The notes below the pieces were generated by a model. That model searched no databases. It was not told where the DNA came from and was given only the letters and a program-made list of their open reading frames with translations. Source: Klebsiella pneumoniae (lineage in GTDB: Bacteria > Pseudomonadota > Gammaproteobacteria > Eutrophobiales > Eutrophobiaceae). Taken from it: a stretch of 64,000 nt of DNA. Numbering within the stretch: position 1 is the first letter of the stretch; each line of letters starts with the position of its first letter. Of this stretch, positions 1 to 64,000 are shown piece after piece. The stretch lies in NCBI GenBank assembly GCA_945878555.1, contig CAMDWI010000010.1, forward strand, positions 6,559 to 70,558. The letters run 5' to 3'. The position numbers were made by a program, and so were the translations under genes.

Positions 1-392
<392 letters not shown>

Positions 393-407
393 TGTATTCG
401 TGTCAGG

Positions 408-436
408 TTGACAATCATCCACAACAGGCATAGCGT
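408..436 (+). promoter_or_regulatory. Possible sigma70-type promoter for the first amidohydrolase gene (TTGACA -35; weak -10)
   Basis: TTGACA at 408-413 is followed 17 nt later by TAGCGT (431-436), a poor -10. The architecture parallels the better promoter at 2688-2716 upstream of the tandem paralog. Confidence 0.25.
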
Positions 437-491
437 CACAAACTGATTAATCCGCAGTTTTACCTGATGTTCCATATCGAGGGGGGGCCTT

Positions 492-2483
492 ATGATATCC
501 AGGTACAGTGGTAAATTTTCTTCAAAATGGGTGGCCAGCTGTATAGGTTTGATGCTGACGGGGGTAACAGGCATCGATGCCTTCGCGGCACCGGCACCGT
601 ATGCTGATACTGTTATCATCAATGGAAAGGTCATCACCGCCGATTCAGACGATATCAAGGCGATAACCATTGCCGAGGCCATCGCGATCCAGGGTGAACG
701 TATCCTCGCTGTAGGCACGAATAGCGAAATCCAGAAGCTGGTTGCCGACTGGACCGAGGTGGTCGATGCGAAAGGCAACACCGTCACGCCGGGTTATATT
801 GATACTCACAATCATATCTACGAGACTTCTACCGGTTTTCCGTGGGTCGTTAAATCTATCCCGGACCTGCTGGAAATCACGGTTCGAGGCAATACACCAC
901 AAGAACTGACCGACAAGGTGGTTCAGGCCGTTGAGGCGCGGGCGAAGCAGATACCGGCGGGCAAGTGGATCCGCATTGCGATGGGACCTCCGGCAATCGC
1001 CGTGCCGGCGATGAACACGGACCTGCTGAATCGTGCGGCGATCGATAAGGTCGCACCTAACCATCCGGTTTTGATCACCACCCGTGGCGGTTCTATCCTG
1101 AATGGTGCGTCTATTGCGGCTATCGAAGCCTATTATGGTAATGACTTGCCGGCCGATTACTGGATGGTTGATAAAGAACGGGGCTGGTCGGGGGATTATA
1201 CTGACTTCGGGCGTTGTACCAGTCTGGATCTGATTGGTACGCAGGATCAGGAGACCTTTAACAAGTACATCAAGGGTTACTTCGAAGTCATGCAGGCGAA
1301 TGCACAGATAGGTGTGACGACATACAAGAGCCATATCCAGTGCGAAGGCGGATTCAGTGCGACCAATCATATGGATCGTAATGACCTGATGCCGATACGG
1401 ATGGCGTGGGACCATCGTTGGCTGCAACCATTCTCTGACAGTATTGCCGAGTCTTATCGACGTATTGGTGATTTTGTAGGTAGTGGTTCCAACTTCTTCT
1501 TCAGTACCGGCAGTAGTGTTGGTGGTATTGATGCCGGGGGTGTGGGCTGGTGTACTTCAATGGTGGCCAAAAGTCCGGAAATCAAGATGCGTGAGCAGTG
1601 CCCACCTGAGCCGGAGGGTATTGATATCAAGGCGATAGATACATCCAATACCGGGGTTGGTACCGAAACGAAGAACCGGGGCCGTCGTACCGAGCATCTG
1701 GTCACGCTGGCGAAGCTGGCAGCGGAAGGTCGTATGACCAACATCCCTGGCTGGCATTCGGCCGGTGATGGTGCAACCGAGATTATGATGAAAACCTACC
1801 TGCATTATATGCCGCCGGAACGCATCAGGATGCTGCGCACCACGAGCGACCATTGCCATTCCGTGACACCGGAAGAGATCGAGAACGCCGCGCGCACGGG
1901 CCATACTTTTTCCTGTGATGCGACCGAAGTCCCGACCCAGGTCATCAAGGAAGGTTACGGTGAAGAATACCTGACCTGGAATGCGCCGGTCGCCAGTATG
2001 ATGAAGGCCGGTGTGAATACCGTTATCAGCCAGTTTGGTATTGAAACCGAATTGCGTGATTCGCCTTTTGAAGACGGAGTAATGTGGTTGACCCGCAAGA
2101 TCAACGGCGAGACCTGGGGTGTACCGGAAGAGGCTGTGCCGGATAAAATGACTTTGCTGCTGATGATGACCCGCCGTGCCGCCTATCCAATCTGGAAGGA
2201 ACATATGCTCGGATCAATTGAACCCGGTAAAATGGCTGATATTGTCATCCTGAATGGTGACTATATGGCCACACCGGTAGAGGAACTCGATAAGCTGACC
2301 TCAGTGATGACGTTGATTGGTGGCAAGGTATCTTACGAAGCCCCTGAACTGCGGGGTAACACATTCCGTTTTAATACGGCAGATGCGAGCTGGACGATCG
2401 ACATGAAGACACCAACGTCAATCTGGCGCTGGACGGAAGTGCCGAAGATCCCGCCGTTCCTGAACGGAGCCAACGGGTACTGA
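492..2483 (+). CDS. Secreted metal-dependent amidohydrolase (Amidohydro_3 / COG1574-like TIM-barrel hydrolase), tandem paralog 1
   Basis: 663-aa ORF with an N-terminal signal peptide (hydrophobic stretch then AFAAPAP). It has the amidohydrolase metal-binding motif VTPGYIDTHNHIYE (HxH) and the C-terminal GSIEPGKMADIVILNGD signature typical of Amidohydro_3 proteins. It has four paralogs in the window. Confidence 0.85.
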   Translation: MISRYSGKFSSKWVASCIGLMLTGVTGIDAFAAPAPYADTVIINGKVITADSDDIKAITIAEAIAIQGERILAVGTNSEIQKLVADWTEVVDAKGNTVTPGYIDTHNHIYETSTGFPWVVKSIPDLLEITVRGNTPQELTDKVVQAVEARAKQIPAGKWIRIAMGPPAIAVPAMNTDLLNRAAIDKVAPNHPVLITTRGGSILNGASIAAIEAYYGNDLPADYWMVDKERGWSGDYTDFGRCTSLDLIGTQDQETFNKYIKGYFEVMQANAQIGVTTYKSHIQCEGGFSATNHMDRNDLMPIRMAWDHRWLQPFSDSIAESYRRIGDFVGSGSNFFFSTGSSVGGIDAGGVGWCTSMVAKSPEIKMREQCPPEPEGIDIKAIDTSNTGVGTETKNRGRRTEHLVTLAKLAAEGRMTNIPGWHSAGDGATEIMMKTYLHYMPPERIRMLRTTSDHCHSVTPEEIENAARTGHTFSCDATEVPTQVIKEGYGEEYLTWNAPVASMMKAGVNTVISQFGIETELRDSPFEDGVMWLTRKINGETWGVPEEAVPDKMTLLLMMTRRAAYPIWKEHMLGSIEPGKMADIVILNGDYMATPVEELDKLTSVMTLIGGKVSYEAPELRGNTFRFNTADASWTIDMKTPTSIWRWTEVPKIPPFLNGANGY

Positions 2484-2531
2484 TTGAGACCCCGGGTAGC
2501 CGGGTCAATAATTCATATTTTTTGCATGATC

Positions 2532-2557
2532 GGGGGCGGTCAGACCTGACCGCTCTC
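2532..2557 (+). terminator. GC-rich hairpin downstream of amidohydrolase 1 (GCGGTCAG-acc-CTGACCGC); no U-tract
   Basis: Inverted repeat cgggggcggtcagacctgaccgctctcc, read directly from the sequence. A related hairpin follows the second paralog (4818-4843). The missing T-run argues against a canonical intrinsic terminator; it may be an attenuator or a REP-like element. Confidence 0.3.
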
Positions 2558-2687
2558 CGGTCGCTTTACCTCAGCTACTGAATTCCTGTGTATTTCAAAG
2601 AGCTTAGCCTGTTTGTATGGATCGGATACGCGTCTTGCAAGATGGATATTTCAGGTCTGAACACACTAATCCCCGGCACCCGGCAAG

Positions 2688-2716
2688 TTGACATTAGAGT
2701 AAAAGACGCATAATGT
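2688..2716 (+). promoter_or_regulatory. Sigma70-like promoter upstream of amidohydrolase paralog 2
   Basis: TTGACA at 2688-2693. The -10 candidates are CATAAT at 2709-2714 (15-nt spacer) or TAATGT at 2711-2716 (17-nt spacer). It lies ~60 nt upstream of the ATG at 2776. Confidence 0.45.
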
Positions 2717-2775
2717 TTAACGTTAATTTCAGTTGGTTGTTTCAAGGGTTTTCCTTTTATTCAGGGGGTACGACG

Positions 2776-4764
2776 ATGTCCGAGTACAGTGGTAAATTTA
2801 ATTCAAAATGGGCAGGCAGCTGTGTTGGCCTGGTTCTGGCTGGCATATTAAGCGGTGGTGTCTCTGCGGCACCTTCCCCATATGCCGAAACAGTCATCAT
2901 CAATGGCAAGGTCATCACCGCAGATTCAGATGACATCAATGCCGTCACAATTGCAGAAGCCGTCGCAATAAAAAATGACAAGATTATGGCTGTAGGCACA
3001 AACGCCGAGATCCAGAAGCTGGTTGCCGACTGGACCGAAGTTGTTGATGCGAAAGGCAATACGGTCACACCGGGTTATATCGATACCCACAATCATATTT
3101 ATGAGACAGCGACCGGTTTCCCCTGGGTTGTCAAATCAATCCCGGACCTGCTGGAAATTACGGTCAGGGGCAAGACACCGGAAGAACTGACCCAGAAGGT
3201 GATACAGGCTGTTGAGGCCCGTGCCAAGCAGATTCCTGCCGGCAAGTGGATACGCATTGCGATGGGACCACCGGAAACGGCTGTGCCGGCAATGAACAAG
3301 AACCTATTGAATCGTGCGGCGATTGACAAAATCGCCCCGAACCATCCAGTGCTGATTACCACCCGCGGTGGTTCCATCCTGAACGGTGCGTCGATTGCTG
3401 CTATTGAAGCCTATTATGGCAACGAACTGCCGGCCGACTACTGGATGGATGGCAAGGAGCGCGGTTGGTCTGGTGACTATACCGACTTCGGTCGTTGTAG
3501 CAGTCTGGATCTGATAGGTACGCAGGATCAGGAGACCTTTAACAAGTATATCAAGGGTTACTTCGAGGTTATGCAGTCGAATGCGCAGATAGGTGTGACC
3601 ACCTATTCCAGCCATATCCAGTGCGAAGGCGGTTTCAGTGCGACCAATCATATGGATCGTAACGACCTGATGCCGATCCGTATGTCCTGGAACCATCGCT
3701 GGTTACAGCCGTTCTCTGACAGCATTTCCGAGTCCTATCGCCGTATCGGTGACTTTGTCGGTAATGGTTCTGACTTCTTCTTCAGCACCGGTAGCAGCGT
3801 AGGTGGTATCGATGCCGGTGGTGTGGGCTGGTGTACCTCCATGGTTGCCAAGAGCGATGAAATCAAGATGCGTGAACAGTGCCCTCCGGCACCGGAAGGC
3901 ATCGAGCTGAATGCGTGGAAGAACCGCCCGGCGGATGATCCGAGTATTGCCGCAAATCGTGGCCGTCGTACCGAACATCTGGTAACACTGGCAAAGCTGG
4001 CAGCAGAAGGTCGTATGAGCAACATCCCTGGCTGGCATTCAGCTGGTGACGGTGCTACCGAGATCATGATGAAGACCTACCTGCATTATATGCCACCGGA
4101 ACGCATCAAGATGCTGCGTACCCAAAGCGACCATTGTCATTCGGTAACACCGGAAGAAATCGAGATTGCTTCCCGCACCGGTCATACCTTCTCCTGTGAC
4201 GCGACCGAGGTCCCGACCCAGGTTATCAAGGAAGGCTACGGTGAAGAGTATCTGACCTGGAACGCACCGGTTGCCAGTATGATGAAAGCTGGTGTTAATA
4301 CAGTTATCAGTGAGTTCGGTATTCAGGGTGAGTTGCGTGATTCCCCGTTTGAAGATGGTGTTGCCTGGTTAACCCGCAAAATCAATGGCGAGACCTGGGG
4401 TGTGCCTGAAGAGGCTGTGCCAGATAAAATGACACTGTTGCTGATGATGACCCGTTGGGGCGCCTACCCGCTGTGGAAGGAAAATGCTCTGGGTTCGATT
4501 GAGGTTGGCAAGCTGGCTGATATCGTTATCCTCAACGGCGATTATATGGCCACTCCGGTTGAAGAGTTGACCAAGCTGACATCAGTAATGACATTTATCG
4601 GTGGCAAGGTGTCCTATGAGGCCCCTGAACTGAGAGGCAATACCTTCCGGTTCAATACCGCAGATGCGAGTTGGACGATCGACATGAAGACACCAACGTC
4701 AATCTGGCGCTGGACGGAAGTGCCGAAGATCCCGCCGTTCCTGAACGGTGCCAACGGGTATTGA
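2776..4764 (+). CDS. Secreted metal-dependent amidohydrolase (Amidohydro_3-like), tandem paralog 2
   Basis: ORF 2713..4764. I prefer the ATG at 2776 (MSEYSGKFNSKW...) because it aligns with the start of paralog 1 (MISRYSGKFSSKW...). It has a signal peptide and the HxH motif VTPGYIDTHNHIYE. It is about 85% identical to paralog 1 overall, and the last ~33 codons are almost identical at the nucleotide level. Confidence 0.85.
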   Translation: MSEYSGKFNSKWAGSCVGLVLAGILSGGVSAAPSPYAETVIINGKVITADSDDINAVTIAEAVAIKNDKIMAVGTNAEIQKLVADWTEVVDAKGNTVTPGYIDTHNHIYETATGFPWVVKSIPDLLEITVRGKTPEELTQKVIQAVEARAKQIPAGKWIRIAMGPPETAVPAMNKNLLNRAAIDKIAPNHPVLITTRGGSILNGASIAAIEAYYGNELPADYWMDGKERGWSGDYTDFGRCSSLDLIGTQDQETFNKYIKGYFEVMQSNAQIGVTTYSSHIQCEGGFSATNHMDRNDLMPIRMSWNHRWLQPFSDSISESYRRIGDFVGNGSDFFFSTGSSVGGIDAGGVGWCTSMVAKSDEIKMREQCPPAPEGIELNAWKNRPADDPSIAANRGRRTEHLVTLAKLAAEGRMSNIPGWHSAGDGATEIMMKTYLHYMPPERIKMLRTQSDHCHSVTPEEIEIASRTGHTFSCDATEVPTQVIKEGYGEEYLTWNAPVASMMKAGVNTVISEFGIQGELRDSPFEDGVAWLTRKINGETWGVPEEAVPDKMTLLLMMTRWGAYPLWKENALGSIEVGKLADIVILNGDYMATPVEELTKLTSVMTFIGGKVSYEAPELRGNTFRFNTADASWTIDMKTPTSIWRWTEVPKIPPFLNGANGY

Positions 4765-4817
4765 TAGCTGCAGCAGGTTAGTCAGGATGTATAACTAACT
4801 CCCATGTGTTAACGATT

Positions 4818-4843
4818 GGGGGCGGTCTGTAAAGACCGCTCCC
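4818..4843 (+). terminator. GC-rich hairpin downstream of amidohydrolase 2 (GGGGGCGGTCT-gtaa-AGACCGCTCCC); no U-tract
   Basis: Inverted repeat read from the sequence; it is related to the 2532-2557 element. There is no T-run, so terminator function is uncertain. Confidence 0.3.
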
Positions 4844-4874
4844 AAATCGCATTTAGGTGATCGGGGTAATTTGT

Positions 4875-5309
4875 ATGAAAAATTTTGGTCAGTTCACTCT
4901 CTGTACAGTTGCGGTAATGCTGTTCGTCCTTTTACCGTTACGGCTGGTATGGTCTGCTGATGAAAATGCATCAGTGGCCCAGGTCTATCTGGAGTTTGAT
5001 CCTGCGACCGGTCAGTTTGTCTCAGTGCCAGCAACGGCTGAAAACAGTCCGGACGGTGCAAATGGAATGGGTGGTAGCACAGCCCCTCATGCTGCAACAG
5101 CCACACCGGATGCAGCGGGTGCTTCTTCTGCAACGGGTACGGCTGCTGCTGTCACTGCTGCACCGCAATCCCAGGCTGCGGCTGACGGAACTGCCGCCGT
5201 GGACGCATCTGCTCCTGCTGCGGGTGGTCTTTCACCGGTGCTGATCGGTGCTGTAGTCCTGATTGCACTGGGTGGAGTTGTAATGATGATGCGGAAGAAA
5301 ACCGCGTAG
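4875..5309 (+). CDS. Small secreted/anchored protein, amidohydrolase-associated family member A (signal peptide, YLEFDPATGQF motif, Ala/Thr-rich linker, C-terminal TM + RKK tail)
   Basis: ORF 4857 (GTG)..5309. I prefer the ATG at 4875 (MKNFGQFTLCTVAVMLFVLLPLRLVWSA is a good signal peptide). The mature part starts with ...VAQVYLEFDPATGQFVSVPA. An Ala/Thr/Gly-rich low-complexity region follows, then the hydrophobic segment VLIGAVVLIALGGVVMMM and an RKKTA end. The same architecture and motif recur in the ORFs at 29990-30370 and 43270-43644. An Ala-rich ORF can be a frame artefact, but the family recurrence argues that this one is real. Confidence 0.6.
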   Translation: MKNFGQFTLCTVAVMLFVLLPLRLVWSADENASVAQVYLEFDPATGQFVSVPATAENSPDGANGMGGSTAPHAATATPDAAGASSATGTAAAVTAAPQSQAAADGTAAVDASAPAAGGLSPVLIGAVVLIALGGVVMMMRKKTA

Positions 5310-5383
5310 TACAGGTAGTATTTGGCTTTTCTCCAGTGCTGCGGTATGTAGTACTGTAAAAACCAGAAAATTTGAGATACGAC

Positions 5384-5417
5384 CACAATGCCGGCACATG
5401 CCGGCATTGTGCTTTTA
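5384..5417 (+). terminator. Probable rho-independent terminator (perfect palindrome CACAATGCCGGCA-c-ATGCCGGCATTGTG followed by CTTTT)
   Basis: Read directly from the sequence. A 13-bp perfect stem with a short T-run lies ~75 nt after the stop of the small ORF. Confidence 0.5.
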
Positions 5418-5532
5418 ATGACTCCCACCCGACTTTCTGTCGGGTCCACTGTCTGATCACGTGGAGATAGAAATCTATACCGGATAACTTATACTGCCTG
5501 CCTTGATTGAAAATCCGGGTCCGGACGGGAAA

Positions 5533-6615
5533 ATGAACAGCTTGGTAGTAAAACTGGTCCTCGTAATCGTGGTTACGCTGGCAGTAGTGTCAGATATTCC
5601 CCGTCTCGGCGCACATCCACTCAGTCTCAGTTACAGCAGCTTCCGACTGGAGCAGAAACAGGTTGTAGCTGTCTATCGGCTGCCAATTGATGATATGGAT
5701 CTGTTGCTCAGGCTGGATAGCGACATTGATGGTGTAGTAACGATTGAAGAGGCTCGCCGGGCCAGTGAAGCGATACTTGAATATCTGCAAAACTGGACCA
5801 GAATATCCATCAACGGTGAAACAGTCAGTCCACAGTTGCAACTACTCGATATCTGGCAAGATAACGAACAGTTTCCCTATGTGCAGATTAGCGTTCTGTA
5901 TCCATCAGACAACGTCATTATCAAGCTGGACGCAAATGTTAATGTATTGACTGATCTGTATAAATATCATCGTAATCTCGCCGAGTTCATGCTCGGTGAT
6001 CAACGTGAGGAGCATATTTTTTATCTGGGTAATACCTGGACCGGCACTCGTGAGCTGCAACGAACATGGAGTGATGCAGGTCAGTTTATCAAGCTGGGTA
6101 TAGAGCATATATTTGGCGGATACGACCATATTCTGTTCCTGCTGGGTCTGCTATTGGTCGCAGGGAGCCTGCGCAGGCTGGTTGTCATTGTTACATCATT
6201 TACCGTGGCACACAGTATTACGCTGGCATTAAGTGCATTCGGGGTGGTACAACCTGCGGCACAAATGGTTGAGGTGATAGTTGCGCTCAGTATTGCCTGG
6301 GTGGGTCTGGAAAATATGGTTTTCAGCAATTTCAGATACCGCTGGATACTTACGTTTATTTTTGGTCTGGCCCATGGATTTGGTTTTGCCTCCGTGTTGC
6401 AAAATATGAATCTGCAGCGCGAGGGATTGCTGATGGCGCTGCTAACGTTTAATCTGGGTGTAGAAATCGGTCAGCTGTTGATAATCGCTGTATTCTGGCC
6501 CGTGTTGCAACAGCTTGCCAGGACCCGACAACGTGACCTGATCGTAAGGCTTGCCTCGATGGTCATCCTGATATTCGGAACATTATGGTTAGCGGAGAGA
6601 TTGAAATGGTTTTGA
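5533..6615 (+). CDS. HupE/UreJ-family membrane protein (putative metal-ion transporter) with an N-terminal periplasmic extension
   Basis: ORF 5503 (TTG)..6615; I prefer the ATG at 5533 (MNSLVVKLVLVIVV...). The C-terminal half has several TM segments and HupE/UreJ-like motifs (GGYDHILFLLGLLL, then ...GLAHGFGFA...). The N-terminal ~170 aa is soluble. Confidence 0.5.
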   Translation: MNSLVVKLVLVIVVTLAVVSDIPRLGAHPLSLSYSSFRLEQKQVVAVYRLPIDDMDLLLRLDSDIDGVVTIEEARRASEAILEYLQNWTRISINGETVSPQLQLLDIWQDNEQFPYVQISVLYPSDNVIIKLDANVNVLTDLYKYHRNLAEFMLGDQREEHIFYLGNTWTGTRELQRTWSDAGQFIKLGIEHIFGGYDHILFLLGLLLVAGSLRRLVVIVTSFTVAHSITLALSAFGVVQPAAQMVEVIVALSIAWVGLENMVFSNFRYRWILTFIFGLAHGFGFASVLQNMNLQREGLLMALLTFNLGVEIGQLLIIAVFWPVLQQLARTRQRDLIVRLASMVILIFGTLWLAERLKWF

Positions 6616-7388
6616 TGGATACAATCAAGAGAACAGCGACGATGTGGCTGGGTATGACTGTGCTGGCTTTTTTAATGACAGCAAATTGTTCGGCATCCGA
6701 AGTCATATTGACGGCAGACGGACTGAATGTGACCTTGAAACAAATCCAGCGGATACAGCTGGAAAATGACAAGGCCGATGCGGTAGTCCGGGCAGAAGGC
6801 CTGTATCAAATGGGTGTGCTGGTCAAGGATCTGGCCGCCCTGCTCAGTGAGGAAGTAGCCCTTTATGATTCCCAACAAGGAGGGTTGATAAACCTCGCCC
6901 TTGAACGGACAAAGGAGTTGGGGTTTGAGATCCGCTGGCTGGAGGAAAAGAAGCGGTTTATCTACGATGGCAAGGCGTTTTCGGAATCGCTAAAGCTTGA
7001 TCCTGAAGGTACCCATGCCGGCGAGAGTGCCTATTTGATACTGGAGAGCGAGTTTGTCGTTGCTGTAATTGATGATGAGTCAGGATTGCAGCAGGCAGCC
7101 AAACGCAAGACAGAATATATGCAGCGATATCCGGATCATGAAAGGGCCGCCGAGGTAGGGTTGTTACTGGCGATTGATTATCGGGACCTTTGGCGTCATT
7201 ACAAGTCAGTCGCAGATGCAGCAAACGAATCCCGATACCGGGAACTTACCCGGCAGCAATTTCAGCACATGATGGAAAAGTATGCCGGCGCCAGACAGGC
7301 GAAGATAGCGCAGGGTTTGCTCGCGCGATTTGAAACTGAACTGGCACTGCCTGCAAACGATCCGGTTGGGGAATCGGCAGCGGAATAG
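6615..7388 (+). CDS. Hypothetical secreted protein
   Basis: In-frame ATG at 6615 overlaps the upstream TGA (ATGA). It gives the signal peptide MDTIKRTATMWLGMTVLAFLMTANCSA. The alternative ATGs at 6585 and 6606 lie further upstream and would overlap the upstream gene. I recognise no family. Confidence 0.45.
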   Translation: MDTIKRTATMWLGMTVLAFLMTANCSASEVILTADGLNVTLKQIQRIQLENDKADAVVRAEGLYQMGVLVKDLAALLSEEVALYDSQQGGLINLALERTKELGFEIRWLEEKKRFIYDGKAFSESLKLDPEGTHAGESAYLILESEFVVAVIDDESGLQQAAKRKTEYMQRYPDHERAAEVGLLLAIDYRDLWRHYKSVADAANESRYRELTRQQFQHMMEKYAGARQAKIAQGLLARFETELALPANDPVGESAAE

Positions 7389-7473
7389 TCCGGTACGGTC
7401 CGGTGGTTTGCCCGCCCAAACCTTTTGAGCTAGTATCATTTACGGTGGTTTTTTCTATGAACGCGGGGGACAA

Positions 7474-8058
7474 GTGCTTCTATTGAACAGTTACGGTCTG
7501 CGAGCCGTCATGTTGCCTATCTTTATTTGTGGAGTGGTTTTGCTGGCACTCTCGTTATGGTTGCGCCCGGTGTCACAGGCTGAGCAGGCCGCGATGGATC
7601 AGGATTATGAGCGCGCGCTGTCACTATATGCAGTGGCTGAGGCACGCATCAATCAATCAGGCCTGACCCGACGGTTATTCAACGATAGCTACGATGCTGT
7701 ACTCGTCAACCAGTTCCGCATTCTTTATCGTCTTGACAGACTCGACCAGTTACTGGAAATAGCGGCGGCCCATGCCGATAGCGCGGCTGCCCGCTTCTGG
7801 AGCGGTGCCGCACTGTTTGCCCGCGCTGTTGCAGAGACCGAGAAGGAGGCCCAGATTGCATGGCTGGGTCGGGCGAGGGAAGAATTCCGCAGTGCCTTGC
7901 AACTGGTACCAGATGACTGGGATGTAAAATATAACTATGAACTGACCGAGCGTCTGCTGGCGGAATTGCGGGACAAGCCATCACCCCCTGATCAAATCAT
8001 GGAACTGTTGCGGCCGAAACCGAAAGAGGGTGCACCACCCTCCCGACCTGTGGGTTAG
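7474..8058 (+). CDS. Hypothetical membrane-anchored protein (Bat-cluster associated; possibly BatC/TPR-like)
   Basis: GTG start preceded by GGGGGA. The N-terminal TM is LPIFICGVVLLALSLWL; the rest is predicted helical. It sits immediately upstream of the VWA-MoxR-DUF58 cluster. The TPR assignment is only by position and composition. Confidence 0.4.
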   Translation: MLLLNSYGLRAVMLPIFICGVVLLALSLWLRPVSQAEQAAMDQDYERALSLYAVAEARINQSGLTRRLFNDSYDAVLVNQFRILYRLDRLDQLLEIAAAHADSAAARFWSGAALFARAVAETEKEAQIAWLGRAREEFRSALQLVPDDWDVKYNYELTERLLAELRDKPSPPDQIMELLRPKPKEGAPPSRPVG

Positions 8059-8077
8059 GTAACGGATCATCACAGCA

Positions 8078-9091
8078 ATGCCAATGCAGTTTCTCCGGCC
8101 CGAGCTGGCAATCTGGTTACTGCTGTTACCGCTGGTTGGGGTGTTATGGCTATTATATGTTCGGGACAAGAAAAGGTTCAGGGTGCAGGCTGGGTTTGGC
8201 CAGTCACTGCAGGCACAATCCAGCTTCAGCACCGGCCGTAATGAAATCCTGGTGCTGGTCGCGGCGTTTATTGCGGTCACAGCCATAGTACTTGCTGTCA
8301 TGCGTCCGCAGTTGTACCTGGACCGATCGCTGCCAGAGTATGAAAAGCAGGATCTGGTGCTGATCCTGGATCGGTCTGCATCAATGCAGGCACGTGATGT
8401 ACCACCTTCGAGATTCGCCAGGGCGATACAGGAGATCAAGGCTTTTCTTGGCGAGAAGCCGCCGGAGATTGAACGGGTCAGTCTGGTCGGCTTTGCAGGG
8501 ACCGCGATCACACTGTCACATCTGACACGTGACCTGGACACCTTGTTTTTTTTTCTTGACTGGACTGGTGAAGACCCCCGTGTGTATTACGGTACTGATC
8601 TGACCGCGGCGCTGACCAACGCGCTGGAGCTGGTAAAAAAGGACGAGGAACGCGGGAAGGAAACCGTCCCGGCCCGCAAGATTTTTCTGGTGCTGTCCGA
8701 CGGTGATGATCACAGTGAAAAGCTGGTGTCCATGCTGGACCAGCTGCAGCGTAACCAGATCCGGGTGCACAGCATTGGTATAGGATCGGAAACTGCCGTG
8801 CCTATGCCAATTGCGGAAGAAGGTGGAGAGACACAATATCTCGAGGATGAGGAGGGTAACCAATTGACCACACAATTTGACGAATCGACGCTGCGGATGG
8901 TGGCAGACATGACCGGGGGACGTTTTTTCCGTTCCACCACCGGCCATGAACTGGCGGATTTTATCGCCGAGATTGTACGTCAGGAAAAACGTCAGATCGG
9001 ATTCAAACGTTCAGAGGAGTTTATGGACCTGCACATACCCCTGTTATTACTTGCCAGTCTGGCCTCGATTGTTCTGCTGGTGAAAATATGA
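8078..9091 (+). CDS. VWA-domain membrane protein (BatA-like)
   Basis: Two N-terminal TM segments, then a VWA domain with the MIDAS motif LVLILDRSASMQ. The stop overlaps the moxR start (ATGA at 9088-9091). Confidence 0.75.
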   Translation: MPMQFLRPELAIWLLLLPLVGVLWLLYVRDKKRFRVQAGFGQSLQAQSSFSTGRNEILVLVAAFIAVTAIVLAVMRPQLYLDRSLPEYEKQDLVLILDRSASMQARDVPPSRFARAIQEIKAFLGEKPPEIERVSLVGFAGTAITLSHLTRDLDTLFFFLDWTGEDPRVYYGTDLTAALTNALELVKKDEERGKETVPARKIFLVLSDGDDHSEKLVSMLDQLQRNQIRVHSIGIGSETAVPMPIAEEGGETQYLEDEEGNQLTTQFDESTLRMVADMTGGRFFRSTTGHELADFIAEIVRQEKRQIGFKRSEEFMDLHIPLLLLASLASIVLLVKI

Positions 9092-10116
9092 GTACTGCAA
9101 GCACTGCAGCAACAATCACCCCGGCCGCTGCGTATGATTCCATTACGATGCTGGAGCGGGAAATTGCCAAGGTTATCGTTGGACAGCATCTGCTGGTACG
9201 CCGCCTGCTTACCGGCCTGTTTGCAGCTATCCCTTATTCCTTTACCGGGGGCAAGGTCAAGACCGGTTGTGGACATGTGTTGCTGGAAGGTGTCCCGGGT
9301 GTGGCAAAGACACTGACGGCCACCACGCTGGCTCATACAATATCGGCACAATTCCAGCGTATCCAGCTGACGCCTGATATGTTACCTGCCGACATTATCG
9401 GGACACGTATTTACGAGTCGAGTACGTCCAGTTTCCGGATTGAAAAGGGACCGGTATTTACCAATGTGTTGCTGGCCGACGAGATCAACCGCGCCACCTC
9501 CAAGACCCAGAGCGCCCTGCTTGAGGCCATGCAGGAACGCCAGGTCACTTTGGCCGACTCGACGTTTGAACTTGCGGATCCCTTCTGGGTGCTGGCTACC
9601 CAGAATCCGGTTGAACAGGAAGGTGTGTACAGCCTGCCCGAGGCGCAGCTGGATCGTTTTTGCATGATGCTGCGGGTTGGATACCCCGGTGCCGCCGAGG
9701 AAGTGGAAATGTTGCACCACCGTTTCCAGTCGCTGGATCTGGACCACCGTCTGACCACAGCCCAGGTAACTGAAACGCGGACGATGATCCGGGACACGGT
9801 CCATGTGGATGACAAGATCATGGAATATATCGTCCGTCTTGGTCGTGCTACCCGTGATCCTGGTGAAGCCGGTCTTGCCGATGTACGTGAAATGGTATTA
9901 CTCGGTATGTCACCACGTTCCTACCAGCACGTGCTCGCTCTTGCCCGGGTCAATGCCTTCATGAGTGGTCGTGATTACATGTTGCCGGCTGATGTGAAGG
10001 AAATTTTCCCGGATACCGCCAGACATCGAATTGCGAGGACAGTCAGGGCAGAGGTGGAAGGGATTGAGACAGACATGATTATCGCCAGGTTGCTGGATGC
10101 AGTACAGATCCCCTGA
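9088..10116 (+). CDS. MoxR-family AAA+ ATPase
   Basis: Walker A LEGVPGVAKT and Walker B LLADEINRA; length (342 aa) and motifs are typical of MoxR/RavA-class ATPases. It is followed by a DUF58 gene, as in canonical MoxR operons. Confidence 0.85.
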   Translation: MSTASTAATITPAAAYDSITMLEREIAKVIVGQHLLVRRLLTGLFAAIPYSFTGGKVKTGCGHVLLEGVPGVAKTLTATTLAHTISAQFQRIQLTPDMLPADIIGTRIYESSTSSFRIEKGPVFTNVLLADEINRATSKTQSALLEAMQERQVTLADSTFELADPFWVLATQNPVEQEGVYSLPEAQLDRFCMMLRVGYPGAAEEVEMLHHRFQSLDLDHRLTTAQVTETRTMIRDTVHVDDKIMEYIVRLGRATRDPGEAGLADVREMVLLGMSPRSYQHVLALARVNAFMSGRDYMLPADVKEIFPDTARHRIARTVRAEVEGIETDMIIARLLDAVQIP

Positions 10117-10128
10117 CAGGAATGCACA

Positions 10129-11010
10129 GTGCTGCCTGATCACCTGATTAGTGACCTCCGCTATATGGAGATATATACAGGACGGCGGTTTCCGAACCTG
10201 CGGGCGGGCTCCTTTCGCAGCAGGATGCGTGGCCCCGGTTTTGATTTTGATGAACACCGCGCCTACCGTGCCGGTGACGACGTGCGCCGGATAGACTGGA
10301 ATGTGACCGCACGACTGAATGCACCTTATGTACGCGAGACACATGCCGAGCGAGAACTGAACGTCATGATAGCCGTGGATGTCTCTCGCAGCATGATGCT
10401 GGGTACCGGTAAATATTCGAAAAAGGAGATCCAGTTGTTGCTGGCCGGGTGCCTGGTTTTTTCCTCATTGTCGGATCAGATCAATACCGGATTTCTCTCA
10501 TTTAGCGATCGGGTGCATGATTTTTACCCGCCGCGTCGGAACCGTGTCCAGGCCTGGCGGTTTCTGGAGCAGTTATGGGCGATGCAGCCGTCTGCAGGCG
10601 AGACAGGCATATTGTCGGCCGTCAGACATCTGGACAGCCATTTCCGCCAGGAAGGAGTCGTCTTTCTTATCTCCGATTTTCTGACGGCAGAAAATCTCGC
10701 TGAATCCCGCGAGTTAAAGATACTGGCAGCCAGACATGACATTATCGCGGTTGTTATTGAGGACGCGCTCGAACTGGAATTGCCTGGCGGTAATGCAGCT
10801 GTGGAGTTAAAGGACATGGAGACGGGACGGCGCAGGCGGATTGGATTAGATGCCTCCCAGCGGCAGCGTTATGCAGAGGCGATGCAACAACGCCGTCAGC
10901 AGCTGGTGGATGCGTTCTACCATGTCCCGATGGATTATGTGTTTGTGCGCTCGGACCAGCGCGCAGTGGAGTCATTATTGAACCTGTTTGCAGTGAGGAG
11001 GCGGATGTGA
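10129..11010 (+). CDS. DUF58-family protein (MoxR-associated, VWA-like)
   Basis: GTG start. The characteristic DUF58 N-terminal region is present (FDEHRAYRAGDDVRRIDWNVTARLNAPYVRE). It lies immediately downstream of moxR. Confidence 0.75.
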   Translation: MLPDHLISDLRYMEIYTGRRFPNLRAGSFRSRMRGPGFDFDEHRAYRAGDDVRRIDWNVTARLNAPYVRETHAERELNVMIAVDVSRSMMLGTGKYSKKEIQLLLAGCLVFSSLSDQINTGFLSFSDRVHDFYPPRRNRVQAWRFLEQLWAMQPSAGETGILSAVRHLDSHFRQEGVVFLISDFLTAENLAESRELKILAARHDIIAVVIEDALELELPGGNAAVELKDMETGRRRRIGLDASQRQRYAEAMQQRRQQLVDAFYHVPMDYVFVRSDQRAVESLLNLFAVRRRM

Positions 11011-12011
11011 AATTGACAGTGATGTTATCCGGTGTAGTGAGCCTGTTGTTACTGCTGGGCGGACCGACTGTGGCGCAACAGGCAGAGGCACCTGTGCTAC
11101 CGGGCGCAACAACCGACACGAGCAATGCCAACAGCCCGGTTCAGGTGCGACAGTGGGTAGATCGTACCGCCATTTTTCCCGGTGACAAGGTCAATTATTA
11201 TCTGGAAATCTCGGCCGCCCCTAACGTGGACATACTGTTGGATGATCTGGATGCCGGCCTGATCGAGTTGACCGGACTGGAATTCGTCAATATGGAACAG
11301 CGAACAGACGAGATTGATGGCACGCGTACCCGTCTGGTACATTATGAATTTACCACTTATGACCTGAACACACCGGTCATGCAGATAGGTGGCCAGACGG
11401 TGCGTTATTATTCCCGCAGCAATACCGCACAGTCCGGCTCTCCGGAGGGCGAAGTGGTGCTTCCACCCACGGCCGTATCATTACGCAGCACGCTCGCCGC
11501 CGAACCGCTACGGTCGAGGCTGCGTGACGGTACATCAACTGTCATAACCGCCGCCGATACCGGCTGGGTTTCAATAACCGGTCTGTTGCTGATATTGTTA
11601 TCAGCATTGCCGGTGGGAGTCTGGGCGATCAGCTGGTGGCGTCAACGGACCGAAGCCGTGCGGCAACAGGAGCAGGTCCATGCAACCGTGGTAGCTGAAC
11701 AAGGTGTCCTTGAGACCTTGCGTAGTGTGCGTTCTGAGAATGAGCCAGAGCGCCGGGCCGGGTATGATCAACTGGACAAGGTATTGCGCGACTGGCTTTT
11801 ACAATCAGGTGTCAGTCAGGGCACGACATGGACTTCAGGTGAGATGGCGCGTAAGTTGGCAGGCCACGGGCTGACGATGCCGGTGGATCAGTTGGTCGGC
11901 GTTATGGCGGATTGTGAACAGGCACGTTATGGCAGGGCTACCGATTTACCGGATGCCGGCCGCTTCCAGACCGGCGTCGAGCTGGTCCGGAGACTGTTGA
12001 TCGCGCAGTGA
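11007..12011 (+). CDS. Hypothetical membrane protein of the Bat-like cluster (possibly BatD-like)
   Basis: GTG start at 11007 preceded by GAGGAGG, overlapping the DUF58 stop. It has a signal peptide (MKLTVMLSGVVSLLLLLGGPTVAQQ), a periplasmic domain, one TM (ITGLLLILLSALPVGVWAISWW) and a cytoplasmic tail. I recognise no catalytic motif. Confidence 0.5.
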   Translation: MKLTVMLSGVVSLLLLLGGPTVAQQAEAPVLPGATTDTSNANSPVQVRQWVDRTAIFPGDKVNYYLEISAAPNVDILLDDLDAGLIELTGLEFVNMEQRTDEIDGTRTRLVHYEFTTYDLNTPVMQIGGQTVRYYSRSNTAQSGSPEGEVVLPPTAVSLRSTLAAEPLRSRLRDGTSTVITAADTGWVSITGLLLILLSALPVGVWAISWWRQRTEAVRQQEQVHATVVAEQGVLETLRSVRSENEPERRAGYDQLDKVLRDWLLQSGVSQGTTWTSGEMARKLAGHGLTMPVDQLVGVMADCEQARYGRATDLPDAGRFQTGVELVRRLLIAQ

Positions 12012-13027
12012 TGCCGCTGATCTTCCTCGAGCCACAGTTTATCTGGGTGCTGCCGTTACTGGCCATCCTTGGTCTGCTCTGGCGATTTTTCCGCAGGTCG
12101 AATTATATAGCGATAACGACACTCACGTGGCTGGATCCTGTTGTAGACAAAACCTCACTCTGGCGGCGTCTGCCTTCCATACTGATATTGCTGGCAACCG
12201 TGCTGATTGTGCTGGCGTTGATGGGCCCGGTTGTACCCTACACTGAACAGCAGGTCGAGTCCGAGGGACTGGATATTGCGATTGTGCTTGACCTGTCTGC
12301 CAGTATGCAGGAGGTGATGGACCGCAAGGAACCGCCACCCGGAACCCGGGTGGACCGGCGACTGGAAAAGATGACGATGGAGCAGGAAGGCAAGACCAGA
12401 CTGGTTACAACGCTGGATGCCTTGCGATTGTTTATTAATAGTCGGCGCGAAGACCGGATTGCCCTCATCGTATTTTCAGACAATGCCTATGTGGTCAGTC
12501 CATTAACCTTCGATTATGACTATTTGCTACAGTATCTCGATATGATCGATGCGAATATCCTGCAGGGCGAGGGCATGACCGCCATTGGTGACGGTATTGC
12601 ACTTGCAAATTACCTGCTTGACAGACAACGCGAGGACCCGCCACGTAGCCAGGTGATTGCTGTCTTTACTGATGGTGAGCACAACATTGGTCGGGAACCG
12701 GTCGAGGTGCTGGGCGAATCGAATGCAGTCGGCATACGTTTCCATGTAGTCGGGGTTGATCTGGAGGAGAAGATCAAGAGTAATGAGCCGGTCAAAAATC
12801 TGATTGGGGCAGTAACAGGCTATGGCGGGCGGTATTTTGATGCGAATACCGAGAGCGAGTTATTTGAGGCATCCAGGACTATCTCCGGCCTGGAGAAGGT
12901 CCAGCTGGTCAGTCGCGAGTACGTTCGCCATTCCCCCGTGTTTCACTGGTTTGCCTTGCCCGCTGGCCTGTTAGTGCTGATGGCGTTTGCCTTGAGAACC
13001 AACTCTTACTTTACCGATTTCACCTGA
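12011..13027 (+). CDS. VWA-domain membrane protein (BatA/BatB-like)
   Basis: Starts ATG at 12011 (or GTG at 12008) and overlaps the upstream stop. N-terminal TMs, then a VWA domain with IAIVLDLSASMQE, and a C-terminal TM. Confidence 0.75.
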   Translation: MPLIFLEPQFIWVLPLLAILGLLWRFFRRSNYIAITTLTWLDPVVDKTSLWRRLPSILILLATVLIVLALMGPVVPYTEQQVESEGLDIAIVLDLSASMQEVMDRKEPPPGTRVDRRLEKMTMEQEGKTRLVTTLDALRLFINSRREDRIALIVFSDNAYVVSPLTFDYDYLLQYLDMIDANILQGEGMTAIGDGIALANYLLDRQREDPPRSQVIAVFTDGEHNIGREPVEVLGESNAVGIRFHVVGVDLEEKIKSNEPVKNLIGAVTGYGGRYFDANTESELFEASRTISGLEKVQLVSREYVRHSPVFHWFALPAGLLVLMAFALRTNSYFTDFT

Positions 13028-13255
13028 GGTCACATTTAATTCATAATCCGGGTATTGATGATTTACGGGGATAGACGCCGGTTATTATTAAATTAAATTT
13101 AAAAAAATCAATTACATAGGATTGTTTTTATCAGATGTGCATCCATGGTTTACAGTGTTTTTCAAAAAATGGCGAGCCGATTATAAATAATGGTAAACTC
13201 CAAAAACCGATGTAATAGTCGGTATTTTTGTCCAGATTGATGTAACCGAAGGGGA

Positions 13256-14398
13256 ATGACCAAAATGAATATCAGATCCACAATACTTAAAGCAGCCGCG
13301 CTGCTGCTGTGCCTGACGCTGGGCAACGCGTATGCGCAAAACGGCGAAGGAGAGGATAATGATCGTCTCGAACGCGTGGGCCCGACCATGTGGCGCGTGC
13401 GTCCAACCGAATCGCCGTATGAAAACTGGTTTGCCGCCAACAAGGACAAGATGCCGCATTATGCTGGTCTCTTGATCCAGGATGCCCGTACCGAACCGCT
13501 TAACCAGCGTTGGGAGCAGTTTGGTGTTAACGGTTTGTACATCAAGATGGCCGACTACCAGATCACAGATGGCTGGTTGCTGGAAATTCCGGCAAAGGGC
13601 GAGATGAAACCACAGCGGCACATGTTTGAGGCTGGTCTGTATTTCTTCGGCGGCCCGGGCCATATTATCCTGCAACAGGAAGGCAAGCGTCCGCAGCGGG
13701 TGGATTTCAAATATCGCACGCTGTTCTCGGTACCGATGAACGTCCGTTACCAGATTTTTAACGATAGTGACAAGCCGGTGCGTATGGTGGCTGTAACCAG
13801 CTTCCCGTTCATGTTGAATGCGACCAACAGCGAGAAGTTCGTCTGGGAAAACGATTTTGCGTTCACTGATCGTTATGACGCCGAAGAAGATTTTGCGACC
13901 TACAGCGAACATACCGGTGCCAATGACACAGTCACCAACGTCGTACCGGATGCGGTTGAATTTGAACTGGATTCCTACGACCATCGTGGCAAGGGTACAA
14001 CGAACATGCACTGGAAGATGGCCGGTAACTCGGTACTCGACATGCACGTATCAGAAATGCCTGCCGGCGTGTTCAAGAAGGCCCACCGCCACAGTTCAGA
14101 CGCCTTTATTCTGTTGACCTCAGGCAAGGGTTATTCAATCACCTGGCCAGAAGGTCAGTATGAAAAACGGGTACGTGTAGACTGGCAGGAAGGAACAATC
14201 TTTGTTCCACCAATATACTGGTACCATCAGCATTACAACCCGGAACCGGAAGGTTCGGCACGGTATATGGCGATCAACGCACCACCGATCGTTGTAAACC
14301 TGGGTCTGCGGTTCAACGACCAGCTTGAGACTGATTTGCCTGAAGTCGAGGCCGAGTTCAAGGCTGAAGTCGAGAAGCGCAAGAACAACAAACAGTAA
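13256..14398 (+). CDS. Secreted bicupin-family protein (two cupin domains; paralog of 17742-18857 and 41675-42895)
   Basis: The signal peptide (MTKMNIRSTILKAAALLLCLTLGNAYAQ) is unusual for a cupin dioxygenase. The C-terminal cupin has the motifs KKAHRHSSDAFILLTSGKG and IYWYHQHYN. Overall it is collinear with the other two bicupin ORFs. Confidence 0.7.
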   Translation: MTKMNIRSTILKAAALLLCLTLGNAYAQNGEGEDNDRLERVGPTMWRVRPTESPYENWFAANKDKMPHYAGLLIQDARTEPLNQRWEQFGVNGLYIKMADYQITDGWLLEIPAKGEMKPQRHMFEAGLYFFGGPGHIILQQEGKRPQRVDFKYRTLFSVPMNVRYQIFNDSDKPVRMVAVTSFPFMLNATNSEKFVWENDFAFTDRYDAEEDFATYSEHTGANDTVTNVVPDAVEFELDSYDHRGKGTTNMHWKMAGNSVLDMHVSEMPAGVFKKAHRHSSDAFILLTSGKGYSITWPEGQYEKRVRVDWQEGTIFVPPIYWYHQHYNPEPEGSARYMAINAPPIVVNLGLRFNDQLETDLPEVEAEFKAEVEKRKNNKQ

Positions 14399-14421
14399 AT
14401 CTGTAACAGTTGTTCAAGATA

Positions 14422-14454
14422 GGCCATGCCGGTTTAACCGGCATGGCTTTTTTT
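14422..14454 (+). terminator. Rho-independent terminator (GGCCATGCCGG-tttaa-CCGGCATGGC + T7)
   Basis: Perfect 10-bp stem followed by TTTTTTT, read from the sequence 24 nt after the bicupin stop. Confidence 0.8.
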
Positions 14455-14726
14455 ATGTCCGCTCATCTAGCAGGTAAATGTCAGTGCATGCCCGCGCAGC
14501 ACAAAGGCAGAATACTCTTCGCAAAACGGCAAGGAAATAAAACACGGGCTGATTAGTGTATTGTTGCTTATCTACTACAGTGTCAATTATAACTTGATTT
14601 TCAGTCACAATAGTTGTAATTTCATGCGTCTGTATTATTTATACGTCATTAATGAGGCCAAACCGGAACCACCGGTCTGGTGAAATGGCGGTTAGATTTT
14701 TTTTATAACCAAAGAGGGGAAGTACT

Positions 14727-17450
14727 ATGCCCATAACATCTAGCTTTAAATACCGGACCGTGCTCGGCACAGTGATCGCCACTGTACTGGGTGTCAGCCC
14801 GAACCTTTCGCAGGCCCAGGCACTGGAAGAAATTGTGGTAACCGCCCAGCGCCGCGAGCAGTCCTTGCAGGAAGTCCCAATTTCAATCGAGACCTTCAGC
14901 GGTGCCCAGATTCAGGAACAGGGCTTCCGTAATATGGAAGACATCTCGACCTTTTCACCTGGCGTGTTTGTACAGTCCGGTGTGCAGGATCAGCAGGTAT
15001 CAGTACGTGGTTTCGGCACCATCGGTAACTCTCTTACTCTTGAGCAGGCTGTTCCAATCTTCCTCGACGGCATACACTATGGTCGTCAATCCCAGATCAA
15101 GACCGCGTTTCTTGACGTGGATCGCGTTGAAGTACTGAAGGGACCGCAGCCGGTATTCTTTGGTCAGAGCGCCTCTGCTGGTGCGTTTAACATCCGCAGC
15201 AAGGGACCAACCGATACCTGGGAAGGTGATGTCAATCTCGAACTCGGCAACAACGGCACGTTTGAAGGCAGTGCCGGTGCCGGTGGCCCAATCAATGATA
15301 CCTGGGGTATCCGAGTCGCCGCTGTCAAGGAAGTATCTGACGGCTTTCTGACCAATGCCATTACCGAAGACAAGTATCCGCGTTATGACTATCGTGGTGG
15401 AAGAATTACCCTGGCTTACACCCCTAACGAGGATTTCGAGGCTATCTCCAAATTTGATTATTCCAGACTGCGCAACGGTTCCGAAGCGGTTCTGGGTTGT
15501 CTGACTGATGGTACCCTGGTGCATGGTCGGAATGGACCATTCAATACTACTACGGGTGCGTTTGTAGCACCAAATGCCATAACTCCAGGTTCTGATCAGG
15601 CCATCTGGGATGATGCTCCCCGTGGTGTAGGCATGAACATACCGCATCTGCCTATTTCTGAAGACTGTTTTGAAGGTGATGTGGGTCTGAGTAACGAAGG
15701 TCCTTACTTCCAGCCGCCGGATACTATCCGCGAGCAGGAAATGGTTCGTGGGTTTCTGGATGTACGTGAAGCCGCTAACGGGTTTGCCTCCGTGGGTGAA
15801 GATGGTATCGAAGGTTTTGATACCGACGGTATCCTTGGCAAGGACTTTACTGATGCCTGGAGTGGCAACCTGAACCTGATCTATACGCTGGGTAACGATA
15901 TAGAGATCAACTGGCTGACCGGTTATAACTCCTACTGGCGCAGCTCGGTCAAGGACAACCGTCATGTACCTTTCCTGACCAACTATCAGGGCCGTGAAGA
16001 AAACTTTGATCAGTGGAGTTCAGAGTTACGCTTTACCTCCCCGACCGGTGGCACCATAGAATGGATGGGTGGTTTCGCCTGGCAGGATACCGCGAAGGAT
16101 AACTACTCTTCCAGTCTGCGTCCGAACTCATTCCGTGGCCAGCGCTTCAATTATCTGTGGGAAGATGTGACCTGGTTGAACGCATTTGCAACCGTTACCT
16201 TTAATTTCATGGATGACAAGGCCTCGCTGGATATCGGTGCCCGCTATTCGGATATCGAAAAAGATGTCTTTATCACCGGTTATACATCTCAGTGGATATA
16301 CGATGTTGAACCAGTATCTGAAGCGCGGAGAGTCAGGGTCAATGCAGCAGATGCGAGAATCTATACCGAGGGTGCCAACCTGAGCAATCTGTGGACCGTA
16401 CCTTTCCGTGCCTCGCGTAACGTTCCTCTGGAATGGTTCCCGTCGCGTGCCTCCGCTGTTGGTCTGACCGCGCCTGATTTCACCACCAGACTGTGTGATG
16501 AAGTGGATGATTGTGCGCCGCTGACAGAGAATTTTTCAGACAGCTTTATCGATCCGACCATCACCCTGCGTTACCGCCTGAACGATGATCACTCATTGTT
16601 TGCTCGTTTTGCCGAGGCCGCCAAGGCCGCCGGTTACGATACCGGACAGACCTCTATCCCGGCCAACCTGGATGAGATGCGGTTCGAAAATGAACTTGGC
16701 AGATCATTTGAAATCGGTTCAAAGGGTACCTTGTGGGACAGCCGTGTCAGATACGACGTGGCGCTGTTCAGGACAGACTTTATCGACCTGCAGTTGTCGG
16801 GTCTGGCACCTTTGTCAAATGATGAGTCAACCTCGGTCAGTCTGAATGCCGGTAAACAGCGTGTACAGGGTCTGGAGTTTGCGTTCCAGGCAGCGGCTAC
16901 CGACAATCTGACACTTGGTGTCCAGGGCGCGTTGATGGATGGCGAGATGGTCGAGTTCGACGGTTCCGGCTGTAACGAGACCGAGTTGTTCAACACAGTC
17001 TATGGCCTTAACACGCCGGGAGTACTGCCTTGTGTACTGGATACGCCGGACGGCGAAGACTTCGAGCGTACCGATCGATCAGGTACCGAGGCCCCGCGTA
17101 CACCGGACTGGAAGTTTGTGGGTGATGTCCGTTATACACTTCCGGTTTGGGATAATTATGAGTTCCTGTTTATCGCCAAGGGATATGTCTCGGATGGTTA
17201 CATTACCGCACGTGACTCGTTCTCAAGCACCGTCAAGTACAACCAGCATGGTGACCTGAACCTGCAGCTCGGTTTTGGTCCCCAGGACGGCACCTGGAAG
17301 TTGACCAGTTATGCGAACAACATCTTCGAGGCAAGGGAGTCGTATAATCCCGAGTTCGATCTGGCCCCTGGTGGTCTTACGACCGTACAGGTCACGCGGT
17401 CAAACTTCATGACCTATGGTGTCAGGTTTAACTACAACTTTAGTGAGTAA
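14727..17450 (+). CDS. TonB-dependent outer-membrane receptor
   Basis: 907 aa. It has a signal peptide and a plug-domain N-terminus (ALEEIVVTAQRREQSLQEVPISIETFSG) typical of proteobacterial TBDRs. The C-terminal Phe-containing beta-strand ends ...RFNYNFSE. The RBS is GAGGGGAAG. Confidence 0.9.
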   Translation: MPITSSFKYRTVLGTVIATVLGVSPNLSQAQALEEIVVTAQRREQSLQEVPISIETFSGAQIQEQGFRNMEDISTFSPGVFVQSGVQDQQVSVRGFGTIGNSLTLEQAVPIFLDGIHYGRQSQIKTAFLDVDRVEVLKGPQPVFFGQSASAGAFNIRSKGPTDTWEGDVNLELGNNGTFEGSAGAGGPINDTWGIRVAAVKEVSDGFLTNAITEDKYPRYDYRGGRITLAYTPNEDFEAISKFDYSRLRNGSEAVLGCLTDGTLVHGRNGPFNTTTGAFVAPNAITPGSDQAIWDDAPRGVGMNIPHLPISEDCFEGDVGLSNEGPYFQPPDTIREQEMVRGFLDVREAANGFASVGEDGIEGFDTDGILGKDFTDAWSGNLNLIYTLGNDIEINWLTGYNSYWRSSVKDNRHVPFLTNYQGREENFDQWSSELRFTSPTGGTIEWMGGFAWQDTAKDNYSSSLRPNSFRGQRFNYLWEDVTWLNAFATVTFNFMDDKASLDIGARYSDIEKDVFITGYTSQWIYDVEPVSEARRVRVNAADARIYTEGANLSNLWTVPFRASRNVPLEWFPSRASAVGLTAPDFTTRLCDEVDDCAPLTENFSDSFIDPTITLRYRLNDDHSLFARFAEAAKAAGYDTGQTSIPANLDEMRFENELGRSFEIGSKGTLWDSRVRYDVALFRTDFIDLQLSGLAPLSNDESTSVSLNAGKQRVQGLEFAFQAAATDNLTLGVQGALMDGEMVEFDGSGCNETELFNTVYGLNTPGVLPCVLDTPDGEDFERTDRSGTEAPRTPDWKFVGDVRYTLPVWDNYEFLFIAKGYVSDGYITARDSFSSTVKYNQHGDLNLQLGFGPQDGTWKLTSYANNIFEARESYNPEFDLAPGGLTTVQVTRSNFMTYGVRFNYNFSE

Positions 17451-17485
17451 GCAATAATCACAAGTAGTACGAAGTAATTAGATTA

Positions 17486-17518
17486 GCCGGGGCATGCCAA
17501 GTGCCCCGGCTTTTTTTT
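17486..17518 (+). terminator. Rho-independent terminator (GCCGGGGCA-tgccaagt-GCCCCGGC + T8)
   Basis: A strong GC stem followed by TTTTTTTT, directly after the TBDR stop. Confidence 0.85.
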
Positions 17519-17741
17519 GCGTATTAACATGGGCATGTCCCGCCATCCAGCCAAGTCTGCTTGATGCAGACACACCGTCCGGCTATAATCTTCAGGCTGA
17601 TAATGTCATCCATAACAAGACATTATGCACACTGAAAATCATCCCTTTCCCGTCCGGAACGATGATATTTCTCCAAGGTCAGCACTAGTCTGTACGGTCT
17701 GGTGCCTGCCGTTTAATCCAGAACAGAACGAGGAAGTACTC

Positions 17742-18857
17742 ATGGCCAAAGACGCAATTGTCTCCGAAGAAATGGCGAAAAAATTCGCCAGTGAAAAGGA
17801 AACTCCCTACACCCGCTGGGTGAAAAATGAAGGCCTCGATATCATCGACGCCATGTATGTCCCTGATCTGTATAACGTCGAATTGAAGCCCTGGGCCAGC
17901 CGCAACGGCCACGGTGTATTTATCAACCATGATGCGTCCAGGACCACGAATGACTCTTACGTTTGTGAAATCGACCCGGGCCAGAAACTGACCCCGCAAC
18001 GTCAGTTGTTCGAAGAAACCATCATGATACTGAGTGGCCGCGGTTCAACCACGGTCTGGAACGATGCGGGCAAGAAGGTATCATTCGAGTGGCAGGCAGG
18101 TTCGCTGTTCGCTGTGCCGCTGAATACCTGGCACCAGCACTACAATGGTTCCGGCAAGGAAAAGGCACGTTTTATCTCTGTGACCAATCTGCCGCCGATT
18201 ATGAATATCTATGAAGACCCGAACTTTATCTTCAATACCTCTTATGACTTCAAGGGCCGTTTCTCCGGTGAGGCGGACTACTTTGCAGCCAAGCAGGAGA
18301 TGAGTGGTCTGTTACTGGAGACAAATTTTGTGGCCGATGCGGTAAATCTGCCGCTGATCGAGGCGAAGGAGCGCGGCGCAGGTGGTGGTCATATCCGTTT
18401 CAATTTTGCGAAGAGCTCGCTGAATAGTCATATCTCCGAATTTCCGGTCGGTACCTACAAGAAGGCCCATGCACACGGCCCAGGCGCATACGTGATCACA
18501 CTGGCAGGCGAAGGCTACTGTCTGCTGTGGGCGGAAGGCGAAGAGCCAAAACCGTATTACTGGAAGAAAGGCACACTGATTACCCCACCAACGATGTGGT
18601 ATCACCAGTGGTTCAATACCGGCACCACACCGGCACGTTATCTGGCCTACAAGTACGAAGGCGTTGCAATTCGTAATTCACAGGGCGTACCCAAGGCCTG
18701 GATTAGCCGTCGCATTGGCGGTCATCAGATTGACTATGCGGATGAGAGCCGTCAGGTACGTACCATGTTTGCCGATGCACTGGCAGCCAAGGGTATGACA
18801 CCGAAGATGGATGCCGCCTACGAGGCTGAAAAGGCAACATTACCACCGCTGTCATAA
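17742..18857 (+). CDS. Bicupin-family protein (cupin-type; gentisate-1,2-dioxygenase-like architecture), cytoplasmic paralog
   Basis: ORF 17625..18857. I prefer the ATG at 17742 (MAKDAIVSEEM...) because it is preceded by GAGGAAG and aligns with the N-terminus of paralog 41675-42895. The cupin motifs are WHQHYN, KAHAHGPGAYVITLAGEG and MWYHQWFN. There is no signal peptide. Confidence 0.7.
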   Translation: MAKDAIVSEEMAKKFASEKETPYTRWVKNEGLDIIDAMYVPDLYNVELKPWASRNGHGVFINHDASRTTNDSYVCEIDPGQKLTPQRQLFEETIMILSGRGSTTVWNDAGKKVSFEWQAGSLFAVPLNTWHQHYNGSGKEKARFISVTNLPPIMNIYEDPNFIFNTSYDFKGRFSGEADYFAAKQEMSGLLLETNFVADAVNLPLIEAKERGAGGGHIRFNFAKSSLNSHISEFPVGTYKKAHAHGPGAYVITLAGEGYCLLWAEGEEPKPYYWKKGTLITPPTMWYHQWFNTGTTPARYLAYKYEGVAIRNSQGVPKAWISRRIGGHQIDYADESRQVRTMFADALAAKGMTPKMDAAYEAEKATLPPLS

Positions 18858-18865
18858 TCAGCTTT

Positions 18866-20494
18866 ATGGCTGATACACAGGTATTAATTGTCGGGGCAGG
18901 CCCGGTGGGCCTGACCCTGGCAATCATGCTGGGCCGACTTGGTGTGCGCTGTACACTGATAGAACGTAATCCGGCACCGTCCGGTCTGCCGAAAATGGAA
19001 CGCTGTAATGCCCGTACGATGGAGATCTACCGGCGCCTGGGTATAGTTGATCAGATCCGCAAGGCTGGCCTGCCAGAACACTGTCCCATGGATGTCTTTG
19101 TCGTCACCCGTCTGGTGGACGAGCCTATCCTGCGATTGCCCTATCCATCCGTAAAGGAATGCAAGGCGGACATTGCAGCACATAATGACGGTACACGGAC
19201 ACTGGAACCGTATCAGCTGATATCCCAGTACACGCTGGAACCGCTGCTGAAATCAATCGCTGAAAATGACCCGAACATCGATGTGCGTTTTGGTCATGAA
19301 TTTGTCCGGTTTGAGGACGAGGGCGATCATGTCATCACCCATATAAAAAAGACCGACGGGACTAAGCTGACCATCAGTGCGGATTATCTGGTCGGTTGTG
19401 ACGGTGGCGCCAGCCCGGTGCGCAAGCAGATGGGTATCAAGCTGGCAGGTGATGGTGAAATGTTGTCCCTGTATCAGGCGCTGTTCCGTTGTGACGACCT
19501 GTATGAACGTATCCCTATCGGCAAGGGCCGGCATTACCACGTGTGCGATGCCCAGTCCGGATTTATTATCGTGCAGGACGACACCCGTCACTTTACCCTG
19601 CATGCCGTGGTAGAGGACGAGTCGGAAATGCCGAAGTTGTTTGAAAGGTTGGTAGGCATGCCGATCAAATACGAGACGCTTTTTATCGGCAAATGGACGC
19701 AGCGCCTGCTCGTTGCCGACAAATACGGTGAAGGTCGAGTATTTATTGCCGGTGACTCTGCCCATCTGGTGATCCCTACCGGTGGTCTGGGTATGAATAC
19801 CGGTGTGGGTGATGCAACAGATTTGGCCTGGAAGCTGAAGGGAGCACTGGAGGGCTGGGCAGGCGAACATCTGCTTGCCTCCTACATGAGCGAACGGCTC
19901 CAGATTGGTATCCGCAACGTCAAGGCGTCAGGACGAGCCAATGAAGGCCGCTATCGCTGGCGTTCGGCCTATAAACCGGAGATTCGGGATCAGACACCTG
20001 AAGGTGCGAAGATCCGTGCCGAGGTGGCAGAAATCGCGAATATCGAGCAACGTAAGACCAACGAAATTCTCGGTATCGAGGCCGGATATCGTTATGTCGA
20101 TTCCCCGCTGATCTGGCCGGCAGCCGGTAAGGGGCCCGACCCGGATGCGCAATATTATATGCCGACCACCTGGCCCGGCTTTCGCCTGCCACACGTCTGG
20201 TTAAAAGACGGCAGCGCCATCCATGATCGGTTAGGCAAGGGCTATACGCTGCTGCGTTTTGACCAGGACCGCCATGATTTTTCAGAACTGGCTGCCGCGT
20301 TCCAAAAGACAGGCGCGCCATTCGAGCAGCTGAGTCTGGATGATGCACATGCGGTTGAGGTCTATGAGGGTTACACGCTGTTGTTACTGCGCCCCGACCT
20401 GCACATCGTCTGGCGTGGTAAGGAAGCACCCGGCGATCAACAATGGCTGGTCGATGTCGCCACCGGCCACCGTCTGCCGCCTGTGCTGAACTGA
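18866..20494 (+). CDS. FAD-dependent aromatic-ring monooxygenase (PheA/TfdB/MhpA-type flavoprotein hydroxylase)
   Basis: 542 aa. It has the N-terminal dinucleotide-binding motif LIVGAGPVGLTLA, a DG-type motif (GCDGGASPVR) and the GD motif IAGDSAHLVIPTGGLGMNTG, all typical of group A flavin monooxygenases. Confidence 0.8.
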   Translation: MADTQVLIVGAGPVGLTLAIMLGRLGVRCTLIERNPAPSGLPKMERCNARTMEIYRRLGIVDQIRKAGLPEHCPMDVFVVTRLVDEPILRLPYPSVKECKADIAAHNDGTRTLEPYQLISQYTLEPLLKSIAENDPNIDVRFGHEFVRFEDEGDHVITHIKKTDGTKLTISADYLVGCDGGASPVRKQMGIKLAGDGEMLSLYQALFRCDDLYERIPIGKGRHYHVCDAQSGFIIVQDDTRHFTLHAVVEDESEMPKLFERLVGMPIKYETLFIGKWTQRLLVADKYGEGRVFIAGDSAHLVIPTGGLGMNTGVGDATDLAWKLKGALEGWAGEHLLASYMSERLQIGIRNVKASGRANEGRYRWRSAYKPEIRDQTPEGAKIRAEVAEIANIEQRKTNEILGIEAGYRYVDSPLIWPAAGKGPDPDAQYYMPTTWPGFRLPHVWLKDGSAIHDRLGKGYTLLRFDQDRHDFSELAAAFQKTGAPFEQLSLDDAHAVEVYEGYTLLLLRPDLHIVWRGKEAPGDQQWLVDVATGHRLPPVLN

Positions 20495-20678
20495 AGCTGA
20501 ATAACTGTTCTGAATTGCGCTAGAGTTAGGAATCAGCCGTCTGGCTATAATCGTTCAAGACACGCTGTGAATACATCCATGTACGCTCGGGCGCCGCATC
20601 CATGCGGCTAACGGTCTTTCACAATTATAGCCAGACGGCTGATGTAACCGTTAGACTGAAACAGTTATTTAGTATCTG

Positions 20679-21410
20679 CTATTTCGCGCCAGGGGCCGGC
20701 TCATACGGACGACCCGCACGCCGACACCAGCGCTCCCAGGCCCGCTCGAACGTATAGGGACCACGGCGTTTCAGGATGGCATCCACCTCACCCTCACTCA
20801 GAAATGTAATCTCACCCAGCATACTGGCCTTGAATTGCAGCTCCGCATTCACTTCCAGATAGATCGCGCTGAATACTACCTCGCGTACTGAATGACCAAT
20901 GACGACACAACCATGCCCGCGCATCAGAGCCGCCCGGTTGCTACCCAGACTGACAGCCAGATCGCGTCCCATCGCCATATCGCTGACCAGCAGTGTAGTG
21001 TCGCCGAAATTGGTTCGAGAGTCCCAGATGGGTACATGGGAGCCCATGCCGGCACACATATGCAGCAACGGTTTCAAACTGGTCCCGGTGACACCGTAAG
21101 GGATGACATTCGGGCTGTGGTTATGGACCACGGCGGTGACCTCTGGTCGTGCCTCATAAATCGCGCCATGGATATGACGTTCGGCATACGGGTCCATGCC
21201 GCGCGCATCTATCGGTTTGCCTTCCAGCGTGAATTCAATCAAATCACTGACTTCAATACATTCAGGTGCACGTGAGCGAGACATGATATAGCGATCCGGG
21301 TATTGCGGATGGCGTATGCTGATATGTCCGAAAGAATCGACCACACCCTCCTTCGCAAGTATATGGTTGGCGGTGACCAGTTCTTCCAGCGCAGCATCAA
21401 TCAGAGTCAT
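20679..21410 (-). CDS. Class II aldolase/adducin-family protein
   Basis: 243 aa, matching the class II aldolase N-terminal-domain pattern (ANHILAKEGVVDSFGHISIRHP...HGAIYEARPEVTAVVHNHSPNVIPYG). Confidence 0.7.
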   Translation of the reverse strand: MTLIDAALEELVTANHILAKEGVVDSFGHISIRHPQYPDRYIMSRSRAPECIEVSDLIEFTLEGKPIDARGMDPYAERHIHGAIYEARPEVTAVVHNHSPNVIPYGVTGTSLKPLLHMCAGMGSHVPIWDSRTNFGDTTLLVSDMAMGRDLAVSLGSNRAALMRGHGCVVIGHSVREVVFSAIYLEVNAELQFKASMLGEITFLSEGEVDAILKRRGPYTFERAWERWCRRAGRPYEPAPGAK

Positions 21411-21507
21411 AAATCATTCCATCAGGTTATTGTTTCAGGATGTGGTGTATCAGAATTCAGTATATTTAATGCGATGGATTTCGCAACCGCTCAGGACATG
21501 AAGATAC

Positions 21508-22209
21508 TCAACCCTGTACCTTGACCCTGATTTTGCCAAGTCCGTCGATACTGCCGATCATAACGTCACCTGGCAGCACCGCACTGACCCCTTCTGGTGT
21601 GCCCGTCATGATCAAATCGCCAGGCTGCAGACCCTCGTAACGCGTGAAGTGGGCAATTATCTCCGGCACCGACCAGGTGAGCTGGTTGATATTGGAAGAC
21701 TGACGGATCTGGCCGTTAACATCCAGACTTATCGCCGCGGCTGTCATTCTGCCGGTTTGTTCAGCCGGTAGTATCGGACCTATCGGCGCGGAATAGCTGA
21801 ACGATTTACCGGACTCCCAGGGTTGTCGATTGCTGCACGCCTCCAGCTGCAGGTCGCGGCGTGTCATATCCAGGCCAACCGCATAACCATAGATATGATC
21901 CCACGCATCGGCCTCGGCTATATTGCTGCCGCCCTGGCTGATGGCGACGACCAGTTCTATCTCATGGTGGAAGTTCCTGGTCATCGGCGGATAAGGAATT
22001 GATATTTCGTCAATCCCCGCCTCTACCAGCGCACTGGCAGGTTTCATGAAAAAGAACGGCGGTATCCTGCCGGGATCCATGCCCATTTCCCGGGCATGGG
22101 CCGCATAGTTTCGGCCTACGCAGATGATCCGGTTGATCGGAAAGCGTTCAGCCTTGCCAATAATCGGAAGACTGTGAATTCTGGCGGGTGGCACAACATA
22201 GTCGGGCAT
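21508..22209 (-). CDS. Fumarylacetoacetate-hydrolase (FAH) family protein (e.g. fumarylpyruvate hydrolase or 2-keto-4-pentenoate hydratase type)
   Basis: 233 aa with the FAH-fold signature RIICVGRNYAAHAREMG...FFFMKP...EIELVVAI; the size matches short FAH-family hydrolases. Confidence 0.75.
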   Translation of the reverse strand: MPDYVVPPARIHSLPIIGKAERFPINRIICVGRNYAAHAREMGMDPGRIPPFFFMKPASALVEAGIDEISIPYPPMTRNFHHEIELVVAISQGGSNIAEADAWDHIYGYAVGLDMTRRDLQLEACSNRQPWESGKSFSYSAPIGPILPAEQTGRMTAAAISLDVNGQIRQSSNINQLTWSVPEIIAHFTRYEGLQPGDLIMTGTPEGVSAVLPGDVMIGSIDGLGKIRVKVQG

Positions 22210-22286
22210 GGTCTACTCCAGGACAATTTCTTTAAACGGTTTTTTTGGCCCGGCATTATAAACCAGAGTGTTTGATAGACATACAA

Positions 22287-23327
22287 TCAATATGTCTGAA
22301 ACACTTGCTCAAGTCTGGTGGCGGCTACCTTGTGGGCGAGTGCCAGCATCAATAAAATTCTGGCCTTTTGCGGGGTCAGGTTATCAGCCGAGGTGAAACC
22401 CCGTCCAGTCTGAACCCTGCCTTTGCCACCCCGATGGCTCATTATCACAGCGATACCCTTATCACGGGCCGAGGCCAGTGCGATTTCCATTGCAGGTGAA
22501 GCAGACCCTGTCGCAAAACCGGCAACAATAATCCCCCGGGCACCGGCGGCGACAGCGGCCTCGACCAGCTCCGGTCCAGCATCCGCGTAGACATATACGA
22601 TATCAACGCGGGGCAGGTCAGCGGTTACGCGGACATCATCCAGCCGGAATTCACTGTTAGCAGTATGGCGCCCATAGGGCATCCGGTAAAAGCGAATCTG
22701 ATCGGGGTCGGTCAATCCGAGCACGCCGAGGTCACCGGAATTCCAGGTTTCGGTACGATAGCTGATGGTCTTGGTCACGTCGCGTGCCGCGTGGATCATA
22801 TCTCCCGCGACCAGCATGACACCACGACCACCTGCCTCCGGATGGGCGGCCACACGGATCGCATCGAACAGATTGCGTGAGCCATCCTCACTTAATGTAC
22901 CCCGTTGCCGTTGCGCACCGACAACAACAACCGGTTTGTCGGTATCGAGCACCAGATTCAGGAAGTAGGAGGTCTCTTCAGAGGTGTTGGATCCATGGGT
23001 GACGACGATACCGTCTATGTCCGGATTCGCATTCAACTGCTGCATGATGACCTTCGCCAGATCGATCCAGTTCTGGATACTGATTTCAGAACTGCCGATA
23101 CGGACGTAGTCGTGTACCTCGATATTGGCCACTGTGCCCAGCTGCGGGATCTGCGTCATGACGGTTTCCACTGACATACGCCCATCCGGTGAATTTGCGA
23201 TTGTGCCACCGGTCGCAATGATCTTTACCAATGGCCTGTCGGTGTTGTCCTGAGCGCGTGTAGGCGGCATGGCAAAAATTGTTATCGATAGCAACAACGT
23301 GGACAGCCTTGCAATATACGGTCTCAT
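22287..23327 (-). CDS. Periplasmic L-asparaginase (type II family)
   Basis: ORF 22287..23384. I prefer the ATG at 23327 because GGAGG lies 6 nt upstream on the minus strand. It gives the signal peptide MRPYIARLSTLLLSITIFAMPPTRAQ. The asparaginase threonine motif VKIIATGGTIANSPDG and a conserved GIVVTHGSNT... block are present. Confidence 0.85.
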   Translation of the reverse strand: MRPYIARLSTLLLSITIFAMPPTRAQDNTDRPLVKIIATGGTIANSPDGRMSVETVMTQIPQLGTVANIEVHDYVRIGSSEISIQNWIDLAKVIMQQLNANPDIDGIVVTHGSNTSEETSYFLNLVLDTDKPVVVVGAQRQRGTLSEDGSRNLFDAIRVAAHPEAGGRGVMLVAGDMIHAARDVTKTISYRTETWNSGDLGVLGLTDPDQIRFYRMPYGRHTANSEFRLDDVRVTADLPRVDIVYVYADAGPELVEAAVAAGARGIIVAGFATGSASPAMEIALASARDKGIAVIMSHRGGKGRVQTGRGFTSADNLTPQKARILLMLALAHKVAATRLEQVFQTY

Positions 23328-23555
23328 AAACGCCTCCGATAAACGGACCAGACTGCATCCAGGTTTAATGTGAGTATCGATCAACAGATTATCTGATTTT
23401 ACGACTGGTTCCTATCCTCAACTCCTTCAACGGTTTGCTATCAGCATACGCATACCATCTGTATGCCCGCTTTAATTAATGATAATCTCTGGTATTAAAT
23501 TAGCAACCGATCTGACCCGGCCGGGTCAAAGAGACTATAACAACAGGAGGGCAGG

Positions 23556-24560
23556 GTGGTGATGAACAATCCGATTTTTGACCGGTGGACCCCGATACTG
23601 GCCAGACAGGTAATATTGTTGATCGGACTGGCTGGCAGCAGTGCACAGGCCCAGAATAGCGCTGAGCCTGTAGTGATACAGCTACAGGACAGTCAACTGA
23701 CGCGAGACGTATTTGATACCCGGTTCGGAATAGCCGTACGTATGTTGGCAATGCGTCAGGGTATCCAGTACGACGGTAAGGACCAGGAAAAGACCAACAC
23801 GTTACGCAAGCAGTATCTGCGTCAGCGTGCCAGTGAACTGGTCATGTTACAGCAGGCAGAAAAGCTGGGTGTTGTAGTGGACGAGGCCCAGCTTGACGCA
23901 GCAGTTGCAGATTTTTATCACAAGGCAGGCGAAGGCAAGGATCCGAAGCAGGCGCTGCGACAGGTGGGTTTTAGTGATGAATCAGGATTAAGGGACTATT
24001 TACGTGAAATGGAGCGGATACGACTGGCCACAGACAAACTGCGTGACCAGATCATCGTGCCACCCGGCGATGTGATGACGATGCATCATGATCTCGCAGA
24101 CCAGCTGGTCACGCCAGAGCAGATTTGCATGCGCCAGATAGCGGTGGCAGATGAACAGACTGCCCGTCAGTTGCTGGACAAGTTGAAAAGTGGCGCCGAC
24201 TTCGAGACGTTGGCGAAGGAAAACAGCACAGATAAAAAGACCGGTGCGAAAGGTGGTGACATGGGTTGTTTTGAAAAAGAGGGCATGATTGCCCGCACCG
24301 AATTTGAAAATCTGGCGTTTACTGCAAAACAGGGTGAAGTCGCCGGGCCGGTAAAGTCAGAGTTTGGCTATCACCTGATACTGGTCTATAACCGGATAGC
24401 GGCACACACGCCTACACTGAACGAGGCCTACGCCGATCTGGAACTGGAGATACGTCATGAGAAACTGCCCGATGTGCTGGCCGAGCTTATTGATGCGAGT
24501 GGCGTGCAGACCTTTCCGGATCGGCTGGGTATAAAGGAATCACAACCTGCTGAAGAGTAA
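23556..24560 (+). CDS. Periplasmic parvulin-type peptidyl-prolyl cis-trans isomerase (SurA/PpiD-like chaperone)
   Basis: Signal peptide, then an N-terminal chaperone-like helical region and a C-terminal PpiC/parvulin domain (ADFETLAKENSTDKKTGAKGGDMGCF...SEFGYHLILV). Confidence 0.75.
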   Translation: MVMNNPIFDRWTPILARQVILLIGLAGSSAQAQNSAEPVVIQLQDSQLTRDVFDTRFGIAVRMLAMRQGIQYDGKDQEKTNTLRKQYLRQRASELVMLQQAEKLGVVVDEAQLDAAVADFYHKAGEGKDPKQALRQVGFSDESGLRDYLREMERIRLATDKLRDQIIVPPGDVMTMHHDLADQLVTPEQICMRQIAVADEQTARQLLDKLKSGADFETLAKENSTDKKTGAKGGDMGCFEKEGMIARTEFENLAFTAKQGEVAGPVKSEFGYHLILVYNRIAAHTPTLNEAYADLELEIRHEKLPDVLAELIDASGVQTFPDRLGIKESQPAEE

Positions 24561-24581
24561 TTACCTGGAATAAAAAACAAA

Positions 24582-24619
24582 AGGCCTGGATAGTGTTACC
24601 TGTCCGGGCCTTTTGTTTT
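24582..24619. terminator. Bidirectional rho-independent terminator between convergent genes
   Basis: AAAAAACAAA-AGGCCTGGA-loop-TCCGGGCCT-TTTTGTTTT has an A-tract on one side and a T-tract on the other of a 9-bp stem. It sits between the PPIase stop (24560) and the tctB stop (24646). Confidence 0.75.
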
Positions 24620-24645
24620 CTGCCAACTAAACGGCAAGTACAGGA

Positions 24646-25164
24646 CTAGAATATCGAGTAACCGTTCCAGACCTGGTAGACCAGACCCTTGTTCAGGGCG
24701 ATGCTGAATACCTGTTCAAACAGCAGATAGATTGCAACGGTAACACTGACCGAGATGGTAAGAGATAGCCCCAGTTTTTCCTCGGCAACCATATGCAGCA
24801 GCATGAACATGAATATCATCATGCCGGCGTAATGGCCAACCAGAAATATCAGAACCAGCAACAATATCATCCAGGCAAAAAAACCGGCCACTCCATTAAA
24901 CTCGGTATATTTGCCAGTGATCATTTTATTGAATGCGAGTGCGATATCAGCAAATCCTGCCGCCTTGAACGACTTTTTTATCTGTATCGCAATCATAATC
25001 AACATCGGCACCAGGATGACAATCGGCGTCCTGGCCGAGACGAAGTCATAAGTCAGTGCCGAAGCAAAGGCACCTGCCATTAATGCGCCGATAAACAGGA
25101 TGAAACACAGGTCCAGTGCGGCCATGTGCCTGTCGGCCTGACCTTCTTTATGGTTATTTTCCAT
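24646..25164 (-). CDS. tctB: Tripartite tricarboxylate transporter small membrane subunit (TctB-like)
   Basis: 172-aa protein with 4 predicted TM helices. Its start overlaps the stop of the upstream tctA by 11 nt. The family is poorly conserved, so I assign it by size, topology and position. Confidence 0.55.
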   Translation of the reverse strand: MENNHKEGQADRHMAALDLCFILFIGALMAGAFASALTYDFVSARTPIVILVPMLIMIAIQIKKSFKAAGFADIALAFNKMITGKYTEFNGVAGFFAWMILLLVLIFLVGHYAGMMIFMFMLLHMVAEEKLGLSLTISVSVTVAIYLLFEQVFSIALNKGLVYQVWNGYSIF

Positions 25165-26668
25165 TTGCTGCCTCTTTTTTCTCTTGTATCAGTTTCCAGA
25201 TATTCCAGGCCATGAACACGACAGTGAATATCGCCAGCGTCAGTGGTACCGGGTCAAAGATGAAGTACGGGCCGGACAGCTGGAGCGCCAGATACAGGTT
25301 CTTCTCGATGGCAAATCCGAGAACGAAACCTATCAGCAGTGCAGCGCGCGAGTAACCCAGTTCCTTCATCAGGTAACCCACGATACCAAACACAACTGCC
25401 ACACCGATATCAAACCAGGCATGGTTGATTGCATACGCACCGGTCACAATCGTACAGATCAGTACGGGGACGATGATCTTTGCGCGGATAGCGGAGACCC
25501 GGGTCAACGGATTAATCAGGAACATGCCTCCGGCCATACCAAACAATGCACCTATCCAGATGGTATGGATCATGACAAACACAAGGTCAACATGGTCTGT
25601 TACCATCTTCGGACCGGTTTCAACTCCCATGATAAAGAAGCCTGCCAGCAGGATAGCCATTGACGAGCTGCCTGGTATACCGAACGCGAGTGTTGAACCC
25701 AGCGCACCGCCCTCAACACCGTTGACCGAGGCCTCCGGCGCGATGACACCTTTAACATTACCCTTGCCAAAGGTGTCCTTGTCTTTCGATATCTGTTTGG
25801 CATGGGCATAGCCTATAAATGAGGCCGATGCGCTTCCAAGTCCCGGGATAAGACCGAGGACAACACCAATTGCACTGCTGCGCATGACGATATTCCAGTT
25901 TGCAAAAGCGGCCCTGACGCCCTGAAATATCTGTTTCTGGGTTTCCCTGGCACTTAACGGAGCGCGATCCACCTTGCCGACCAACGATCCGCTTTTTGAC
26001 CATAACTCAAACATTTCGGATATGGCGAACAGTCCCAGAATGACGGCCACCAGGTCAACGCCGTCATGCAAGGCCAAAAGACCAAATGTAAAACGTTCCT
26101 GGTTGGTGACGTTGTCCAGTCCAACCATCGCCAGTAACAGGCCGGCCATTGCGGCGATGATACTCTTGAACAGATCCCCTTCTCCCAGTACCGATACAAA
26201 CGAGAGTGCGAGGAGGACAAGTACGAATATTTCAGCTGGGCCAAACAACAAAACAATGTAACGTAGCGCAGGAAGCAGCAAGGCGATGACCACGCAACCA
26301 AACAGGGCACCCAGGAAGCAGGCCGTCATGGCTGCCCCGACGGCGATACCGGTTTCACCCCTTTCGCGCATCGGTGTACCGTCAAACAAGGTTGGCACGC
26401 TGGTTCCGGTGCCAGGTATGCCAAACAGGATCGCTGTCAGACCACCACCTTGTGCCACGGTAGAATGTGCTCCGATCAGGAAGGCAACGCCAGTGGCCGG
26501 TTCCATCGTGTACAGAAACGGTATCAACATGGCCATCGCAAAATGTCCGCTCAGTCCCGGAATAACGCCGACGATAAACCCGAATATCGCACCACCCATC
26601 ATGTACGGTAATACATCCAGACTTATTGCCTGGAAGAACCCGCTGATCATCCCCTCAACTATACCCAT
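25154..26668 (-). CDS. tctA: Tripartite tricarboxylate transporter permease (TctA family)
   Basis: 504 aa and polytopic. The N-terminal motif GAIFGFIVGVIPGLSGHFAMAMLIPF and the internal repeat ...GIPGSSSMAILLAGF are typical of TctA. Confidence 0.85.
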   Translation of the reverse strand: MGIVEGMISGFFQAISLDVLPYMMGGAIFGFIVGVIPGLSGHFAMAMLIPFLYTMEPATGVAFLIGAHSTVAQGGGLTAILFGIPGTGTSVPTLFDGTPMRERGETGIAVGAAMTACFLGALFGCVVIALLLPALRYIVLLFGPAEIFVLVLLALSFVSVLGEGDLFKSIIAAMAGLLLAMVGLDNVTNQERFTFGLLALHDGVDLVAVILGLFAISEMFELWSKSGSLVGKVDRAPLSARETQKQIFQGVRAAFANWNIVMRSSAIGVVLGLIPGLGSASASFIGYAHAKQISKDKDTFGKGNVKGVIAPEASVNGVEGGALGSTLAFGIPGSSSMAILLAGFFIMGVETGPKMVTDHVDLVFVMIHTIWIGALFGMAGGMFLINPLTRVSAIRAKIIVPVLICTIVTGAYAINHAWFDIGVAVVFGIVGYLMKELGYSRAALLIGFVLGFAIEKNLYLALQLSGPYFIFDPVPLTLAIFTVVFMAWNIWKLIQEKKEAANGK

Positions 26669-26769
26669 AGTGCAGTCCCTGTTTTAAGTATGTAACTGGA
26701 AGTGAAATCATCATAAGAATTAACTGAAAAATCTCCCCCGACGAAATTGAAATATGATTCTGATTAATC

Positions 26770-27837
26770 CTATAACTGGCCGTTAATCGCCTTCACGAAA
26801 AGATCCTTGATGTCCGGGGGCATGTTCGTGGCGTTATTGGTAATTTCATGGATCTCCGCACCCGAGGCGTAGTCAAACAGCCTGCCGGTACGCAGGCCCA
26901 GTGCAATCAATTCAGGGTCATGCATCGCCTTGTCAAAAGCGTCCCGCAGGAACGCCAGTCTGTTTTCCGGTGTACCGGGTGGTGCGGCAACTGATCGGCC
27001 AACTGCAATCAGTGCATCCCAGGCCTTGAGGATTTCACGAGTGCGCTGGGGATTGTCGGTAATATCTGCAAATTCAAAAACGGCCGGTACATCCGGAAGC
27101 GCATCCATTCGCTTGCTGCCACTCTGCAACATAACAATCTCGGCACCGCCATCAATACCTTCTTCTGCGCTACCGTATGACCCCCATGTACCTTTGATGT
27201 TACCGCGCAGCATTTCCTGGCGCACGACGGATGAACTGTCAAAACCATGAATGATCTCCACATTCATTTTAAATGCCTCTTTGGTGATCACGGCATCTAC
27301 ATAGGTACTGCCACCAAGTCCCGTCGCGCCAATCTTCACAGGGGCAGGACTCTTGACGATATCTGCAAATGTATTAAAGCCGGCCGCCTTCGACATGACC
27401 AATACGCGTGGGTCAGCGACGATGCGCCCGAGGTACGCGAACTTATCAAGCTCGTAATTGGCACCTTTGACGCCAGCCAATTCGCTGGTTACCAGCGCAC
27501 TGCCATTGATCATGCCGATAACCAGACCGTCATTCGGTGCTATGTAAAGTTCATTGACACCTTTCATGCCACCGGCACCGGGAAGGTTTTCTACATCAAC
27601 ACGCGCACCGGTGTATTTCCGCAGGTACGGTGACAGCAAACGGGCGTATTCATCATAACCACCACCCGGTGCATAAGGAATAATCCAGGTAATAATCTGT
27701 CCCTTGAAGAAGGCAGCCACATCCTCGTTTTCATCGTGGACTACACCCTGGTTTCTGATCGTACCAACCACGAGTAATACACCGATCACAGCAAAGATCG
27801 TGACGAGACTGATCGCAATTTTCTTGTTCATAGGCAA
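26770..27837 (-). CDS. tctC: Tripartite tricarboxylate transporter substrate-binding protein (TctC/Bug family)
   Basis: 355 aa with an N-terminal anchor/signal. The motif IIPYAPGGGYDEYARLL matches the conserved Bug/TctC N-lobe (PGGxxD). It is divergent from the amidohydrolase at 28069. Confidence 0.8.
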   Translation of the reverse strand: MPMNKKIAISLVTIFAVIGVLLVVGTIRNQGVVHDENEDVAAFFKGQIITWIIPYAPGGGYDEYARLLSPYLRKYTGARVDVENLPGAGGMKGVNELYIAPNDGLVIGMINGSALVTSELAGVKGANYELDKFAYLGRIVADPRVLVMSKAAGFNTFADIVKSPAPVKIGATGLGGSTYVDAVITKEAFKMNVEIIHGFDSSSVVRQEMLRGNIKGTWGSYGSAEEGIDGGAEIVMLQSGSKRMDALPDVPAVFEFADITDNPQRTREILKAWDALIAVGRSVAAPPGTPENRLAFLRDAFDKAMHDPELIALGLRTGRLFDYASGAEIHEITNNATNMPPDIKDLFVKAINGQL

Positions 27838-28068
27838 AACCCTGGATTATCGAAATATAATAATTATGAGAGTGGGACTTATTTTTGTCTGAATGATACA
27901 CATTAAAACAAACTCAAGCCAGCATATCACGGTAGCCAAATAGGGAAAAGTGAGGGAATCTGGTGAATAGGGTTTGCCGCTTACCGGGTGTGAGGACTAG
28001 AATAATTTCAGTAAAATTGTCCAGTATATATTCTGTAACATCGCATCGAATCAGAGGAGCAACAATAG

Positions 28069-29937
28069 ATGAAAATTTCGAGGGGGAGAGTCGCGACTTT
28101 AATGGCTACCGTTGCTTGTGTCGTGATGCCTGCAATAGCCGCCGCCCAGCCACAGCTGGTCATGAATTATGCTGACACCGTACTTTATAACGGCCAGATA
28201 ATTACGGCAGACGACGCCTTTTCCATCAAGGAGGCGATTGCCATACGCGATGGCAAGTTTCTCGCCGTAGGCAAAACCGACGAAATCATGCCGCTGGCAG
28301 GTCCTGAGACCCGCAAGATAGACCTGCAGGGGAAGTCGGTGACACCCGGTTTTATATATTCGGATGGAGATAATGCGGTTCCCGGTGGTGATCTGGTCAA
28401 GGATTCACAATGGAACGGCACGATCCAGGGGCAGATTGGTGGAGATACACTGGAACAGATTGAGCAGACCATCACCCACATTGCCGAGAATGAGGCGCTG
28501 CCTGGCGAGATCGTCTTTATCAAGACGGCAGATAACTGGGCCGGCAAGATACTGGAGACCTGGAACAAGGATACGCTGGACGAGTTATCCCCGAATAATC
28601 CCACCCTGCTTTTACCCGATTGTTGCTATGCAATAGCGAACAGCGCCCTGATTAAGTTGATGCTGGAAAAAGGATTCCCACCCGATCACCTGCATCTGAT
28701 GAAGGATGCTAACGGCAATATTACTGGTCAACTCGGGGCGAACGCCGTTGGTTTTGTCGGTCGCGAGCTACGCCCGTTTCCGCCACCGGAATGGATACAG
28801 GAGAATGGCGTCAAGGCAGCCAGGGAGATGATTAAGGAATACGCTGCTGAAGGAATTACGCTGGCGACTGGGCATATGACCGGACTGACAGTGCTGATCC
28901 TGAACCACCTTTTCAAGGACGGAACGCTGGCGATGCGTGTACACCCGGCACTCGATCTGATGCGTCAGAATGCCTTCCCGGAGCGGACGCTGGGCCGGGT
29001 GGGAAATCTGATGGACTTTGCCTTGTCTGATAAACGTGGGCCGATGGTACAGATTGTCGGTACAGCTGTGGGGCCACACACTGGCGCACCCGATGCCGCC
29101 ATCGGTCTGATGACGCTGGAGGCGAAGACCAACATCCTGCCGGAACTCGGCAAGAACGCACACGGTTATGACCGCTGGAGTGGTCAGTTCTTCAACGACA
29201 AGGGCACAATGCAACTGACCGACGAACAACGCAAGGACACCGAATACCATAACTTTATGCTCGCACGCCAGTACGGATATAACGTGAATGGTGTTCATAA
29301 TATGGGTAGCGGTGGCATCATGCTGTCAATGGAGCTGATCGTTGCGGCAGAAGCCCAGAAGCAGCTGTATGAACCAAATCTGTCGAGGGCACAGGCACTG
29401 GATCATAACATCGACTGGATGCCGGAGAATTTTGAATATTTCAAACAGCACAAGGAACTGCTGACAAAATATCTGCGGGTCGGTGTCAGCCTGAGTACCG
29501 CAATGAGACAACGCGATGCGAAGATGTTTGGTTATGAAGACGTCGTTTCCGCCCAGTATGGTTGGGACGGTCTGGAACGTATGGCACCGTTACGTTCGCT
29601 GTTGGAGGCCGGTATTCCGTTTCATATAGAAGGAACAGACCCGAAGAACAAGCCATTGTCCATTGTTAAGGACGCGGTCACGCGTATTGACCGCAAGGGC
29701 AGGGTTGTTGCCCCGCAAGAGGCATTGACGCGTGAGCAGGCTATCATGGCGATAACCCGTTGGGGTGCCAGGTTTATCAGTGCGGAACACCTGTTTGGCA
29801 CGATTGAGGCCGGGAAATATGCCGACCTCGTTGTATTTGATGGCGACGTGATGAAAGCGCCAATCGAGCAGATTGATCAGATCCGTCCGGTGTTGACACT
29901 GGTGGGTGGCGAGGTCGCCTTCGAAGCCAAACCGTAA
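28069..29937 (+). CDS. Secreted Amidohydro_3-like protein lacking the canonical N-terminal HxH metal motif
   Basis: 622 aa. RBS GAGGAG; signal peptide ending AIAAAQP. It is collinear with the other amidohydrolases and keeps the C-terminal GTIEAGKYADLVVFDGD signature. At the position of ...PGYIDTHNHI it reads ...PGFIYSDGDNA instead. Confidence 0.8.
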   Translation: MKISRGRVATLMATVACVVMPAIAAAQPQLVMNYADTVLYNGQIITADDAFSIKEAIAIRDGKFLAVGKTDEIMPLAGPETRKIDLQGKSVTPGFIYSDGDNAVPGGDLVKDSQWNGTIQGQIGGDTLEQIEQTITHIAENEALPGEIVFIKTADNWAGKILETWNKDTLDELSPNNPTLLLPDCCYAIANSALIKLMLEKGFPPDHLHLMKDANGNITGQLGANAVGFVGRELRPFPPPEWIQENGVKAAREMIKEYAAEGITLATGHMTGLTVLILNHLFKDGTLAMRVHPALDLMRQNAFPERTLGRVGNLMDFALSDKRGPMVQIVGTAVGPHTGAPDAAIGLMTLEAKTNILPELGKNAHGYDRWSGQFFNDKGTMQLTDEQRKDTEYHNFMLARQYGYNVNGVHNMGSGGIMLSMELIVAAEAQKQLYEPNLSRAQALDHNIDWMPENFEYFKQHKELLTKYLRVGVSLSTAMRQRDAKMFGYEDVVSAQYGWDGLERMAPLRSLLEAGIPFHIEGTDPKNKPLSIVKDAVTRIDRKGRVVAPQEALTREQAIMAITRWGARFISAEHLFGTIEAGKYADLVVFDGDVMKAPIEQIDQIRPVLTLVGGEVAFEAKP

Positions 29938-29956
29938 GGTTCAGAGAGGTCGAACA

Positions 29957-29992
29957 GGCCCTCACTTCCATGCGGGAGTGGGGGCTTTTTTA
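29957..29992. terminator. Terminator-like imperfect hairpin followed by a T-run, between convergent genes
   Basis: CCCTCACTTCC-atgcg-GGAGTGGGGG then CTTTTTTAT. It lies between the stop of 28069-29937 (+) and the stop of 29990-30370 (-). Confidence 0.45.
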
Positions 29993-30370
29993 TGTTGGTG
30001 ATTTCCTGAAAAACAGGCTGGCCAGGCCAAGACTGAACAGCATCAATACAGCCGTGAAAGGGGCCTTCATAGACTGTAACGGCAAAACTGGCTGTGTACC
30101 CGCAGCGCTGGTTATAGCAGGGGGCTCAAGACTTCCAGCAGAGGGACCACTGACTGCTTGTGCATTGGAGTCCGGTTTTGTTGTCGTATATTTACCAGTA
30201 ACCGGGTCGACATAGATCAGGTAGGCGGGTGTATCACGATCACTTGCAGCCGCCGGGCGTGGATAAATTGCGCCACACAATACCAGCAGCATCACCGACA
30301 GAAAAACAGCTGTCTGGACTACTCTGGACGAATGCTGTCCGTTATCAACAGACAGAAAGATCAAGCTCAT
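29990..30370 (-). CDS. Small secreted/anchored protein, amidohydrolase-associated family member B
   Basis: 126 aa. Its ATG overlaps the TGA of the upstream amidohydrolase (ATGA at 30367-30370). N-terminal signal/TM, then ...PAYLIYVDPVTGKYTTTKP, a Ser/Ala/Pro-rich linker, the C-terminal hydrophobic segment FTAVLMLFSLGLASLFF and a basic RK tail. Confidence 0.65.
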   Translation of the reverse strand: MSLIFLSVDNGQHSSRVVQTAVFLSVMLLVLCGAIYPRPAAASDRDTPAYLIYVDPVTGKYTTTKPDSNAQAVSGPSAGSLEPPAITSAAGTQPVLPLQSMKAPFTAVLMLFSLGLASLFFRKSPT

Positions 30371-32220
30371 TGCGCTGCCGATTCCCAGAGTTTGGCGTCA
30401 AATACCAGTTTACCCCCGATATAGGTCAGATCAATACCAAGCTTGTCGATGTCGGAATCCGCGACTGCTACAAAATCTCCATTGAGTACGCTGATATCAG
30501 CCCATTTCCCGGGTTCCAGCGAACCCAGTTCATCTTCTTCCCCGATAAATCGCGCAACATTGATCGTCAGCATCTTCAGCGCGGTCATCCGGTCTATCGC
30601 CTGATCGGCACCCCATACCTTGCCATTATGGTCGGTACGTGTCACAAACCGTTCTATCAGCCAGGTGGGATGGTTATGCGGATCGGTCCCTTCAATGTGC
30701 AAACTGTAGCCGCGAGCCAGCAGGTCCTTGACCGGCTGCATCGTGTGCATTTTTTCGCCATATTGAGATTCCAGCAACGGGCGACCGTTGACCGACATGC
30801 GCTGGTCGAAGATCTCCGGGCTGAGCGCCATGGCGACATTGTCCCGGTATTTGTCGATCAGGGGATAGTTCGACTCATGCCAGACCAGATTGTGATCAAA
30901 GGCATTCGGCTTGCGTGCCTTGAAATACGGCTTCACACTGGTATTGAAATTGTCGATGGCGAGCAGGTTGGTCCGCAGGGCCGCGCTACCCATGTTGTGG
31001 TTCCCGCTCATATTCCAGCCGTATTTCAACAGCAGGCTGACAGTATTGTAGTCGGTCTGGGCCTTCAGGTCGTCCGTCATATCGTCCCAGGTCAGGCCGG
31101 TCCAGACCTCGCCGGTCCATTTGTTCAGCCCACGTGGTGTACCACCAATCTCCGGGTCGACCTTCTCCTTGTCATCGATGGTCAGCATGCCGAACTGGCT
31201 GTTGGAACCGTCATCGACCGGGCCGGTGGCAGCACCCACGATCTTCACCATCGGGCCGCGTACCGCGTCTGTCAGCGCAAAATTGACCAGATTGCCGACC
31301 CGTTTCAGATACTGTTCTGCGAACGGATTCTGGCGAATGAAGTCATGTCCCGGATACACACGGATATCGAGCTTGCCATCATGAAACAGCGAGTTCAGCA
31401 GACTGGTGGTCAATCCACTCATATGACCGGTTATTGTCGTCACACCCACGGAGAGATAGCCGCGCAGTACAGCAACGGTTTCTTCGTGTGCCTTTTCGAT
31501 ATATTCCGGGCTGGGCCAGGGCCTGACCTGCCAACCGATAAATCCGGCAGCCTGCTGGAACAGCTGTCCTGTCGGTTTGCCGTCGGCGTCCTTGACGACA
31601 CCGAACATATTCGGGTCCAGACCGGATTCCATAGCACGCTCCATCATGGCACTGTTTACGACTGCGACGGAGTCATTATAAAACAGCGCAATCGGATGGT
31701 CCGGGGATACCTCATCGAGGTCATTTGCGGTCCATTCCTCCGCCTGCCGTGGTGAGGCCTTGGGCATGTTAATGAATACCGGTTCTTCGGGTCGTGCCTT
31801 CGCTATCACCTCGCCGATAGAGTTCAGTAACTCGTCCATTTTTGCGCCGGTGATACGTTCTGTCGAGAGGGCACCGTCCACCTGGGTCATCTTGTAGATA
31901 TCACCCGCCGGTACGGCGCTGTCGCCGTCGTTATAGATAAAACCTGGCGTAACGGTCCTGCCCGAGAGGTCGACCTTTTGCGTCTGTGGACCGGCCAGTT
32001 CGAGTATCTCGATTGTCTTGCCTGTAGCAAGCACACGACCGTCACGTACGGCAATGGCTTCGGTAATCGTATTGTTTTGATCCAGTGTCAGCACCTTGCC
32101 GTTGAACATGATCAGTTCAGGATATTTGATCAGGATTTGGGGCTGGGCATGGCCAACAGTGTTATACAAGAAAAACAGCAATATTGTAGTAATTGATAAC
32201 TTTACTGATGGTATATGCAT
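30367..32220 (-). CDS. Secreted Amidohydro_3-like protein lacking the canonical N-terminal HxH metal motif (paralog of 28069-29937)
   Basis: 617 aa with a signal peptide (..YNTVGHAQP). It reads ...PGFIYNDGDSAVPAG in place of HxH. The C-terminal signature GSLEPGKWADISVLNGD is present. It is about 50% identical to 28069-29937. Confidence 0.8.
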   Translation of the reverse strand: MHIPSVKLSITTILLFFLYNTVGHAQPQILIKYPELIMFNGKVLTLDQNNTITEAIAVRDGRVLATGKTIEILELAGPQTQKVDLSGRTVTPGFIYNDGDSAVPAGDIYKMTQVDGALSTERITGAKMDELLNSIGEVIAKARPEEPVFINMPKASPRQAEEWTANDLDEVSPDHPIALFYNDSVAVVNSAMMERAMESGLDPNMFGVVKDADGKPTGQLFQQAAGFIGWQVRPWPSPEYIEKAHEETVAVLRGYLSVGVTTITGHMSGLTTSLLNSLFHDGKLDIRVYPGHDFIRQNPFAEQYLKRVGNLVNFALTDAVRGPMVKIVGAATGPVDDGSNSQFGMLTIDDKEKVDPEIGGTPRGLNKWTGEVWTGLTWDDMTDDLKAQTDYNTVSLLLKYGWNMSGNHNMGSAALRTNLLAIDNFNTSVKPYFKARKPNAFDHNLVWHESNYPLIDKYRDNVAMALSPEIFDQRMSVNGRPLLESQYGEKMHTMQPVKDLLARGYSLHIEGTDPHNHPTWLIERFVTRTDHNGKVWGADQAIDRMTALKMLTINVARFIGEEDELGSLEPGKWADISVLNGDFVAVADSDIDKLGIDLTYIGGKLVFDAKLWESAAQ

Positions 32221-32528
32221 GACTGCGCCCCCCGGTTGTCAGGCTACTCAGATATGAAAGTTTGAAGGGCAGGTCTCGCCCCGCCACGAGACGATTGTAT
32301 GCCCTTGATAACTCGAGAACAGTAAGCATCATAATTTGACATGCCAGTCAGAGGCAAGGCCGCAATTTACGATAAATTTACGCAGGATTTGCTGGCGATT
32401 TGCTATAGTTGACACTGCATATCATGTTTAATAGTATCGTTGAACTGATCAGCCTGATTTATATCAAAAGTAATGAACTTATATCGTCCATTAAGCAATG
32501 TGTCCTGACGGGGGAACGAGTGTATAAA

Positions 32529-33476
32529 ATGAATTTCAAGAAGCTGTTTGCCAGCATCATTTTACTGGCGGTCTCAACATCCCCGACTTTTGCGGCCTTT
32601 CCGGAAAAGGATATCAAGGTCATTATCGGTGTCAGCCCGGGTGGCGGTTTTGACACCTATATGCGCGCACTTATACCGATACTCGAAAAGTATCTGGGTA
32701 ATGATGTAAATGTGCTGCCAATTAATTCGCCGGGTAGTGGTGGCAGGCGCGGCGCCCTTGAAACATTCAAGGCCAAACCGGACGGTTATACCATCGGCAT
32801 GTTTAATATGCCGGGTGTATTGATCCCGCAGTTAACGGAAAAAGATGTGGGCTATGATCTGGAAAAGATTACCTGGCTGGCCACTCTGGGTAACGACCCG
32901 TATGCATTTATCGTCAACAAGAACAGTGATCTGAAAAGTTTTGAGCAGGTTCTGGCACAAAAGTCGCCCATACTGTTTGGCGCGACCGGCCCATCATCAA
33001 CCTCCTATGTTGCCACGATAATAATGAATGAAACACTGGGTATCCCATACGAAGTGGTGACCGGGTACACCGGTAGCAGTGAATATGCGATGGGTGTGAT
33101 GCGGGGAGATGTGGTTGCCGCATTACTCAGCATGTCCACCGCGCGTGGTTATATCAAGTCTGGTGACGTGAGGGCACTGGCGATGATTGGTATGAAGAGC
33201 ACGGGTCCGGGGATTGCGGATGCCGACAGTCTGGGCAAGCCTGATCTCGGCAAACTGAATGTAGTCCGTATGATAGGCGCGCCTCCCGGTTTGCCGGCAG
33301 ACATCCGGGCTATCTATGAAAAGGCCTTTATGTCAGCGATGGCGGATCCTGAGTTTACCAAGTGGCTGGAGGCTACCGGAAATGATGCATCGCCTGCCGG
33401 TGGGGAGGCAACATCTGCGACCGTGAGTGGACTGGTCGAGTTCTACAATAAATATATAAATGTGTTGAAAAAGTAA
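32529..33476 (+). CDS. tctC: Tripartite tricarboxylate transporter substrate-binding protein (TctC/Bug family), second copy
   Basis: ORF 32409..33476. I prefer the ATG at 32529, which gives the signal peptide MNFKKLFASIILLAVSTSPTFAAF. The motif VIIGVSPGGGFDTYMRALIP is present. Confidence 0.8.
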   Translation: MNFKKLFASIILLAVSTSPTFAAFPEKDIKVIIGVSPGGGFDTYMRALIPILEKYLGNDVNVLPINSPGSGGRRGALETFKAKPDGYTIGMFNMPGVLIPQLTEKDVGYDLEKITWLATLGNDPYAFIVNKNSDLKSFEQVLAQKSPILFGATGPSSTSYVATIIMNETLGIPYEVVTGYTGSSEYAMGVMRGDVVAALLSMSTARGYIKSGDVRALAMIGMKSTGPGIADADSLGKPDLGKLNVVRMIGAPPGLPADIRAIYEKAFMSAMADPEFTKWLEATGNDASPAGGEATSATVSGLVEFYNKYINVLKK

Positions 33477-33565
33477 ACCAGGTTCACGCGGTCACCCTAC
33501 AGTTGTGCCTCGACACAATTTGTCACTCCGCATTTCTATAAACCCGGACACACGGAAACAAACTG

Positions 33566-35059
33566 ATGCTAGAAGTATTGCTTGGCGCAACTGCTGATAT
33601 TTTCACGCTGAGAACCCTGTTATTCCTGCAACTCGGAGTGTTTGCAGGGTTGATCGTCGGTGTTATACCCGGGCTCGGCGGAACAACGGCACTCGCTATC
33701 CTGATGCCTCTCACATTCGGGATGGAACCTATCGATGCATTTGCCATGGCGGGTGGCATCATGGGATCTGTAGGCGCGGGTGGGGCTATCACGGCGATCC
33801 TGATTAATGCGCCTGGTACTGCACCGAATGCGGCGACCTGCCTTGATGGTTATCCGATGGCCCGTCAGGGACGGGCCGCAGAGGCGCTTGGTGCCACATC
33901 TACTGCCTCACCGCTCGGCGGCCTGTTTGGCATGGTGACCTTGTTAATGGTGTTGCCATTTGCCAAGGAGCTGGTGCTGATGTTCAGACCGCCGGAGTTT
34001 TTCCTGCTGGCTGTGTTTGGACTGATATCAATAGCACTGTCTGACACCCGGAATATGATCAGGGGGTTGGTCACTTCCTGTGTGGGGCTGATGCTGGCCT
34101 TTGTTGGCTACGACTCTGTCAGTGGTGGTGACAGGTTCACGCTCGGCTCTGACTACCTGTGGGACGGTATTCCGCTGGTCCCGTCGTTGATAGGCCTGTT
34201 TGCGATGACCGAGATGATACGTCTGACCATATCCGGTGGCAGTGTGGCGGCAGATGCAGACTCTGTCCAGTTGGATGGGATCATGAAGGGTGTGTGGGCA
34301 ACATTTCGGCACTGGAAAGTTGTGTTACGCGGCTCGATCATCGGCACGATAGTAGGCGCAGTACCCGGTGCCGGCGGGACAGTTGCGACTTTCATCTCCT
34401 ATTCTTCGACGAAAAACTCGGACCCGCACCCGGAGACGTTTGGTACGGGACGTATTGAGGGCGTAATCGCGCCGGAGGCCGCAAATAATGCCAAGGACAG
34501 CGGTGCGCTGTTACCAACACTGGCCTTTGGTATCCCGGGCAGTTCAGAAATGGCGGTATTTCTGGGAATTCTGGTTTTACACGGTATGCAGCCGGGACCG
34601 ACGATGCTGCTGGAGCATGAACGCGAGATTTATGGACTGATTATAGCGTTGACCCTGAGTGCTGTCCTGTCTGCTGTGCTGGCGCTGGTACTGATACGCT
34701 GGCTGGCACTGATAACATTGGTTAAAGGCCAGATCCTGGCACCGATAGTGATTATTACCAGTCTGGTCGGTGCCTATGCTATTGATTCGCGGCCGGGTGA
34801 TGTGATGGTTGCAGCGGGCATGGGTGTTATTGGTTATCTGATGGTGCGCTTCCATTATCCACGCCTGCCTCTGGTGATAGCACTGGTACTCGGAGAGACC
34901 GCCGAGCGTGGCTTTATGCAGTCGATGATGATAGGCCGGGGTAGCTGGGGCATTTTTGTCTCCTCGCCTGTCTCCATCATTATGGTGTTATTGATCGTAA
35001 TAAGCTTGTTGTGGTGGTTGGTACCTGTGACCCGGAACTGGCTGCGAGGGGAGAAATAA
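33566..35059 (+). CDS. tctA: Tripartite tricarboxylate transporter permease (TctA family), second copy
   Basis: 497 aa and polytopic, with GLIVGVIPGLGGTTALAILMPLTFGM and GIPGSSEMAVFLGIL repeats; it is homologous to 25154-26668. Confidence 0.85.
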   Translation: MLEVLLGATADIFTLRTLLFLQLGVFAGLIVGVIPGLGGTTALAILMPLTFGMEPIDAFAMAGGIMGSVGAGGAITAILINAPGTAPNAATCLDGYPMARQGRAAEALGATSTASPLGGLFGMVTLLMVLPFAKELVLMFRPPEFFLLAVFGLISIALSDTRNMIRGLVTSCVGLMLAFVGYDSVSGGDRFTLGSDYLWDGIPLVPSLIGLFAMTEMIRLTISGGSVAADADSVQLDGIMKGVWATFRHWKVVLRGSIIGTIVGAVPGAGGTVATFISYSSTKNSDPHPETFGTGRIEGVIAPEAANNAKDSGALLPTLAFGIPGSSEMAVFLGILVLHGMQPGPTMLLEHEREIYGLIIALTLSAVLSAVLALVLIRWLALITLVKGQILAPIVIITSLVGAYAIDSRPGDVMVAAGMGVIGYLMVRFHYPRLPLVIALVLGETAERGFMQSMMIGRGSWGIFVSSPVSIIMVLLIVISLLWWLVPVTRNWLRGEK

Positions 35060-35060
35060 T

Positions 35061-35522
35061 ATGAGTACACAACGTACAGGCAGGTTTATTAATATGCTGC
35101 CTTCATTATTGCTCGCCGCATTTGTGCTCGCCTATCTGGTCACCGGATACCAGACACTGGAGGCAGAGTCGCGTCAGGTGCCAATTATGACTGCCTGGAT
35201 TACCCTTTTCTTGCTGGCGCTGGATTTGTTTACCAGTTGGAAGGGTGGGAATGAGGAGAACCATAAGAAGACTGAGGTAGACCTTCCCCTGTTTATCGAG
35301 CTCCGGGCACCGCTGTCTCTGTTGGCGCTCATCGTAATGATCTACTTTGTCGGGTTCTATATTGGTGGCAGCATCTATCTGGTGCTCGCCTTGTGCTGGT
35401 TGGGTGATCAGAAGCTGCGGTTTTCTATCATTACAACAGTAATTACATTTTTGTCCATCTATCTGTTGTTTGAGAAGGGCTTGTCGTTTCAGCTGTTTCG
35501 GGGCGTCCTGTTAGCCAGTTGA
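35061..35522 (+). CDS. tctB: TctB-like small membrane subunit, second copy
   Basis: 153 aa with 4 TM helices. It starts 2 nt after the tctA stop (TAATATG). Confidence 0.55.
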   Translation: MSTQRTGRFINMLPSLLLAAFVLAYLVTGYQTLEAESRQVPIMTAWITLFLLALDLFTSWKGGNEENHKKTEVDLPLFIELRAPLSLLALIVMIYFVGFYIGGSIYLVLALCWLGDQKLRFSIITTVITFLSIYLLFEKGLSFQLFRGVLLAS

Positions 35523-35572
35523 TGCGGTACGGGGTGGTCAGGACAGGTTCCTGACCACCCTCGTGCAAACTA

Positions 35573-37069
35573 CTACTTATCGACTACGAAATAACCACCT
35601 TTGATAGCCTGGTCCCACTGCTCAAATACGGCTGGACCTACCCCGAATTTCACCCCATCGACAAACTCACCTGACATGTAGCCGTGTGTGCCGTAGGGAT
35701 ACTGTGTTAGTGACACCCTGGGTGCCGGCTGCATCTTTTTAAACAGGGGGATGATCACTTCTTCGTAGACATCCCGGCTGTGGTCCCGGCTATGGGCGGT
35801 GATCTGGAACATGATCGGCGGTACCGGTTTTACCCCGGCGCCTTTCAGTTCGGTTTTAAGCCCGACATAGTGTTCAACCATAGTCTCGGTCTCTTCCTCG
35901 TCCAGATTCAGCCGTTTTGCGGTGACACGTGCGGCCTCGCGTAATGAATCTTCGATGTCATGTGTGACCACATATTCAGCCTTGAATTCAGGGCGGGGCT
36001 GTACATCGCCCCAGTCCTCAAGGATGTCTTCCATGATCATCGGTAGCCGCATCATTGCCTCCGGGCCCTCCTGGCCCAGCAGTTCTGGACCGACATAGCG
36101 CGCATCATCACGCCAGCTGCGTATATACAGGTCGTTAAACGGGTCAGTACGCGACTCCAGACCATAGTCATCAACGACACGTTCATATCCATCAATCTTG
36201 CCCAATTCACCGCCCCAGGCATGTTTGGCGCGATTGATATAGCCAAACGAGGAGTTTTCCACGGCCAGAACACCGGCGATATTCGGTACGCGTTGTGACA
36301 GCATCATCGTGAATGGACCGCCGGTTGAGTGGCCATGTACATAGACGGAGTATTCGCCTTCAGGAAAATGCTTACGCATGACCGCGATACCGCCCTGCTC
36401 AAATGCAATCGGCCATCCGGCCATCCGGTTATAGAAGTTTGTTCCCGGCTTTGCCCTCGCCAGTGTGCGAATGCCATAACGCGGACGCTGTTCATGGTCT
36501 TCAACGATATCGTACTGGTCGCGCGTGATGTATTCGCCCTGTAACCAGATGGGGGTGCGGACCTCGAGTGAATACTTGTGATGGTCATAAGCGGTCACGT
36601 TCCTGCCCGGCCAGTCCCGGCTCTCTGTATGGAAGGCATGGCGCCCGGGGTAACTCATGCTGATGACCTTATAGCCAAGTTTGCGCGCAAGCAGACTGGC
36701 CTGACGGTGCATCGACTTGAAATCACCCGAACCACCGTGTAACAGATATATGCCTATCTTCTTGCCATCTGCACCGGTGGGTATTTTTGATGGGTCTTCA
36801 GGTTCATGTACCGATATACCAATGTCCCAGTCCATACCTACTGCATTTATGCGTACGATGTCCTCAACATATCCCTTCTCACCGCCCTTCAGTGGCAAAT
36901 CAGGACGAGACATGAAATTCCGAATCATGGCCTGGGTGTCCTCTTCTGCAATATCGCTGGGTGGCACATAGCGTTGGGCAAGGGTGGGTAGGGACAGGGT
37001 AATAATTATCAATGAGCAGAGTACCCTGGCCAGGGAGGGCCATAATACTGCTTTGGGTTGATTGGACAT
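35573..37069 (-). CDS. Secreted alpha/beta-fold hydrolase
   Basis: 498 aa with a signal peptide (..LSLPTLAQ). It has the nucleophile elbow VHGHSTGGPF (GxSxG) and an HGGSGD block typical of alpha/beta hydrolases. Confidence 0.7.
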   Translation of the reverse strand: MSNQPKAVLWPSLARVLCSLIIITLSLPTLAQRYVPPSDIAEEDTQAMIRNFMSRPDLPLKGGEKGYVEDIVRINAVGMDWDIGISVHEPEDPSKIPTGADGKKIGIYLLHGGSGDFKSMHRQASLLARKLGYKVISMSYPGRHAFHTESRDWPGRNVTAYDHHKYSLEVRTPIWLQGEYITRDQYDIVEDHEQRPRYGIRTLARAKPGTNFYNRMAGWPIAFEQGGIAVMRKHFPEGEYSVYVHGHSTGGPFTMMLSQRVPNIAGVLAVENSSFGYINRAKHAWGGELGKIDGYERVVDDYGLESRTDPFNDLYIRSWRDDARYVGPELLGQEGPEAMMRLPMIMEDILEDWGDVQPRPEFKAEYVVTHDIEDSLREAARVTAKRLNLDEEETETMVEHYVGLKTELKGAGVKPVPPIMFQITAHSRDHSRDVYEEVIIPLFKKMQPAPRVSLTQYPYGTHGYMSGEFVDGVKFGVGPAVFEQWDQAIKGGYFVVDK

Positions 37070-37289
37070 GACAAAACCTCCAGAGTATGAATTTTACGTG
37101 CAAATTTACAGCATCAGTCTAGATAAGTTTGGAGGAGCCGACAACCATCCGGACAAAGAAACAGGGATACAGATCAGATAAACAGGATTTCAGTAGAAGT
37201 AATGAATGAGGCAGGATTTAAATGCAGTGGGTATCTGCAAAAATGGCTCTCGCTGGCAATCAGACGATTGCCAGCGAGAGGTAACAGTG

Positions 37290-39905
37290 CTAGTTGTAGT
37301 TATATCTCAGCTGGATTCCGTAAGTCCGGAAAGAGTTCGAACTGATGGTTTCGTAAAGTATCGGATCCGGTAACAAATCAAATTCCGGGTAGTATTTGAT
37401 TCTTGGTTCGAGCAGGTTACGTCCGTATATGGACAGTTCCCAGGTATCATCCAGGTCAGCGATGCCCAGGCTGAGGTTCAGGTCGGAATGGGTCGGCATG
37501 CGGACAATCTGATCGAAGCTTTCGATATTGGTTACATAGCCGTCTGAATACTTGAACCGCCCGTTAAAGGTCATCTTGTAGCTGTCCAGGATCGGCCACC
37601 AGTAATCTGCGCCGATGGTGAACACCCATTCTGGCAGGCGTGGCAGTCTCTCTCCGGTACGGTCGATGGTATTTTCCAGGTCGTCATTTCCAACCAACGC
37701 AATCGACTCAGCAGCGCTGATACAAGGCCCACTATCGGCATTCACGGATTCAAAGGTGGTACAGCCCGCGTTGCTAAAGCTTCGCATCTTTCCGTCATAG
37801 ATGGCACCGTTAAAGCTCAGTGTCAGGCGGTCGGTAGCGGCAGCTAACAGGTCTGCCTCAAGGCCCTGTACCCGCAATTTGCCAGCGTTGACAGTCTGAC
37901 TGGCTACACCTGTATTGGTGACTACAGCGAGAGGCAGGGTAGTACCGATTTGCAGATTGTCGACGGTGGTACTGGAGGCCGAGACACCACCACGGGCGCG
38001 GCCGTCCCAGAAGGTTCCGCGTGCGCCAACCTCATACATGGTTGTCTTTTCCGGACCGAATACAAAGTTTTCCGGTTGCGGTGTACTCTTCAGTTCGACC
38101 TCGAACCCACCAGCCTTAAATGCTTCGGCATATTTGGCATACAGCGAAACATCTTCCATCGGGCGATAACGCAGTACAACCTGGGGATCGAAGAAGGTGC
38201 CGTCGTTCGTCGCGTCATTACGTGCGACACCGTCGGCTGGTGCATTGCGTTCCGGTGTCATCCCGATCGGGGTAGCGCCGACAAACCGTGAGTAGTTCGG
38301 GGTGGCAGTCAGACTGCGGAAGCGGTTATGAGTGGTCTCATTCGGTATGACAAATGGAGTTCCCGGTGCAAGTGGGTCGTCAAAGATCCACTCCTGAACG
38401 AACTGGATCTGTCCGCCGTGTTTTTTAACATCGGAGTAACGACCACCCAGGTCCAGTGACATCTTGTCATCAAAGAAGTTGAACGTTAGTGCCGCGAAGC
38501 CGCTGAGCCACTCTGCATCCTCGAATCCGACCGGATTACGTGCGGGCCTACGTACATTCGAACGCAGACCGATGGTCTTCAGGTCGAGGTCGTTGTTGTG
38601 ATAGTAGGCACCAATCATCCATTCGATCATGCCCCCGGTCGGCGAGCTGAGCTTCACTTCCTGACTCCACTGATCCAGAAATTCGGAACGGAAGGTGTAG
38701 TTCGACAGGAAGTATTGACCGCTGTTGTCTTCAGAGTTTTTGCGGACATAGCGGCTATAACCGGTTGTGGAACTCAGTTCTATATCGTTTGCGAAGGTGT
38801 ATCTCAAGTCGAGATAGCTGTCCCACGGGCTCAAATCGTCATGGGCCTCGATACTATCCGGACCCTGTGAACCCCAGGGCGAAGTGCGCATGTAGTCGGG
38901 AAGGAATCCGGACAGGTCGATGCTGGTCCTGTCTGAAGAGTTCAGGAAGACGAGCCCGTCGACTGCCGGATTCAGATATTCGAGAGACGGACGGATACCC
39001 CATTCGCCGAATTCTGCCGGTATCGGCTGGAAGTTTGCATTACTTAGCCCCGTTATTAACGTATGTCTTGCATAGCGTTCGGTTGGGATAGGATTCATAT
39101 CAGAGCCGATGCTGCGCGCGACCGCATTACCCTCTCCCTGGGTCTGCTTGTTGGCCATCTGGAATTTGGCAGTAGCCTGAAAATTTTCCGCTGGTGTCCA
39201 TTGAAGTATCGCCCGTCCCATGAATACCTGATATTTCGGGAAGGTATCGCCGGTAAGGATGTCTTTCATATAACCTGAGGATCGATCATATTTTCCGGCC
39301 ACGCGTATTCCCAGGGTATCGCTGATAGGGCCACCGACACCAAACTCAACAGCATTCTTGTCCTGGTTACCTGCTTCAGCACGTAGATTGCCTTCCCATG
39401 TAGAGGTAGGCTTACGCGTAGTAATACTGAATGCGCCGGCATTCGCGTTCTGTCCGAAATAGATCGGTTGGGGGCCGCGCAGGATTTCCACCCGCTCAGC
39501 GTCCAGAAATGCAGCCAGTATTTGTCCTGACCTTCCAAAGTGGATGCCATCAACAAAGGTAGGTGCAGACTGTTCCAGGGCCTGGTTGTTTCCAGCAGTA
39601 CCCACGCCGCGAATTGTGATATTAATTCTGTCTTGTCCCGCATCAATCGTGGCGCCAGGTGAAAACTGGGTAAGGTCTACCATGTCCCGGAAACCCTGTT
39701 TATCAATTTCAGCGCCGGTGAATGCCTCGATGGATATTGGCACTTCCTGAAGTGATTGTTCACGACGCTGGGCCGTTACGACAATTTCTTCCAGTGCCTG
39801 AGCCTGAACCTGAACCGATGGCACCGAGATAATTGCGCAGATGGCAGCGCCAATAATGGAACAGAATCTTGAACTGGATGGCTTTAGAAGCTTAGCCATA
39901 GACAT
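37290..39905 (-). CDS. TonB-dependent outer-membrane receptor (paralog of 14727-17450)
   Basis: 871 aa with a signal peptide. The plug-domain N-terminus is ALEEIVVTAQRREQSLQEVPISIEAFTG and the C-terminus ends ...RYNYN. Confidence 0.9.
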   Translation of the reverse strand: MSMAKLLKPSSSRFCSIIGAAICAIISVPSVQVQAQALEEIVVTAQRREQSLQEVPISIEAFTGAEIDKQGFRDMVDLTQFSPGATIDAGQDRINITIRGVGTAGNNQALEQSAPTFVDGIHFGRSGQILAAFLDAERVEILRGPQPIYFGQNANAGAFSITTRKPTSTWEGNLRAEAGNQDKNAVEFGVGGPISDTLGIRVAGKYDRSSGYMKDILTGDTFPKYQVFMGRAILQWTPAENFQATAKFQMANKQTQGEGNAVARSIGSDMNPIPTERYARHTLITGLSNANFQPIPAEFGEWGIRPSLEYLNPAVDGLVFLNSSDRTSIDLSGFLPDYMRTSPWGSQGPDSIEAHDDLSPWDSYLDLRYTFANDIELSSTTGYSRYVRKNSEDNSGQYFLSNYTFRSEFLDQWSQEVKLSSPTGGMIEWMIGAYYHNNDLDLKTIGLRSNVRRPARNPVGFEDAEWLSGFAALTFNFFDDKMSLDLGGRYSDVKKHGGQIQFVQEWIFDDPLAPGTPFVIPNETTHNRFRSLTATPNYSRFVGATPIGMTPERNAPADGVARNDATNDGTFFDPQVVLRYRPMEDVSLYAKYAEAFKAGGFEVELKSTPQPENFVFGPEKTTMYEVGARGTFWDGRARGGVSASSTTVDNLQIGTTLPLAVVTNTGVASQTVNAGKLRVQGLEADLLAAATDRLTLSFNGAIYDGKMRSFSNAGCTTFESVNADSGPCISAAESIALVGNDDLENTIDRTGERLPRLPEWVFTIGADYWWPILDSYKMTFNGRFKYSDGYVTNIESFDQIVRMPTHSDLNLSLGIADLDDTWELSIYGRNLLEPRIKYYPEFDLLPDPILYETISSNSFRTYGIQLRYNYN

Positions 39906-40087
39906 ACCCCCTTTTGATTTGTTAAATAGGCAACAGTGTTGTTAGTACAACATAAATTACAATAATACAACTGTCAATGCGAATACAAAAGCCCCCCGGA
40001 GGTAAATTCCCCCGTTATTCCTTATTAACTCAAGGAATCTGGATAACGTATTAGCACTACGGGGGAGCTTGTGTCGTTCAGTGGCGT

Positions 40088-41590
40088 TTATACCTGACCC
40101 AGAGCGGCGGTAGAAGGGAATACCAGTGATTTGATTACAACGGGTACGGCACCGGAGGTCGCTATCATCGCACCGATGTCGATAAAATCGAATTCCTTCA
40201 GTCTGATACCATCAATCGACACGACAGGGTTTTGCAGGTCACAGTCTGAGTGGCAATGCAGGCCTATCAAGCCGCCCACATCGCCTTCATTGACCAGTAC
40301 CAGAGGTGTGTCGGCAGAGAGCACCGCTGACATACCCTTGATCACACCACGACAGAACGCATCCAGTCGCGCGTAGGTTGCGGAACCCTCCCACCGGAAA
40401 CAGACCGCCACAGTCCGGCTACTGTCTGTCAGTTCCGAGCGGACCAGCGCCTCTGATACCGCATGGGCAATATCATCTATGACCAGCGTCTCGGTCTGCA
40501 GCGGTAAATCCGGGATAATGACCGGCATATTACGCAATGGCAGGCTGGCACCGGCAGAAACATATATGGTGTTACCACTGACCTGGATGGTGTACTGCGA
40601 GGCACCGATAACCGTGGCTCGTATACCTTGGGCAGGTATGGCCAGCCTGGGTCCCCAGTTTTCTGCACGTTTTCTCACTGCAGCGGCAAGCAGCGGTCCG
40701 AGATCCCCGAAATGACCACTCTCTTTACCGTAGATATATTCTGACACTCCGCCAGAAAAGGTCATGATATCCGGTATGACACGCGTGTCTTTAAGCGGCG
40801 CCAGACGTAACAGCGCGCTTGCTGCCTCGTCCAGTGGCGCGGCCCCCATCGCCTGCATTACGCAATCTGCCATCCGTTCAACCAGTGTATTGAGCTGGTT
40901 CGGGTTCAGTTGTGTACCAATTTCAATGTCGATACCTGCCTCGCTGGCAAATCGTCGGCCTGCCTCTTCCAGCCGGTAGACCCGGCCGTTTTCATCCACA
41001 CAGATAATACGTGCACCGACATCAATAACAGTCATGTCTGCGATATGGCCGGCATGACAGACCGAAATCTTCGACGTTCCCCCGCCGATATCGACATTCA
41101 TGACCCTGACATTATCACTGCGGGACATATCAACCGCACCGGAGCCGTAGGCTACCAGCGTAGTCTCCAGCGCGTCACCGGCACTGACGGCAACAAACTT
41201 GCCTGCCTGATTGGCAAACAGTTCACCTATGGCGCGGGCATTACTGCGTCTGACCGCGACCCCTGTCAGTATCAATGCGCCGGTGTCAATCTGATCCGGT
41301 AACAGGCTGGCGAGCTGATACTGCTGGCTGATAAACCGCCCCAGCGCATCTGCGTCTATGGTCGTTTCATCAGAGTAGGGTGTCAGCAACACCTCGGATT
41401 CGAATTCGACTTCACGTTTTGACACCAGATACCGGTTCCCGAATCGTTCCATCGTAATCCGGGAAAAAATGATGTGTGAAGTCGAGGATCCGATATCGAC
41501 ACCAACACTGAGCAGTTCGATCTCGTTTTCCTGTTCCAGTGTGCGACCGGCATTTGTGAAAATGATGGTATCGGTTGAAATATCTGACAT
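40088..41590 (-). CDS. EutA-like ASKHA-superfamily protein (ethanolamine-utilisation reactivase family), orphan
   Basis: 500 aa. The N-terminus LLSVGVDIGSSTSHIIFSRITM and the internal block VMNVDIGGGTSKISV...GARIICVDENGRVY align with the E. coli EutA motifs (LLSVGIDIGTTTTQVIFSRLEL; LNIDIGGGTANYALF). I see no eutBC genes in the window. Confidence 0.6.
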   Translation of the reverse strand: MSDISTDTIIFTNAGRTLEQENEIELLSVGVDIGSSTSHIIFSRITMERFGNRYLVSKREVEFESEVLLTPYSDETTIDADALGRFISQQYQLASLLPDQIDTGALILTGVAVRRSNARAIGELFANQAGKFVAVSAGDALETTLVAYGSGAVDMSRSDNVRVMNVDIGGGTSKISVCHAGHIADMTVIDVGARIICVDENGRVYRLEEAGRRFASEAGIDIEIGTQLNPNQLNTLVERMADCVMQAMGAAPLDEAASALLRLAPLKDTRVIPDIMTFSGGVSEYIYGKESGHFGDLGPLLAAAVRKRAENWGPRLAIPAQGIRATVIGASQYTIQVSGNTIYVSAGASLPLRNMPVIIPDLPLQTETLVIDDIAHAVSEALVRSELTDSSRTVAVCFRWEGSATYARLDAFCRGVIKGMSAVLSADTPLVLVNEGDVGGLIGLHCHSDCDLQNPVVSIDGIRLKEFDFIDIGAMIATSGAVPVVIKSLVFPSTAALGQV

Positions 41591-41674
41591 AGGGATGGTG
41601 GTTATTCGCTGGTGGTAGTTGGAAAAATCCCGGGGACGTATCAGGAGACTGTCCCCGGGACATGCATAGACAAA

Positions 41675-42895
41675 TTATTTCTTGTAGACGTAGTCCTTGT
41701 ATTCTGGCGGAACGTCATACAGTGACTGGTCCATACGGGTGGTATCGCCCTCTTTCGCGAGGATACCTTCGTACTCCTTGCGCAGATACGGGTCTTCCAT
41801 CCAGTACGGGATGGCGGTACCGCCCTCTGGCAGTTCCATGCCGGTATAGTCCATGTGTTTCTCTCCGGGAGGACCCGGGTCACGGCCGGGATTGTGCGGG
41901 CCGAACCAGGCGGTCAGTCGTAACGGCTCCTTCGAGGCGCTGAAATGCTGGTGATACCAGCGGGCTCCGCCAGGTGCGGCGGTTACCATGCCACCGGGTA
42001 TATAATCTATGCGACGGACCTGATCGCCATTGCCGTCCTTCCAGGGGGTGGGTCCCAGATGTTCTGGCCAGGTATAGGTGTAACCCTTGCCTTTCAGACA
42101 GATCAGGATCGCGGCGGAGGTATGCGCATGCGCCTTTGAGTAGCGCCCACCTTCGTGCTGACCAATCCAGAAATAGAAGGAGTTGCGTGTCATGTGCGGT
42201 TCGATGCGGCGCCAGCCCGGTGAGCGGCGGTTATCCAGCGGCAGGTCGCAATTGATGGCGTCCGGGATAAAGTTGGTGCGACGCATGGCCAGTCCGCGTA
42301 CAGGGTCAGTTTCAACATCGGCCTTGTACTTGTAAAAATCGTCCTCGGTGCTGAAGCGGTCGGAAAATACGAACGGGTTATTGAACACCGCATCAATATT
42401 CTGCAAGGAATTAATTACTACCGGTGCGGTTGTGCCTGCCTGCATCAGCGCAGGTGTATTGGTAGCATTCACTATCCGGTGCCAGGCATTCATCGGAATC
42501 GAGAATAACGAGCCTTTCTGCCATTCAAAGATATGTTTTTTGCTTTCCAGGCCATCCAGCCACACCTCGGTTGACCCGCGACCTTCGACGACCAGATAGA
42601 TCTTCTCGAACATGTGGCGTTCCGGGTTCAGTGCGCCAGCGGCAGGAATTTCAACGGCATAACCGCCCCACTTGCCTTCGGTACCATATAACTGGATGTA
42701 GCAGCCCTTGCCACCCACCCGTTTCCAGGGTTTTAAAGGTAGTTCGCGTATATCGCGAATACCGAGCTCACGGAATACCGGGATGCCTTCGGATTCCATG
42801 AATGTATCGTAAGCCAACGGCAGTTTTTTGAACTTGCCGAATCCTGCCCGTTTGCCTTCGGTCGGTTCGACCCAGGGTTTATGCTCGTCTGACAT
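41675..42895 (-). CDS. Bicupin-family protein (paralog of 17742-18857)
   Basis: 406 aa with the cupin motifs SKAHAHTSAAILICLKGKG and RWYHQHFS. Its N-terminal 100 aa is collinear with 17742-18857 (..LVVEGRGSTEVWLDG vs ..MILSGRGSTTVWNDAG). Confidence 0.7.
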   Translation of the reverse strand: MSDEHKPWVEPTEGKRAGFGKFKKLPLAYDTFMESEGIPVFRELGIRDIRELPLKPWKRVGGKGCYIQLYGTEGKWGGYAVEIPAAGALNPERHMFEKIYLVVEGRGSTEVWLDGLESKKHIFEWQKGSLFSIPMNAWHRIVNATNTPALMQAGTTAPVVINSLQNIDAVFNNPFVFSDRFSTEDDFYKYKADVETDPVRGLAMRRTNFIPDAINCDLPLDNRRSPGWRRIEPHMTRNSFYFWIGQHEGGRYSKAHAHTSAAILICLKGKGYTYTWPEHLGPTPWKDGNGDQVRRIDYIPGGMVTAAPGGARWYHQHFSASKEPLRLTAWFGPHNPGRDPGPPGEKHMDYTGMELPEGGTAIPYWMEDPYLRKEYEGILAKEGDTTRMDQSLYDVPPEYKDYVYKK

Positions 42896-43161
42896 GAATT
42901 ACTCCATTTGAAGGTGACAAATTTAAACAGGGTTGGATGATACCTAGTAAGTGAGTTTATTTCCAGTTTACAGCGAAATCCGTTCAATCTTTCATTCAGC
43001 TCCTGATAAAAAAAGGCCTGACGCTACAGCCGGGTAAAAAAAGATGGTTACGACTTTATCACCTGGTCAGAGTGGAATCCTGGATTAATAATCCGGACAC
43101 CCAATCCGGAGACAACAAGCCTGATCCGTGCGAAATTCTTGCACAATGTTGATCTTAGTAA

Positions 43162-43189
43162 TTTATTGACACTCTTATTTTTTTATACT
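43162..43189 (+). promoter_or_regulatory. Possible promoter upstream of the small-protein/amidohydrolase pair (weak)
   Basis: An AT-rich block holds TTGACA (43166-43171) and TATACT (43184-43189), but the spacing is suboptimal (12 nt). Pairing the -10 with TTTATT at 43162 instead gives 16 nt. It sits ~80 nt upstream of 43270. Confidence 0.25.
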
Positions 43190-43269
43190 AGGTTAGCCCG
43201 CTGATAACGGGTTGATATTGTTGTCTGGTATAACCTGTATTTGCAGCGGTATTGAGGGGAACGAGAGTT

Positions 43270-43644
43270 ATGGGCAGGGTCATGTTTATGTTACAGATAA
43301 CAGTATTGTTGATACTGCTGTCTGGCGCCGCCAGTGCATCGGATGGTGATGTCGATTACTCCTCGCCTTACATCACTGTTGACCCCAAGACGGGTCAATT
43401 GATCACAGTAAACCCCGGGCCACGTCTAAAGACTCATTCAGCCGAGGACATGCCGGGGATGTCACAGATGGAGACGGAACAATCACCAGCCCAAACCAGT
43501 CCGGTTGCAAGTCAGCCTGTTGCAGACCAACCGGCAACAGCGACAGACCCTAAACAATCCGGCTTTATCGCCATTGTTGTGGTTGGACTGCTGGTTTTCG
43601 CAACTATGGCATACCGGCGATTAAGGCACCGTCAGCCGGGCTAA
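43270..43644 (+). CDS. Small secreted/anchored protein, amidohydrolase-associated family member C
   Basis: ORF 43252 (TTG)..43644. I prefer the ATG at 43270, which has GAGGGGA 9 nt upstream. Signal peptide MGRVMFMLQITVLLILLSGAASA, then ...SSPYITVDPKTGQLITVNP, a Pro/Gln/Ser/Thr/Ala-rich linker, the hydrophobic segment FIAIVVVGLLVFATMAY and an RRLRHRQPG tail. Confidence 0.65.
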   Translation: MGRVMFMLQITVLLILLSGAASASDGDVDYSSPYITVDPKTGQLITVNPGPRLKTHSAEDMPGMSQMETEQSPAQTSPVASQPVADQPATATDPKQSGFIAIVVVGLLVFATMAYRRLRHRQPG

Positions 43645-43717
43645 CCGAAACAGCCATTTTTTCCTGTACACAAGCAGAATTATTATTTCAGTTTAATTAT
43701 CAGGGGGTAGTCAGATT

Positions 43718-45934
43718 ATGAACAGATACAGATTTTTCCCGGCGATGCTAGCATCGACCTTACTGGCAGCGATGCTTGCACCGGTAGTACCGGCGCAGAC
43801 TACCGCGACCGTACCAAGTGAGCTCGTCAGTTATCCGGAGACGATTGTCGTCAACGGCAAGATATACACGATGGATAACAAGTCGGTCTTGTCGAATGAT
43901 CCAGGTACGGTAGTCGAGGCAATGGTCATCCGTGGTGGCAAGGTCTTCGCGACCGGGAACCGTGCCGACATGATGAAGTTTGCAGGTCCGCAGACCCGTG
44001 TTATTGACGTAAAGGGCAAGACAGTCATACCGGGCATCATCGAAACGCATGTACACCCCGAAAGTACGATGAATGCAGTCCGCCTGTTCGAGGCAGAACG
44101 GGATCAGTATTCATTACCGCCAGGTCTCCATACTGCGATCCTGTTGCCAAGTGACAATGCAGCGGATACCTACGCAGCCGTGGCCGAATTTATCAAGAAA
44201 TATCCACCGGAACCGGGCGAATGGGTCCACATCCGTCTGGTTGAAAATCCCGATACCAATTACCCTGATATAGGTGCTTTGACGAACGGTATTTATAATG
44301 ATTTTCTGACCTTGGGTGAATTCAGCAAGGCCATACCGAATAACCCGGCCACGCTGGCCAGTGGTACCACGCCAAGCGCGATTGAGCAGCCTGGTCTGGT
44401 TGTTCGGGTACGCCTGGCCGATGATGGCAAGGCGAAGATGGAGCCGTTGAGTGTACCGCAGGCGCTGAAAGAACTGACCAATCCTGCGGTCTATGCGGAC
44501 GCACAGGATCCGTTCCGTCAGTTGTTCAAGGAAAACGCCGACAAGGCACGTGAAGATTCCTATCACGCCCACCTTGCACAGGGTTGCGGATATTCTGAAC
44601 TGTACCCGCACCATATGCAGCATTGCAGTCACAGAAATATCCTCCTGAATCAGAAGGGTCTGGACAAGACGCTGGAGTCCTGGCCGGGCTTCAAGGTTGC
44701 AGCGAATGACATGACCGGCCTTAGCAAGTTAGGCAAGGAAGGTGACAGAGGTATTGTGGGTGGAGTATTCCAGGAAAGTGGTGCCTGGGAGCGGGTGATC
44801 AATCCGCCAAGGATGCCAAGGCAGTTGACCATGGACCTGCTCGAAGGTGCGCTGAAAATGTACACCAGTGCCGGTGTGACCATGCTGGCGTCCAGCGTGG
44901 AATACGGCACAGCCATGACCGCTGTTTATGACCTGCTGCGCCGTGACAAGCGTCTGCCGGTCAGGTGGGGTTATGGGTTTGAAATGTTCAGAAGCCCGGT
45001 GATGTACCCGAACAATGCGCTGACAGTGGTCGAGATGGGTGCGCACCACGGCTCTATCGATACGAATGAATGGTTCTGGCCGATGGGTATCACCGACGGC
45101 GGTGTGGGTGACTCCCGTCAGGTGGCCTGTTTCGGCGATGATTTGCCCGGTCCCGAGATGTTAAAGAGCAGGGAGTTATGCTGGGAAGAAGACGCCTATC
45201 GTATCAAGAAGGTCCTGCAGCCAGCATTGATGACAGGCTGGCGTCCATTCAGTCTGCATTCATTTGGCAGCGAGGCGTTCAGAAAGCATGTGGCCTGGAT
45301 TGAAGAGGCCAGGGTAATGGGTCGTATGTCAATGGATGATATCCGTGCCTTACGTATTGGCTTTGCCCACGGTGGTGCTATCGGCAAGGTGCCCGAGGTT
45401 GTTGAGTTGATGAAGCGTTACAACCTGTATGTGCCTATCCAGCCGAATGACGTATCAGCCTCGCTGACCCAGGTGAAACGCTACGGACCGGAAGGCCTGG
45501 AGTTTCTGGCCCCGACCAAGACATTGCTTGAGGCCGGTGTACATATCGTCGGCGAGACCGAGTACAGTCATCCGCGCCCGGACATCTATTTCAATGCGCT
45601 GGACATGTTTGTAAATCGCCGTGTAAGACATGAAAGCATGCCGAAGGGTGAAGGCGAGATAGTGATGCCGGAAGAGGCTGTCAGCCGAGCAACCGCATTG
45701 CGCCTGTATACCAGCAAGGCAGCAGAGTGGCTGTTTGCCGAACATGTGGCCGGAACACTGGAGCCGGGCAAGTTTGCTGACTTTACCGTGCTGGAGCGCG
45801 ATTACTTTACGGTACCCGCAGATGAAATCCTGGACAACAAGGCCATCATGACACTCGTTGGTGATCAGATTATCTATCAGGATCCTGAATACAAGCCGGG
45901 AATTGCCACCGCGAATGCGACGGCGGCACAGTAA
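43718..45934 (+). CDS. Secreted metal-dependent amidohydrolase (Amidohydro_3-like), long form
   Basis: 738 aa. RBS GGGGG; signal peptide ..LAPVVPAQT. The HxH motif is VIPGIIETHVHPES and the C-terminal signature is GTLEPGKFADFTVLERD. Confidence 0.8.
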   Translation: MNRYRFFPAMLASTLLAAMLAPVVPAQTTATVPSELVSYPETIVVNGKIYTMDNKSVLSNDPGTVVEAMVIRGGKVFATGNRADMMKFAGPQTRVIDVKGKTVIPGIIETHVHPESTMNAVRLFEAERDQYSLPPGLHTAILLPSDNAADTYAAVAEFIKKYPPEPGEWVHIRLVENPDTNYPDIGALTNGIYNDFLTLGEFSKAIPNNPATLASGTTPSAIEQPGLVVRVRLADDGKAKMEPLSVPQALKELTNPAVYADAQDPFRQLFKENADKAREDSYHAHLAQGCGYSELYPHHMQHCSHRNILLNQKGLDKTLESWPGFKVAANDMTGLSKLGKEGDRGIVGGVFQESGAWERVINPPRMPRQLTMDLLEGALKMYTSAGVTMLASSVEYGTAMTAVYDLLRRDKRLPVRWGYGFEMFRSPVMYPNNALTVVEMGAHHGSIDTNEWFWPMGITDGGVGDSRQVACFGDDLPGPEMLKSRELCWEEDAYRIKKVLQPALMTGWRPFSLHSFGSEAFRKHVAWIEEARVMGRMSMDDIRALRIGFAHGGAIGKVPEVVELMKRYNLYVPIQPNDVSASLTQVKRYGPEGLEFLAPTKTLLEAGVHIVGETEYSHPRPDIYFNALDMFVNRRVRHESMPKGEGEIVMPEEAVSRATALRLYTSKAAEWLFAEHVAGTLEPGKFADFTVLERDYFTVPADEILDNKAIMTLVGDQIIYQDPEYKPGIATANATAAQ

Positions 45935-45990
45935 GTTCAGTATGGCAGCGTTCAGAGGTATCTGAACGCAGGTAGTAAACAGTAACATCA

Positions 45991-46044
45991 GCCCGCCTGT
46001 GCCGGACAGCAGTTAACTCCGGTGCAGGCGGGCAAATGTTTGTT
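45991..46044 (+). terminator. Possible terminator (GCCCGCCTG ... CAGGCGGGC with a large loop, then AAATGTTTGTT)
   Basis: Two 9-bp GC-rich arms 25 nt apart with an inner CCGG/CCGG pair; the weak T-run lowers my confidence. Confidence 0.3.
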
Positions 46045-46269
46045 AAGGGTGGGGAGCGTTGATGCTGTGGCCTGGAATTACATACCACAGCGTGTAGAGC
46101 TGACAGGCAGATGGCGATATAAATCCTGCTGTGATTCCGACCGTAATTTGTTGCCCCCTGTTGTTTCCCTGGATGAAAGTCGCTGATTGTCTGTGGTCGC
46201 CCCTTGGTGAGGGTGCATCAGGGTTTTACAGGCTAACGTAATAAAAATTTTTAACAGGAGATTGATCTG

Positions 46270-47289
46270 ATGTCGATGACGACTGAACAGCAGCCTGCTG
46301 CCGACCTGCCGAAGCTGGAGCAGGTGCATGACAGTATCGTTGCACTTGAGAATGAGGTCCGGAAACGTATTGTGGGTATGGACAAGGAGATGGATCAGAC
46401 CCTGATTTGTCTGTTTGCCGGTGGTCACATCCTGCTCGAAGGTGTACCTGGACTCGCCAAGACCCTGTTTTTCAAGACACTGGCCGAAGCGGCAGATGTC
46501 GAGTTTCGCCGTATTTCGTTTGCAGCAGATCTGTTACCCAAGGACATTATCGGAATCGAGCATTTTGATTTTGCCACCAAGAAGCTGGAGCTGGTGGTCA
46601 AGGGGCCGCTGCATACCAACTTCCTGTTAACGGATGAATTGAACCGTGCCCGTACCAGCTCAAAGGGTTCTGTACTGGAGCCGATGGAAGAAGGCCAGGT
46701 TACGACGGAGTTGGGGGGGACCTATAAACTGAAAGAACTGTTTATGGTAATCGCCACCCAGAATCCGGTGGAGGAAGAGGGTACCTTCGGCCTCGGCAGG
46801 GCAGAAAAGGACAGATTTCTGATGATGGTACCGCTCGGCTATCCCTCGCCGGAAGACGAGGAGACCATCATTACCCGCTACGGAGTTACGGGTGGTATGC
46901 CGGTTATCAAGCCGGTCATCCATGAAAAAGAAATACTGGCAGCACGCAAGGCCATCCGTTCCGGTGTGCATGTCGAGCCGTCAATCGTGCATAAAATCCA
47001 GCAGATCCTGAATGAGACCCGCCCGGAACGTACGGGGATAACCAGTATAAAACAGCTGGTTCAGCGTGGTGGTGGCGCGTCTCCCCGTGCTGGCCTCAGC
47101 ATGATCCAGGCAGCACGCGTCCATGCCGTATTGCAGGGTAATGCGTTTGTCCGACCGGATGATATTGCTGCCGTTGTATTACCGATATTGCGTCATCGTC
47201 TGGTCTTCAAGCCAGGTGAAGTTGAACTGGAAGAGACGGAAGTTCGCCTGCACGAAATTATTGATGAAATAATCAGCAAGGTGCTCTGA
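46270..47289 (+). CDS. MoxR-family AAA+ ATPase (second copy)
   Basis: RBS AGGAG. Walker A LEGVPGLAKT and Walker B LLTDELNRA. 339 aa; paralogous to 9088-10116. Confidence 0.85.
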   Translation: MSMTTEQQPAADLPKLEQVHDSIVALENEVRKRIVGMDKEMDQTLICLFAGGHILLEGVPGLAKTLFFKTLAEAADVEFRRISFAADLLPKDIIGIEHFDFATKKLELVVKGPLHTNFLLTDELNRARTSSKGSVLEPMEEGQVTTELGGTYKLKELFMVIATQNPVEEEGTFGLGRAEKDRFLMMVPLGYPSPEDEETIITRYGVTGGMPVIKPVIHEKEILAARKAIRSGVHVEPSIVHKIQQILNETRPERTGITSIKQLVQRGGGASPRAGLSMIQAARVHAVLQGNAFVRPDDIAAVVLPILRHRLVFKPGEVELEETEVRLHEIIDEIISKVL

Positions 47290-47291
47290 CC

Positions 47292-48191
47292 TTGGATAGC
47301 AAGCAACTTCTGTTGCAGATCCAGCGTCGGCCCGTCACCTTTGTGCCGGGCAAGAAGGTAGTTAGCATACTGCCTGGCGAGTGGACCAGCCCGTTTTCCG
47401 GCAAGGGGTACGAGCCGATGGGCTATCGTGACTTCCAGCTGGGTGATGATCCGCGCCGGATTAATCTGACCGCCTCTGCAAGACGGGGAATTCCGACCAT
47501 TGTTGAACGTGTCGCGCTGCGTGATTTTAATGTCATGGTTGTGGTCGATGGCTCACCGTCAATGCGGGTGCGGGACAAGATGGAGACCCAGATCAGCGCG
47601 GTCGCGCTACTGTTGTATTCTGCCTGGCAGGCTGAAACTACCTTCAGCTTCGGTATCCGGACTGAAACCGGTATACGCAGTTTTGGCCTCGGTATCGGTT
47701 CGCGCCATTTCTATCATCTTTACCGCGCATTATGGCACTTTTATTCCGGTACCGATGACGGACGCATGAAGGGTGTGCGGGTTCCGTTGAACAGTTGTCT
47801 GCCACCAAATGCGATGCTGCTTTATTGTTCAGACTTTCTTGAGGGCGACGGCAAGCTGATTGATATGGCAAGGTTATGGCGTTCAGTGCAACGATATGAC
47901 TTTATACCCGTAATCATCCAGGATGAACTTGAGTACAGCTTCCCGGACTTGCCTTCGAGTACATTCATACCCTTCTCCAATCCTGAAACCGGTGCAAGGG
48001 AAGAGATCTGGATATCACCGAAAATCGCACGTGACATACGCTCGGTCCATCAGGCGCGTTTTGCCGAGCTTACAGGCATGATGGCATCACGTGGACTCAG
48101 TCCCCTGCATTTTGATTCGGCAAATGTTGAAACACACAGCCGGGAGATTGATCGGTATTTCCGTAAACGCAAGGGCCGGAATGCGGCATGA
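47292..48191 (+). CDS. DUF58-family protein (second copy)
   Basis: TTG start 2 nt after the moxR stop. The DUF58 N-terminal pattern is ...GYRDFQLGDDPRRINLTASARRGIPTIVERV. Confidence 0.65.
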   Translation: MDSKQLLLQIQRRPVTFVPGKKVVSILPGEWTSPFSGKGYEPMGYRDFQLGDDPRRINLTASARRGIPTIVERVALRDFNVMVVVDGSPSMRVRDKMETQISAVALLLYSAWQAETTFSFGIRTETGIRSFGLGIGSRHFYHLYRALWHFYSGTDDGRMKGVRVPLNSCLPPNAMLLYCSDFLEGDGKLIDMARLWRSVQRYDFIPVIIQDELEYSFPDLPSSTFIPFSNPETGAREEIWISPKIARDIRSVHQARFAELTGMMASRGLSPLHFDSANVETHSREIDRYFRKRKGRNAA

Positions 48192-49918
48192 ACAGGATCT
48201 TGTCCGCGCTGGATAGGGTCTCCCTCAGGCTGATGCTGCTACCGGCACTCGCTGTAATGTTTATATGTGGCTTTATCTTCATAGCATCGCTGGGTGGCAC
48301 TGCCGGACATCTGGTCCGCTTCGAGCCACAGCAGTCCGGTGATTTGCCAGCGGATCAGCAAATCGGCGGCTGGGCCAGTCTGGACAAGGACAGCTATATC
48401 CTCGGTGAGCAGGCCGGTTTCAGCATTCGCATTCTGTATCGACCGGCTGCTGTCATCCCTGACTTTGATACCTTCAAACGTAACATCGGCTTTCTGCCGT
48501 TCGATCAGTTAAATTCCAGCGAAACTGAGCACGATATTGGCAAGGGGATCCGCGAGTATAGACTGGAATATACCCTGCATGTGATCGGCGCGAGAAAACC
48601 AGGCAGTTATCCGTTTAATCCCGCCGTGCTTCCGTATTCAAATGCCGGGGCCACAGGCAGTGATCTGCACACACTGAGGATCAACCGCCCGGAACTGCGT
48701 ATCGGCTCGCTCTATCACTGGGATGCGGGACTGATACCATTGCGACCGATCCGCGGTCACATACTGGAACAGCAAGCCTTGCGTCAGTCAGCCATGCTGG
48801 CAGGCGCTGTGGTGTTGTTGAGCATGCTGGCATTTTTACTCTGGCGATACGGAAGGCGCCGTCAACTGCATGAAATGAGCAGCGCTGAACAGCTCTGGTT
48901 CCAGTTCAGGCAACCGCGAGACCCGGCGATGGACAACCGGTCCGTGATGCTGGCATATGAACGGATCTTTACCCGCCTCTTGCAAGAGCAGATATCGATG
49001 GATCCGGAAATGTTCTGGTCCGGTCATCAGCCCGCAGATGATGCCTGGTGCGGCAGTGTCGATCAGGCGAGGACGCTGTTATGGCGTTTGTATCAGCCGG
49101 GAGAAACAGTGGATGACGATGTTCGTCTCATGCATGTATTACTGGCAGACAGGCTTGCTCTCAGTGTAGAGGAACAAAGACTGGTCGTTGAGCAACAACC
49201 TTCATTGATCGAGCGACTGAAGTTGCAACAGTCGGTGGCAACGGTAATTATCATTACAGGCATTAGCGGAGTGTCCCTGCTGGCACTTGCGGTGACGCCT
49301 GACATGTGGCTTGCCTCTGAGGTACGTAATTACAACCAGACTGTTGACCTTATCAATGCGTCCCATGGTTACGACGAAGACCTGTTGCTGGAATTACAGT
49401 CTTTTGCGGCAACTGCGGAGATACCGGAGATCCGGGCAGCGGCTTTTTATAATAGTGGCACGACCCGGGCCAGATACAGTTTTGCTGACAGTGGTCCTGC
49501 GGTCCAGTCCCGGATACTCGAACTGGTGTTTCAGGCAGAGACGGCGGAAGACCTGATGCAGACACTGTTGCTGAGTGAGATGTCTCCTTCGGAAGAAGAC
49601 GTGGTCAAAATGATGATAGCGGCAGCCGAGAAATTGTTGCAGGCCGAACTCGATCTTCAGGCGGCCACACGTGGACTGCGGGCCAGTGACGATGTCCTCA
49701 GAAATCTGGAACTGGTTACACGTTGGCGTCACGCGATTCTTACCCGTCTGTTGCAGTTACGTGAATTGTTCAGTACGAAGCCTGGCGAGGCGGGTGATGA
49801 AGAGATAATTTCAGATCAGGGTGTCGTTGATATTATCAACGCAAAGATACCGGAAGAATATGACGATGCCGAGATGGCCAAAGACAACAGCCACTACATA
49901 ATCTTTGAGCGGTTCTGA
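48188..49918 (+). CDS. Hypothetical membrane protein of the second Bat-like cluster (BatD-like topology)
   Basis: The ATGA overlaps the DUF58 stop. N-terminal TM, then a ~190-aa periplasmic segment, a central TM (AGAVVLLSMLAFLLWRY) and a long helical cytoplasmic domain. This is the same topology as 11007-12011. Confidence 0.5.
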   Translation: MNRILSALDRVSLRLMLLPALAVMFICGFIFIASLGGTAGHLVRFEPQQSGDLPADQQIGGWASLDKDSYILGEQAGFSIRILYRPAAVIPDFDTFKRNIGFLPFDQLNSSETEHDIGKGIREYRLEYTLHVIGARKPGSYPFNPAVLPYSNAGATGSDLHTLRINRPELRIGSLYHWDAGLIPLRPIRGHILEQQALRQSAMLAGAVVLLSMLAFLLWRYGRRRQLHEMSSAEQLWFQFRQPRDPAMDNRSVMLAYERIFTRLLQEQISMDPEMFWSGHQPADDAWCGSVDQARTLLWRLYQPGETVDDDVRLMHVLLADRLALSVEEQRLVVEQQPSLIERLKLQQSVATVIIITGISGVSLLALAVTPDMWLASEVRNYNQTVDLINASHGYDEDLLLELQSFAATAEIPEIRAAAFYNSGTTRARYSFADSGPAVQSRILELVFQAETAEDLMQTLLLSEMSPSEEDVVKMMIAAAEKLLQAELDLQAATRGLRASDDVLRNLELVTRWRHAILTRLLQLRELFSTKPGEAGDEEIISDQGVVDIINAKIPEEYDDAEMAKDNSHYIIFERF

Positions 49919-49927
49919 CAGGGCAGT

Positions 49928-50992
49928 ATGAACGCGCTGGCAGCGATAGTTGAATCAATCAGTTTCGCTACTCCCGAACTGGCGCTTTTGATATTGCCGC
50001 TGGTAATGATATTGATATGGCAGTTGTATGGGGATCGGAGGCTCGGTGCCCTGCAGCTTACCGGGCTTGAATATCTGGCAGGCTCCGGCATACGCAACAG
50101 CCAATCCAGAAAACGGTTACAGGTTGCGATGCGGTGCGTGATGGTTGCCGGGCTGGGACTCTTGCTCGCCGGGCCTGTTTATCGCTCCGCCACACCACTG
50201 TTTTCCCAGGATACCAGGGTATTACAAAGGAATTTTGTGGTGGCGTTTGATATGTCACCGTCGATGAATCTCCCTGCCAGTTCGAAAGGTTTTGGTGGTG
50301 ATGATTTGAAGGAAGGTGATGGTGGTGTTACCCGTTATGAGATGGCCAGAGATGCATTTCACGATTTTCTGGACAGGTTTCGGGGCGAGCGATTTGGACT
50401 GATCCTGTTCAGCACCGAACCCTTTTTTGCACGCTGGCCGACGATTGAGACGGAGAACCGTTTTGATGAGGTGCTGGAAAGCATACGACGTGGGTCGGGT
50501 ACCCAGCTGGAGGCGTTTTCCTCACTGACAAATATTGACAAGGGTTTGCTGATGGCACGCAAGGCCTTTAATGGAGAGGAAGGCGCGATCATCCTGATTT
50601 CAGATGCAGAGGACGATCTGGAGAACCTGGGGCGTGGTGTGCGTAGCCTGCGCCAGGCCGGAATTCGTTTATATACACTGGGGGTTGGAATACCGGACGA
50701 TATCCTGGCAAGGATATCGCAGGAATTTGCCGCGGACCCGGGTTTCCGGATATTCCGTGCAGATTCCGGGCAGGACATGGAAGAGGCCTATCGTGTTGTC
50801 AGCGAGATTGAGGAGTCGCCACAGTTTGTTGATGAGACCCGGGTCTTTGAGACGGATTTACGGGCCCCGTTAGCTGCACTACTCGCAATAATTGCGGTCT
50901 TGTTGCTAGTCATCAATGAAGTTATGTTCCATCAGACTGTTAGCATGAAACTATCATCCCGCCCTGTACTGAAGGTCAGCGATGGGTTTTGA
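49928..50992 (+). CDS. VWA-domain membrane protein (BatA-like, second cluster)
   Basis: N-terminal TMs, then a VWA domain with MIDAS FVVAFDMSPSMN, and a C-terminal TM (LAALLAIIAVLLLVI). Confidence 0.75.
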   Translation: MNALAAIVESISFATPELALLILPLVMILIWQLYGDRRLGALQLTGLEYLAGSGIRNSQSRKRLQVAMRCVMVAGLGLLLAGPVYRSATPLFSQDTRVLQRNFVVAFDMSPSMNLPASSKGFGGDDLKEGDGGVTRYEMARDAFHDFLDRFRGERFGLILFSTEPFFARWPTIETENRFDEVLESIRRGSGTQLEAFSSLTNIDKGLLMARKAFNGEEGAIILISDAEDDLENLGRGVRSLRQAGIRLYTLGVGIPDDILARISQEFAADPGFRIFRADSGQDMEEAYRVVSEIEESPQFVDETRVFETDLRAPLAALLAIIAVLLLVINEVMFHQTVSMKLSSRPVLKVSDGF

Positions 50993-51953
50993 TTATCCCT
51001 GGGTCCTGGCCCTGTTTGCAATGCTCGTACCACTGGTATGGGCGATGCGCAAGAGCGGGACAGTGACCAGGACAATACTGCTGAAGTTCCGCAGTGCGCC
51101 ACCGACATCCCGTTATTTCAGGTTGCGTAATCTATTTACCATTCTGTTTACTTCTGCGCTGGTGCTTGTCGGTGCAGGTCCGTATATCGAACCACAACAG
51201 ACAGCTGACTACCTGTTTCTGGTTGATACCTCACGCAGCATGCATGCACGCAACTCCTGTGACGAACCGACGTTTCTGGATCGCGCAAAAAATGTCATGT
51301 TCGATGTGATGGATGATGTACCCGAAGCCAGATTCGGAATCGTGGCCTTTGACAGGCTGGCTTTCCCGGTAACACAGCTGACCTTTAATCACAGTTATCT
51401 CCGCTCTGCCATCAATAACGGTGTGTTTGTAGGCATGACCTACCGGGCGACTGACACGGATCTGTTCAACGCACTAAAAGTGATTGCTGCCAAAAAGCAG
51501 ACCATGCCGGAGTTGTATGGAAATGTCGAATATGCCGTGCTGATAAGTGATGGTTATCTGGATGAAGAGGACTGGCGACAGAATATGGAACAGCCAATGA
51601 AGGACCTTTTGGCGTCCGGTATTACGCTTCTGGTCGTTGGTGTGGGTAATCCTGTCGACACACCAATCCCGGTAACGGATATTGATGAGGTATGCAGTGA
51701 TGCCCTGACTGAAATCGATGGCAAGACCATCCGGATCCCGTTGCGCAAGGATATCCTGCAGACTATCGCTGCAGGCGGGCAGGGTGAATATTTTGATGAG
51801 ACGACCACGGGGGAGCTGGTCAACTATCTGCGTGGCCGAACCCTGAAACAGGCGACCGATGATGTGCAGTTCGGAACCGATCAGCGTAAAAATATCGGAC
51901 TGATGTTTTTGTATCCGGCAACGCTGGCGCTGGCCGGTTTGTTACTTCTGTAG
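50982..51953 (+). CDS. VWA-domain membrane protein (BatB-like, second cluster)
   Basis: Overlaps the upstream gene by 11 nt. VWA MIDAS motif YLFLVDTSRSMH, with N- and C-terminal TMs. Confidence 0.75.
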   Translation: MGFDYPWVLALFAMLVPLVWAMRKSGTVTRTILLKFRSAPPTSRYFRLRNLFTILFTSALVLVGAGPYIEPQQTADYLFLVDTSRSMHARNSCDEPTFLDRAKNVMFDVMDDVPEARFGIVAFDRLAFPVTQLTFNHSYLRSAINNGVFVGMTYRATDTDLFNALKVIAAKKQTMPELYGNVEYAVLISDGYLDEEDWRQNMEQPMKDLLASGITLLVVGVGNPVDTPIPVTDIDEVCSDALTEIDGKTIRIPLRKDILQTIAAGGQGEYFDETTTGELVNYLRGRTLKQATDDVQFGTDQRKNIGLMFLYPATLALAGLLLL

Positions 51954-51973
51954 AAAGTCAGGTAGCCGCCGGT

Positions 51974-53332
51974 CTACGGACTCCGACCTGCAGCCCTGAA
52001 TTCGGGTATTGTTTCATTCAGAATGGCCAGAATGGCAGTGCGGTCTACCGTATTTAGGTGGGTAAACTCATCCGTGTCCTTGTTCTCGAGGATCGTAGCC
52101 AGTCTCTGATAGATATGCTGTTTGACCAGAACAGGCAGATTATCAAATGCAGCTGAATAGATCAGATAACTGAGCGGATAACGGAATAATCTGGTTTTCA
52201 GGTCAAATTCGCGCAAGGAACGCCCCTGACTGTCACTCGGACCGAGTCCGGTGAACCATTCCGCATAAGCGGGATTACCTTCTAACGTGTCTGTCAGTGG
52301 TACCTCATCTGCCATCAACAACGCCCCGATCAGTGGTGCGGAAATATCATTTATTAACCGGGCAACAACCTCAGGGATTTTATTAATGTCCTGTCCGGAC
52401 CCCGCCAGTAATTCCGGGTTTCCGTTCAGTGCAGAGCGAATGTCATAATTGACCCGTGTAATCAGGTTCTGTACTTCAACCTGATGTTCAATCACCATCA
52501 ATGCGACAATATCACTGGTTTTAGCGGGATACGGATCGGTATTCAGCAGTGTATCCAGACTTGTGACGTTGCCGATTCGCAGGCTCTCCAGCTGGAACAG
52601 GTCAGCAGGGTCATTTACGGCGATATTACCCAGATGAACCTGTTTACCGTGTTTGCCGGTCACATACCATCCGCCCCATCGGCTTTCCAGCGGGGTAGAG
52701 GTGTCTGTGAGTATCCAGCCTTCATGCGATACCAGATTACCATTCGCACCGGTATAACCTGAACCGAGGATAAAGCGAGGTACACCTCCTCCCGTCATTG
52801 AATAGGAATCGTGACAACGCAGACACTGGCCGGTTTCTTGTACAAACCGGGGGGTCGACTCTGCGTTCTGCTCAAGTGTATAAAATACCGGACCCAGATG
52901 CGGATCCATCGACGCAATTTCGAGCACACCCGATCCGGGCACCATTGCGATATAGGTTGTGTCGTTAAAATAGATGGCCCGGGGCGTTTTCGGTGTGATA
53001 TTCGCGATATTCAGACTGGTACGGGAAAATACCAGTACTTGTGAGGCTGGACTGATCTTTAGTGATTCCAGCAGAGCATCCAGGTAACCCCTGTCTGCAT
53101 GAAATTTCAGTCCGGAATTATTACCTGTTTCAATTGTGGCTATCGGATCGGTACGTGCTGTACTTGAATAACGCATGACACCGTACTCGATATCACTTTC
53201 TGTGTCGGAGTCAGACCCATACGGTGAGGAGGAGTTATCATTTGATTGTCCTGCCACAGGGAGTCCGCTCAGCAACAGTCCCATCGACAGGAAGATTGAC
53301 ATCATTCTTGAATAGCAGGTATCAGGTGTCAT
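51974..53332 (-). CDS. Hypothetical secreted protein with a single CxxCH heme-binding motif
   Basis: ORF 51974..53380 (TTG). I prefer the in-frame ATG at 53332 (MTPDTCYSRMMSIFLSMGLLLSGLPVAGQ is a signal peptide), but the start is uncertain. The internal motif GQCLRCHDS reads as CxxCH. It is immediately downstream of, and co-oriented with, the cytochrome c gene. Confidence 0.5.
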   Translation of the reverse strand: MTPDTCYSRMMSIFLSMGLLLSGLPVAGQSNDNSSSPYGSDSDTESDIEYGVMRYSSTARTDPIATIETGNNSGLKFHADRGYLDALLESLKISPASQVLVFSRTSLNIANITPKTPRAIYFNDTTYIAMVPGSGVLEIASMDPHLGPVFYTLEQNAESTPRFVQETGQCLRCHDSYSMTGGGVPRFILGSGYTGANGNLVSHEGWILTDTSTPLESRWGGWYVTGKHGKQVHLGNIAVNDPADLFQLESLRIGNVTSLDTLLNTDPYPAKTSDIVALMVIEHQVEVQNLITRVNYDIRSALNGNPELLAGSGQDINKIPEVVARLINDISAPLIGALLMADEVPLTDTLEGNPAYAEWFTGLGPSDSQGRSLREFDLKTRLFRYPLSYLIYSAAFDNLPVLVKQHIYQRLATILENKDTDEFTHLNTVDRTAILAILNETIPEFRAAGRSP

Positions 53333-53459
53333 CAGTATAAATGGGTCAGGACAAACCGGTTTATCGGGGTATCTATACAAGACCGGCCTGACAGGTATCG
53401 CTCCTGCAGGCCGGTTTGTGTGTCATCGCCAAGTCTCCGGTCAAGAGACTTGTGTCCGC

Positions 53460-53774
53460 TTATTTGCCTCCGGAGAGGTATTCAGCCAGATGCTCGATAT
53501 CTTCATCAGTCAGTGTGCTAGCCATCGGATTCATGGTCGGCCCTGCACGTTCGCCGCTACGGAAAGCAGTCAATTGTGTCTGAATATAGGCTTTTTCAAG
53601 CCCTGCCAGCTTGGGAAACATTTCCGGCGCCTGGCTGTCACCCGCAGGTCCGTGACAACCGACACATCCCTTGGACAAATAGGTAGCTTCACCAGCAGCG
53701 GCGTCCGCCTGTACAGTAGATATTGCAGAGACGGTAAGTAGTCCTGACATAAACAGAACGTGTATGCTTTTCAT
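53460..53774 (-). CDS. Class I c-type cytochrome (mono-haem, c-551/c-552-like)
   Basis: 104 aa with a signal peptide. The heme-binding CxxCH is SKGCVGCHG, with a downstream Met ligand candidate (GPTMNPM). The size is typical. Confidence 0.8.
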   Translation of the reverse strand: MKSIHVLFMSGLLTVSAISTVQADAAAGEATYLSKGCVGCHGPAGDSQAPEMFPKLAGLEKAYIQTQLTAFRSGERAGPTMNPMASTLTDEDIEHLAEYLSGGK

Positions 53775-54293
53775 CAGATTTCCTCAGTAATGTAGTTCAA
53801 AAAATTTGGTCCGGTACATCAGTAGGCTGCAAATTGCCTAACCCCTGTCCAGTTCATCAATTAGGCTGTTACAGCTCCAATCAGTTCATGACAAACCTGC
53901 TTTTTTTTGTTTATCAGGTCTGCCTGCAACTACGCCGGGTAATATTCTACTTTATCATGCACGGATTAAACAGGGGGTATCCCGGTCTGTATCACAGGAT
54001 TGTGACCTGGGGTGGAGAATTACCCTGTTCAGGTGTTTTTACGCATTCTGGACAGTTCCTCCTGTCAGATATCATCTTTGTCCCATAAATAATGGTTGCT
54101 AAAGAATCTGGCGAGGTCGTAGTATTTGCGAGGCAAAATTACACTGGCTGGATCTATATAAACAGGTTCAGTTTTTTTAAGTGAGGTGAGGCGCCTTGAA
54201 TCGCAAATATTGGGGGGCAGCGTACACAGATTTTGCAGAGGCGGGTCCGGGTGAGACCTGGCCATCTGAATATCATTCTACGAGGAGGGAGTT

Positions 54294-55265
54294 ATGGGAT
54301 TAATGGGTAAAATAAGCGGTCATACCGCAAAAAGGGGTGTTTTTTCAGCATTTTTATTGACAACTTGTGCACTGTCGGTATTTCTGAGTACCAACGTGTC
54401 AGCCCAGTTGACACCTGACAGACTGGATTCCGCAAATCGTGCCAACAACGAGGATCAGACTCCGCGCGATCCGATCCAGATTGCCAGCAATATCTGGTGG
54501 GTTGGTCATTCGGAAGTCGGTTCATTTCTGATAACTACCTCGGAAGGCCTGATCCTGATGGACACTACGTCGCCTGAACACGTGACATGGGTAATCGACA
54601 GTATCAAGAAGGCCGGTTTCAAACTTGAGGACATCAAGTATATTCTCAATTCACATCCTCATGCAGAACATATAGGAGGCCTGGCCCAGTTCAAAAAGGT
54701 CGCACCGAATGCAAAGGTAGTAACCTCGGCAGGAACAGCGGCAATCATTGCCAGCGGCGGTAAAAGCGATTTTCGCAATATGATGCAGGGTGATGAGGGG
54801 GCGGAATACTTCGAGCCGGTTCAGGTGGATGCCACGATTGGTGATATGGAAGAGATAAAACTCGGTGATGTGACCCTTGTTGCTCATATTACATCAGGCC
54901 ATACCCCAGGAGCCACAACCTGGACGATGAAGGTCATGGACAACGGTAAGGAATACAATGCTGTTTACATGAGTGGCATGTCAGCCTCGGGCGTCGACCG
55001 CGGCCCACTTATAAAGAACGAACTTTATCCGGAAATAGCAGATGACTTTGAAAAATCCTTTGCACATCTGAAGACGCTGCAGTGTGATTTCTATTTGTAT
55101 GCACGTGCGTCATCAATTGATCTGGACAAGAAAGTCGCCCTGAAAAAAGAGGGCAGCACCGCCGAAAATCCGTTTATTGACCCGGCAGGCTGCGCACATT
55201 ACATCAATTTTTATGAATCCAGATACAGAAAGCAGCTTGAAGAGGAACAGGCTGCCAAGATGTAG
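54294..55265 (+). CDS. Secreted metallo-beta-lactamase-fold hydrolase (subclass B3-like)
   Basis: RBS GAGGAGGGAG with a signal peptide. The motif NSHPHAEHIGG is an HxHxDH-type variant with Glu at the Asp position. Downstream His motifs are VAHITSGHTPGATTW. Confidence 0.7.
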   Translation: MGLMGKISGHTAKRGVFSAFLLTTCALSVFLSTNVSAQLTPDRLDSANRANNEDQTPRDPIQIASNIWWVGHSEVGSFLITTSEGLILMDTTSPEHVTWVIDSIKKAGFKLEDIKYILNSHPHAEHIGGLAQFKKVAPNAKVVTSAGTAAIIASGGKSDFRNMMQGDEGAEYFEPVQVDATIGDMEEIKLGDVTLVAHITSGHTPGATTWTMKVMDNGKEYNAVYMSGMSASGVDRGPLIKNELYPEIADDFEKSFAHLKTLQCDFYLYARASSIDLDKKVALKKEGSTAENPFIDPAGCAHYINFYESRYRKQLEEEQAAKM

Positions 55266-55374
55266 TCAGGACCGTGTCATTACGGGAAGATAGATGGAAA
55301 AATCCTGACTGCAGCGGCCTCGTGCCGCTGCAGTCAGTTTGGAACAGGCAAAAGTACAGGAGCCGGGGGTGCGT

Positions 55375-55899
55375 ATGAGCATATACAACACAGTAAAAAG
55401 CATTACAGGAATACTTCTGGCGTTCGGACCCGTGCTGGTGTGGGGGCATGCCCAGTTACTCGTGGCTCCAGCACCGGATGATCCGACACCAACAGCCTTT
55501 GTTTCACCCCTCCCTCGGGAAGATAACGTTCGTATGAAGGACTTGTTGCCGTGCGGTGGATTTCGCTCACAGCCGCCGGCCAGCGTAAAAGGGGAACCGC
55601 AGCGGTCATATACCACGGGTTCTACCATACGGGTACAGTGGAAGGAAACCAATGACCATACTGGTGTATGGCGTATCGATTTATCTGCAGATGAAGAAAA
55701 ATCATGGCAAGTCCTGTTCAATATGAAGGATGGTGCTGATGGGGAAATCAGTGAAGAAGCGCCAAAGTATTACTGGGCAGATATTACCCTGCCCTCCGGG
55801 ATAAAGTGTAAAAACTGCACGTTTCGCCTCACCCAGTCAATGGGGGAAATTGATGATGGAAATGACTATTTCTCCTGTGCGGATATCACAATAAATTGA
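55375..55899 (+). CDS. Small secreted hypothetical protein (predicted mature N-terminus begins with His)
   Basis: ORF 55339 (TTG)..55899; I prefer the ATG at 55375, downstream of AGGAG/GGGGG. Signal peptide MSIYNTVKSITGILLAFGPVLVWG; the predicted cleavage site VWG|HAQ leaves a His at +1. I recognise no family. Confidence 0.5.
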   Translation: MSIYNTVKSITGILLAFGPVLVWGHAQLLVAPAPDDPTPTAFVSPLPREDNVRMKDLLPCGGFRSQPPASVKGEPQRSYTTGSTIRVQWKETNDHTGVWRIDLSADEEKSWQVLFNMKDGADGEISEEAPKYYWADITLPSGIKCKNCTFRLTQSMGEIDDGNDYFSCADITIN

Positions 55900-56222
55900 C
55901 GAATGTATGAGTCGGATGAAATGACTTTTCGCCCGGGACTATCAGGTGGTGCAGGTTAATATGCAGACGGGACAGCGTCCGCTCAAATCCATTATTGTTT
56001 GATTTGGATCAAAAACGGAATTGCTTGTTTATATATACTTTAGGCTGGGCATCTTCAGCAAAACACACCAGACAGATGCTAAGATGTTGAATTGTATATA
56101 AAATTTGTTTTTCTGAACCTGTCTGCTTCTCATCGAAATGTGATAGCAGCTTAGTGAACAACTATAAAATATGTAGTAGACTGGTCGCGATTTATTCAGT
56201 AACAATTTTGGAGGGGTTTTAC

Positions 56223-58655
56223 GTGAGATTACGCCTTACTTTATTAGGCCTTTATTCTGTATTTTCCGTGGCAGGGGTGCAGGCGCAGGAGACACCAGCG
56301 GCTGAAAATTCGATTGCTTCATACCGTTCTGTTATGGATCGTTATTGTGTTACCTGTCATAACGAAACCCTTAAAACGGCAAACCTGATGCTCGACAAGG
56401 CCGATATAAACGACCTGAATGTTGAGCCGATGGTGTGGGAGAAGGTGTTGCTTAAAATGCAGACACGTTCCATGCCGCCGGTCGGTATGCCCAGGCCAGA
56501 TGAGTCGTTTTATATCGGATTTGGTGAACATCTTGAACGTGAACTTGATCTGGCCAATCAGGCTGATCCAAACCCAGGCAAGACTGTCTCTGCCCATCGT
56601 CTGAACCGTACTGAATATACCAATGTAATCCGCGACCTGCTGGCAGTTGATGTTGATGGTGCCTCTATGCTTCCTCCGGACAATTCGGGTGGTTTTGATA
56701 ACCTTGGCGATCTGTTATCGGTATCACAGGTGCTTATGGAGAAGTATATGGCTGCGGCACGGCAGGTCAGCCGTCTTGCTGTAGGTGACCCGACAATCGA
56801 CACGGACGTACATGAATACGTCGTATCCCCGTTCCTGCTCCAGAACGAACGGATGAATGAAGATCTGCCGTTTGGTACTCGAGGTGGTATAGCTGTAAAC
56901 CACCTGTTCCCGCTTGAAGGTGAATATGAGCTGAATGTTCGGCTGCTGCGTACCGATGGCACCGGTCTGGTCATAGGTATCGATGAACCACATCAGCTGG
57001 ATGTACGTGTAGATGGTAAGCGAGTTCAGTTGTTAACCGTAGGTGGTAAAAACGTAGCTCTTGCAATGGGTGCAGGGCGTGCAGACAAGACCCCGCCGGT
57101 ATTTGAGCAGGCCCAGTATGAACGTACGGCTGATGATGTGCTGAAAGTGCGATTCCCGGTCAGCGCAGGGGCGAAGTCGGTACAGGTAGCATTTCTGGAA
57201 GAGAATTTCGCCTGGGAAGGCCAGATACCCCAGCGTTCATATGATAGCTACATGAAATCCAGAATGGAGAATGATTACCAGCGCGCATGGACCGAACCTT
57301 CGGTCTCGAGCGTCACCATCACCGGGCCGTTTAATGTCAAAGGTGCCGGAAATACTGCGAGTAGGGAAAAAGTATTTATCTGTAACCCCAAAACCAGTAA
57401 AGCCGAGTCGGCGTGTGCAGAAAAAATAATCGCCAACCTGGCACGCAAGGCATTTCGCCGTCCGGTCAAGGATGCCGATATCAAACCGCTGATCTCGTTA
57501 TATGAACAGGGTGCCAAAGAGGGTGGTTCGTTTGAGTCAGGGGTACAGATGGCAATTGAAGGTCTGCTCGTCAGTACGGAGTTTCTGTTCCGTATCGAGC
57601 GTGAGCCTGCCAATGTAGCAGCCAACCAGAATTATGAGTTGAGTGACATCGAACTTGCATCACGATTGTCATTTTTCCTCTGGAGCAGTATCCCTGATGA
57701 AGAATTGCTGAAGGTCGCCGAGCAGGGCAAGCTTGGCAAGCCGGCGGTTCTGGACCAACAGGTCAAGAGAATGCTTGCTGATGAGCGTTCTACAACACTG
57801 GTAAGTAATTTTGCCGAACAGTGGCTGCTGTTGCGTAACCTGCCGCATACGGAAAAGAACCAGGAAATCTTCCCACAGTTTGACGAAAACCTGCGTAAGG
57901 ACTTCCAGAAAGAGACGGAGTTGTTCCTTGGCAGTATCTTCCGCGATGATCGTTCGATACTCGACTTGTTCAGGGCAGATTACAAGTACCTGAACGAAAG
58001 GCTGGCTCGCCATTACGATATCCCGGATGTCTATGGTAATCGTTTTCGCCGCGTATCTGTCTCGGATATAAATAAACAGGGGCTTTTAGCACAGGGTGCT
58101 GTACTCGCGATCACCTCCTATCCAAACCGCACCTCGCCGGTATTACGAGGAAAATGGGTTCTGGAGAATATTATGGCAGCGCCGCCACCGCCGCCACCGA
58201 CTGTGATACCACCACTACAGGAATCTGATGACAAGGGTAAGGTTATGTCGATGCGTCAGGCAATGGAGAAGCATCGCGCCAATCCGGTATGTGCAGTGTG
58301 CCACAATCGTATGGATCCTATAGGATTTGGTCTGGAGAATTTCAATCCGATAGGCCAGTGGCGTACCGAAGATGCCGGTAGCCCGATAGACTCGTCTGGT
58401 ATGCTACCAGACGGAACCAAGTTCCAGGGGCCAGCAGAATTGCAGAAGGCATTGTTGAACCAGTCTTCGGTCATAGCGAGTGCATTTACCCAAAAACTGC
58501 TGACCTATGCATTGGGGCGTGATATAGCCTATTACGATATGACATCAGTGCGCAAAATTGTGCACGAGTCCAAAGCGAGTGATTACAGGTTTTCATCAAT
58601 AGTTACCGGAATTGTTAACAGTTTACCATTTCAGATGAGGAGGACGGGCTCATGA
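56223..58655 (+). CDS. Large secreted multi-DUF protein with an N-terminal CxxCH (Planctomycete-type DUF1595/DUF1587/DUF1592/DUF1588/DUF1585-like; alternatively PSCyt/DUF1549/DUF1553-like)
   Basis: ORF 56154 (GTG)..58655. I prefer the GTG at 56223 with GGAGG 8 nt upstream, which gives the signal peptide (M)RLRLTLLGLYSVFSVAGVQAQE. The N-terminus has the heme-like motif DRYCVTCHNETLK. The block HRLNRTEYTNVIRDLL is, as far as I recall, the hallmark of these Planctomycete-type families. The family name is from memory. Confidence 0.7.
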   Translation: MRLRLTLLGLYSVFSVAGVQAQETPAAENSIASYRSVMDRYCVTCHNETLKTANLMLDKADINDLNVEPMVWEKVLLKMQTRSMPPVGMPRPDESFYIGFGEHLERELDLANQADPNPGKTVSAHRLNRTEYTNVIRDLLAVDVDGASMLPPDNSGGFDNLGDLLSVSQVLMEKYMAAARQVSRLAVGDPTIDTDVHEYVVSPFLLQNERMNEDLPFGTRGGIAVNHLFPLEGEYELNVRLLRTDGTGLVIGIDEPHQLDVRVDGKRVQLLTVGGKNVALAMGAGRADKTPPVFEQAQYERTADDVLKVRFPVSAGAKSVQVAFLEENFAWEGQIPQRSYDSYMKSRMENDYQRAWTEPSVSSVTITGPFNVKGAGNTASREKVFICNPKTSKAESACAEKIIANLARKAFRRPVKDADIKPLISLYEQGAKEGGSFESGVQMAIEGLLVSTEFLFRIEREPANVAANQNYELSDIELASRLSFFLWSSIPDEELLKVAEQGKLGKPAVLDQQVKRMLADERSTTLVSNFAEQWLLLRNLPHTEKNQEIFPQFDENLRKDFQKETELFLGSIFRDDRSILDLFRADYKYLNERLARHYDIPDVYGNRFRRVSVSDINKQGLLAQGAVLAITSYPNRTSPVLRGKWVLENIMAAPPPPPPTVIPPLQESDDKGKVMSMRQAMEKHRANPVCAVCHNRMDPIGFGLENFNPIGQWRTEDAGSPIDSSGMLPDGTKFQGPAELQKALLNQSSVIASAFTQKLLTYALGRDIAYYDMTSVRKIVHESKASDYRFSSIVTGIVNSLPFQMRRTGS

Positions 58656-59986
58656 TAATTTTCAAAAAGGCGATACCCAGGCGTACATTTTTGCGTGGTT
58701 TGAGTGCCTCGGTCGCATTACCGATGTTGAGCGCAATGGTACCGGCACTGGCGAATCCGAACGATCCTGCCAGCAAGATGCCGATTCGTGTTGGATACGT
58801 ATATACACCGAATGGCATAATCCGTGACAGGTGGACGCCTAAGGTCGCGGGCGCCAATTATGAAATGACCGACATCCTGAAACAGTGGGAGCCGTTCCGT
58901 GACCAGATGCTGGTACTCAGCCATATGGATAACGGTGCTTCCGAGAGCGTCAGCGGACACTCGGGTGGAAGTTCGATGTTCCTGACCGGTATCGAGCCGA
59001 ACAAGTCATTAAGCGAAGTTCGATGCGGAATTTCAGTGGATCAGGTTATTGCAGCCGAATTCGGCAAGCACACACCGCTTTCCTCGTTACAGGTTTGTAT
59101 CGAGAATGCTGCAGAACTTGCTGGCCAGTCTGCTGCCGGGTATAGCTCGGCTTATACCAACACCATATCCTGGGCCAGCCCGACTACCCCATTGCCGATG
59201 GAACATCGTCCTCGTGAAGTTTTCGAGCGTTTGTTTGGTGATGGTGGTACTGATCCTGCGGCCCGCCAGAGCCGTTTGAGCAGACAGCGCAGTATTCTCG
59301 ACTTTGTTCGAGAGGATATGGCAAGGGTAAACAAGACACTCGGGATGGAAGACAGCGCCAAGTTGAGTGAATATCTTGATGCAGTTCGTGGCGTGGAATT
59401 CCAGATTCAGAAGGCAGAAGCAAAAACAGATATGGAGTTGCCAGAAATGAATCGTCCAGTGGGTATCCCTGCCCATGGGGATCATCTCAAGTTAATGTAT
59501 GACCTGTTATTACTGGCGTACCAGACCGATATGACCCGGGTATTTACCTTTATGGTGGCCCGTGAATACAGTGAAATGGTATTTACCCATCTCGGTCACA
59601 AAGACCCCTACCATCCGCTGACACACCATCGCGGTGATCCGGTCAGGAAACGCCAGGCTGGTGAAATTGATGTATACCACGCCTCATTGTTTGGCGAGTT
59701 CCTGGGCAAACTGAAGGCAGCCAAGGATGCAGACGGTTCCTCAATGCTGGATAACTCGCTTCTGGTTTACGGTGCGGGAATGGGTGATGGTGACGTACAC
59801 AGCCAGTGGAACATACCAGTTGCGTTAATCGGTGGCGCTGGCGGCATAAAGGGTGGGCGTCATATAGCTTACAAGCAGGGTACACCGATGTGTAATCTGC
59901 ATGTGACTATGCTGAACAAACTGGGCATGCCTACAGAGACGTTCGGGAAGTCTTCCGGAGAGCTTGATCTGAGCCTTTCCGCATAA
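58652..59986 (+). CDS. Tat-signal protein, DUF1552-like (HxxSHH-family; alternatively DUF1501), partner of the upstream multi-DUF protein
   Basis: ATGA overlap with the upstream stop. The N-terminus IPRRTFLRGLSASVALPMLSAM is a twin-arginine motif with the LPxLxAM pattern I associate with DUF1552. The internal motif YHPLTHHRGDP resembles the DUF1552 HxxSHH motif. 444 aa. Confidence 0.65.
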   Translation: MIIFKKAIPRRTFLRGLSASVALPMLSAMVPALANPNDPASKMPIRVGYVYTPNGIIRDRWTPKVAGANYEMTDILKQWEPFRDQMLVLSHMDNGASESVSGHSGGSSMFLTGIEPNKSLSEVRCGISVDQVIAAEFGKHTPLSSLQVCIENAAELAGQSAAGYSSAYTNTISWASPTTPLPMEHRPREVFERLFGDGGTDPAARQSRLSRQRSILDFVREDMARVNKTLGMEDSAKLSEYLDAVRGVEFQIQKAEAKTDMELPEMNRPVGIPAHGDHLKLMYDLLLLAYQTDMTRVFTFMVAREYSEMVFTHLGHKDPYHPLTHHRGDPVRKRQAGEIDVYHASLFGEFLGKLKAAKDADGSSMLDNSLLVYGAGMGDGDVHSQWNIPVALIGGAGGIKGGRHIAYKQGTPMCNLHVTMLNKLGMPTETFGKSSGELDLSLSA

Positions 59987-60012
59987 CAGTAGATATTTAA
60001 AGAGGTTATTAG

Positions 60013-61833
60013 ATGAGCATGAAGGGGAAACGTTTGTCCGGTTGGGTGGCTCCATTACTCGTACTGTGTTCAGCAGCCAGTCTGGCTGCTGAACCTGATT
60101 ACCGCCTGGTTGAATCTGCGCGAAATCAGAACTGGCAGCAGGTGCAGGAACTAATCAAGGACAAGGCAGATGCAAGGTCTGCGCAACCAGACGGGGCGAC
60201 AGCGTTGGCCTGGGCTGTTTATTGGGATAATCTTGAAACAGTTAACCAGTTGATTGCAGCTGGCGCGGATGTGAATGCTGCGAATGACTATGGTGTAACT
60301 CCGTTGAATCTCGCTTGCAAGAACCGCAACCCCCAGATCGTGAAGGCCTTGCTAGAGGCGAAGGCAGATCCGAATATTGCGCTCTGGAGTGGTGAGACAC
60401 CGCTGATGACGGCTGCACGTACAGGCGTTGTCGAGGTTGCACAGTTGTTACTGGAACATGGTGCCAATATCAATGTTCAGGAACCAAAGCGTGGCCAGAC
60501 CGCATTAATGTGGGCTATCTCTTTCCGAAATCCGGAAGTGGCGAAGTTGTTGATTGATAAAGGTGCAGATGTTGCGCTCAAGACCAGAAAATATCAGGAA
60601 GCAGGTTACGCACCTATGGTGCTGGAGGCCTATGCTGGAAATGTTGAAGGCACTCCCCAGGGTGGTTATACCGCATTGATGTTTGCTGCCCGTGTAGGAG
60701 ATATGGAAACCAGTAAGTTATTGCTGGCGCATGGCGCAGTCATTAATGAATCCTCCGTTGAAGAGGGCCCGGCGCTGGTTATTGCCAGTGCGGGAGGATT
60801 TGAAGACCTTGCCTTGTATCTGCTTGAACAAGGTGCGGATCCCAAGAGTGCTGATAGTAATGGCATGACCTCTTTGCACTATACAATGCGAGATGGTCTC
60901 AAGCTGTTACACGGATATGAGATTGTCGCCGCCACCAGGGTATGTGGATATGCGGCTGATTCCCGTTGTAAACCGATTGAGACAGTTAGTCCGGAAGAAC
61001 TAGAGAAAGCAAATACACCAGGTTCAGGTCTGTATATCGTTGAAGGTACGGTAGACACGAATAATAATAACGACGGTGAAAGTATGACCGACGAAATTTT
61101 ACCTGGTGGCAATATGTATGAACTGGCAGAGGCCTTGCTGGCAAAAGGAGCAGACCCGGATGCGGAGATGAAGTATCCACCTTCCAGGTTACGTATGGAC
61201 AGTTTGCCCTGGCTAAATCTGGAAGGTGCTACACCTTTCTTTCTGGCGACAGCATCACTGGATACCTCTGCAATGGAGATGTTGCTGGAACACGGTGCAA
61301 AACCATTGGTTTCAACCAGACCCAATCCCGCCGTGCTGGAAAAACAGACGAAGGTCTACGCTGACGATAACCAGATTCTGGGTAACGGTTCTTCATTGAT
61401 GGTAGCTGTAGGTCTGGGTAAGAAGAATGACTTTACTCCTACGGAAGAGAAGAGTGCGCTTGATAGTGCCAAACGACTGGTTGCCCTGGGCGCAGATGTT
61501 AATGAAGCCACGGCTACGGGCTGGACAGCATTACATGCCGCTGCCTTTGTGGGTGCAAATTCGCTGGTCAGTTATCTGGTGGATCAGGGTGCAAAGGTCA
61601 ATGTTCAGACCGGTTGTGGACGCACACCATTAAGCCTTGCGCTGGGAGTAAGCGTAATTGGTCTGCTTGACCGTACTGTGCCGCATGAGTCTACAGCAGA
61701 CTTGTTAAAGTCGCTCGGGGCCGACGATGCAAAGGCCTCTGCGCCTGCTGGACAATGTGTGCTTGGCCGAGGTGGTCTGGAAGTTGATATCGAGTTGAAG
61801 AAGCAGATTGAGCAGGCCAAGAGCCAGCTTTGA
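60013..61833 (+). CDS. Secreted ankyrin-repeat protein
   Basis: RBS AAGAGG. Signal peptide MSMKGKRLSGWVAPLLVLCSAASLAA. There are at least 8 ankyrin-type repeats (e.g. GATALAWAVYWDNLETVNQLIAAGADVNAANDYGVTPLNLACKNRNPQIVKALLEAKADPN) with a non-repeat insert around residues 290-370. Confidence 0.8.
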   Translation: MSMKGKRLSGWVAPLLVLCSAASLAAEPDYRLVESARNQNWQQVQELIKDKADARSAQPDGATALAWAVYWDNLETVNQLIAAGADVNAANDYGVTPLNLACKNRNPQIVKALLEAKADPNIALWSGETPLMTAARTGVVEVAQLLLEHGANINVQEPKRGQTALMWAISFRNPEVAKLLIDKGADVALKTRKYQEAGYAPMVLEAYAGNVEGTPQGGYTALMFAARVGDMETSKLLLAHGAVINESSVEEGPALVIASAGGFEDLALYLLEQGADPKSADSNGMTSLHYTMRDGLKLLHGYEIVAATRVCGYAADSRCKPIETVSPEELEKANTPGSGLYIVEGTVDTNNNNDGESMTDEILPGGNMYELAEALLAKGADPDAEMKYPPSRLRMDSLPWLNLEGATPFFLATASLDTSAMEMLLEHGAKPLVSTRPNPAVLEKQTKVYADDNQILGNGSSLMVAVGLGKKNDFTPTEEKSALDSAKRLVALGADVNEATATGWTALHAAAFVGANSLVSYLVDQGAKVNVQTGCGRTPLSLALGVSVIGLLDRTVPHESTADLLKSLGADDAKASAPAGQCVLGRGGLEVDIELKKQIEQAKSQL

Positions 61834-61874
61834 TTTTACTCTCGTCAGCAGTCCATCAGGACTGATTGAGAAAA

Positions 61875-61899
61875 GGCACCCGGTGGGTGCCTTTTTTTT
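61875..61899 (+). terminator. Rho-independent terminator (GGCACCC-ggt-GGGTGCC + T8)
   Basis: Read from the sequence 40 nt after the ankyrin-gene stop. Confidence 0.8.
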
Positions 61900-62023
61900 C
61901 CCAGGAAGTATTACGGGGGTAAATTGACTGTAACGGTATGAATGATATATGTTTGGAAAGTATCTGCAGGCTGTACAAGGCGCGACACAGGTTATGATTT
62001 AAATACATGCAGGAGCGGGGGCA

Positions 62024-64000
62024 TTGAACAGGTTTTTCACCACAATCATCACCGGTATTGCCGGCGGCGTATTAATTGTTGCATCCGGAACGAGTCAGGC
62101 ACAACAGGCCTCTCCCTATCGTGCGTTACTCGACAAATATTGCGTAAGTTGTCATAACGAAACCCTGAAGACCGCAGGCCTGATGCTGGATAAGGTGAAC
62201 GTGGATGATATCAGCCAGAATCCACAAGTCTGGGAGCGCGTGATTATGAAGCTGACATTACGCGCCATGCCACCTGTAGGTATACCTGTTCGTCCTTCCG
62301 AGGATGAATATGACTCCATGCTCACCTATCTTCAATCCGGCCTCGATCATCTGGCTGAAGAGAATCCGGAGCCAGGCCGTGTGACCGTACACAGGCTGAA
62401 CCGGACAGAATATGCAAATGCCATCCGTGATCTGTTGGATATGCAGGTAGATACCACAAAGATGTTGCCCCCTGACAATATTGGTCAGGGGTTTGACAAT
62501 ATTGCAGAAGTACTCGCGGTGTCGCCGCTGCTTATGGAACAGTACATGTTTGCCGCAGGCAGGATCAGCCGTCTTGCCGTCGGACCTGCGGAAATGCAGC
62601 CCGCCAGTGAAACCTACAATATACCTGATACGTTCCGACAGGATGCCTATATGGGTGAGGACCTTCCATTTGGTTCCAGAGGAGGTTCGGTCATCCGCCA
62701 TCACTTCCCGATGGATGGTGAATATACCGTTAGCATCAAAATGCACAGAAGCATGGAAGGTTATATCCGCGGGATACAAAACGAACACAAGCTCGATGTG
62801 CGTTTGAATGATCAGCGTATTGGTATGATGAGTATAGGTGGCAAATTTATTGCCCGTTCAGGTCCCTTGTTCAATGAAAGCCAGAACCCGCAGTACGCAG
62901 GTGACCCCGAGCAGACTGGTTATGAATTTACGGCGGATGAAGAACTGGTATTGAAATTTCCGGCCAGCGCAGGTACCCATACACTGGGCGTTACATTTGT
63001 AGATGAATCAGTCAAACCGACCGGGATTATGACACCAGCATTGCTGTTACCCGATATTGGCCATTACAAGGGGGGTAATCCAGCGGTTGCCAGCGTTACT
63101 GTCAGCGGTCCCTATCAGGTCAAGGGTCCCGGTGATACACCGAGCCGTAACAGGATATTTACTTGCAAACCCGGGTCCACTGCCCCGGACAAGGACAAGC
63201 AGGCCTGTGCACATAGCATACTCGCAATGTTGGCGCGTCAGGCCTATCGTCGACCGGTAAATGATGAAGACATGGCTGATCTGATGTCACTATACAATAC
63301 CGGGGCGAACGAAAAGGGTTTTGAAAGCGGAATTGAACTGGCCTTGCAAAGTATTCTTGCCGGTCCCGAATTCCTGTTCCGGGTTGCGCAGGACCCAGCT
63401 GGTGTGACTGCAGGTACAGTTTATCCAATCAGTGATATTGAGCTGGCTTCCAGACTTTCATTTTTCCTGTGGAGTACCATCCCGGATAAAGAATTACTGG
63501 ATCTGGCTGAGCAGGGCAAGTTGCGTGAGCCGGGTATCCTCGAGGAACAAATTCGCCGGATGATGGCAGATACCCGCTCGGGTGCCTTGATAGATAATTT
63601 CGGAGAACAGTGGCTGGTGTTGCGTAATGTGGATATCGCTGCGCCACATCCGAATATCTTCCCTGAGTTTGATAATGAACTACGAGAGGCGTTCAAACAG
63701 GAAACCCGATTGTGGTTTGAAAGCATGATTCGCGAGGATCATAGTATTCTGGAGATGCTTACCTCGAACTATACATACGTGAATGAGCGTCTCGCGCGTC
63801 ATTACGGTATTCCTGACATATATGGCAGCCGGTTCCGTCGCATAAGTCTGGATGGTCTGGAAGAGCGCAAGGGATTGCTGGGCAAGGGCAGTCTGTTGCT
63901 GGCCACCTCGTATAACAACCGGACTTCACCGGTTTTGCGCGGCAAATGGGTACTGGAAAATCTGCTGGATATGCCACCACCGCCGCCGCCTGAAAATGTC
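62024..64000 (+). CDS. Second copy of the large CxxCH multi-DUF protein (paralog of 56223-58655); 3' end beyond the window
   Basis: The frame is open from the stop at 62000-62002 to the window end. I propose the TTG start at 62024 with AGGAG 8 nt upstream; the signal peptide is ...FFTTIITGIAGGVLIVASGTSQAQQ. The translation is collinear with 56223-58655 (LLDKYCVSCHNETLKTAGLMLDK...; HRLNRTEYANAIRDLL...; SFFLWSTIPDKELLDLAEQGKL...). Confidence 0.7.
   Translation, partial: MNRFFTTIITGIAGGVLIVASGTSQAQQASPYRALLDKYCVSCHNETLKTAGLMLDKVNVDDISQNPQVWERVIMKLTLRAMPPVGIPVRPSEDEYDSMLTYLQSGLDHLAEENPEPGRVTVHRLNRTEYANAIRDLLDMQVDTTKMLPPDNIGQGFDNIAEVLAVSPLLMEQYMFAAGRISRLAVGPAEMQPASETYNIPDTFRQDAYMGEDLPFGSRGGSVIRHHFPMDGEYTVSIKMHRSMEGYIRGIQNEHKLDVRLNDQRIGMMSIGGKFIARSGPLFNESQNPQYAGDPEQTGYEFTADEELVLKFPASAGTHTLGVTFVDESVKPTGIMTPALLLPDIGHYKGGNPAVASVTVSGPYQVKGPGDTPSRNRIFTCKPGSTAPDKDKQACAHSILAMLARQAYRRPVNDEDMADLMSLYNTGANEKGFESGIELALQSILAGPEFLFRVAQDPAGVTAGTVYPISDIELASRLSFFLWSTIPDKELLDLAEQGKLREPGILEEQIRRMMADTRSGALIDNFGEQWLVLRNVDIAAPHPNIFPEFDNELREAFKQETRLWFESMIREDHSILEMLTSNYTYVNERLARHYGIPDIYGSRFRRISLDGLEERKGLLGKGSLLLATSYNNRTSPVLRGKWVLENLLDMPPPPPPENV

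What the first reader, a model, noticed from the sequence alone, without database searches (positions are those of the whole stretch)
46270..51953. Bat-like MoxR module 2 (MoxR, DUF58, 576-aa membrane protein, two VWA proteins): a paralogous second copy about 35 kb away
Two complete MoxR-DUF58-VWA modules within 45 kb is unusual. The two modules differ in arrangement: module 1 puts a VWA gene before moxR, and module 2 puts both VWA genes after. They also differ in the size of the middle membrane protein (334 vs 576 aa). This points to divergent specialisation rather than a recent duplication. Each module lies next to a cluster of secreted hydrolases, so they may be dedicated chaperone or assembly systems for envelope proteins.
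Basis: partly seen in the sequence, partly recalled or inferred. Interest (0 to 1): 0.5.

Follow-up and report, generated by a model that had tools for sequence, protein, structure and literature searches.

The report
MoxR–VWA module tied to secreted amidohydrolase
The second MoxR/VWA gene module is real, intact and an ancient (not recent) paralogue of the first, and comparison with related genomes shows it always sits just after one particular exported metal-dependent amidohydrolase, which suggests that enzyme is its client in a class of systems whose function is mostly unknown.

Summary
Window 46270-51953 encodes five tightly packed genes: MoxR AAA+ ATPase, DUF58, a 576-aa membrane protein with no Pfam match, and two BatA-like membrane VWA proteins. 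All ATPase and MIDAS motifs are intact.

Module 1 (7474-13027) has six genes, not five: a 194-aa membrane-anchored helical protein precedes its first VWA gene.

The two modules are ancient paralogues. The MoxR copies are 36% identical, and each is 50-88% identical to counterparts in other genomes. The four VWA proteins pair one-to-one across the modules. The 334-aa and 576-aa middle proteins are homologous over about 280 residues. The 576-aa protein adds a third membrane helix and a TPR-like domain.

In every related locus where the upstream gene is visible (13 loci, about six distinct contexts), a signal-peptide-bearing YtcJ-like Amidohydro_3 orthologue lies directly upstream. One clade keeps amidohydrolase, 573-aa protein and two VWA genes, with no MoxR or DUF58 within 10 kb.

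My best reading is an envelope-spanning Bat/MxaRSACKL-like machine that matures or assembles this periplasmic metallohydrolase. This is an inference; no activity was tested.

It is a new variant of a known kind, of moderate interest.

The parts
43718..45934 (+). Exported YtcJ-like Amidohydro_3 metallohydrolase (738 aa), the proposed client or partner of module 2.
   Evidence: Pfam Amidohydro_3 122 bits. Named 'predicted amidohydrolase YtcJ' by a source. N-terminus resembles a Sec signal peptide, with no twin arginine. The HxH motif (H111/H113), H514 and H551 are conserved in nine orthologues. An orthologue lies directly upstream of the module in all 13 related loci where upstream DNA is visible.
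46270..47289 (+). MoxR2, a cytoplasmic AAA+ ATPase (339 aa).
   Evidence: AAA_3 149 bits and AAA_lid_2 57 bits. ATPase motifs intact. 36% identical to MoxR1. Forms its own clade with 100% bootstrap. AGGAG Shine-Dalgarno sequence 9 nt upstream of the start.
47292..48191 (+). DUF58 protein (299 aa), cytoplasmic and VWA-like, equivalent in position to MxaS.
   Evidence: DUF58 68 bits. 28% identical to the module-1 DUF58. A DxSxS-type motif (VDGSPSM) can be read in the sequence. No hydrophobic helix.
48188..49918 (+). 576-aa, three-helix membrane protein. Residues about 40-200 form a periplasmic beta-sandwich, 225-345 a cytoplasmic helical domain, and 371-576 a periplasmic TPR-like domain. The C-terminal tail YIIFERF is invariant.
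49928..50992 (+). VWA protein A (354 aa). BatA-like, with two N-terminal and one C-terminal membrane helices. The VWA domain is predicted to face the periplasm.
   Evidence: VWA_2 34 bits; BatA N-terminal domain 24.1 bits, below its cut-off. MIDAS DMSPS...T...D intact. Sister to module-1 VWA 12008-13027, 83% bootstrap. The topology of a homologue was shown experimentally in PMC5700661.
50982..51953 (+). VWA protein B (323 aa), with the same membrane topology as protein A.
   Evidence: VWA 43 bits. MIDAS DTSRS...T...D intact. Sister to module-1 VWA 8078-9091, 97% bootstrap.
43252..43644 (+). Small protein (130 aa) with a signal peptide and a C-terminal membrane anchor, just upstream of the amidohydrolase. 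A possible accessory.
   Evidence: Conserved in position in L002, L006 and L007 at 45-48% identity. It shares architecture and a weak similarity with the 150-aa protein at 4857-5309, which lies next to the module-1 amidohydrolases. Its role is unknown.
40088..42895 (-). EutA-like ASKHA protein (500 aa) and bicupin (406 aa). Both lack signal peptides, so they are probably cytoplasmic. They are linked to the module in relatives.
   Evidence: Pfam EutA 390 bits and Cupin_2. The pair lies upstream in the window's clade and directly downstream of the second VWA gene in L004, at 63% and 84% identity. The link therefore survives a rearrangement.
7474..13027 (+). Module 1, six genes: 194-aa membrane-anchored helical protein, VWA, MoxR1, DUF58, 334-aa middle protein, VWA.
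   Evidence: Pfam results. The same six-gene order occurs in L013 and L025. The 194-aa protein is 38% identical to the 190-aa protein of L025.

Best explanation
Module 2 is an intact operon of the Bat/MxaRSACKL kind. It pairs a cytoplasmic MoxR AAA+ ATPase and its DUF58 adaptor with three inner-membrane proteins. Those three proteins display two MIDAS-bearing VWA domains, a beta-sandwich domain and a TPR-like domain in the periplasm.

It is an old paralogue of module 1, with one-to-one component correspondence. The gene order is permuted, and the middle protein has gained a third membrane helix and a TPR-like domain. That addition may correspond to module 1's separate 194-aa protein.

The module is genetically tied to one exported YtcJ-like amidohydrolase. 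The most likely job is to mature this Sec-exported metalloenzyme after export. That could mean loading or remodelling its metal centre, or assembling or holding it at the membrane. The VWA and TPR domains would bind the enzyme, and MoxR-DUF58 would supply ATP-driven remodelling through the cytoplasmic domain of the 576-aa protein.

Shown here: gene content, intact motifs, ancient paralogy, homology of the middle proteins, the TPR-like fold, and the conserved adjacency to the amidohydrolase. Inferred: membrane topology, physical interaction, the client relationship, and metal insertion.
For: Domains and motifs:
- Pfam assignments; ATPase and MIDAS motifs intact.

Paralogy:
- MoxR copies 36% identical, DUF58 copies 28%.
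- MoxR and VWA trees have 83-100% bootstrap on the key splits.

Middle proteins:
- The A1 profile found about 55 proteins of roughly 330 aa that match only its positions 15-330.
- An HMM built from those proteins hits the 576-aa protein at 3e-41 and the 334-aa protein at 3e-11.
- hhalign gives 99.9% and 98.5% probability for the same two links.

TPR-like C-terminal domain:

Client link:
- Orthologues of the 738-aa amidohydrolase lie directly upstream in L001-L003, L006 and L007 (82-100% identity), L005 (40%), L008-L011 (55%), L020 (33%, 4-bp gap) and L022 (34%), and in the JGI contig, where only the gene list was available.
- In L008-L011 the block of amidohydrolase(s), 573-aa protein and two VWA genes sits between trpE and trpG, with no MoxR or DUF58 within 10 kb.
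- All amidohydrolases carry signal peptides, and the metal-ligand histidines are conserved.

Precedent:
- NorQ/NorD insert iron (PMC9976466 and PMC13036017).
- The VWA domain of the BatA-like protein BB0173 faces the periplasm (PMC5700661).

Module-1-type relatives:
- In these, a secreted PIG-L-family gene overlaps the first module gene by 4 bp.
Against: - No expression, interaction or activity data exist. The client link rests on gene adjacency only.
- The family is small and confined to uncultured Gammaproteobacteria. L008-L011 share one context, and so do L001-L003, L006 and L007. The number of independent contexts is therefore about six, not thirteen.
- One clade lacks MoxR and DUF58 nearby. 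Either the ATPase is dispensable or it is supplied from elsewhere. I could not tell which.
- A 335-bp gap separates the amidohydrolase from moxR in the window.
- Homology of the middle protein and the C-terminal domain to MxaA and MxaK was not tested.
- The match of the 194-aa protein and of Bacteroides BatC to the C-terminal domain is weak (E 0.003-0.09).
- The metal and the substrate of the amidohydrolase are unknown.
- The window's module 1 is not directly next to its amidohydrolases; three genes intervene.
Confidence: 0.55

Rival explanations
1. It is a general envelope-maintenance or stress-tolerance Bat-like system with no specific client, as proposed for Bacteroides BatI, Rhizobium RL3499-3502 and the Francisella and Riemerella MoxR operons. 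The neighbouring hydrolase genes would then reflect shared ancestry or shared regulation only.
For: The domain set matches Bat operons. Published phenotypes of such operons are pleiotropic, covering stress and envelope integrity (PMC3893208; PMC5700661). Many of the loci with the adjacency come from related MAGs.
Against: The adjacency to the same amidohydrolase orthogroup holds while everything else around it changes: a catabolic island, an insertion in the trp operon, and housekeeping neighbours in L022. It persists down to 23% identity of the middle protein. In L020 only 4 bp separate the two genes.
Confidence: 0.2
2. It is a periplasmic scaffold rather than a maturation machine. The VWA, TPR and beta-sandwich proteins would tether the hydrolase at the inner membrane as part of a nutrient-acquisition line: a TonB-dependent receptor, then a periplasmic hydrolase, then uptake and cytoplasmic bicupin/EutA-like enzymes. 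MoxR would be an optional regulator.
For: A TonB-dependent receptor, a bicupin and an EutA-like gene are linked to the module. The trio of membrane proteins persists with the amidohydrolase where MoxR and DUF58 are absent. TPR and VWA domains are protein-binding modules.
Against: No direct evidence supports it. In L008-L011, L020 and L022 the receptor, bicupin and EutA-like genes are absent from the locus. In the systems characterised so far, MoxR/VWA machines remodel proteins or insert metals.
Confidence: 0.15
3. It is an export chaperone. MoxR2 would act in the cytoplasm on the amidohydrolase precursor to keep it competent for secretion, as reported for M. tuberculosis MoxR1 and the secreted hydrolase RipA.
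For: There is a precedent: an MRP-type MoxR is required for secretion of a hydrolase (PMC4810496, listed). The amidohydrolase is exported.
Against: The signal peptide has no twin-arginine motif, which points to Sec export of unfolded protein. The parts that stay with the amidohydrolase when MoxR is absent are the periplasm-facing membrane proteins.
Confidence: 0.07
4. It is a MoxR-VWA conflict or anti-phage defence system.
For: There is a weak Pfam match of MoxR2 to bpMoxR: 25.7 bits, below the 27-bit cut-off.
Against: No PADLOC model matches any of the six proteins. There is no beta-propeller or effector gene. The VWA proteins are BatA-like membrane proteins. The neighbours are metabolic genes.
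Confidence: 0.02

Closest known systems
MxaRSACKL accessory genes of methanol dehydrogenase (Methylorubrum, Paracoccus)
   Same: The component list is the same: a MoxR ATPase, a DUF58/VWA-like protein, a membrane protein of about 300 aa, a membrane VWA protein, a small protein and a second VWA protein. These genes also lie next to the gene of a periplasmic metalloenzyme. All six are needed for Ca2+ insertion (PMC12276312). The order R-S-A-C-(K)-L matches module 2 if the K-like part is fused to the A-like protein. Module 1 reads as the circular permutation K-L-R-S-A-C. That mapping rests on my recollection of Mxa protein sizes and on the assignment of MxaS to DUF58.
   Different: The neighbouring enzyme is an amidohydrolase-superfamily hydrolase, not a PQQ dehydrogenase. 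Sequence homology of the 576-, 334- and 194-aa proteins to MxaA and MxaK could not be tested, because no Mxa sequences were available to me. The metal is unknown.
Bacteroides aerotolerance (BatI) operon and its spirochaete and rhizobial relatives
   Same: The start of the operon has the same order: MoxR, DUF58, a middle protein annotated as BatD family, VWA, VWA, followed by a TPR protein (L024). The module-1 middle-protein family (A2) and the intermediate family (A3) each align along the whole length of the Bacteroides 362-aa middle protein, weakly (E about 1e-4). Fusions of BatD-like and TPR parts are known in Borrelia BB0170 (PMC5700661).
   Different: There is no large BatD (606 aa) and no BatE (TPR + SH3). 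The TPR part is fused to the middle protein behind an extra membrane helix. The BatA N-terminal domain scores below its Pfam cut-off. The module is tied to a specific exported enzyme, which has not been described for Bat operons.
NorQ/NorD, CoxD/CoxE and CbbQ/CbbO pairs of MoxR and VWA proteins
   Same: A MoxR ATPase works with a MIDAS-bearing VWA partner on one dedicated enzyme, often to insert a metal (PMC9976466 and PMC13036017; PMC3893208).
   Different: Those belong to other MoxR subfamilies (CGN and APE2220). They act in the cytoplasm or at the cytoplasmic face of the membrane, and they have a single soluble VWA partner rather than membrane proteins that face the periplasm.

Membership tests
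MoxR AAA+ ATPases, MRP (MoxR proper) type | AAA_3 ATPase domain plus AAA lid, above the curated cut-offs. | tested here: met
   AAA_3 149 bits (cut-off 27) and AAA_lid_2 57 bits (cut-off 22.7) for 46270-47289.
MoxR AAA+ ATPases, MRP (MoxR proper) type | Intact Walker A, Walker B, sensor 1, arginine finger and sensor 2. | tested here: met
   GVPGLAKT, LLTDELNRA, ATQNP, DRF and GASPRAG are conserved in five orthologues.
MoxR AAA+ ATPases, MRP (MoxR proper) type | Gene neighbourhood with DUF58 and VWA genes. | tested here: met
   DUF58 starts 2 bp after moxR, and two VWA genes lie in the same operon.
Bat (Bacteroides aerotolerance) operon | Two BatA/BatB-type membrane VWA proteins with the N-terminal double-membrane-helix BatA domain. 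| tested here: inconclusive
   VWA domains are present with intact MIDAS motifs, and the pattern of two N-terminal plus one C-terminal hydrophobic helices is present. However, Pfam BatA scores 24.1 bits against a 25.9 cut-off in one protein and does not match the other. The NCBIfam BatA and BatB models score far below their cut-offs.
Bat (Bacteroides aerotolerance) operon | A BatD-family middle protein between DUF58 and the VWA genes. | tested here: inconclusive
   Position and architecture match. hhalign against the Bacteroides finegoldii 362-aa 'BatD family protein' gives E 1.2e-4 (55% probability) for the intermediate family A3 and E 1.3e-4 (54%) for the module-1 family A2. Pfam BatD matched only 1 of 51 intermediate-family members. 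The large BatD did not match.
Bat (Bacteroides aerotolerance) operon | TPR proteins BatC and BatE, and the large BatD, downstream of the VWA genes. | tested here: not met
   No such genes follow 51953; the next gene is on the opposite strand. A TPR-like domain exists only as the fused C-terminus of the 576-aa protein. Its sequence match to BatC is weak (E 0.0055-0.09).
Bat (Bacteroides aerotolerance) operon | Aerotolerance or envelope phenotype. | not testable with these tools
   This needs genetics in a cultured host. The organism is known only as a metagenome-assembled genome.
MxaRSACKL-type metal-insertion system | MoxR (MxaR), DUF58-like (MxaS) and two VWA proteins (MxaC, MxaL). | tested here: met
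   The domain content matches. The Mxa roles and domain classes are as stated in PMC12276312.
MxaRSACKL-type metal-insertion system | MxaA-like and MxaK-like proteins. | not tested
   No Mxa sequences could be obtained. The one Paracoccus plasmid hit I examined was a different operon, and the paper's supplement is not held. Only size, position and membrane architecture are comparable.
MxaRSACKL-type metal-insertion system | Genetic linkage to a periplasmic metalloenzyme that depends on the system. | tested here: inconclusive
   Linkage to an exported enzyme with conserved metal ligands is shown. Dependence is not testable here.
MoxR-vWA-beta-propeller ternary conflict systems / anti-phage defence | bpMoxR domain above its cut-off, a beta-propeller partner, and a match to defence-system models. 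| tested here: not met
   bpMoxR scores 25.7 bits against a 27 cut-off. There is no propeller gene. PADLOC finds nothing.

The most novel reading that the evidence does not exclude
The 576-aa protein and the two VWA proteins, with or without MoxR-DUF58, form a dedicated periplasmic assembly machine. It loads or activates the metal centre of a Sec-exported amidohydrolase-superfamily enzyme. If so, this would be, to my knowledge, the first client-specific case for a Bat-type MoxR system outside methanol dehydrogenase. It would also show that the periplasm-facing trio can persist without a neighbouring ATPase. More generally, 'Bat-like' operons would then be client-specific maturases of exported metallohydrolases. 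The secreted PIG-L protein coupled to module-1-type operons would be a second example.
Probability: 0.3. Interest if true: 0.65.

Novelty: new variant of a known kind. Interest (0 to 1): 0.45.

Why it matters
MoxR-DUF58-VWA ('Bat-like') operons are among the most widespread bacterial gene clusters without a defined molecular function. Published phenotypes are vague: aerotolerance, stress tolerance, envelope integrity.

To my knowledge, the only case with a defined client for this class of operon is the Mxa system of methanol dehydrogenase. A variant that is reproducibly tied to one exported amidohydrolase offers a concrete enzyme to assay. Metal content, activity and stability can be measured with and without the module, which makes the mechanism testable.

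The one-to-one mapping between two permuted paralogous modules also clarifies which components are the invariant core: MoxR, DUF58, a protein with a beta-sandwich, a membrane helix and a helical domain, and two VWA proteins, possibly with a membrane-anchored TPR-like element if the 194-aa equivalence holds.

Tried and rejected
- Direct comparison of the two middle proteins failed: BLASTP gave nothing, HMM A1 against the 334-aa protein gave nothing, and hhalign of A1 against A2 gave only E 1e-3. Homology appeared only through the intermediate family A3.
- Pfam scans of all 13 family members at E up to 10 gave only noise.
- The afdb50 fold library was unavailable.
- A broad 38-sequence alignment had no stretch conserved enough for a metagenome scan. 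The scan with A1 returned only short contigs.
- The third protein search, with alignment A4, returned the same 13 proteins.
- To obtain Mxa sequences I ran a tblastn of MoxR1 against plasmids. The Paracoccus aminovorans hit I examined was a different MoxR operon, with SpoIIM and RDD genes. The paper's supplement is not held.
- Equivalence of module 1's 194-aa protein, Bacteroides BatC and the 576-aa C-terminal domain remains suggestive only. They share a motif of the form P-D-[DE]-D-x-[KR]-[YN]-x-E-L, with E 0.003-0.09.
- The defence-system reading is rejected.
- No Rfam family or tRNA is present in the window.
- The promoter and terminator scan gave no clear signal in the 335-bp gap before moxR.
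- PDB and NCBIfam gave no specific identity for the amidohydrolase, the bicupin or the 468-aa neighbour.

Full report
**1. Observation**

ORF listing and Pfam/NCBIfam scans confirm five co-directional genes at 46270-51953:
- MoxR (AAA_3 149 bits, AAA_lid_2 57 bits)
- DUF58 (68 bits)
- a 576-aa protein with no family
- two VWA proteins; the first also has a sub-threshold BatA N-terminal domain match

The genes are separated by 2 bp, a 4-bp overlap, 9 bp and an 11-bp overlap. An AGGAG ribosome-binding site precedes moxR.

Module 1 is also present as described: VWA 8078, MoxR 9088, DUF58 10129, a 334-aa protein 11007, VWA 12008. This is 7474-8058, a 194-aa protein with one membrane helix and a helical domain. 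The same six-gene order occurs in two distant relatives, L013 and L025. Their 190-aa protein is 38% identical to the window's (E 1e-43).

**2. Not a recent duplicate, and not degenerate**

MoxR1 and MoxR2 are 36% identical. The DUF58 proteins are 28% identical.

MoxR2 is 88%, 76%, 66% and 56% identical to the MoxRs of L002, L005, L020 and L022, and 35-40% identical to MoxR1. The L013 MoxR is 69% identical to MoxR1 and 35% to MoxR2. A neighbour-joining tree separates the two MoxR clades with 100% bootstrap.

The VWA proteins form four orthologous groups. The VWA that follows the middle protein in module 2 (49928) is sister to the one that follows it in module 1 (12008), with 83% bootstrap. The last VWA of module 2 (50982) is sister to the VWA placed before moxR in module 1 (8078), with 97% bootstrap. 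The different arrangement is therefore a permutation of the same parts.

Walker A/B, sensor 1, arginine finger and sensor 2 are intact in both MoxRs. The MIDAS motif DxSxS...T...D is intact in all four VWA proteins.

**3. The middle proteins**

The 576-aa protein belongs to a small family. There are 13 clusters in the word-indexed search of 5.8 billion proteins. A profile search of 1.84 billion representatives gave 123 hits, 52 of them below 1e-30.

That search also recovered about 55 proteins of 300-370 aa that match only profile positions about 15-330. An HMM built from 51 of them hits residues 15-312 of the 576-aa protein (3e-41) and residues 3-276 of the module-1 334-aa protein (3e-11).

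Profile-profile comparison confirms this. The intermediate family matches the 576 family at 99.9% probability, E 1.4e-36, over columns 48-327. It matches the 334 family at 98.5%, E 3.7e-15, over 260 columns. The direct comparison is weak (E 1e-3).

So the two middle proteins are distant homologues. Each has a signal anchor, a periplasmic beta-sandwich, a membrane helix followed by a basic stretch, and a cytoplasmic helical domain.

The tail ...D-N-S-x-Y-I-I-F-E-R-F is almost invariant in the family (D, Y, I, E, R and F in all 13 sequences). It is predicted to be disordered, which is typical of a short docking motif.

Module 1's 194-aa protein, Bacteroides BatC and this domain share a terminal repeat motif, but only at E 0.003-0.09. 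The idea that the extra domain equals a fused copy of the 194-aa or BatC-type protein is therefore plausible but not established.

**4. Topology (inferred)**

Hydropathy and the positive-inside rule place the following in the periplasm: the two VWA domains, the beta-sandwich and the TPR-like domain. MoxR, DUF58 and residues 225-345 of the 576-aa protein would be in the cytoplasm. A periplasm-facing VWA domain was shown experimentally for the BatA-like protein BB0173 (PMC5700661).

**5. Surroundings and related loci**

The window comes from an uncultured gammaproteobacterium. It is rich in paralogues: five Amidohydro_3 proteins, all with signal peptides; three bicupins; two TonB-dependent receptors; and two TctABC transporter sets.

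The gene immediately upstream of module 2 is a 738-aa exported YtcJ-like amidohydrolase.

Orthologues of this protein lie directly upstream of the module in every related locus where that side is visible:

| Loci | Amidohydrolase identity | Context |
|---|---|---|
| L001-L003, L006, L007 | 82-100% | same order as the window |
| JGI contig of P0003 | not measured (no DNA held) | Amidohydro_3 738 aa in the same position |
| L005 | 40% (partial gene) | amidohydrolase, MoxR, DUF58, 571 aa, VWA, VWA |
| L020 | 33%, signal peptide | stop codon 4 bp before moxR; middle protein only 23% identical |
| L022 | 34% (partial gene) | housekeeping genes downstream |
| L008-L011 | 55%, one or two copies | followed directly by the 573-aa protein and two VWA genes |

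In L008-L011 there is no MoxR or DUF58 within 10 kb. The whole block is inserted between trpE and trpG-trpD-trpC.

In L004 the upstream side is cut off. There the EutA-like and bicupin genes, which lie upstream in the window, sit directly downstream of the second VWA gene.

The amidohydrolase orthogroup keeps the HxH motif and two further histidines typical of the superfamily's metal site.

For module-1-type operons, the upstream gene in L013 and L025 is a secreted 920-aa PIG-L-family protein. Its stop overlaps the first module gene by 4 bp. In the window, three genes, including a HupE/UreJ_2-family membrane protein, separate module 1 from two exported amidohydrolases.

**6. Mechanism**

MoxR/VWA pairs are known to remodel dedicated enzymes and often insert metals. 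Examples are NorQ/NorD (PMC9976466, PMC13036017) and CoxD (PMC3893208).

The closest analogue in composition is MxaRSACKL. [quoted passage not shown]

By analogy, and given the conserved adjacency, I propose that module 2 matures the exported amidohydrolase in the periplasm, through metal loading, activation or assembly. The periplasmic VWA, TPR and beta-sandwich domains would bind it. MoxR-DUF58 would act from the cytoplasmic side through the 576-aa protein. This step is inference.

The clade without MoxR and DUF58 shows that the membrane trio plus the enzyme is the most persistent unit. The ATPase is either optional or encoded elsewhere.

The rivals are a general envelope-stress system, a tethering scaffold in a nutrient-uptake line, an export chaperone like MoxR1-RipA (PMC4810496), and a defence system. 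The last is rejected: PADLOC finds nothing, and bpMoxR scores below its cut-off.

**7. Comparison with known systems, and novelty**

The Bacteroides Bat operon (L024) shares the order MoxR, DUF58, BatD-family middle protein, VWA, VWA, TPR. It also has a large BatD and a BatE, which are missing here. The module-1 middle-protein family and the intermediate family align with the Bacteroides middle protein only weakly (E about 1e-4).

The module is therefore of the Bat/Mxa kind, but it is a distinct variant in three ways:
- it has a fused middle/TPR protein that is not in Pfam;
- it is restricted to a few gammaproteobacterial lineages;
- it is tied to a specific exported amidohydrolase.

Membership of the Mxa type at the level of MxaA and MxaK could not be tested.

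**8. Verdict**

This is a new variant of a known kind. Its interest is moderate. It is not a new principle, but it points to a concrete candidate client for a class of operons whose function is a long-standing puzzle.

Noticed in passing
L010 5374-15495; L011, L008 and L009 likewise: In Ca. Eutrophobius brisbanensis and three related gammaproteobacterial MAGs, a block of amidohydrolase(s), a 573-aa protein and two VWA genes is inserted inside the tryptophan operon, between trpE and trpG-trpD-trpC. No MoxR or DUF58 gene lies within 10 kb.
   Followed up: partly
window 492-2483 and 2713-4764: Two tandem exported Amidohydro_3 genes are 87% identical, which indicates a recent tandem duplication. 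This contrasts with the ancient split of the two MoxR modules. The window holds five Amidohydro_3 genes in all. Two of them (28069-29937 and 30367-32220 on the minus strand) lack the HxH metal motif.
   Followed up: partly
window 5503-6615: A membrane protein with DUF6702 and HupE/UreJ_2 domains lies between the tandem amidohydrolases and module 1. By name this family is related to HupE/UreJ, which I recall as nickel or cobalt permeases. It may bear on metal supply.
   Followed up: no
window 43252-43644 and 4857-5309: Two small proteins (130 and 150 aa) share an architecture: a signal peptide, a motif like DPxTGQ[LF][IV][TS]V, a low-complexity Ala/Thr/Pro-rich linker, and a C-terminal membrane anchor. 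Each lies next to an amidohydrolase gene near one of the two modules. Their similarity is weak (E 5e-5 without composition correction).
   Followed up: partly
window 40088-42895 (minus strand); L004 4436-7239: An EutA-like ASKHA protein is paired with a 406-aa bicupin, and no B12-dependent enzyme gene was identified among the annotated neighbours. The pair stays linked to the module in L004 after a rearrangement. Its function is unknown; the bicupin has no PDB or NCBIfam relative above threshold.
   Followed up: partly
window 51974-53380 (minus strand): A 468-aa exported protein with no family carries a CxxCH motif (CLRCH), so it may bind haem c. It is conserved downstream of the module in L002 and L007 at 63% identity. 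In L002 a small cytochrome c gene lies next to it, and in L020 a CopD/cytochrome c protein lies downstream of the module.
   Followed up: no
L006 8615-9102: In the MAG GCA_038922825.1 the moxR gene of the otherwise intact module is split into fragments of 100 and 62 aa. This is either a pseudogene or an assembly frameshift.
   Followed up: no
window 56154-59986: A pair of DUF1592/DUF1588/DUF1585/DUF1587/DUF1595 and DUF1552 proteins (Pfam PSD/PSCyt domains; I recall these as first described in planctomycetes) is followed by a 606-aa ankyrin-repeat protein (60013-61833), in a gammaproteobacterial MAG.
   Followed up: no
L013 3795-7126 and L025 1-2277: Module-1-type operons in two metagenomic contigs are translationally coupled to a secreted 920-aa PIG-L-family protein (PIG-L enzymes are, from my own knowledge, metal-dependent deacetylases). 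A TonB-dependent-receptor-like gene precedes it. This hints that different Bat-like modules have different hydrolase partners.
   Followed up: partly

What the first reader, a model, noticed from the sequence alone, without database searches (positions are those of the whole stretch)
56223..59986. Planctomycete-type gene pair (large CxxCH multi-DUF protein plus Tat-signal DUF1552-like protein) translationally coupled, in a non-Planctomycete-looking context
The 810-aa secreted protein has DRYCVTCHNETLK near its N-terminus and the HRLNRTEYTNVIRDLL block. Its partner is a 444-aa protein that starts RRTFLRGLSASVALPMLSAM and has an HPLTHH motif. Together they match the paired families that are hugely expanded in Planctomycetes and Verrucomicrobia, the DUF1585/87/88/92/95 plus DUF1552 pairing (or DUF1549/1553 plus DUF1501), whose function is unknown. 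Here the two genes overlap by ATGA and are followed by a secreted ankyrin-repeat gene and a strong terminator, which suggests a three-gene operon. The surrounding genes (TonB receptors, Tct transporters) look proteobacterial. A second copy of the large gene starts at 62024, so the family is expanded here too.
Basis: partly seen in the sequence, partly recalled or inferred. Interest (0 to 1): 0.75.

Follow-up and report, generated by a model that had tools for sequence, protein, structure and literature searches.

The report
Cytochrome, phosphatase-fold and ankyrin periplasmic operon
This is a real three-gene operon for exported proteins (a two-haem cytochrome, a phosphatase-fold metal protein and an ankyrin-repeat protein); the family is very common and already catalogued in marine and soil bacteria, but nobody knows what it does.

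Summary
The 810-aa protein (56223-58655) matches PSD3, PSD5, PSD4, PSCyt3 and PSD2. Its partner (58652-59986) is DUF1552/HXXSHH, not DUF1501. The genes overlap by ATGA. A secreted ankyrin gene and a strong terminator follow, and a second copy of the large gene (48% identical) starts at 62024.

The PSCyt3-DUF1552 pairing is already published, with function unknown. It is not unusual outside Planctomycetes: thousands of close homologues come from gammaproteobacterial and acidobacterial metagenome genomes.

New here:
- The ankyrin gene is a conserved third partner, present in 70 of 80 related loci across two phyla.
- Both CxxCH motifs of the large protein are invariant. It also has a CBM-like beta-sandwich and a helical half with no solved relative.
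- In related genomes, small c-type cytochromes and a 468-aa CxxCH protein are co-operonic with the module.

Best guess (inferred, about 0.4): a periplasmic metalloenzyme coupled to electron transfer through c-type haems, with the ankyrin protein as scaffold or chaperone. It is a new member of a known but uncharacterised kind; interest is moderate.

The parts
56223..58655 (+). Large exported protein, 810 aa, with two c-type haem motifs. Layout: Sec signal peptide (aa 1-22); cytochrome-c-like N-terminal domain with C42xxC45H46 and M84-P-P; PSD3/DUF1587 (aa 126-187); beta-sandwich (aa ~195-375); PSD5/DUF1595 (398-459); PSD4/DUF1592 (473-600); PSCyt3/DUF1588 (619-717); PSD2/DUF1585 (730-803).
   Evidence: ORF and translation. 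GTG start with GGAGG upstream. Independent 810-aa gene call. Pfam hits all far above gathering scores. Structure model pLDDT 77.5, pTM 0.77.
56346..56360 (+). First haem-binding motif, C42-V-T-C45-H46.
   Evidence: C42, C45 and H46 are invariant in 54 of 54 aligned homologues. M84-P85-P86 is also invariant and is a candidate axial Met.
56805..57347 (+). Central beta-sandwich domain (aa ~195-375), not covered by any Pfam model. It is CBM6/35/36-like and C1q/TNF-like.
58290..58304 (+). Second haem-binding motif, C690-A-V-C693-H694, inside PSCyt3.
   Evidence: Present in all 53 full-length homologues; the only row without it is the truncated second copy in this window.
58652..59986 (+). DUF1552/HXXSHH protein, 444 aa. 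It is Tat-exported, has an alkaline-phosphatase-superfamily fold, and its start overlaps the stop of the large gene (ATGA).
58679..58693 (+). Twin-arginine motif R10-R11-T-F-L of the Tat signal peptide.
   Evidence: R10 and R11 are present in 67 of 68 diverse family members, and a Tat-like RRx## motif in 66 of 68.
59612..59629 (+). HPLTHH motif (aa 321-326), the HxxSHH signature of the family and a candidate metal-binding site.
   Evidence: In diverse alignment A3: H321 67/68, S/T324 66/68, H325 67/68, H326 59/68.
60013..61833 (+). Exported ankyrin-repeat protein, 606 aa, starting 26 nt after the DUF1552 stop. It is the third gene of the operon.
   Evidence: Ank_2 E = 1.7e-58 and Ank E = 6.8e-57. 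Sec-type N-terminus MSMKGKRLSGWVAPLLVLCSAASLAAEP. An ankyrin homologue lies in 70 of 80 related loci, almost always directly adjacent.
61875..61899 (+). Intrinsic terminator closing the three-gene operon.
   Evidence: A 7-bp G+C-rich stem, 3-nt loop and T8 tail. In its context it folds at -23.9 kcal/mol, z = -4.88, with 0 of 200 shuffles folding as well.
62024..64000 (+). Second, paralogous PSCyt3-type large gene (TTG start), cut off by the end of the window.
   Evidence: Same Pfam architecture (PSD3, PSD5, PSD4, PSCyt3) plus weak PSCyt1 and Cytochrome_CBB3 hits. 48% identical to the first copy. Tandem second modules are also seen in L005, L050 and L053.
53460..53774 (-). Small mono-haem cytochrome c, 104 aa, exported. 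Probable electron-transfer partner; the association is inferred.
   Evidence: Pfam Cytochrom_C E = 2e-11. Homologous small cytochromes c lie directly upstream of the large gene, co-directional, in L005 and L081, and beside a module in L062.
51974..53380 (-). CxxCH-containing protein with no Pfam domain. The ORF is 468 aa but the public gene call is 443 aa, so the true start is probably near 53305. Possible accessory of the module; the association is inferred.
   Evidence: No Pfam, NCBIfam or PDB match. Large homologue family with no annotation. Co-operonic with cytochromes c and the module in L005 and L081, and adjacent in L062, but stand-alone in L082.

Best explanation
SHOWN. The region 56223-61899 is one operon of three exported proteins, closed by a terminator.
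1. A Sec-exported 810-aa protein of the published 'Group III PSCyt3' architecture. It has two conserved c-type haem motifs, a CBM-like beta-sandwich and a helical C-terminal half with no solved relative.
2. A translationally coupled, Tat-exported DUF1552 protein whose predicted fold is that of the alkaline-phosphatase superfamily.
3. A Sec-exported ankyrin-repeat protein.
The trio is conserved as a unit across Gammaproteobacteria and Acidobacteriota.

INFERRED MECHANISM. The three proteins form a periplasmic complex. DUF1552 is the catalytic subunit, a metalloprotein loaded or folded in the cytoplasm, hence the Tat signal. Its metal site is built from N54, H103, H321, H325, D379/D381 and H383, with His103 where other superfamily members carry the Ser, Thr or formylglycine nucleophile. 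The large subunit binds DUF1552 through its PSD4-PSCyt3-PSD2 half, holds or recognises a probably glycan-like or esterified organic substrate with the beta-sandwich, and relays electrons between the DUF1552 site and the respiratory chain through haem 2, then haem 1, then small soluble cytochromes c. The ankyrin protein acts as scaffold or chaperone for assembly of the haem subunit or the complex, by analogy with AnkB and catalase KatB.

The net role would be oxidative periplasmic processing of an imported organic compound. The substrate is unknown.
For: Identity and operon:
- Pfam assignments; ATGA overlap; terminator.
- The ATGA-type overlap is conserved in 55 of 68 loci.
- The large gene lies directly upstream of DUF1552 in 77 of 80 loci and an ankyrin gene is present in 70 of 80. 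Of the ten loci without one, six are truncated.

Haem:
- Both CxxCH motifs and the M84-P-P motif are invariant.

Catalytic subunit:
- The Tat motif is present in 66 of 68 diverse members, and H103, H321, H325, H383, D130, D217 and R296 are invariant or nearly so at 31-47% identity.

Core partner:
- Distant DUF1552 genes are coupled to a 399-aa protein made only of PSD4-PSCyt3-PSD2 (L084/L085).

Electron-transfer context:
- In L005 nine co-directional genes overlap or abut: 474-aa CxxCH protein, cytochrome c, cytochrome c, then large-DUF1552-Ank twice.
- L081 has the same order. In this window the small cytochrome c and the 468-aa protein lie 2.4-4.2 kb upstream.

Other:
- Substrate hint: CBM6/35/36-like sandwich, and a TonB-dependent receptor directly upstream of a second pair in L081.
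- PSCyt genes are enriched in oxic-layer genomes (PMC5615132).
- Ankyrin precedent: AnkB is required for KatB activity (Howell et al. 2000, as cited in PMC12754779).
Against: - No biochemical data exist for any member of either family.
- All characterised alkaline-phosphatase-superfamily enzymes are hydrolases, transferases or mutases (own knowledge). A redox role would be unprecedented.
- I placed residues at the AP/NPP catalytic positions only from the order of strands, helices and motifs, because I had no model coordinates. The model is also weak (pLDDT < 50) over aa 152-202, 259-272 and 306-319, the last of which borders the HPLTHH motif.
- No sequence-level link to any solved superfamily member was found.
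- The beta-sandwich also resembles C1q/TNF domains, so carbohydrate binding is not established.
- The cytochrome c and 468-aa genes are linked to the module in only a minority of loci (3 of 80, plus L081), and here they lie on the opposite strand.
- The ankyrin gene was absent next to three distant DUF1552 genes, so it is not essential to the family's chemistry.
- Complex formation was not tested.
Confidence: 0.4

Rival explanations
1. Conventional hydrolase. DUF1552 is an ordinary alkaline-phosphatase-superfamily hydrolase (phospho-, sulfo- or diesterase, or a transferase) acting on an imported or envelope substrate. The large protein is a substrate-binding or targeting subunit, and its haems play a structural, sensing or redox-regulatory role rather than feeding the catalytic site.
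For: The best structural matches are all hydrolases or transferases: NPP, S1 sulfatases, PafA, LtaS, EptA. The partner carries a CBM-like sandwich. PSCyt genes sit next to sulfatases and carry CBMs in Verrucomicrobia (PMC5615132). A TonB-dependent receptor lies upstream of a pair in L081.
Against: No conserved Ser, Thr or Cys-x-Pro-x-Arg nucleophile signature was found: 0 matches in the query and no conserved column among 68 diverse members. The inferred nucleophile position holds an invariant His. Two strictly conserved haem motifs, obligatory pairing, and co-operonic soluble cytochromes c in L005 and L081 are hard to explain without electron transfer.
Confidence: 0.3
2. Sox-like division of labour. 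The dihaem protein oxidatively activates or couples a substrate (for example a sulfur, phosphorus or glycan intermediate). The phosphatase-fold partner then hydrolytically releases the oxidised group, as SoxAX cytochromes and the SoxB metallohydrolase cooperate in thiosulfate oxidation. Here the chemistry occurs at the haem, not at the DUF1552 metal site.
For: A c-type cytochrome is paired with a metallohydrolase-fold protein in the periplasm. Small cytochromes c are available to carry electrons away. The analogy to Sox rests on my own knowledge of that pathway.
Against: No carrier protein like SoxYZ and no sulfur-metabolism genes occur in the window. There is no similarity to SoxA, SoxX or SoxB in the Pfam, PDB-sequence or fold searches. 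The coordination of haem 2 is unknown.
Confidence: 0.12
3. Maturation pair. The cytochrome protein, perhaps with the ankyrin protein, is an oxidative maturase or assembly factor that installs a post-translational modification or metal centre in DUF1552, comparable in logic to formylglycine-generating enzymes for sulfatases. It is not a permanent catalytic partner.
For: There is strict one-to-one pairing and translational coupling. Sulfatase-type folds often need oxidative maturation (own knowledge). The ankyrin protein AnkB is an activity factor for a haem enzyme.
Against: An 810-aa multidomain protein with a CBM-like domain is elaborate for a maturase. Tat export implies that DUF1552 is already folded and loaded before it meets a periplasmic partner. 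No modifiable Cys or Ser motif is conserved.
Confidence: 0.06
4. Non-enzymatic role. The module is an envelope, structural or signalling assembly, as was once proposed for the sister DUF1501/PSCyt2 modules in connection with PVC cell organisation.
For: Kamneva et al. 2012 correlated DUF1501 modules with intracellular membranes (PMC3542564). Ankyrin repeats mediate protein-protein interaction.
Against: The module is common in ordinary Gram-negative Gammaproteobacteria and Acidobacteriota. The invariant His/Asp cluster in an enzyme fold, the Tat export and the haem motifs all point to catalysis.
Confidence: 0.04

Closest known systems
'Group III' PSCyt3/PSD proteins paired with DUF1552 (Studholme 2004 domain families; He et al. 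2017, mSphere, PMC5615132)
   Same: Same Pfam architecture (PSCyt3 with PSD4, PSD2, PSD3 and PSD5) and the same adjacency to a DUF1552 gene. Function is unknown in both.
   Different: The host is a marine gammaproteobacterium rather than a PVC bacterium. This subfamily carries a conserved third gene for a periplasmic ankyrin protein, which the papers I could search do not mention. In related genomes it is co-operonic with small cytochromes c.
DUF1501 + PSCyt1/PSCyt2/PSD1 modules of Planctomycetes and Verrucomicrobia (Kamneva et al. 2012, PMC3542564)
   Same: Same logic: a Tat-signal protein of unknown function encoded next to a large CxxCH-containing multidomain protein. That paper proposes electron transport, with the exact function unknown.
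   Different: The Pfam families differ. No DUF1501, PSCyt2 or PSD1 hit was found here, even at E <= 10 for the partner.
Alkaline-phosphatase superfamily (NPP, type I sulfatases, PafA/PhoK phosphatases, LtaS/EptA transferases)
   Different: No detectable sequence relationship. No CxPxR or conserved Ser/Thr nucleophile; an invariant His sits at the inferred position. DUF1552 is obligatorily paired with a dihaem cytochrome, which characterised members are not.
AnkB-KatB of Pseudomonas aeruginosa (Howell et al. 2000, cited in PMC12754779)
   Same: An exported ankyrin-repeat protein encoded in the same operon as a haem protein and needed for that protein's activity.
   Different: AnkB is a small protein paired with a catalase. 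Here the ankyrin protein is 606 aa and paired with a c-type cytochrome and a phosphatase-fold protein. Sequence relatedness to AnkB was not tested.
Cbp2D of Cellvibrio japonicus (Branch et al. 2021, PMC8981238)
   Same: A multidomain secreted gammaproteobacterial protein that combines c-type cytochrome domains, a DUF1587/PSD3 domain and a carbohydrate-binding module. One of its cytochrome domains can reduce LPMOs. In this window a small LPMO_10/BIM1-like gene lies directly upstream.
   Different: Cbp2D lacks the annotated PSD4, PSCyt3 and PSD2 domains and has no reported DUF1552 partner. The LPMO-like neighbour is not conserved: it occurs in 1 of 80 loci, and that locus is the window's own sequence.

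Membership tests
PSCyt3/PSD 'Group III' multidomain cytochrome (Pfam PF07627 with PF07631, PF07624, PF07626, PF07637) | Hits to PSCyt3 and PSD4 above gathering score, usually with PSD2, PSD3 and PSD5. | tested here: met
   PSD4 157.8 bits (cutoff 23.3), PSCyt3 117.8 (27), PSD2 84.0 (25.8), PSD3 80.9 (23), PSD5 69.8 (34.2).
PSCyt3/PSD 'Group III' multidomain cytochrome | Conserved CxxCH haem-attachment motif. | tested here: met
   C42/C45/H46 in 54 of 54 sequences and C690/C693/H694 in 53 of 53 full-length homologues. Actual haem binding cannot be tested here.
PSCyt3/PSD 'Group III' multidomain cytochrome | Adjacent DUF1552 gene. | tested here: met
   ATGA overlap in the window. The same adjacency occurs in 77 of 80 related loci. 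The literature states the pairing.
DUF1552 / HXXSHH (Pfam PF07586) | Profile score above the gathering threshold. | tested here: met
   300.1 bits against a cutoff of 30, E = 3.1e-89, profile positions 1-306 of 307.
DUF1552 / HXXSHH (Pfam PF07586) | HxxSHH motif. | tested here: met
   HPLTHH at aa 321-326. Thr replaces Ser here, as in 10 of 68 diverse members (S in 56 of 68).
   No such hits. The partner matches only PF07586 even at E <= 10.
Tat-exported protein | N-terminal twin-arginine motif (S/T-R-R-x-F-L-K type) followed by a hydrophobic stretch. | tested here: met
   PRRTFLRGLSASVALPMLSAMVPALA. RR is conserved in 67 of 68 and an RRx## motif in 66 of 68 diverse members. Export itself was not tested.
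Alkaline-phosphatase superfamily | Core alpha/beta fold. | tested here: met
Alkaline-phosphatase superfamily | Metal-binding Asp/His ligands at the ends of the core strands. | tested here: inconclusive
   Conserved N54, H321-x3-H325, D379/D381-x-H383 occur in the expected order after strands 46-56, 297-302 and 369-378. I could not superpose coordinates, so the correspondence is inferred.
Alkaline-phosphatase superfamily | Ser, Thr or formylglycine nucleophile at the N-terminus of the helix after the first strands. | tested here: not met
   The helix starting at aa 102 begins G-H103. H103 is conserved in 67 of 68, whereas the neighbouring Ser positions are not (S101 in 7 of 68, S104 in 8 of 68). 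The assignment of this position is inferred.
Type I (formylglycine) sulfatase | C/S-x-P/A-x-R signature. | tested here: not met
   No match in the query. Matches occur in 15 of 68 relatives but are scattered over different columns, at most 2 per column.
Class I c-type cytochrome (N-terminal domain of the large protein) | CxxCH with a distal Met, recognised by a cytochrome c profile. | tested here: inconclusive
   CxxCH and invariant M84-P-P are present, but the Cytochrome_CBB3 hit is below threshold at 17.6 bits against 27. The second copy scores 20.9, and PSCyt1 19.6 against 22.
CBM6/CBM35/CBM36 carbohydrate-binding modules | Beta-jelly-roll fold with sugar- and calcium-binding residues. | tested here: inconclusive
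Ankyrin-repeat protein | Multiple ankyrin repeats above the Pfam thresholds. | tested here: met
   Ank_2 195.6 bits (5 stretches) and Ank 186.6 bits (6 stretches).
AnkB-type periplasmic accessory of a haem enzyme | Exported ankyrin protein, co-operonic with a haem protein and required for its activity. | not testable with these tools
   The signal peptide and the operon position are seen. Whether it is required for activity needs genetics. Homology to AnkB was not tested.
Rho-independent terminator | G+C-rich hairpin followed by a U tract. | tested here: met
   -23.9 kcal/mol, z = -4.88, T8 tail. The simple consensus scan did not list it.

The most novel reading that the evidence does not exclude
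DUF1552 is the first redox-active member of the alkaline-phosphatase superfamily. In this reading a His-rich metal centre, with His103 replacing the usual nucleophile, is wired through the PSD4-PSCyt3-PSD2 haem module and soluble cytochromes c to the respiratory chain. It is assembled with a dedicated periplasmic ankyrin chaperone and oxidises an abundant but unrecognised class of imported organic substrates. That would assign a function to one of the largest uncharacterised protein-pair families in Planctomycetota, Verrucomicrobiota, Acidobacteriota and marine Gammaproteobacteria.
Probability: 0.2. Interest if true: 0.8.

Novelty: new member of a known kind. Interest (0 to 1): 0.4.

Why it matters
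PSCyt/PSD cytochromes and their DUF1552 or DUF1501 partners are among the most expanded families of unknown function in environmentally dominant bacteria. DUF1552 alone has 15,532 clusters at 50% identity. Two papers call them intriguing and note that their function is unknown.

This window does not solve the problem, but it supplies a compact and well-delimited example in a gammaproteobacterial genome. It also yields concrete, testable hypotheses:
- DUF1552 has a phosphatase-type fold with a His-rich site.
- PSD4-PSCyt3-PSD2 is the minimal haem partner.
- A periplasmic ankyrin protein is a conserved third component in this subfamily.
- Soluble cytochromes c are co-operonic in relatives.

If the electron-transfer coupling proves real, it would extend the catalytic repertoire of the alkaline-phosphatase superfamily. 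It would also identify a new route by which heterotrophs feed electrons from periplasmic substrates into respiration.

Tried and rejected
- DUF1501/DUF1549/DUF1553 assignment: rejected, no hits.
- Sequence-level link of DUF1552 to solved structures, using two profiles (A1, A3): only chance hits at E > 0.4. The same search for the large protein gave no hits.
- NCBIfam naming of the two proteins: no families.
- Foldseek against the PDB for the helical half of the large protein: nothing at E <= 1e-3.
- LPMO link (a small LPMO_10/BIM1-like gene lies upstream, and Cbp2D carries DUF1587): rejected as a conserved association, because the LPMO-like gene appears in only 1 of 80 loci and that locus is the window's own sequence.
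- PQQ-dehydrogenase link: the gene is directly upstream of the large gene only in L003 and L062, and is absent from the window. Too rare to build on.
- Unbiased clustering of neighbouring ORFs: spoiled by spurious long ORFs in high-GC genomes and single linkage. It gave only weak extra candidates.
- Co-divergence of the three proteins (r about 0.93): this mostly reflects shared phylogeny and I do not count it as evidence of interaction.
- Literature search on PSD4, HXXSHH and similar terms: swamped by the human PSD4 gene, and no functional study was found.
- Source contig: the record for the 443-aa neighbour could not be retrieved. Only a 7.2-kb identical Logan contig was found.
- The consensus terminator scan missed the real hairpin; folding confirmed it.

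Full report
**1. The observation**

The ORF list shows a + strand reading frame ending at 58655. The 810-aa version starts at GTG 56223, seven to eight bases after a GGAGG. An independent gene call on an identical 7.2-kb metagenome contig gives the same 810-aa product.

The protein begins with a Sec-type signal peptide (MRLRLTLLGLYSVFSVAGVQAQ). The next gene (58652-59986, 444 aa) starts inside the stop codon of the first (ctcATGAtaa). Its product begins MIIFKKAIPRRTFLRGLSASVALPMLSAM and carries HPLTHH at residues 321-326.

A third gene (60013-61833, 606 aa) follows after 26 bases. It encodes a protein with a Sec-type N-terminus. The hairpin GGCACCC-GGT-GGGTGCC followed by T8 (61875-61899) folds at -23.9 kcal/mol, z = -4.9. 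A second large gene starts at TTG 62024 and runs off the window.

**2. Family assignment**

Pfam places the 810-aa protein in five families, all far above their gathering scores:
- PSD3/DUF1587 (aa 126-187)
- PSD5/DUF1595 (398-459)
- PSD4/DUF1592 (473-600)
- PSCyt3/DUF1588 (619-717)
- PSD2/DUF1585 (730-803)

The partner is DUF1552/HXXSHH (E = 3e-89). Nothing else matches it even at E <= 10, so the DUF1501 alternative is excluded. The third protein is an ankyrin-repeat protein (Ank_2 E = 2e-58). The second copy has the same architecture and is 48% identical. NCBIfam has no model for either of the two main proteins.

**3. What is already known**

He et al. 2017 (PMC5615132, Text S1) describe exactly this arrangement. 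Their 'Group III' proteins contain PSCyt3 with PSD4, often with PSD2, PSD3 and PSD5. [quoted passage not shown]

Kamneva et al. 2012 (PMC3542564) describe the sister DUF1501/PSCyt2 modules. They proposed membrane targeting and electron transport, with the exact function unknown. I found no functional study in the held library.

**4. Distribution**

The family is not confined to the PVC group.
- The word-indexed protein search returned its maximum of about 8,000 scored hits for each protein. The best 120 are 58-100% identical, and those with names are labelled Gammaproteobacteria or Woeseiaceae.
- The exhaustive search found 15,532 DUF1552 clusters at 50% identity with E <= 1e-3.
- In one-genome-per-species reference contigs, 576 stretches encode relatives. 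The best 80 come from Gammaproteobacteria, Steroidobacteraceae and many Acidobacteriota (Bryobacterales, Vicinamibacterales). The closest is a gammaproteobacterial metagenome genome at 87% identity.
- A DUF1592 protein of Cellvibrio is already in the literature.

The rest of the window fits a marine heterotrophic gammaproteobacterium: two TonB-dependent receptors, TctA and TctC transporters, five Amidohydro_3 paralogues and two MoxR-DUF58-VWA operons. The 'non-Planctomycete context' is therefore real but ordinary.

**5. Conserved gene neighbourhood**

I translated all ORFs of the 80 loci and compared them with the window's proteins.
- The large gene lies directly upstream of DUF1552 in 77 of 80 loci.
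- An ATGA-type 4-nt overlap is present in 55 of the 68 loci where it could be scored.
- An ankyrin homologue is present in 70 of 80 loci. It is almost always immediately adjacent: downstream in Gammaproteobacteria and Bryobacterales, upstream in many Vicinamibacterales.
- Of the ten loci without one, six are truncated (including L001, which is the window's own sequence cut short). Two have orphan DUF1552 genes (L006, L080). That leaves only two intact pairs lacking the ankyrin gene.

It is a subfamily trait, however. Next to three DUF1552 genes about 35% identical to the query (L087-L089), no ankyrin gene follows.

In another distant pair (L084/L085) the partner is only 399 aa and consists of PSD4-PSCyt3-PSD2, again with a 4-nt overlap. 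This marks the C-terminal haem module as the core partner of DUF1552.

**6. Links to other cytochromes**

In L005 nine co-directional genes overlap or abut:
- a 474-aa homologue of the window's 468-aa CxxCH protein (51974-53380),
- two small cytochromes c,
- large-DUF1552-Ank,
- a second large-DUF1552-Ank.

L081, from a 1.7-Mb contig, has the same order, preceded by two metallo-beta-lactamase-fold genes. It also carries a second large-DUF1552 pair directly downstream of a TonB-dependent receptor. L062 has the cytochrome c and the 452-aa protein beside a module.

In the window the same families (468-aa protein, 104-aa cytochrome c, B3 metallo-beta-lactamase) lie just upstream, but the first two are on the opposite strand. 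The 468-aa family is large, has no Pfam domain, and also occurs away from the module (L082). The link is therefore recurrent but not obligatory.

**7. Structure-based inference**

In an alignment of 68 members only 31-47% identical to the query, several features survive:
- the Tat motif (66 of 68),
- N54 (54 of 68, His in 10 more) and G55 (68 of 68),
- H103 (67 of 68),
- D130, Q131, D217 and R296 (68 of 68 each),
- H321 and H325 (67 of 68 each), H326 (59 of 68),
- D379 (56 of 68) and H383 (68 of 68).

The sulfatase C/S-x-P/A-x-R signature is absent.

From the order of strands and helices, I infer the following correspondences. N54 ends the first strand, where the superfamily has a metal-binding Asp. 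H103 opens the helix where the nucleophile normally sits. H321-x3-H325 and D379/D381-x-H383 follow the central strands in the way the D-x3-H and D-H ligand pairs of alkaline phosphatase and NPP do. This mapping is inference; I had no coordinates to superpose.

Both CxxCH motifs and an M84-P-P motif are invariant among homologues.

**8. Most likely mechanism**

*Shown:* three exported proteins from one operon; two conserved haem-attachment motifs; a Tat-exported phosphatase-fold protein with a conserved His/Asp cluster; and conserved synteny.

*Inferred:* the proteins form a periplasmic complex. DUF1552 is the catalytic metalloprotein. The PSD4-PSCyt3-PSD2 module docks on it. Electrons pass via haem 2 and haem 1 to small cytochromes c and the respiratory chain. 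The beta-sandwich helps bind a substrate, possibly a glycan or an ester. The ankyrin protein acts as a scaffold or chaperone, as AnkB does for catalase KatB (Howell et al. 2000, cited).

The enrichment of PSCyt genes in oxic-layer genomes fits an oxidative role.

I give this about 0.4. It is weakened by three points:
- every characterised member of the fold is a hydrolase, transferase or mutase (own knowledge);
- complex formation was not tested;
- the active-site mapping is unverified.

The main rival (0.3) is a conventional hydrolase with a haem-bearing binding or regulatory subunit. Lesser rivals are a Sox-like oxidise-then-hydrolyse scheme (0.12), a maturase role for the cytochrome (0.06) and a non-enzymatic role (0.04).

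**9. Novelty and verdict**

This is a new member of a known, uncharacterised kind. The pairing itself and its 'unknown function' status are already published, and its occurrence in Gammaproteobacteria is routine in databases.

This analysis adds four things:
- the conserved ankyrin partner in this subfamily,
- the phosphatase-superfamily fold and candidate metal site of DUF1552,
- the minimal PSD4-PSCyt3-PSD2 partner,
- the operonic link to soluble cytochromes c in relatives.

Interest is moderate at 0.4. The family's function is a genuine open question and this locus is a clean test case, but the window itself holds nothing a specialist would find surprising.

Noticed in passing
window 54294-55265 (+): A 323-aa exported protein scores above the NCBIfam cutoff for subclass B3 metallo-beta-lactamase (256.3 bits against 240). 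Homologous MBL-fold genes recur near the module in L004, L005, L033, L037 and L081, so it may be a hydrolase linked to the cluster rather than a resistance gene.
   Followed up: partly
window 55339-55899 (+) (public gene aa, about 55375-55899): A small secreted LPMO_10/BIM1-like copper-protein candidate lies directly upstream of the large gene. It scores 69.7 bits for the SCE4755 polysaccharide-monooxygenase-like family, just under the cutoff of 75. It is not conserved next to the module in other genomes (1 of 80 loci). Cbp2D of Cellvibrio, whose cytochrome domain can reduce LPMOs and which is a proposed LPMO electron donor, carries a DUF1587 domain (PMC8981238).
   Followed up: partly
window 51974-53380 (-): A 468-aa ORF (public gene aa) with a CLRCHD haem-type motif has no Pfam, NCBIfam or PDB match. 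It belongs to a large family, with nearly all of the 8,000 candidates scored matching at E <= 1e-5; hits that carry a name are labelled Gammaproteobacteria. It is co-operonic with small cytochromes c and the module in L005 and L081, but stands alone in L082.
   Followed up: partly
window 53460-53774 (-): A 104-aa mono-haem cytochrome c (Cytochrom_C E = 2e-11). Equivalents sit immediately upstream of the large gene in L005 and L081.
   Followed up: partly
window 492-2483, 2713-4764, 28069-29937, 30367-32220 (-), 43718-45934: Five paralogous Amidohydro_3 proteins of 617-738 aa are scattered through the window. An Amidohydro_3 gene also follows the ankyrin gene in L081.
   Followed up: no
window 8078-13027 (+) and 46270-51953 (+): Two separate MoxR(AAA_3)-DUF58-VWA operons of the Bat/aerotolerance type occur in one 64-kb window.
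   Followed up: no
window 40088-41590 (-), 41675-42895 (-), 37290-39905 (-): An EutA-like protein (E = 2e-116) lies next to a cupin-domain protein and a TonB-dependent receptor, with no other ethanolamine-utilisation genes noticed. Three ~380-410-aa cupin proteins occur in the window (13256, 17625, 41675).
   Followed up: no
L005 3506-16605: Nine co-directional genes overlap or abut: a 474-aa CxxCH protein, two cytochromes c, then large-DUF1552-Ank twice. This is the most complete version of the system seen.
   Followed up: yes
L084 253-2813 and L085 127-2687: A distant DUF1552 (32% identical) is coupled by a 4-nt overlap to a short 399-aa partner containing only PSD4-PSCyt3-PSD2. This looks like a minimal form of the pair.
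   Followed up: partly
L081 1-6618 (-): A TonB-dependent receptor gene lies directly upstream of, and co-directional with, a second large-DUF1552 pair. This hints at substrate uptake across the outer membrane.
   Followed up: no
L003 3612-5375 and L062 3614-5386: A PQQ-dependent dehydrogenase beta-propeller gene lies directly upstream of the large gene in these two loci only. There is none in the window.
   Followed up: yes
L003 and L048 (record CAMBTO01): The public record is titled 'MAG: Klebsiella pneumoniae'. However, it carries two of these modules and resembles the environmental gammaproteobacterial metagenome genomes, so the label is probably a taxonomic error.
   Followed up: no
window 61924-61953 (+): A promoter-like site (TTGACT, 18 nt, TATGTT) lies between the terminator and the second large gene. 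This fits the second module being a separate transcription unit.
   Followed up: no

Follow-up and report, generated by a model that had tools for sequence, protein, structure and literature searches.

An ankyrin-repeat protein with a predicted Sec signal as a probable accessory partner of a periplasmic dihaem cytochrome and DUF1552 pair

The ankyrin-repeat protein (Ank) encoded near the end of the 64,000-nt stretch of DNA analysed here (the window) is probably a dedicated periplasmic accessory subunit or adaptor of the dihaem cytochrome and DUF1552 protein whose genes precede it. Three points are inferred and worded conditionally below: that Ank binds physically, which partner it binds, and what reaction the pair carries out. 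Ank would be exported by the Sec route and would act as a soluble periplasmic solenoid of ~13 repeats. Two disulfides, C311-C319 and C535-C582 by heuristic assignment, probably lend it stability. Its concave groove would bind one or both partners, and this binding may assemble, stabilise or position the cytochrome-DUF1552 complex, in parallel with the small periplasmic AnkB that supports the catalase KatB. The features on which this reading is based are as follows.

56223..58655, + strand: gene 1 of the trio, PSD/DUF1592-family dihaem c-type cytochrome (Pfam; probable start)
58652..59986, + strand: gene 2, DUF1552 (HXXSHH) protein, 444 aa, twin-arginine signal PRRTFLRG; 4-nt overlap (ATGA) with the end of gene 1
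59987..60012, + strand: intergenic spacer between the DUF1552 and Ank genes, 26 nt; ribosome-binding site AAGAGG (60000-60005) 7 nt ahead of the ATG
60013..61833, + strand: gene 3, ankyrin-repeat gene of the 'long' subfamily (open reading frame list, Pfam; 606 aa)
60013..60087, + strand: predicted Sec-type signal peptide, residues 1-25, predicted cleavage between SLA and AE (heuristic and family pattern)
60097..60897, + strand: repeats R1-R7 and helix A of R8, residues 29-295 (model helix pairs)
60898..61113, + strand: 72-aa insertion within repeat 8, residues ~296-367, between helix A and helix B
61114..61830, + strand: helix B of R8, R9-R13 and C-terminal tail, residues 368-606; terminal helix 589-605
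61875..61899, + strand: intrinsic terminator, 7-bp GC-rich stem with GGT loop (GGCACCC-GGT-GGGTGCC, 61875-61891) followed by T8 (61892-61899)
62024..64000, + strand: second PSD/DUF1592 dihaem cytochrome gene, start only, exiting the window (PSD4, PSD3, PSD5 and PSCyt3 matches, tblastn)

The first-pass annotation of this DNA had placed the ankyrin gene at 60013-61833; these coordinates are exact, and the open reading frame lies on the + strand and encodes 606 aa. The encoded protein was matched by Pfam Ank_2 at 195.6 bits (cut-off 27.3, E=1.7e-58) and by Pfam Ank at 186.6 bits (cut-off 21.1, E=6.8e-57), so that its 33-residue helix-turn-helix repeats lie above the gathering thresholds for the ankyrin family. 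An AlphaFold2 model (pLDDT 89.4, pTM 0.86) contains ~13 helix-pair units, for which the 'at least 8' repeats first counted were a valid lower bound; the repeat register was checked against the 33-residue consensus. Foldseek matched the model to ankyrin solenoids at E=1e-20 to 1e-22. The best PDB folds were the 12-repeat solenoids 5y4f (ankyrin-B R13-24) and 1n11 (ankyrin-R D34), with a target TM of 0.79-0.80. No repeats were found at the DNA level within the gene; the ankyrin repeats are therefore considered to be old, and a recent repeat expansion was rejected. Full-length relatives form >120 clusters in public data at 50-93% identity. Given these relatives and the periplasmic catalase-associated ankyrins already known, the premise that a secreted bacterial ankyrin is unusual was overstated.

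The solenoid is interrupted within R8 by an insertion, defined relative to the shortest homologues, that had been put at ~80 aa of non-repeat sequence; the insert is real and its size is 72 aa (residues ~296-367). In it, a conserved beta-hairpin carrying C311 and C319 leads into a short helix, which gives way to a loop that is variable and gappy (residues ~339-360, including an N-rich stretch, pLDDT 56-70). The insertion is missing from the short subfamily of Ank proteins. Searched alone against 1.84 billion representative proteins, it returned same-family fragments and repetitive noise only, with no relatives outside the family. Also specific to the long subfamily are a 25-aa hairpin between R5 and R6 (residues 191-215, missing from short-form partners), the segment 437-456 and the tail from ~580 on. 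Four cysteines are conserved in the long family, C311 and C319 at 99% and C535 and C582 invariantly.

Residues 1-25 of Ank are MSMKGKRLSGWVAPLLVLCSAASLA, followed by AE. Their n-region carries K/K/R, the core is hydrophobic (Kyte-Doolittle 2.39 over 10 aa) and cleavage is predicted after the motif S-L-A. The signal peptide noted at first pass is thus Sec-type by heuristic call, and a similar N-terminus is present in 116/118 full-length homologues. The segment is hydrophobic and its sequence is not conserved; conservation starts at ~residue 29, with the motif D-L-R-L-V-x-A. In the AlphaFold2 model the segment has a pLDDT of 51-64. A lipoprotein reading was rejected, since the residue at -1 before C19 is Leu and no lipobox is read there.

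The open reading frame of gene 1 opens at 56154, and the probable start, as read from the sequence, is a GTG at 56223 after GGAGG. From this start the protein has 810 aa (homologues have 806-835 aa) and begins with a predicted Sec signal peptide, VRLRLTLLGLYSVFSVAGVQA, followed by QE. Pfam models PSD3, PSD5, PSD4, PSCyt3 and PSD2 are all matched above cut-off. Both CxxCH motifs (C65 and C713, open reading frame numbering) are invariant in 36/36 homologues. The DUF1552 protein has an invariant RR motif and six invariant His. Its model, of moderate confidence (pLDDT 67), contains the core alpha/beta fold of the alkaline-phosphatase superfamily. Of the canonical site of that superfamily, a metal-binding Asp closing strand 1 and a Ser/Thr/formylglycine nucleophile, sequence comparison showed no conserved Asp after strand 1 (RVGYVYTPNG) and no obvious conserved nucleophile motif; the six His are there instead. 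Searches of the PDB by sequence and profile returned no relative of the PSD cytochrome and nothing meaningful for DUF1552. Genes 1 and 2 are same-strand neighbours with all domains above Pfam cut-offs, as in all related loci, and in this they correspond to a PSCyt3/PSD-DUF1552 module. The Sec signals of Ank and the cytochrome, the two CxxCH motifs of the latter and the RR motif of DUF1552 point to one compartment for all three proteins.

The gap between the DUF1552 stop codon, which ends at 59986, and the Ank ATG at 60013 is 26 nt and not the 27 nt first given. Gaps of 14-58 nt separate the two genes in 8/9 called gene pairs of homologous loci. A sequence scan found neither a promoter-like nor a terminator-like site in the spacer, and promoter-like sites over the region were at chance level (10 found, 13.4 expected). 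A separate promoter for Ank, named at first pass as one of two findings that would count against its reading, is thus not indicated by the scan. Downstream of Ank, the strong terminator reported earlier is present as the hairpin and T8 listed above. It was established by folding (MFE -30.6 kcal/mol for 61830-61905, z = -4.24, 0/200 shuffles as good) and is unlisted by the promoter/terminator scanner. The short gap with its ribosome-binding site, and a strong terminator present after Ank but not before it, suggest that Ank most likely shares a transcript with the upstream pair. Rfam gave no match anywhere in 53.3-64 kb, a span that takes in the 324-nt leader of the PSD gene.

Linkage of the three genes was surveyed in both directions, as the first-pass annotation had proposed for ankyrin and DUF1552 genes. 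Close homologues of the long type occur in the order PSD/DUF1592, DUF1552, Ank on one strand in 11/11 distinct contexts. For the reverse survey 80 metagenome loci were retrieved through DUF1552 proteins 43-73% identical to that of the window. The Ank gene adjoins the pair in 55/80, and the remaining 25 are all cut off on at least one side. Where at least 1.8 kb was available on both sides Ank was adjacent in 21/21 loci, which represent 18 clusters at 70% identity and four arrangements. The conserved linkage was therefore upheld in both surveys; the figures hold for DUF1552 relatives of at least 43% identity, with the distant Planctomycetes/Verrucomicrobia pairs outside the sample. By position, Ank genes were same-strand downstream (40), divergent upstream (10), same-strand upstream (3) or convergent downstream (3). 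Adjacency that survives such rearrangement argues for selection on proximity, beyond mere inherited synteny. Co-transcription with the pair is not universal, because Ank lies upstream or on the other strand in 13/55 loci. The trio loci come from Gammaproteobacteria (including Woeseiaceae) and other metagenome lineages. An Ank homologue from Terriglobia is known from a 2.6-kb contig.

Across 36 complete trios the divergence of Ank was correlated with that of DUF1552 (r = 0.79) and of the PSD cytochrome (r = 0.87; Mantel p=5e-4), a correlation that is also expected for any co-inherited genes. Ank is the fastest-evolving member of the trio. Long forms, with four cysteines and inserts, were found only beside DUF1552 proteins at least 64% identical to the query, and short forms only beside those of 43-51%. 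Within the long family, the repeat positions that canonically bind targets vary less than those of the outer face (entropy 1.24 vs 1.87 bits, p=5e-5), and across Ank subfamilies the difference is gone (2.27 vs 2.16 bits). A partner-specific interface would be expected to show just this, a groove conserved within a subfamily and not across subfamilies.

The groove pattern would equally fit binding of different substrates, and Ank could in principle be a substrate-presenting receptor, its groove taking up a substrate (e.g. an extended peptide, protein or polymer delivered to the periplasm via neighbouring TonB-dependent receptors) and passing it to DUF1552 or the cytochrome with no stable enzyme binding. 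TonB-dependent receptor genes lie beside the trio in 8/11 long-type contexts, the nearest structural matches are long ankyrin solenoids with extended peptides as ligands (e.g. 5y4f), and the rapid evolution of Ank can be read in the same way. However, the trio in the window has no adjacent TonB-dependent receptor, the nearest being at 37290-39905. Ankyrin repeats are known mainly as protein-protein modules, and a pure substrate binder would have no need for tight co-divergence with both enzymes (r 0.79-0.87). We consider this receptor role unlikely.

A role as an accessory to the pair has its nearest known counterpart in catalase systems, and Ank differs from the ankyrins of those systems in size, with 606 aa and ~13 repeats against <200 aa and ~4 repeats for the small AnkB proteins (AnkB figures from general background). 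Catalase-associated ankyrins include those of P. aeruginosa katB-ankB, Xanthomonas AnkB-CatB, Myxococcus katB-ankB and katA-ankA, and the Leptospira ankyrin-katE operon. These AnkB/AnkA proteins are reported to interact with the catalase and to be needed for its full activity (PMC10294975; PMC12754779). The likeness to the trio lies in a bacterial, periplasmic ankyrin (export here being predicted) that shares an operon with a periplasmic haem enzyme, under the logic of a dedicated accessory. The partner there is a catalase, whereas here it is a PSD/DUF1592 cytochrome together with DUF1552, and no catalase domain was found in 54-64 kb of the window or in any homologous locus. On this comparison Ank is not a member of the AnkB family and would be a functional analogue only.

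It is also improbable, and less likely than the receptor role, that Ank is a transient maturation factor that, for instance, keeps DUF1552 or the cytochrome in place while cofactors are loaded or docking occurs (cf. Cj1386) and is absent from the mature enzyme. Both partners are cofactor proteins, given the CxxCH motifs of the PSD cytochrome and the Tat-exported, His-rich nature of DUF1552. However, dedicated maturation systems attach c-type haem covalently, and Tat substrates as a rule receive their cofactor before they are exported, so that a periplasmic haem or metal chaperone would have little left to do. A protein of 13 repeats and ~580 residues, whose gene is matched one-to-one with the pair in each trio even where trios are duplicated, also appears more like a subunit than a catalytic chaperone. 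A precedent does exist in ankyrin proteins that promote haem binding or proper conformation of catalases (PMC10294975, citing Flint & Stintzi 2015 and Howell 2000). Cj1386 of Campylobacter jejuni is described as an ankyrin-containing haemin-binding protein through which haemin is trafficked to KatA (cited in PMC10294975). As in the trio, Cj1386 is encoded next to a haem enzyme, and it acts on the maturation of that enzyme. The trio differs in that its haem partner is a c-type cytochrome with covalent haem, and no haem-binding motif was identified in Ank.

Bacterial ankyrin repeats are best known from host-associated effectors, and the top NCBIfam matches of Ank are Legionella Dot/Icm Ank effector models, yet an effector secreted against eukaryotic hosts or grazers is hardly credible, and neither is a gene unrelated to the pair that happens to lie next to it, given a predicted classical Sec signal, effector scores far under cut-off and a near-obligate link to two periplasmic proteins (21/21 and 11/11 loci, surviving rearrangement). 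These matches score 17-109 bits against cut-offs of 300-1400 and thus reflect generic repeat similarity; in the comparison with Legionella/Coxiella Dot/Icm effectors the best was AnkY/LegA9 (109 bits, cut-off 600), and all 12 fell far below. No type IV secretion genes were found in the 64-kb window or in the flanks of the surveyed loci. An anti-phage defence system was considered and rejected, PADLOC giving generic ankyrin-containing models only for Ank and no match for PSD or DUF1552. The first-pass reading of Ank as a scaffold for the pair and not an effector thus stands as to the conserved linkage and the case against an effector; a literal scaffold role goes further, since binding is something we infer.

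The accessory role favoured here also differs from what has been described for related proteins elsewhere. The PSCyt3/PSD (DUF1592 group)-DUF1552 modules of Planctomycetes and Verrucomicrobia share the same Pfam families, order and adjacency, but consist of the pair only, with Ank as a third gene in the loci studied here. In the literature (He et al.) they are described only as two-gene units, and Ank may therefore be dispensable for the basic chemistry. In the accessible text of the literature naming DUF1552, DUF1592, PSCyt3 or DUF1501, no functional study and no ankyrin partner were found. The membrane-binding domain of ankyrin-R/B and the DARPins (5y4f, 1n11, 6mol), the best structural matches, resemble Ank as elongated solenoids, here of 12 repeats, whose concave groove binds peptides or proteins, but their 20-26% identity to Ank amounts to generic repeat similarity. 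Eukaryotic ankyrins differ further in being cytoplasmic and in lacking the signal peptide, the 72-aa intra-repeat insertion and the conserved cysteines of Ank.

PSCyt/PSD-DUF1552 pairs are abundant in environmental bacteria, and ever since the Rhodopirellula genome the literature has pointed to them as conserved modules without an assigned function. For a large clade of these pairs the present analysis adds a third, near-obligate component, with all three parts predicted to be periplasmic, and a DUF1552 partner modelled with an alkaline-phosphatase-type fold and a His-rich site. The trio thereby offers a concrete experimental handle on the pair. It also suggests a wider part for bacterial ankyrin repeats than host manipulation and catalase support: in free-living bacteria they may serve periplasmic enzymes as dedicated subunits.

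We tentatively extend the accessory role to a proposal that we regard as possible and short of probable, in which the PSD cytochrome, DUF1552 and Ank would form an unrecognised three-subunit periplasmic metallo-redox enzyme with the ankyrin solenoid as an obligatory structural subunit. Such an enzyme would be widespread in sediment Gammaproteobacteria (Woeseiaceae-like), with a stripped-down short form in other phyla, and subfamily-specific groove residues and inserts would set a pairing specificity by which the several paralogous trios within a genome avoid cross-talk. If true, this would be the first ankyrin integral to a bacterial haem/metal enzyme complex other than catalase. A second complete trio is present in 5 of the 11 long-type loci. 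In the window, the gene at 62024..64000 is paralogous to gene 1 (46% identical) and, judged from sequence, probably opens a second trio; in the related locus L005 its counterpart is followed by DUF1552 and an Ank gene.

The ankyrin gene (Ank) was found on the plus strand with exactly the boundaries proposed by the first-pass annotation and scored far above threshold for every Pfam ankyrin model (Ank_2 E = 1.7e-58, Ank E = 6.8e-57). The two genes upstream, the pair of this trio, carry the Pfam domains described for them.

Features of the trio locus
56154..58655, plus strand, PSD open reading frame (Pfam series PSD3-PSD5-PSD4-PSCyt3-PSD2; DUF1587/1595/1592/1588/1585)
58652..59986, plus strand, DUF1552 (HXXSHH) open reading frame (Pfam E = 3.1e-89)
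60013..61833, plus strand, Ank open reading frame, 606 aa
61875-61899, plus strand, terminator, 7-bp GC stem (61875-61891) then T8 (folding z = −4.24 against shuffles)

The PSD and DUF1552 reading frames overlap by 4 nt. PSD most likely starts at the GTG at 56223, preceded by GGAGG; from this codon it is 810 aa, a homologue-like length. Read from the sequence, the DUF1552 stop ends at 59986 and the Ank ATG lies at 60013, with AAGAGG at 60000-60005; the spacing is as short as claimed, at 26 nt rather than 27 nt. A consensus scan returned promoter-like sites at chance level only and none inside this gap, giving no indication of a separate Ank promoter. The strong terminator annotated 3′ of the Ank stop was borne out by folding. 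The consensus terminator scan missed this element although its stated criteria apply, which cautions against trusting such a scan alone. No DNA-level repeats were found within the Ank gene.

The tripartite layout of a Sec signal (n-, h- and c-regions) is recognisable in residues 1-25 of Ank (MSMKGKRLSGWVAPLLVLCSAASLA|AE), and 116 of 118 full-length relatives have a comparable N terminus. The sequence itself becomes conserved only from ∼residue 29. An AlphaFold2 model built from 85 homologues (pLDDT 89.4, pTM 0.86) contains a low-confidence N-terminal helix, probably the signal peptide, followed by ∼13 helix-pair repeats, which accommodates the at least 8 repeats first counted. The model was grouped by Foldseek with 12-repeat ankyrin solenoids, with matches to human ankyrin-B R13-24 (5y4f), ankyrin-R D34 (1n11) and extended DARPins. 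The annotated non-repeat insert exists, but alignment to the shortest relatives gives 72 aa (residues ∼296-367) instead of ∼80 aa, placed within repeat 8 between its helices A and B. Its first ∼40 residues are conserved and its N-rich loop (∼339-360) is variable and gappy; no relatives outside its own family were detectable among 1.84 billion representative proteins. Four cysteines are near-invariant (C311 and C319, 99%; C535 and C582, 100%), the first two placed one on each strand of a predicted beta-hairpin. We infer two disulfides, consistent with an oxidising compartment.

Full-length Ank relatives of 50-93% identity formed >120 clusters among the matches listed, those named being MAGs of Gammaproteobacteria, Woeseiaceae and Terriglobia. 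Linkage was scored in 11 distinct contexts: the window, one further contig and the homologous loci L001 (merged with the identical L002, L003 and L012), L004, L005, L006 (merged with L007), L008, L009, L010, L091 and L092. The order PSD, DUF1552, Ank on a single strand was found in 11/11, called intergenic gaps in the homologous trios being mostly 14-58 nt, and 5/11 contain a second complete trio. In L009 (5754-9887) two ankyrin genes follow one pair; the first is broken into ORFs of 437 and 200 aa, perhaps by a frameshift or because it is a duplicate in decay.

For the reverse survey, metagenome contigs were scanned with a DUF1552 alignment, and the best 80 of 570 relatives (43-73% identical to the window DUF1552) were classified by tblastn and ORF extraction. 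An Ank-family gene adjoins the pair in 55/80 loci; every one of the other 25 is cut on at least one side. Where at least 1.8 kb was available on both sides of the pair, Ank was present in 21/21 loci, a diverse set that falls into 20 clusters at a DUF1552 identity of 90% and into 18 at 70%. The linkage that had been proposed for survey in other genomes was found from both directions, the reverse survey covering DUF1552 of at least ∼43% identity.

Position of Ank relative to the pair (one locus enters twice, with two arrangements)
Downstream, same strand: 40 loci
Upstream, divergent: 10 loci
Upstream, same strand: 3 loci
Downstream, convergent: 3 loci

Adjacency retained through rearrangement points to functional coupling more strongly than a conserved gene order would. 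PSCyt3 modules of Verrucomicrobia are described as pairs only in the available text of PMC5615132.

Ank occurs in two forms, that of the window being long. The signal peptide and a mature N-terminal motif, D-L-R-L-V-D-A-V-K, are common to both.

Long and short forms of Ank
Length: long, 586-631 aa; short, mostly 440-550 aa
Four conserved cysteines: long, present; short, absent
25-aa hairpin (191-215): long, present; short, absent
Intra-repeat insert: long, present; short, absent or a 17-22-aa remnant only
Extra segment 437-456: long, present; short, absent
C-terminal tail: long, present; short, absent
Identity of DUF1552 partner to query: long, at least 64%; short, 43-51%

Each form pairs with its own DUF1552 type only, without cross-pairing. 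Across 36 complete trios pairwise identities were correlated for Ank and DUF1552 (r = 0.79), Ank and PSD (r = 0.87) and PSD and DUF1552 (r = 0.85; Mantel p = 5e-4), Ank evolving fastest. Within the long family, the repeat's canonical target-binding positions (2, 3, 5, 13, 14 and 33) are better conserved than its outer face (1.24 versus 1.87 bits, p = 5e-5); with both subfamilies pooled there is no difference (2.27 versus 2.16 bits). Conservation within the long family and not across subfamilies is the pattern of a putative specificity surface. D60, N104, E128 and Q162 are kept in both forms.

Both CxxCH motifs of PSD are invariant in 36/36 sequences, making it a dihaem c-type cytochrome. DUF1552 has an invariant twin-arginine motif and six invariant histidines; the canonical strand-1 Asp and nucleophile are not evident in its alignment. 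From the CxxCH and twin-arginine motifs and the Sec-type N terminus of Ank, the trio proteins are predicted to meet in the periplasm. Sequence and profile searches found no PDB relatives, and NCBIfam no name, for PSD or DUF1552. DUF1552 residues ∼150-197 (...YTNTISWxSPTTPLPMEHRPRExFERLFGD) are the best-conserved stretch yet have the lowest model confidence (pLDDT 30-46); this segment could fold only against a partner.

The most likely role of Ank, favored with moderate confidence, is that of an accessory subunit or adaptor dedicated to the pair in the periplasm; its groove would bind PSD, DUF1552 or both. Of the scaffold first suggested for the pair, functional coupling is supported, and scaffolding itself is a plausible hypothesis. 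Alternatively, Ank may present substrate to the enzyme pair: in 8/11 long-type contexts (L001, L004, L005, L008, L009, L010, L092 and the further contig) the trio has TonB-dependent receptor genes beside it, which hints at a substrate imported across the outer membrane. A transient maturation factor is another alternative. An effector, already disfavored in the first-pass annotation, or an unrelated neighbor is very unlikely given the near-obligate linkage, scores far under the cut-off of Legionella Ank effector models and only generic repeat matches in PADLOC.

The closest functional precedent for an accessory role is the catalase-associated ankyrin proteins (AnkB-KatB, AnkA-KatA, Cj1386-KatA), encoded with a periplasmic heme enzyme and, in the available text, reported to interact with it and promote its activity (PMC10294975; PMC12754779). 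Ank does not belong to that group, its partner enzymes being PSD and DUF1552. AnkB proteins are also much smaller. In its available text, PMC5615132 presents the PSD/DUF1552 module only as a conserved pair without assigned function, and the accessible literature naming these families makes no mention of an ankyrin partner. What is new is the attachment of a known kind of protein, a dedicated periplasmic ankyrin accessory, to a cytochrome/phosphatase-fold enzyme pair.

The 324-nt AT-rich region 5′ of PSD (55900-56222) shares conserved blocks with L005, such as TGATTTnGATCAAAAC and a ∼70-nt block directly before the RBS. It has no Rfam match and could contain a promoter, operator or leader.

Neighboring genes
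40088-41590, EutA-like gene
43718-45934, amidohydrolase gene
46270-51953, plus strand, MoxR-type AAA ATPase, DUF58 protein, Pfam-less ORF and two VWA/BatA-like genes, a typical Bat/MoxR cluster
54294-55265, plus strand, secreted metallo-beta-lactamase-fold gene (NCBIfam subclass B3 MBL, 256 bits, cut-off 240)
55375-55899, plus strand, small secreted protein with weak LPMO_10/BIM1-like matches
62024-64000, plus strand, a further PSD/DUF1592 dihaem cytochrome gene, paralogous to PSD (46% identity) and running past the window end

The second PSD gene begins 125 nt past the Ank terminator. In L005 the equivalent gene precedes a DUF1552 gene and an Ank gene of the short type, so a second trio probably extends past the window end. 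The two trios of L005 are separated by a TonB-dependent receptor gene; the window lacks one there, its nearest (37290-39905) lying 16 kb from the trio. Homologues of the MBL gene adjoin trios in L001, L005, L010 and L011, and it may belong to the functional neighborhood of the trio. The small secreted protein scored 69.7 bits against the SCE4755 polysaccharide-monooxygenase-like family (cut-off 75) and has a 72% identical counterpart at the equivalent position in L005. It resembles copper His-brace proteins in having His directly after the predicted signal cleavage (VWG|HAQLL). The Bat/MoxR cluster and the amidohydrolase and EutA-like genes upstream of it look ordinary.
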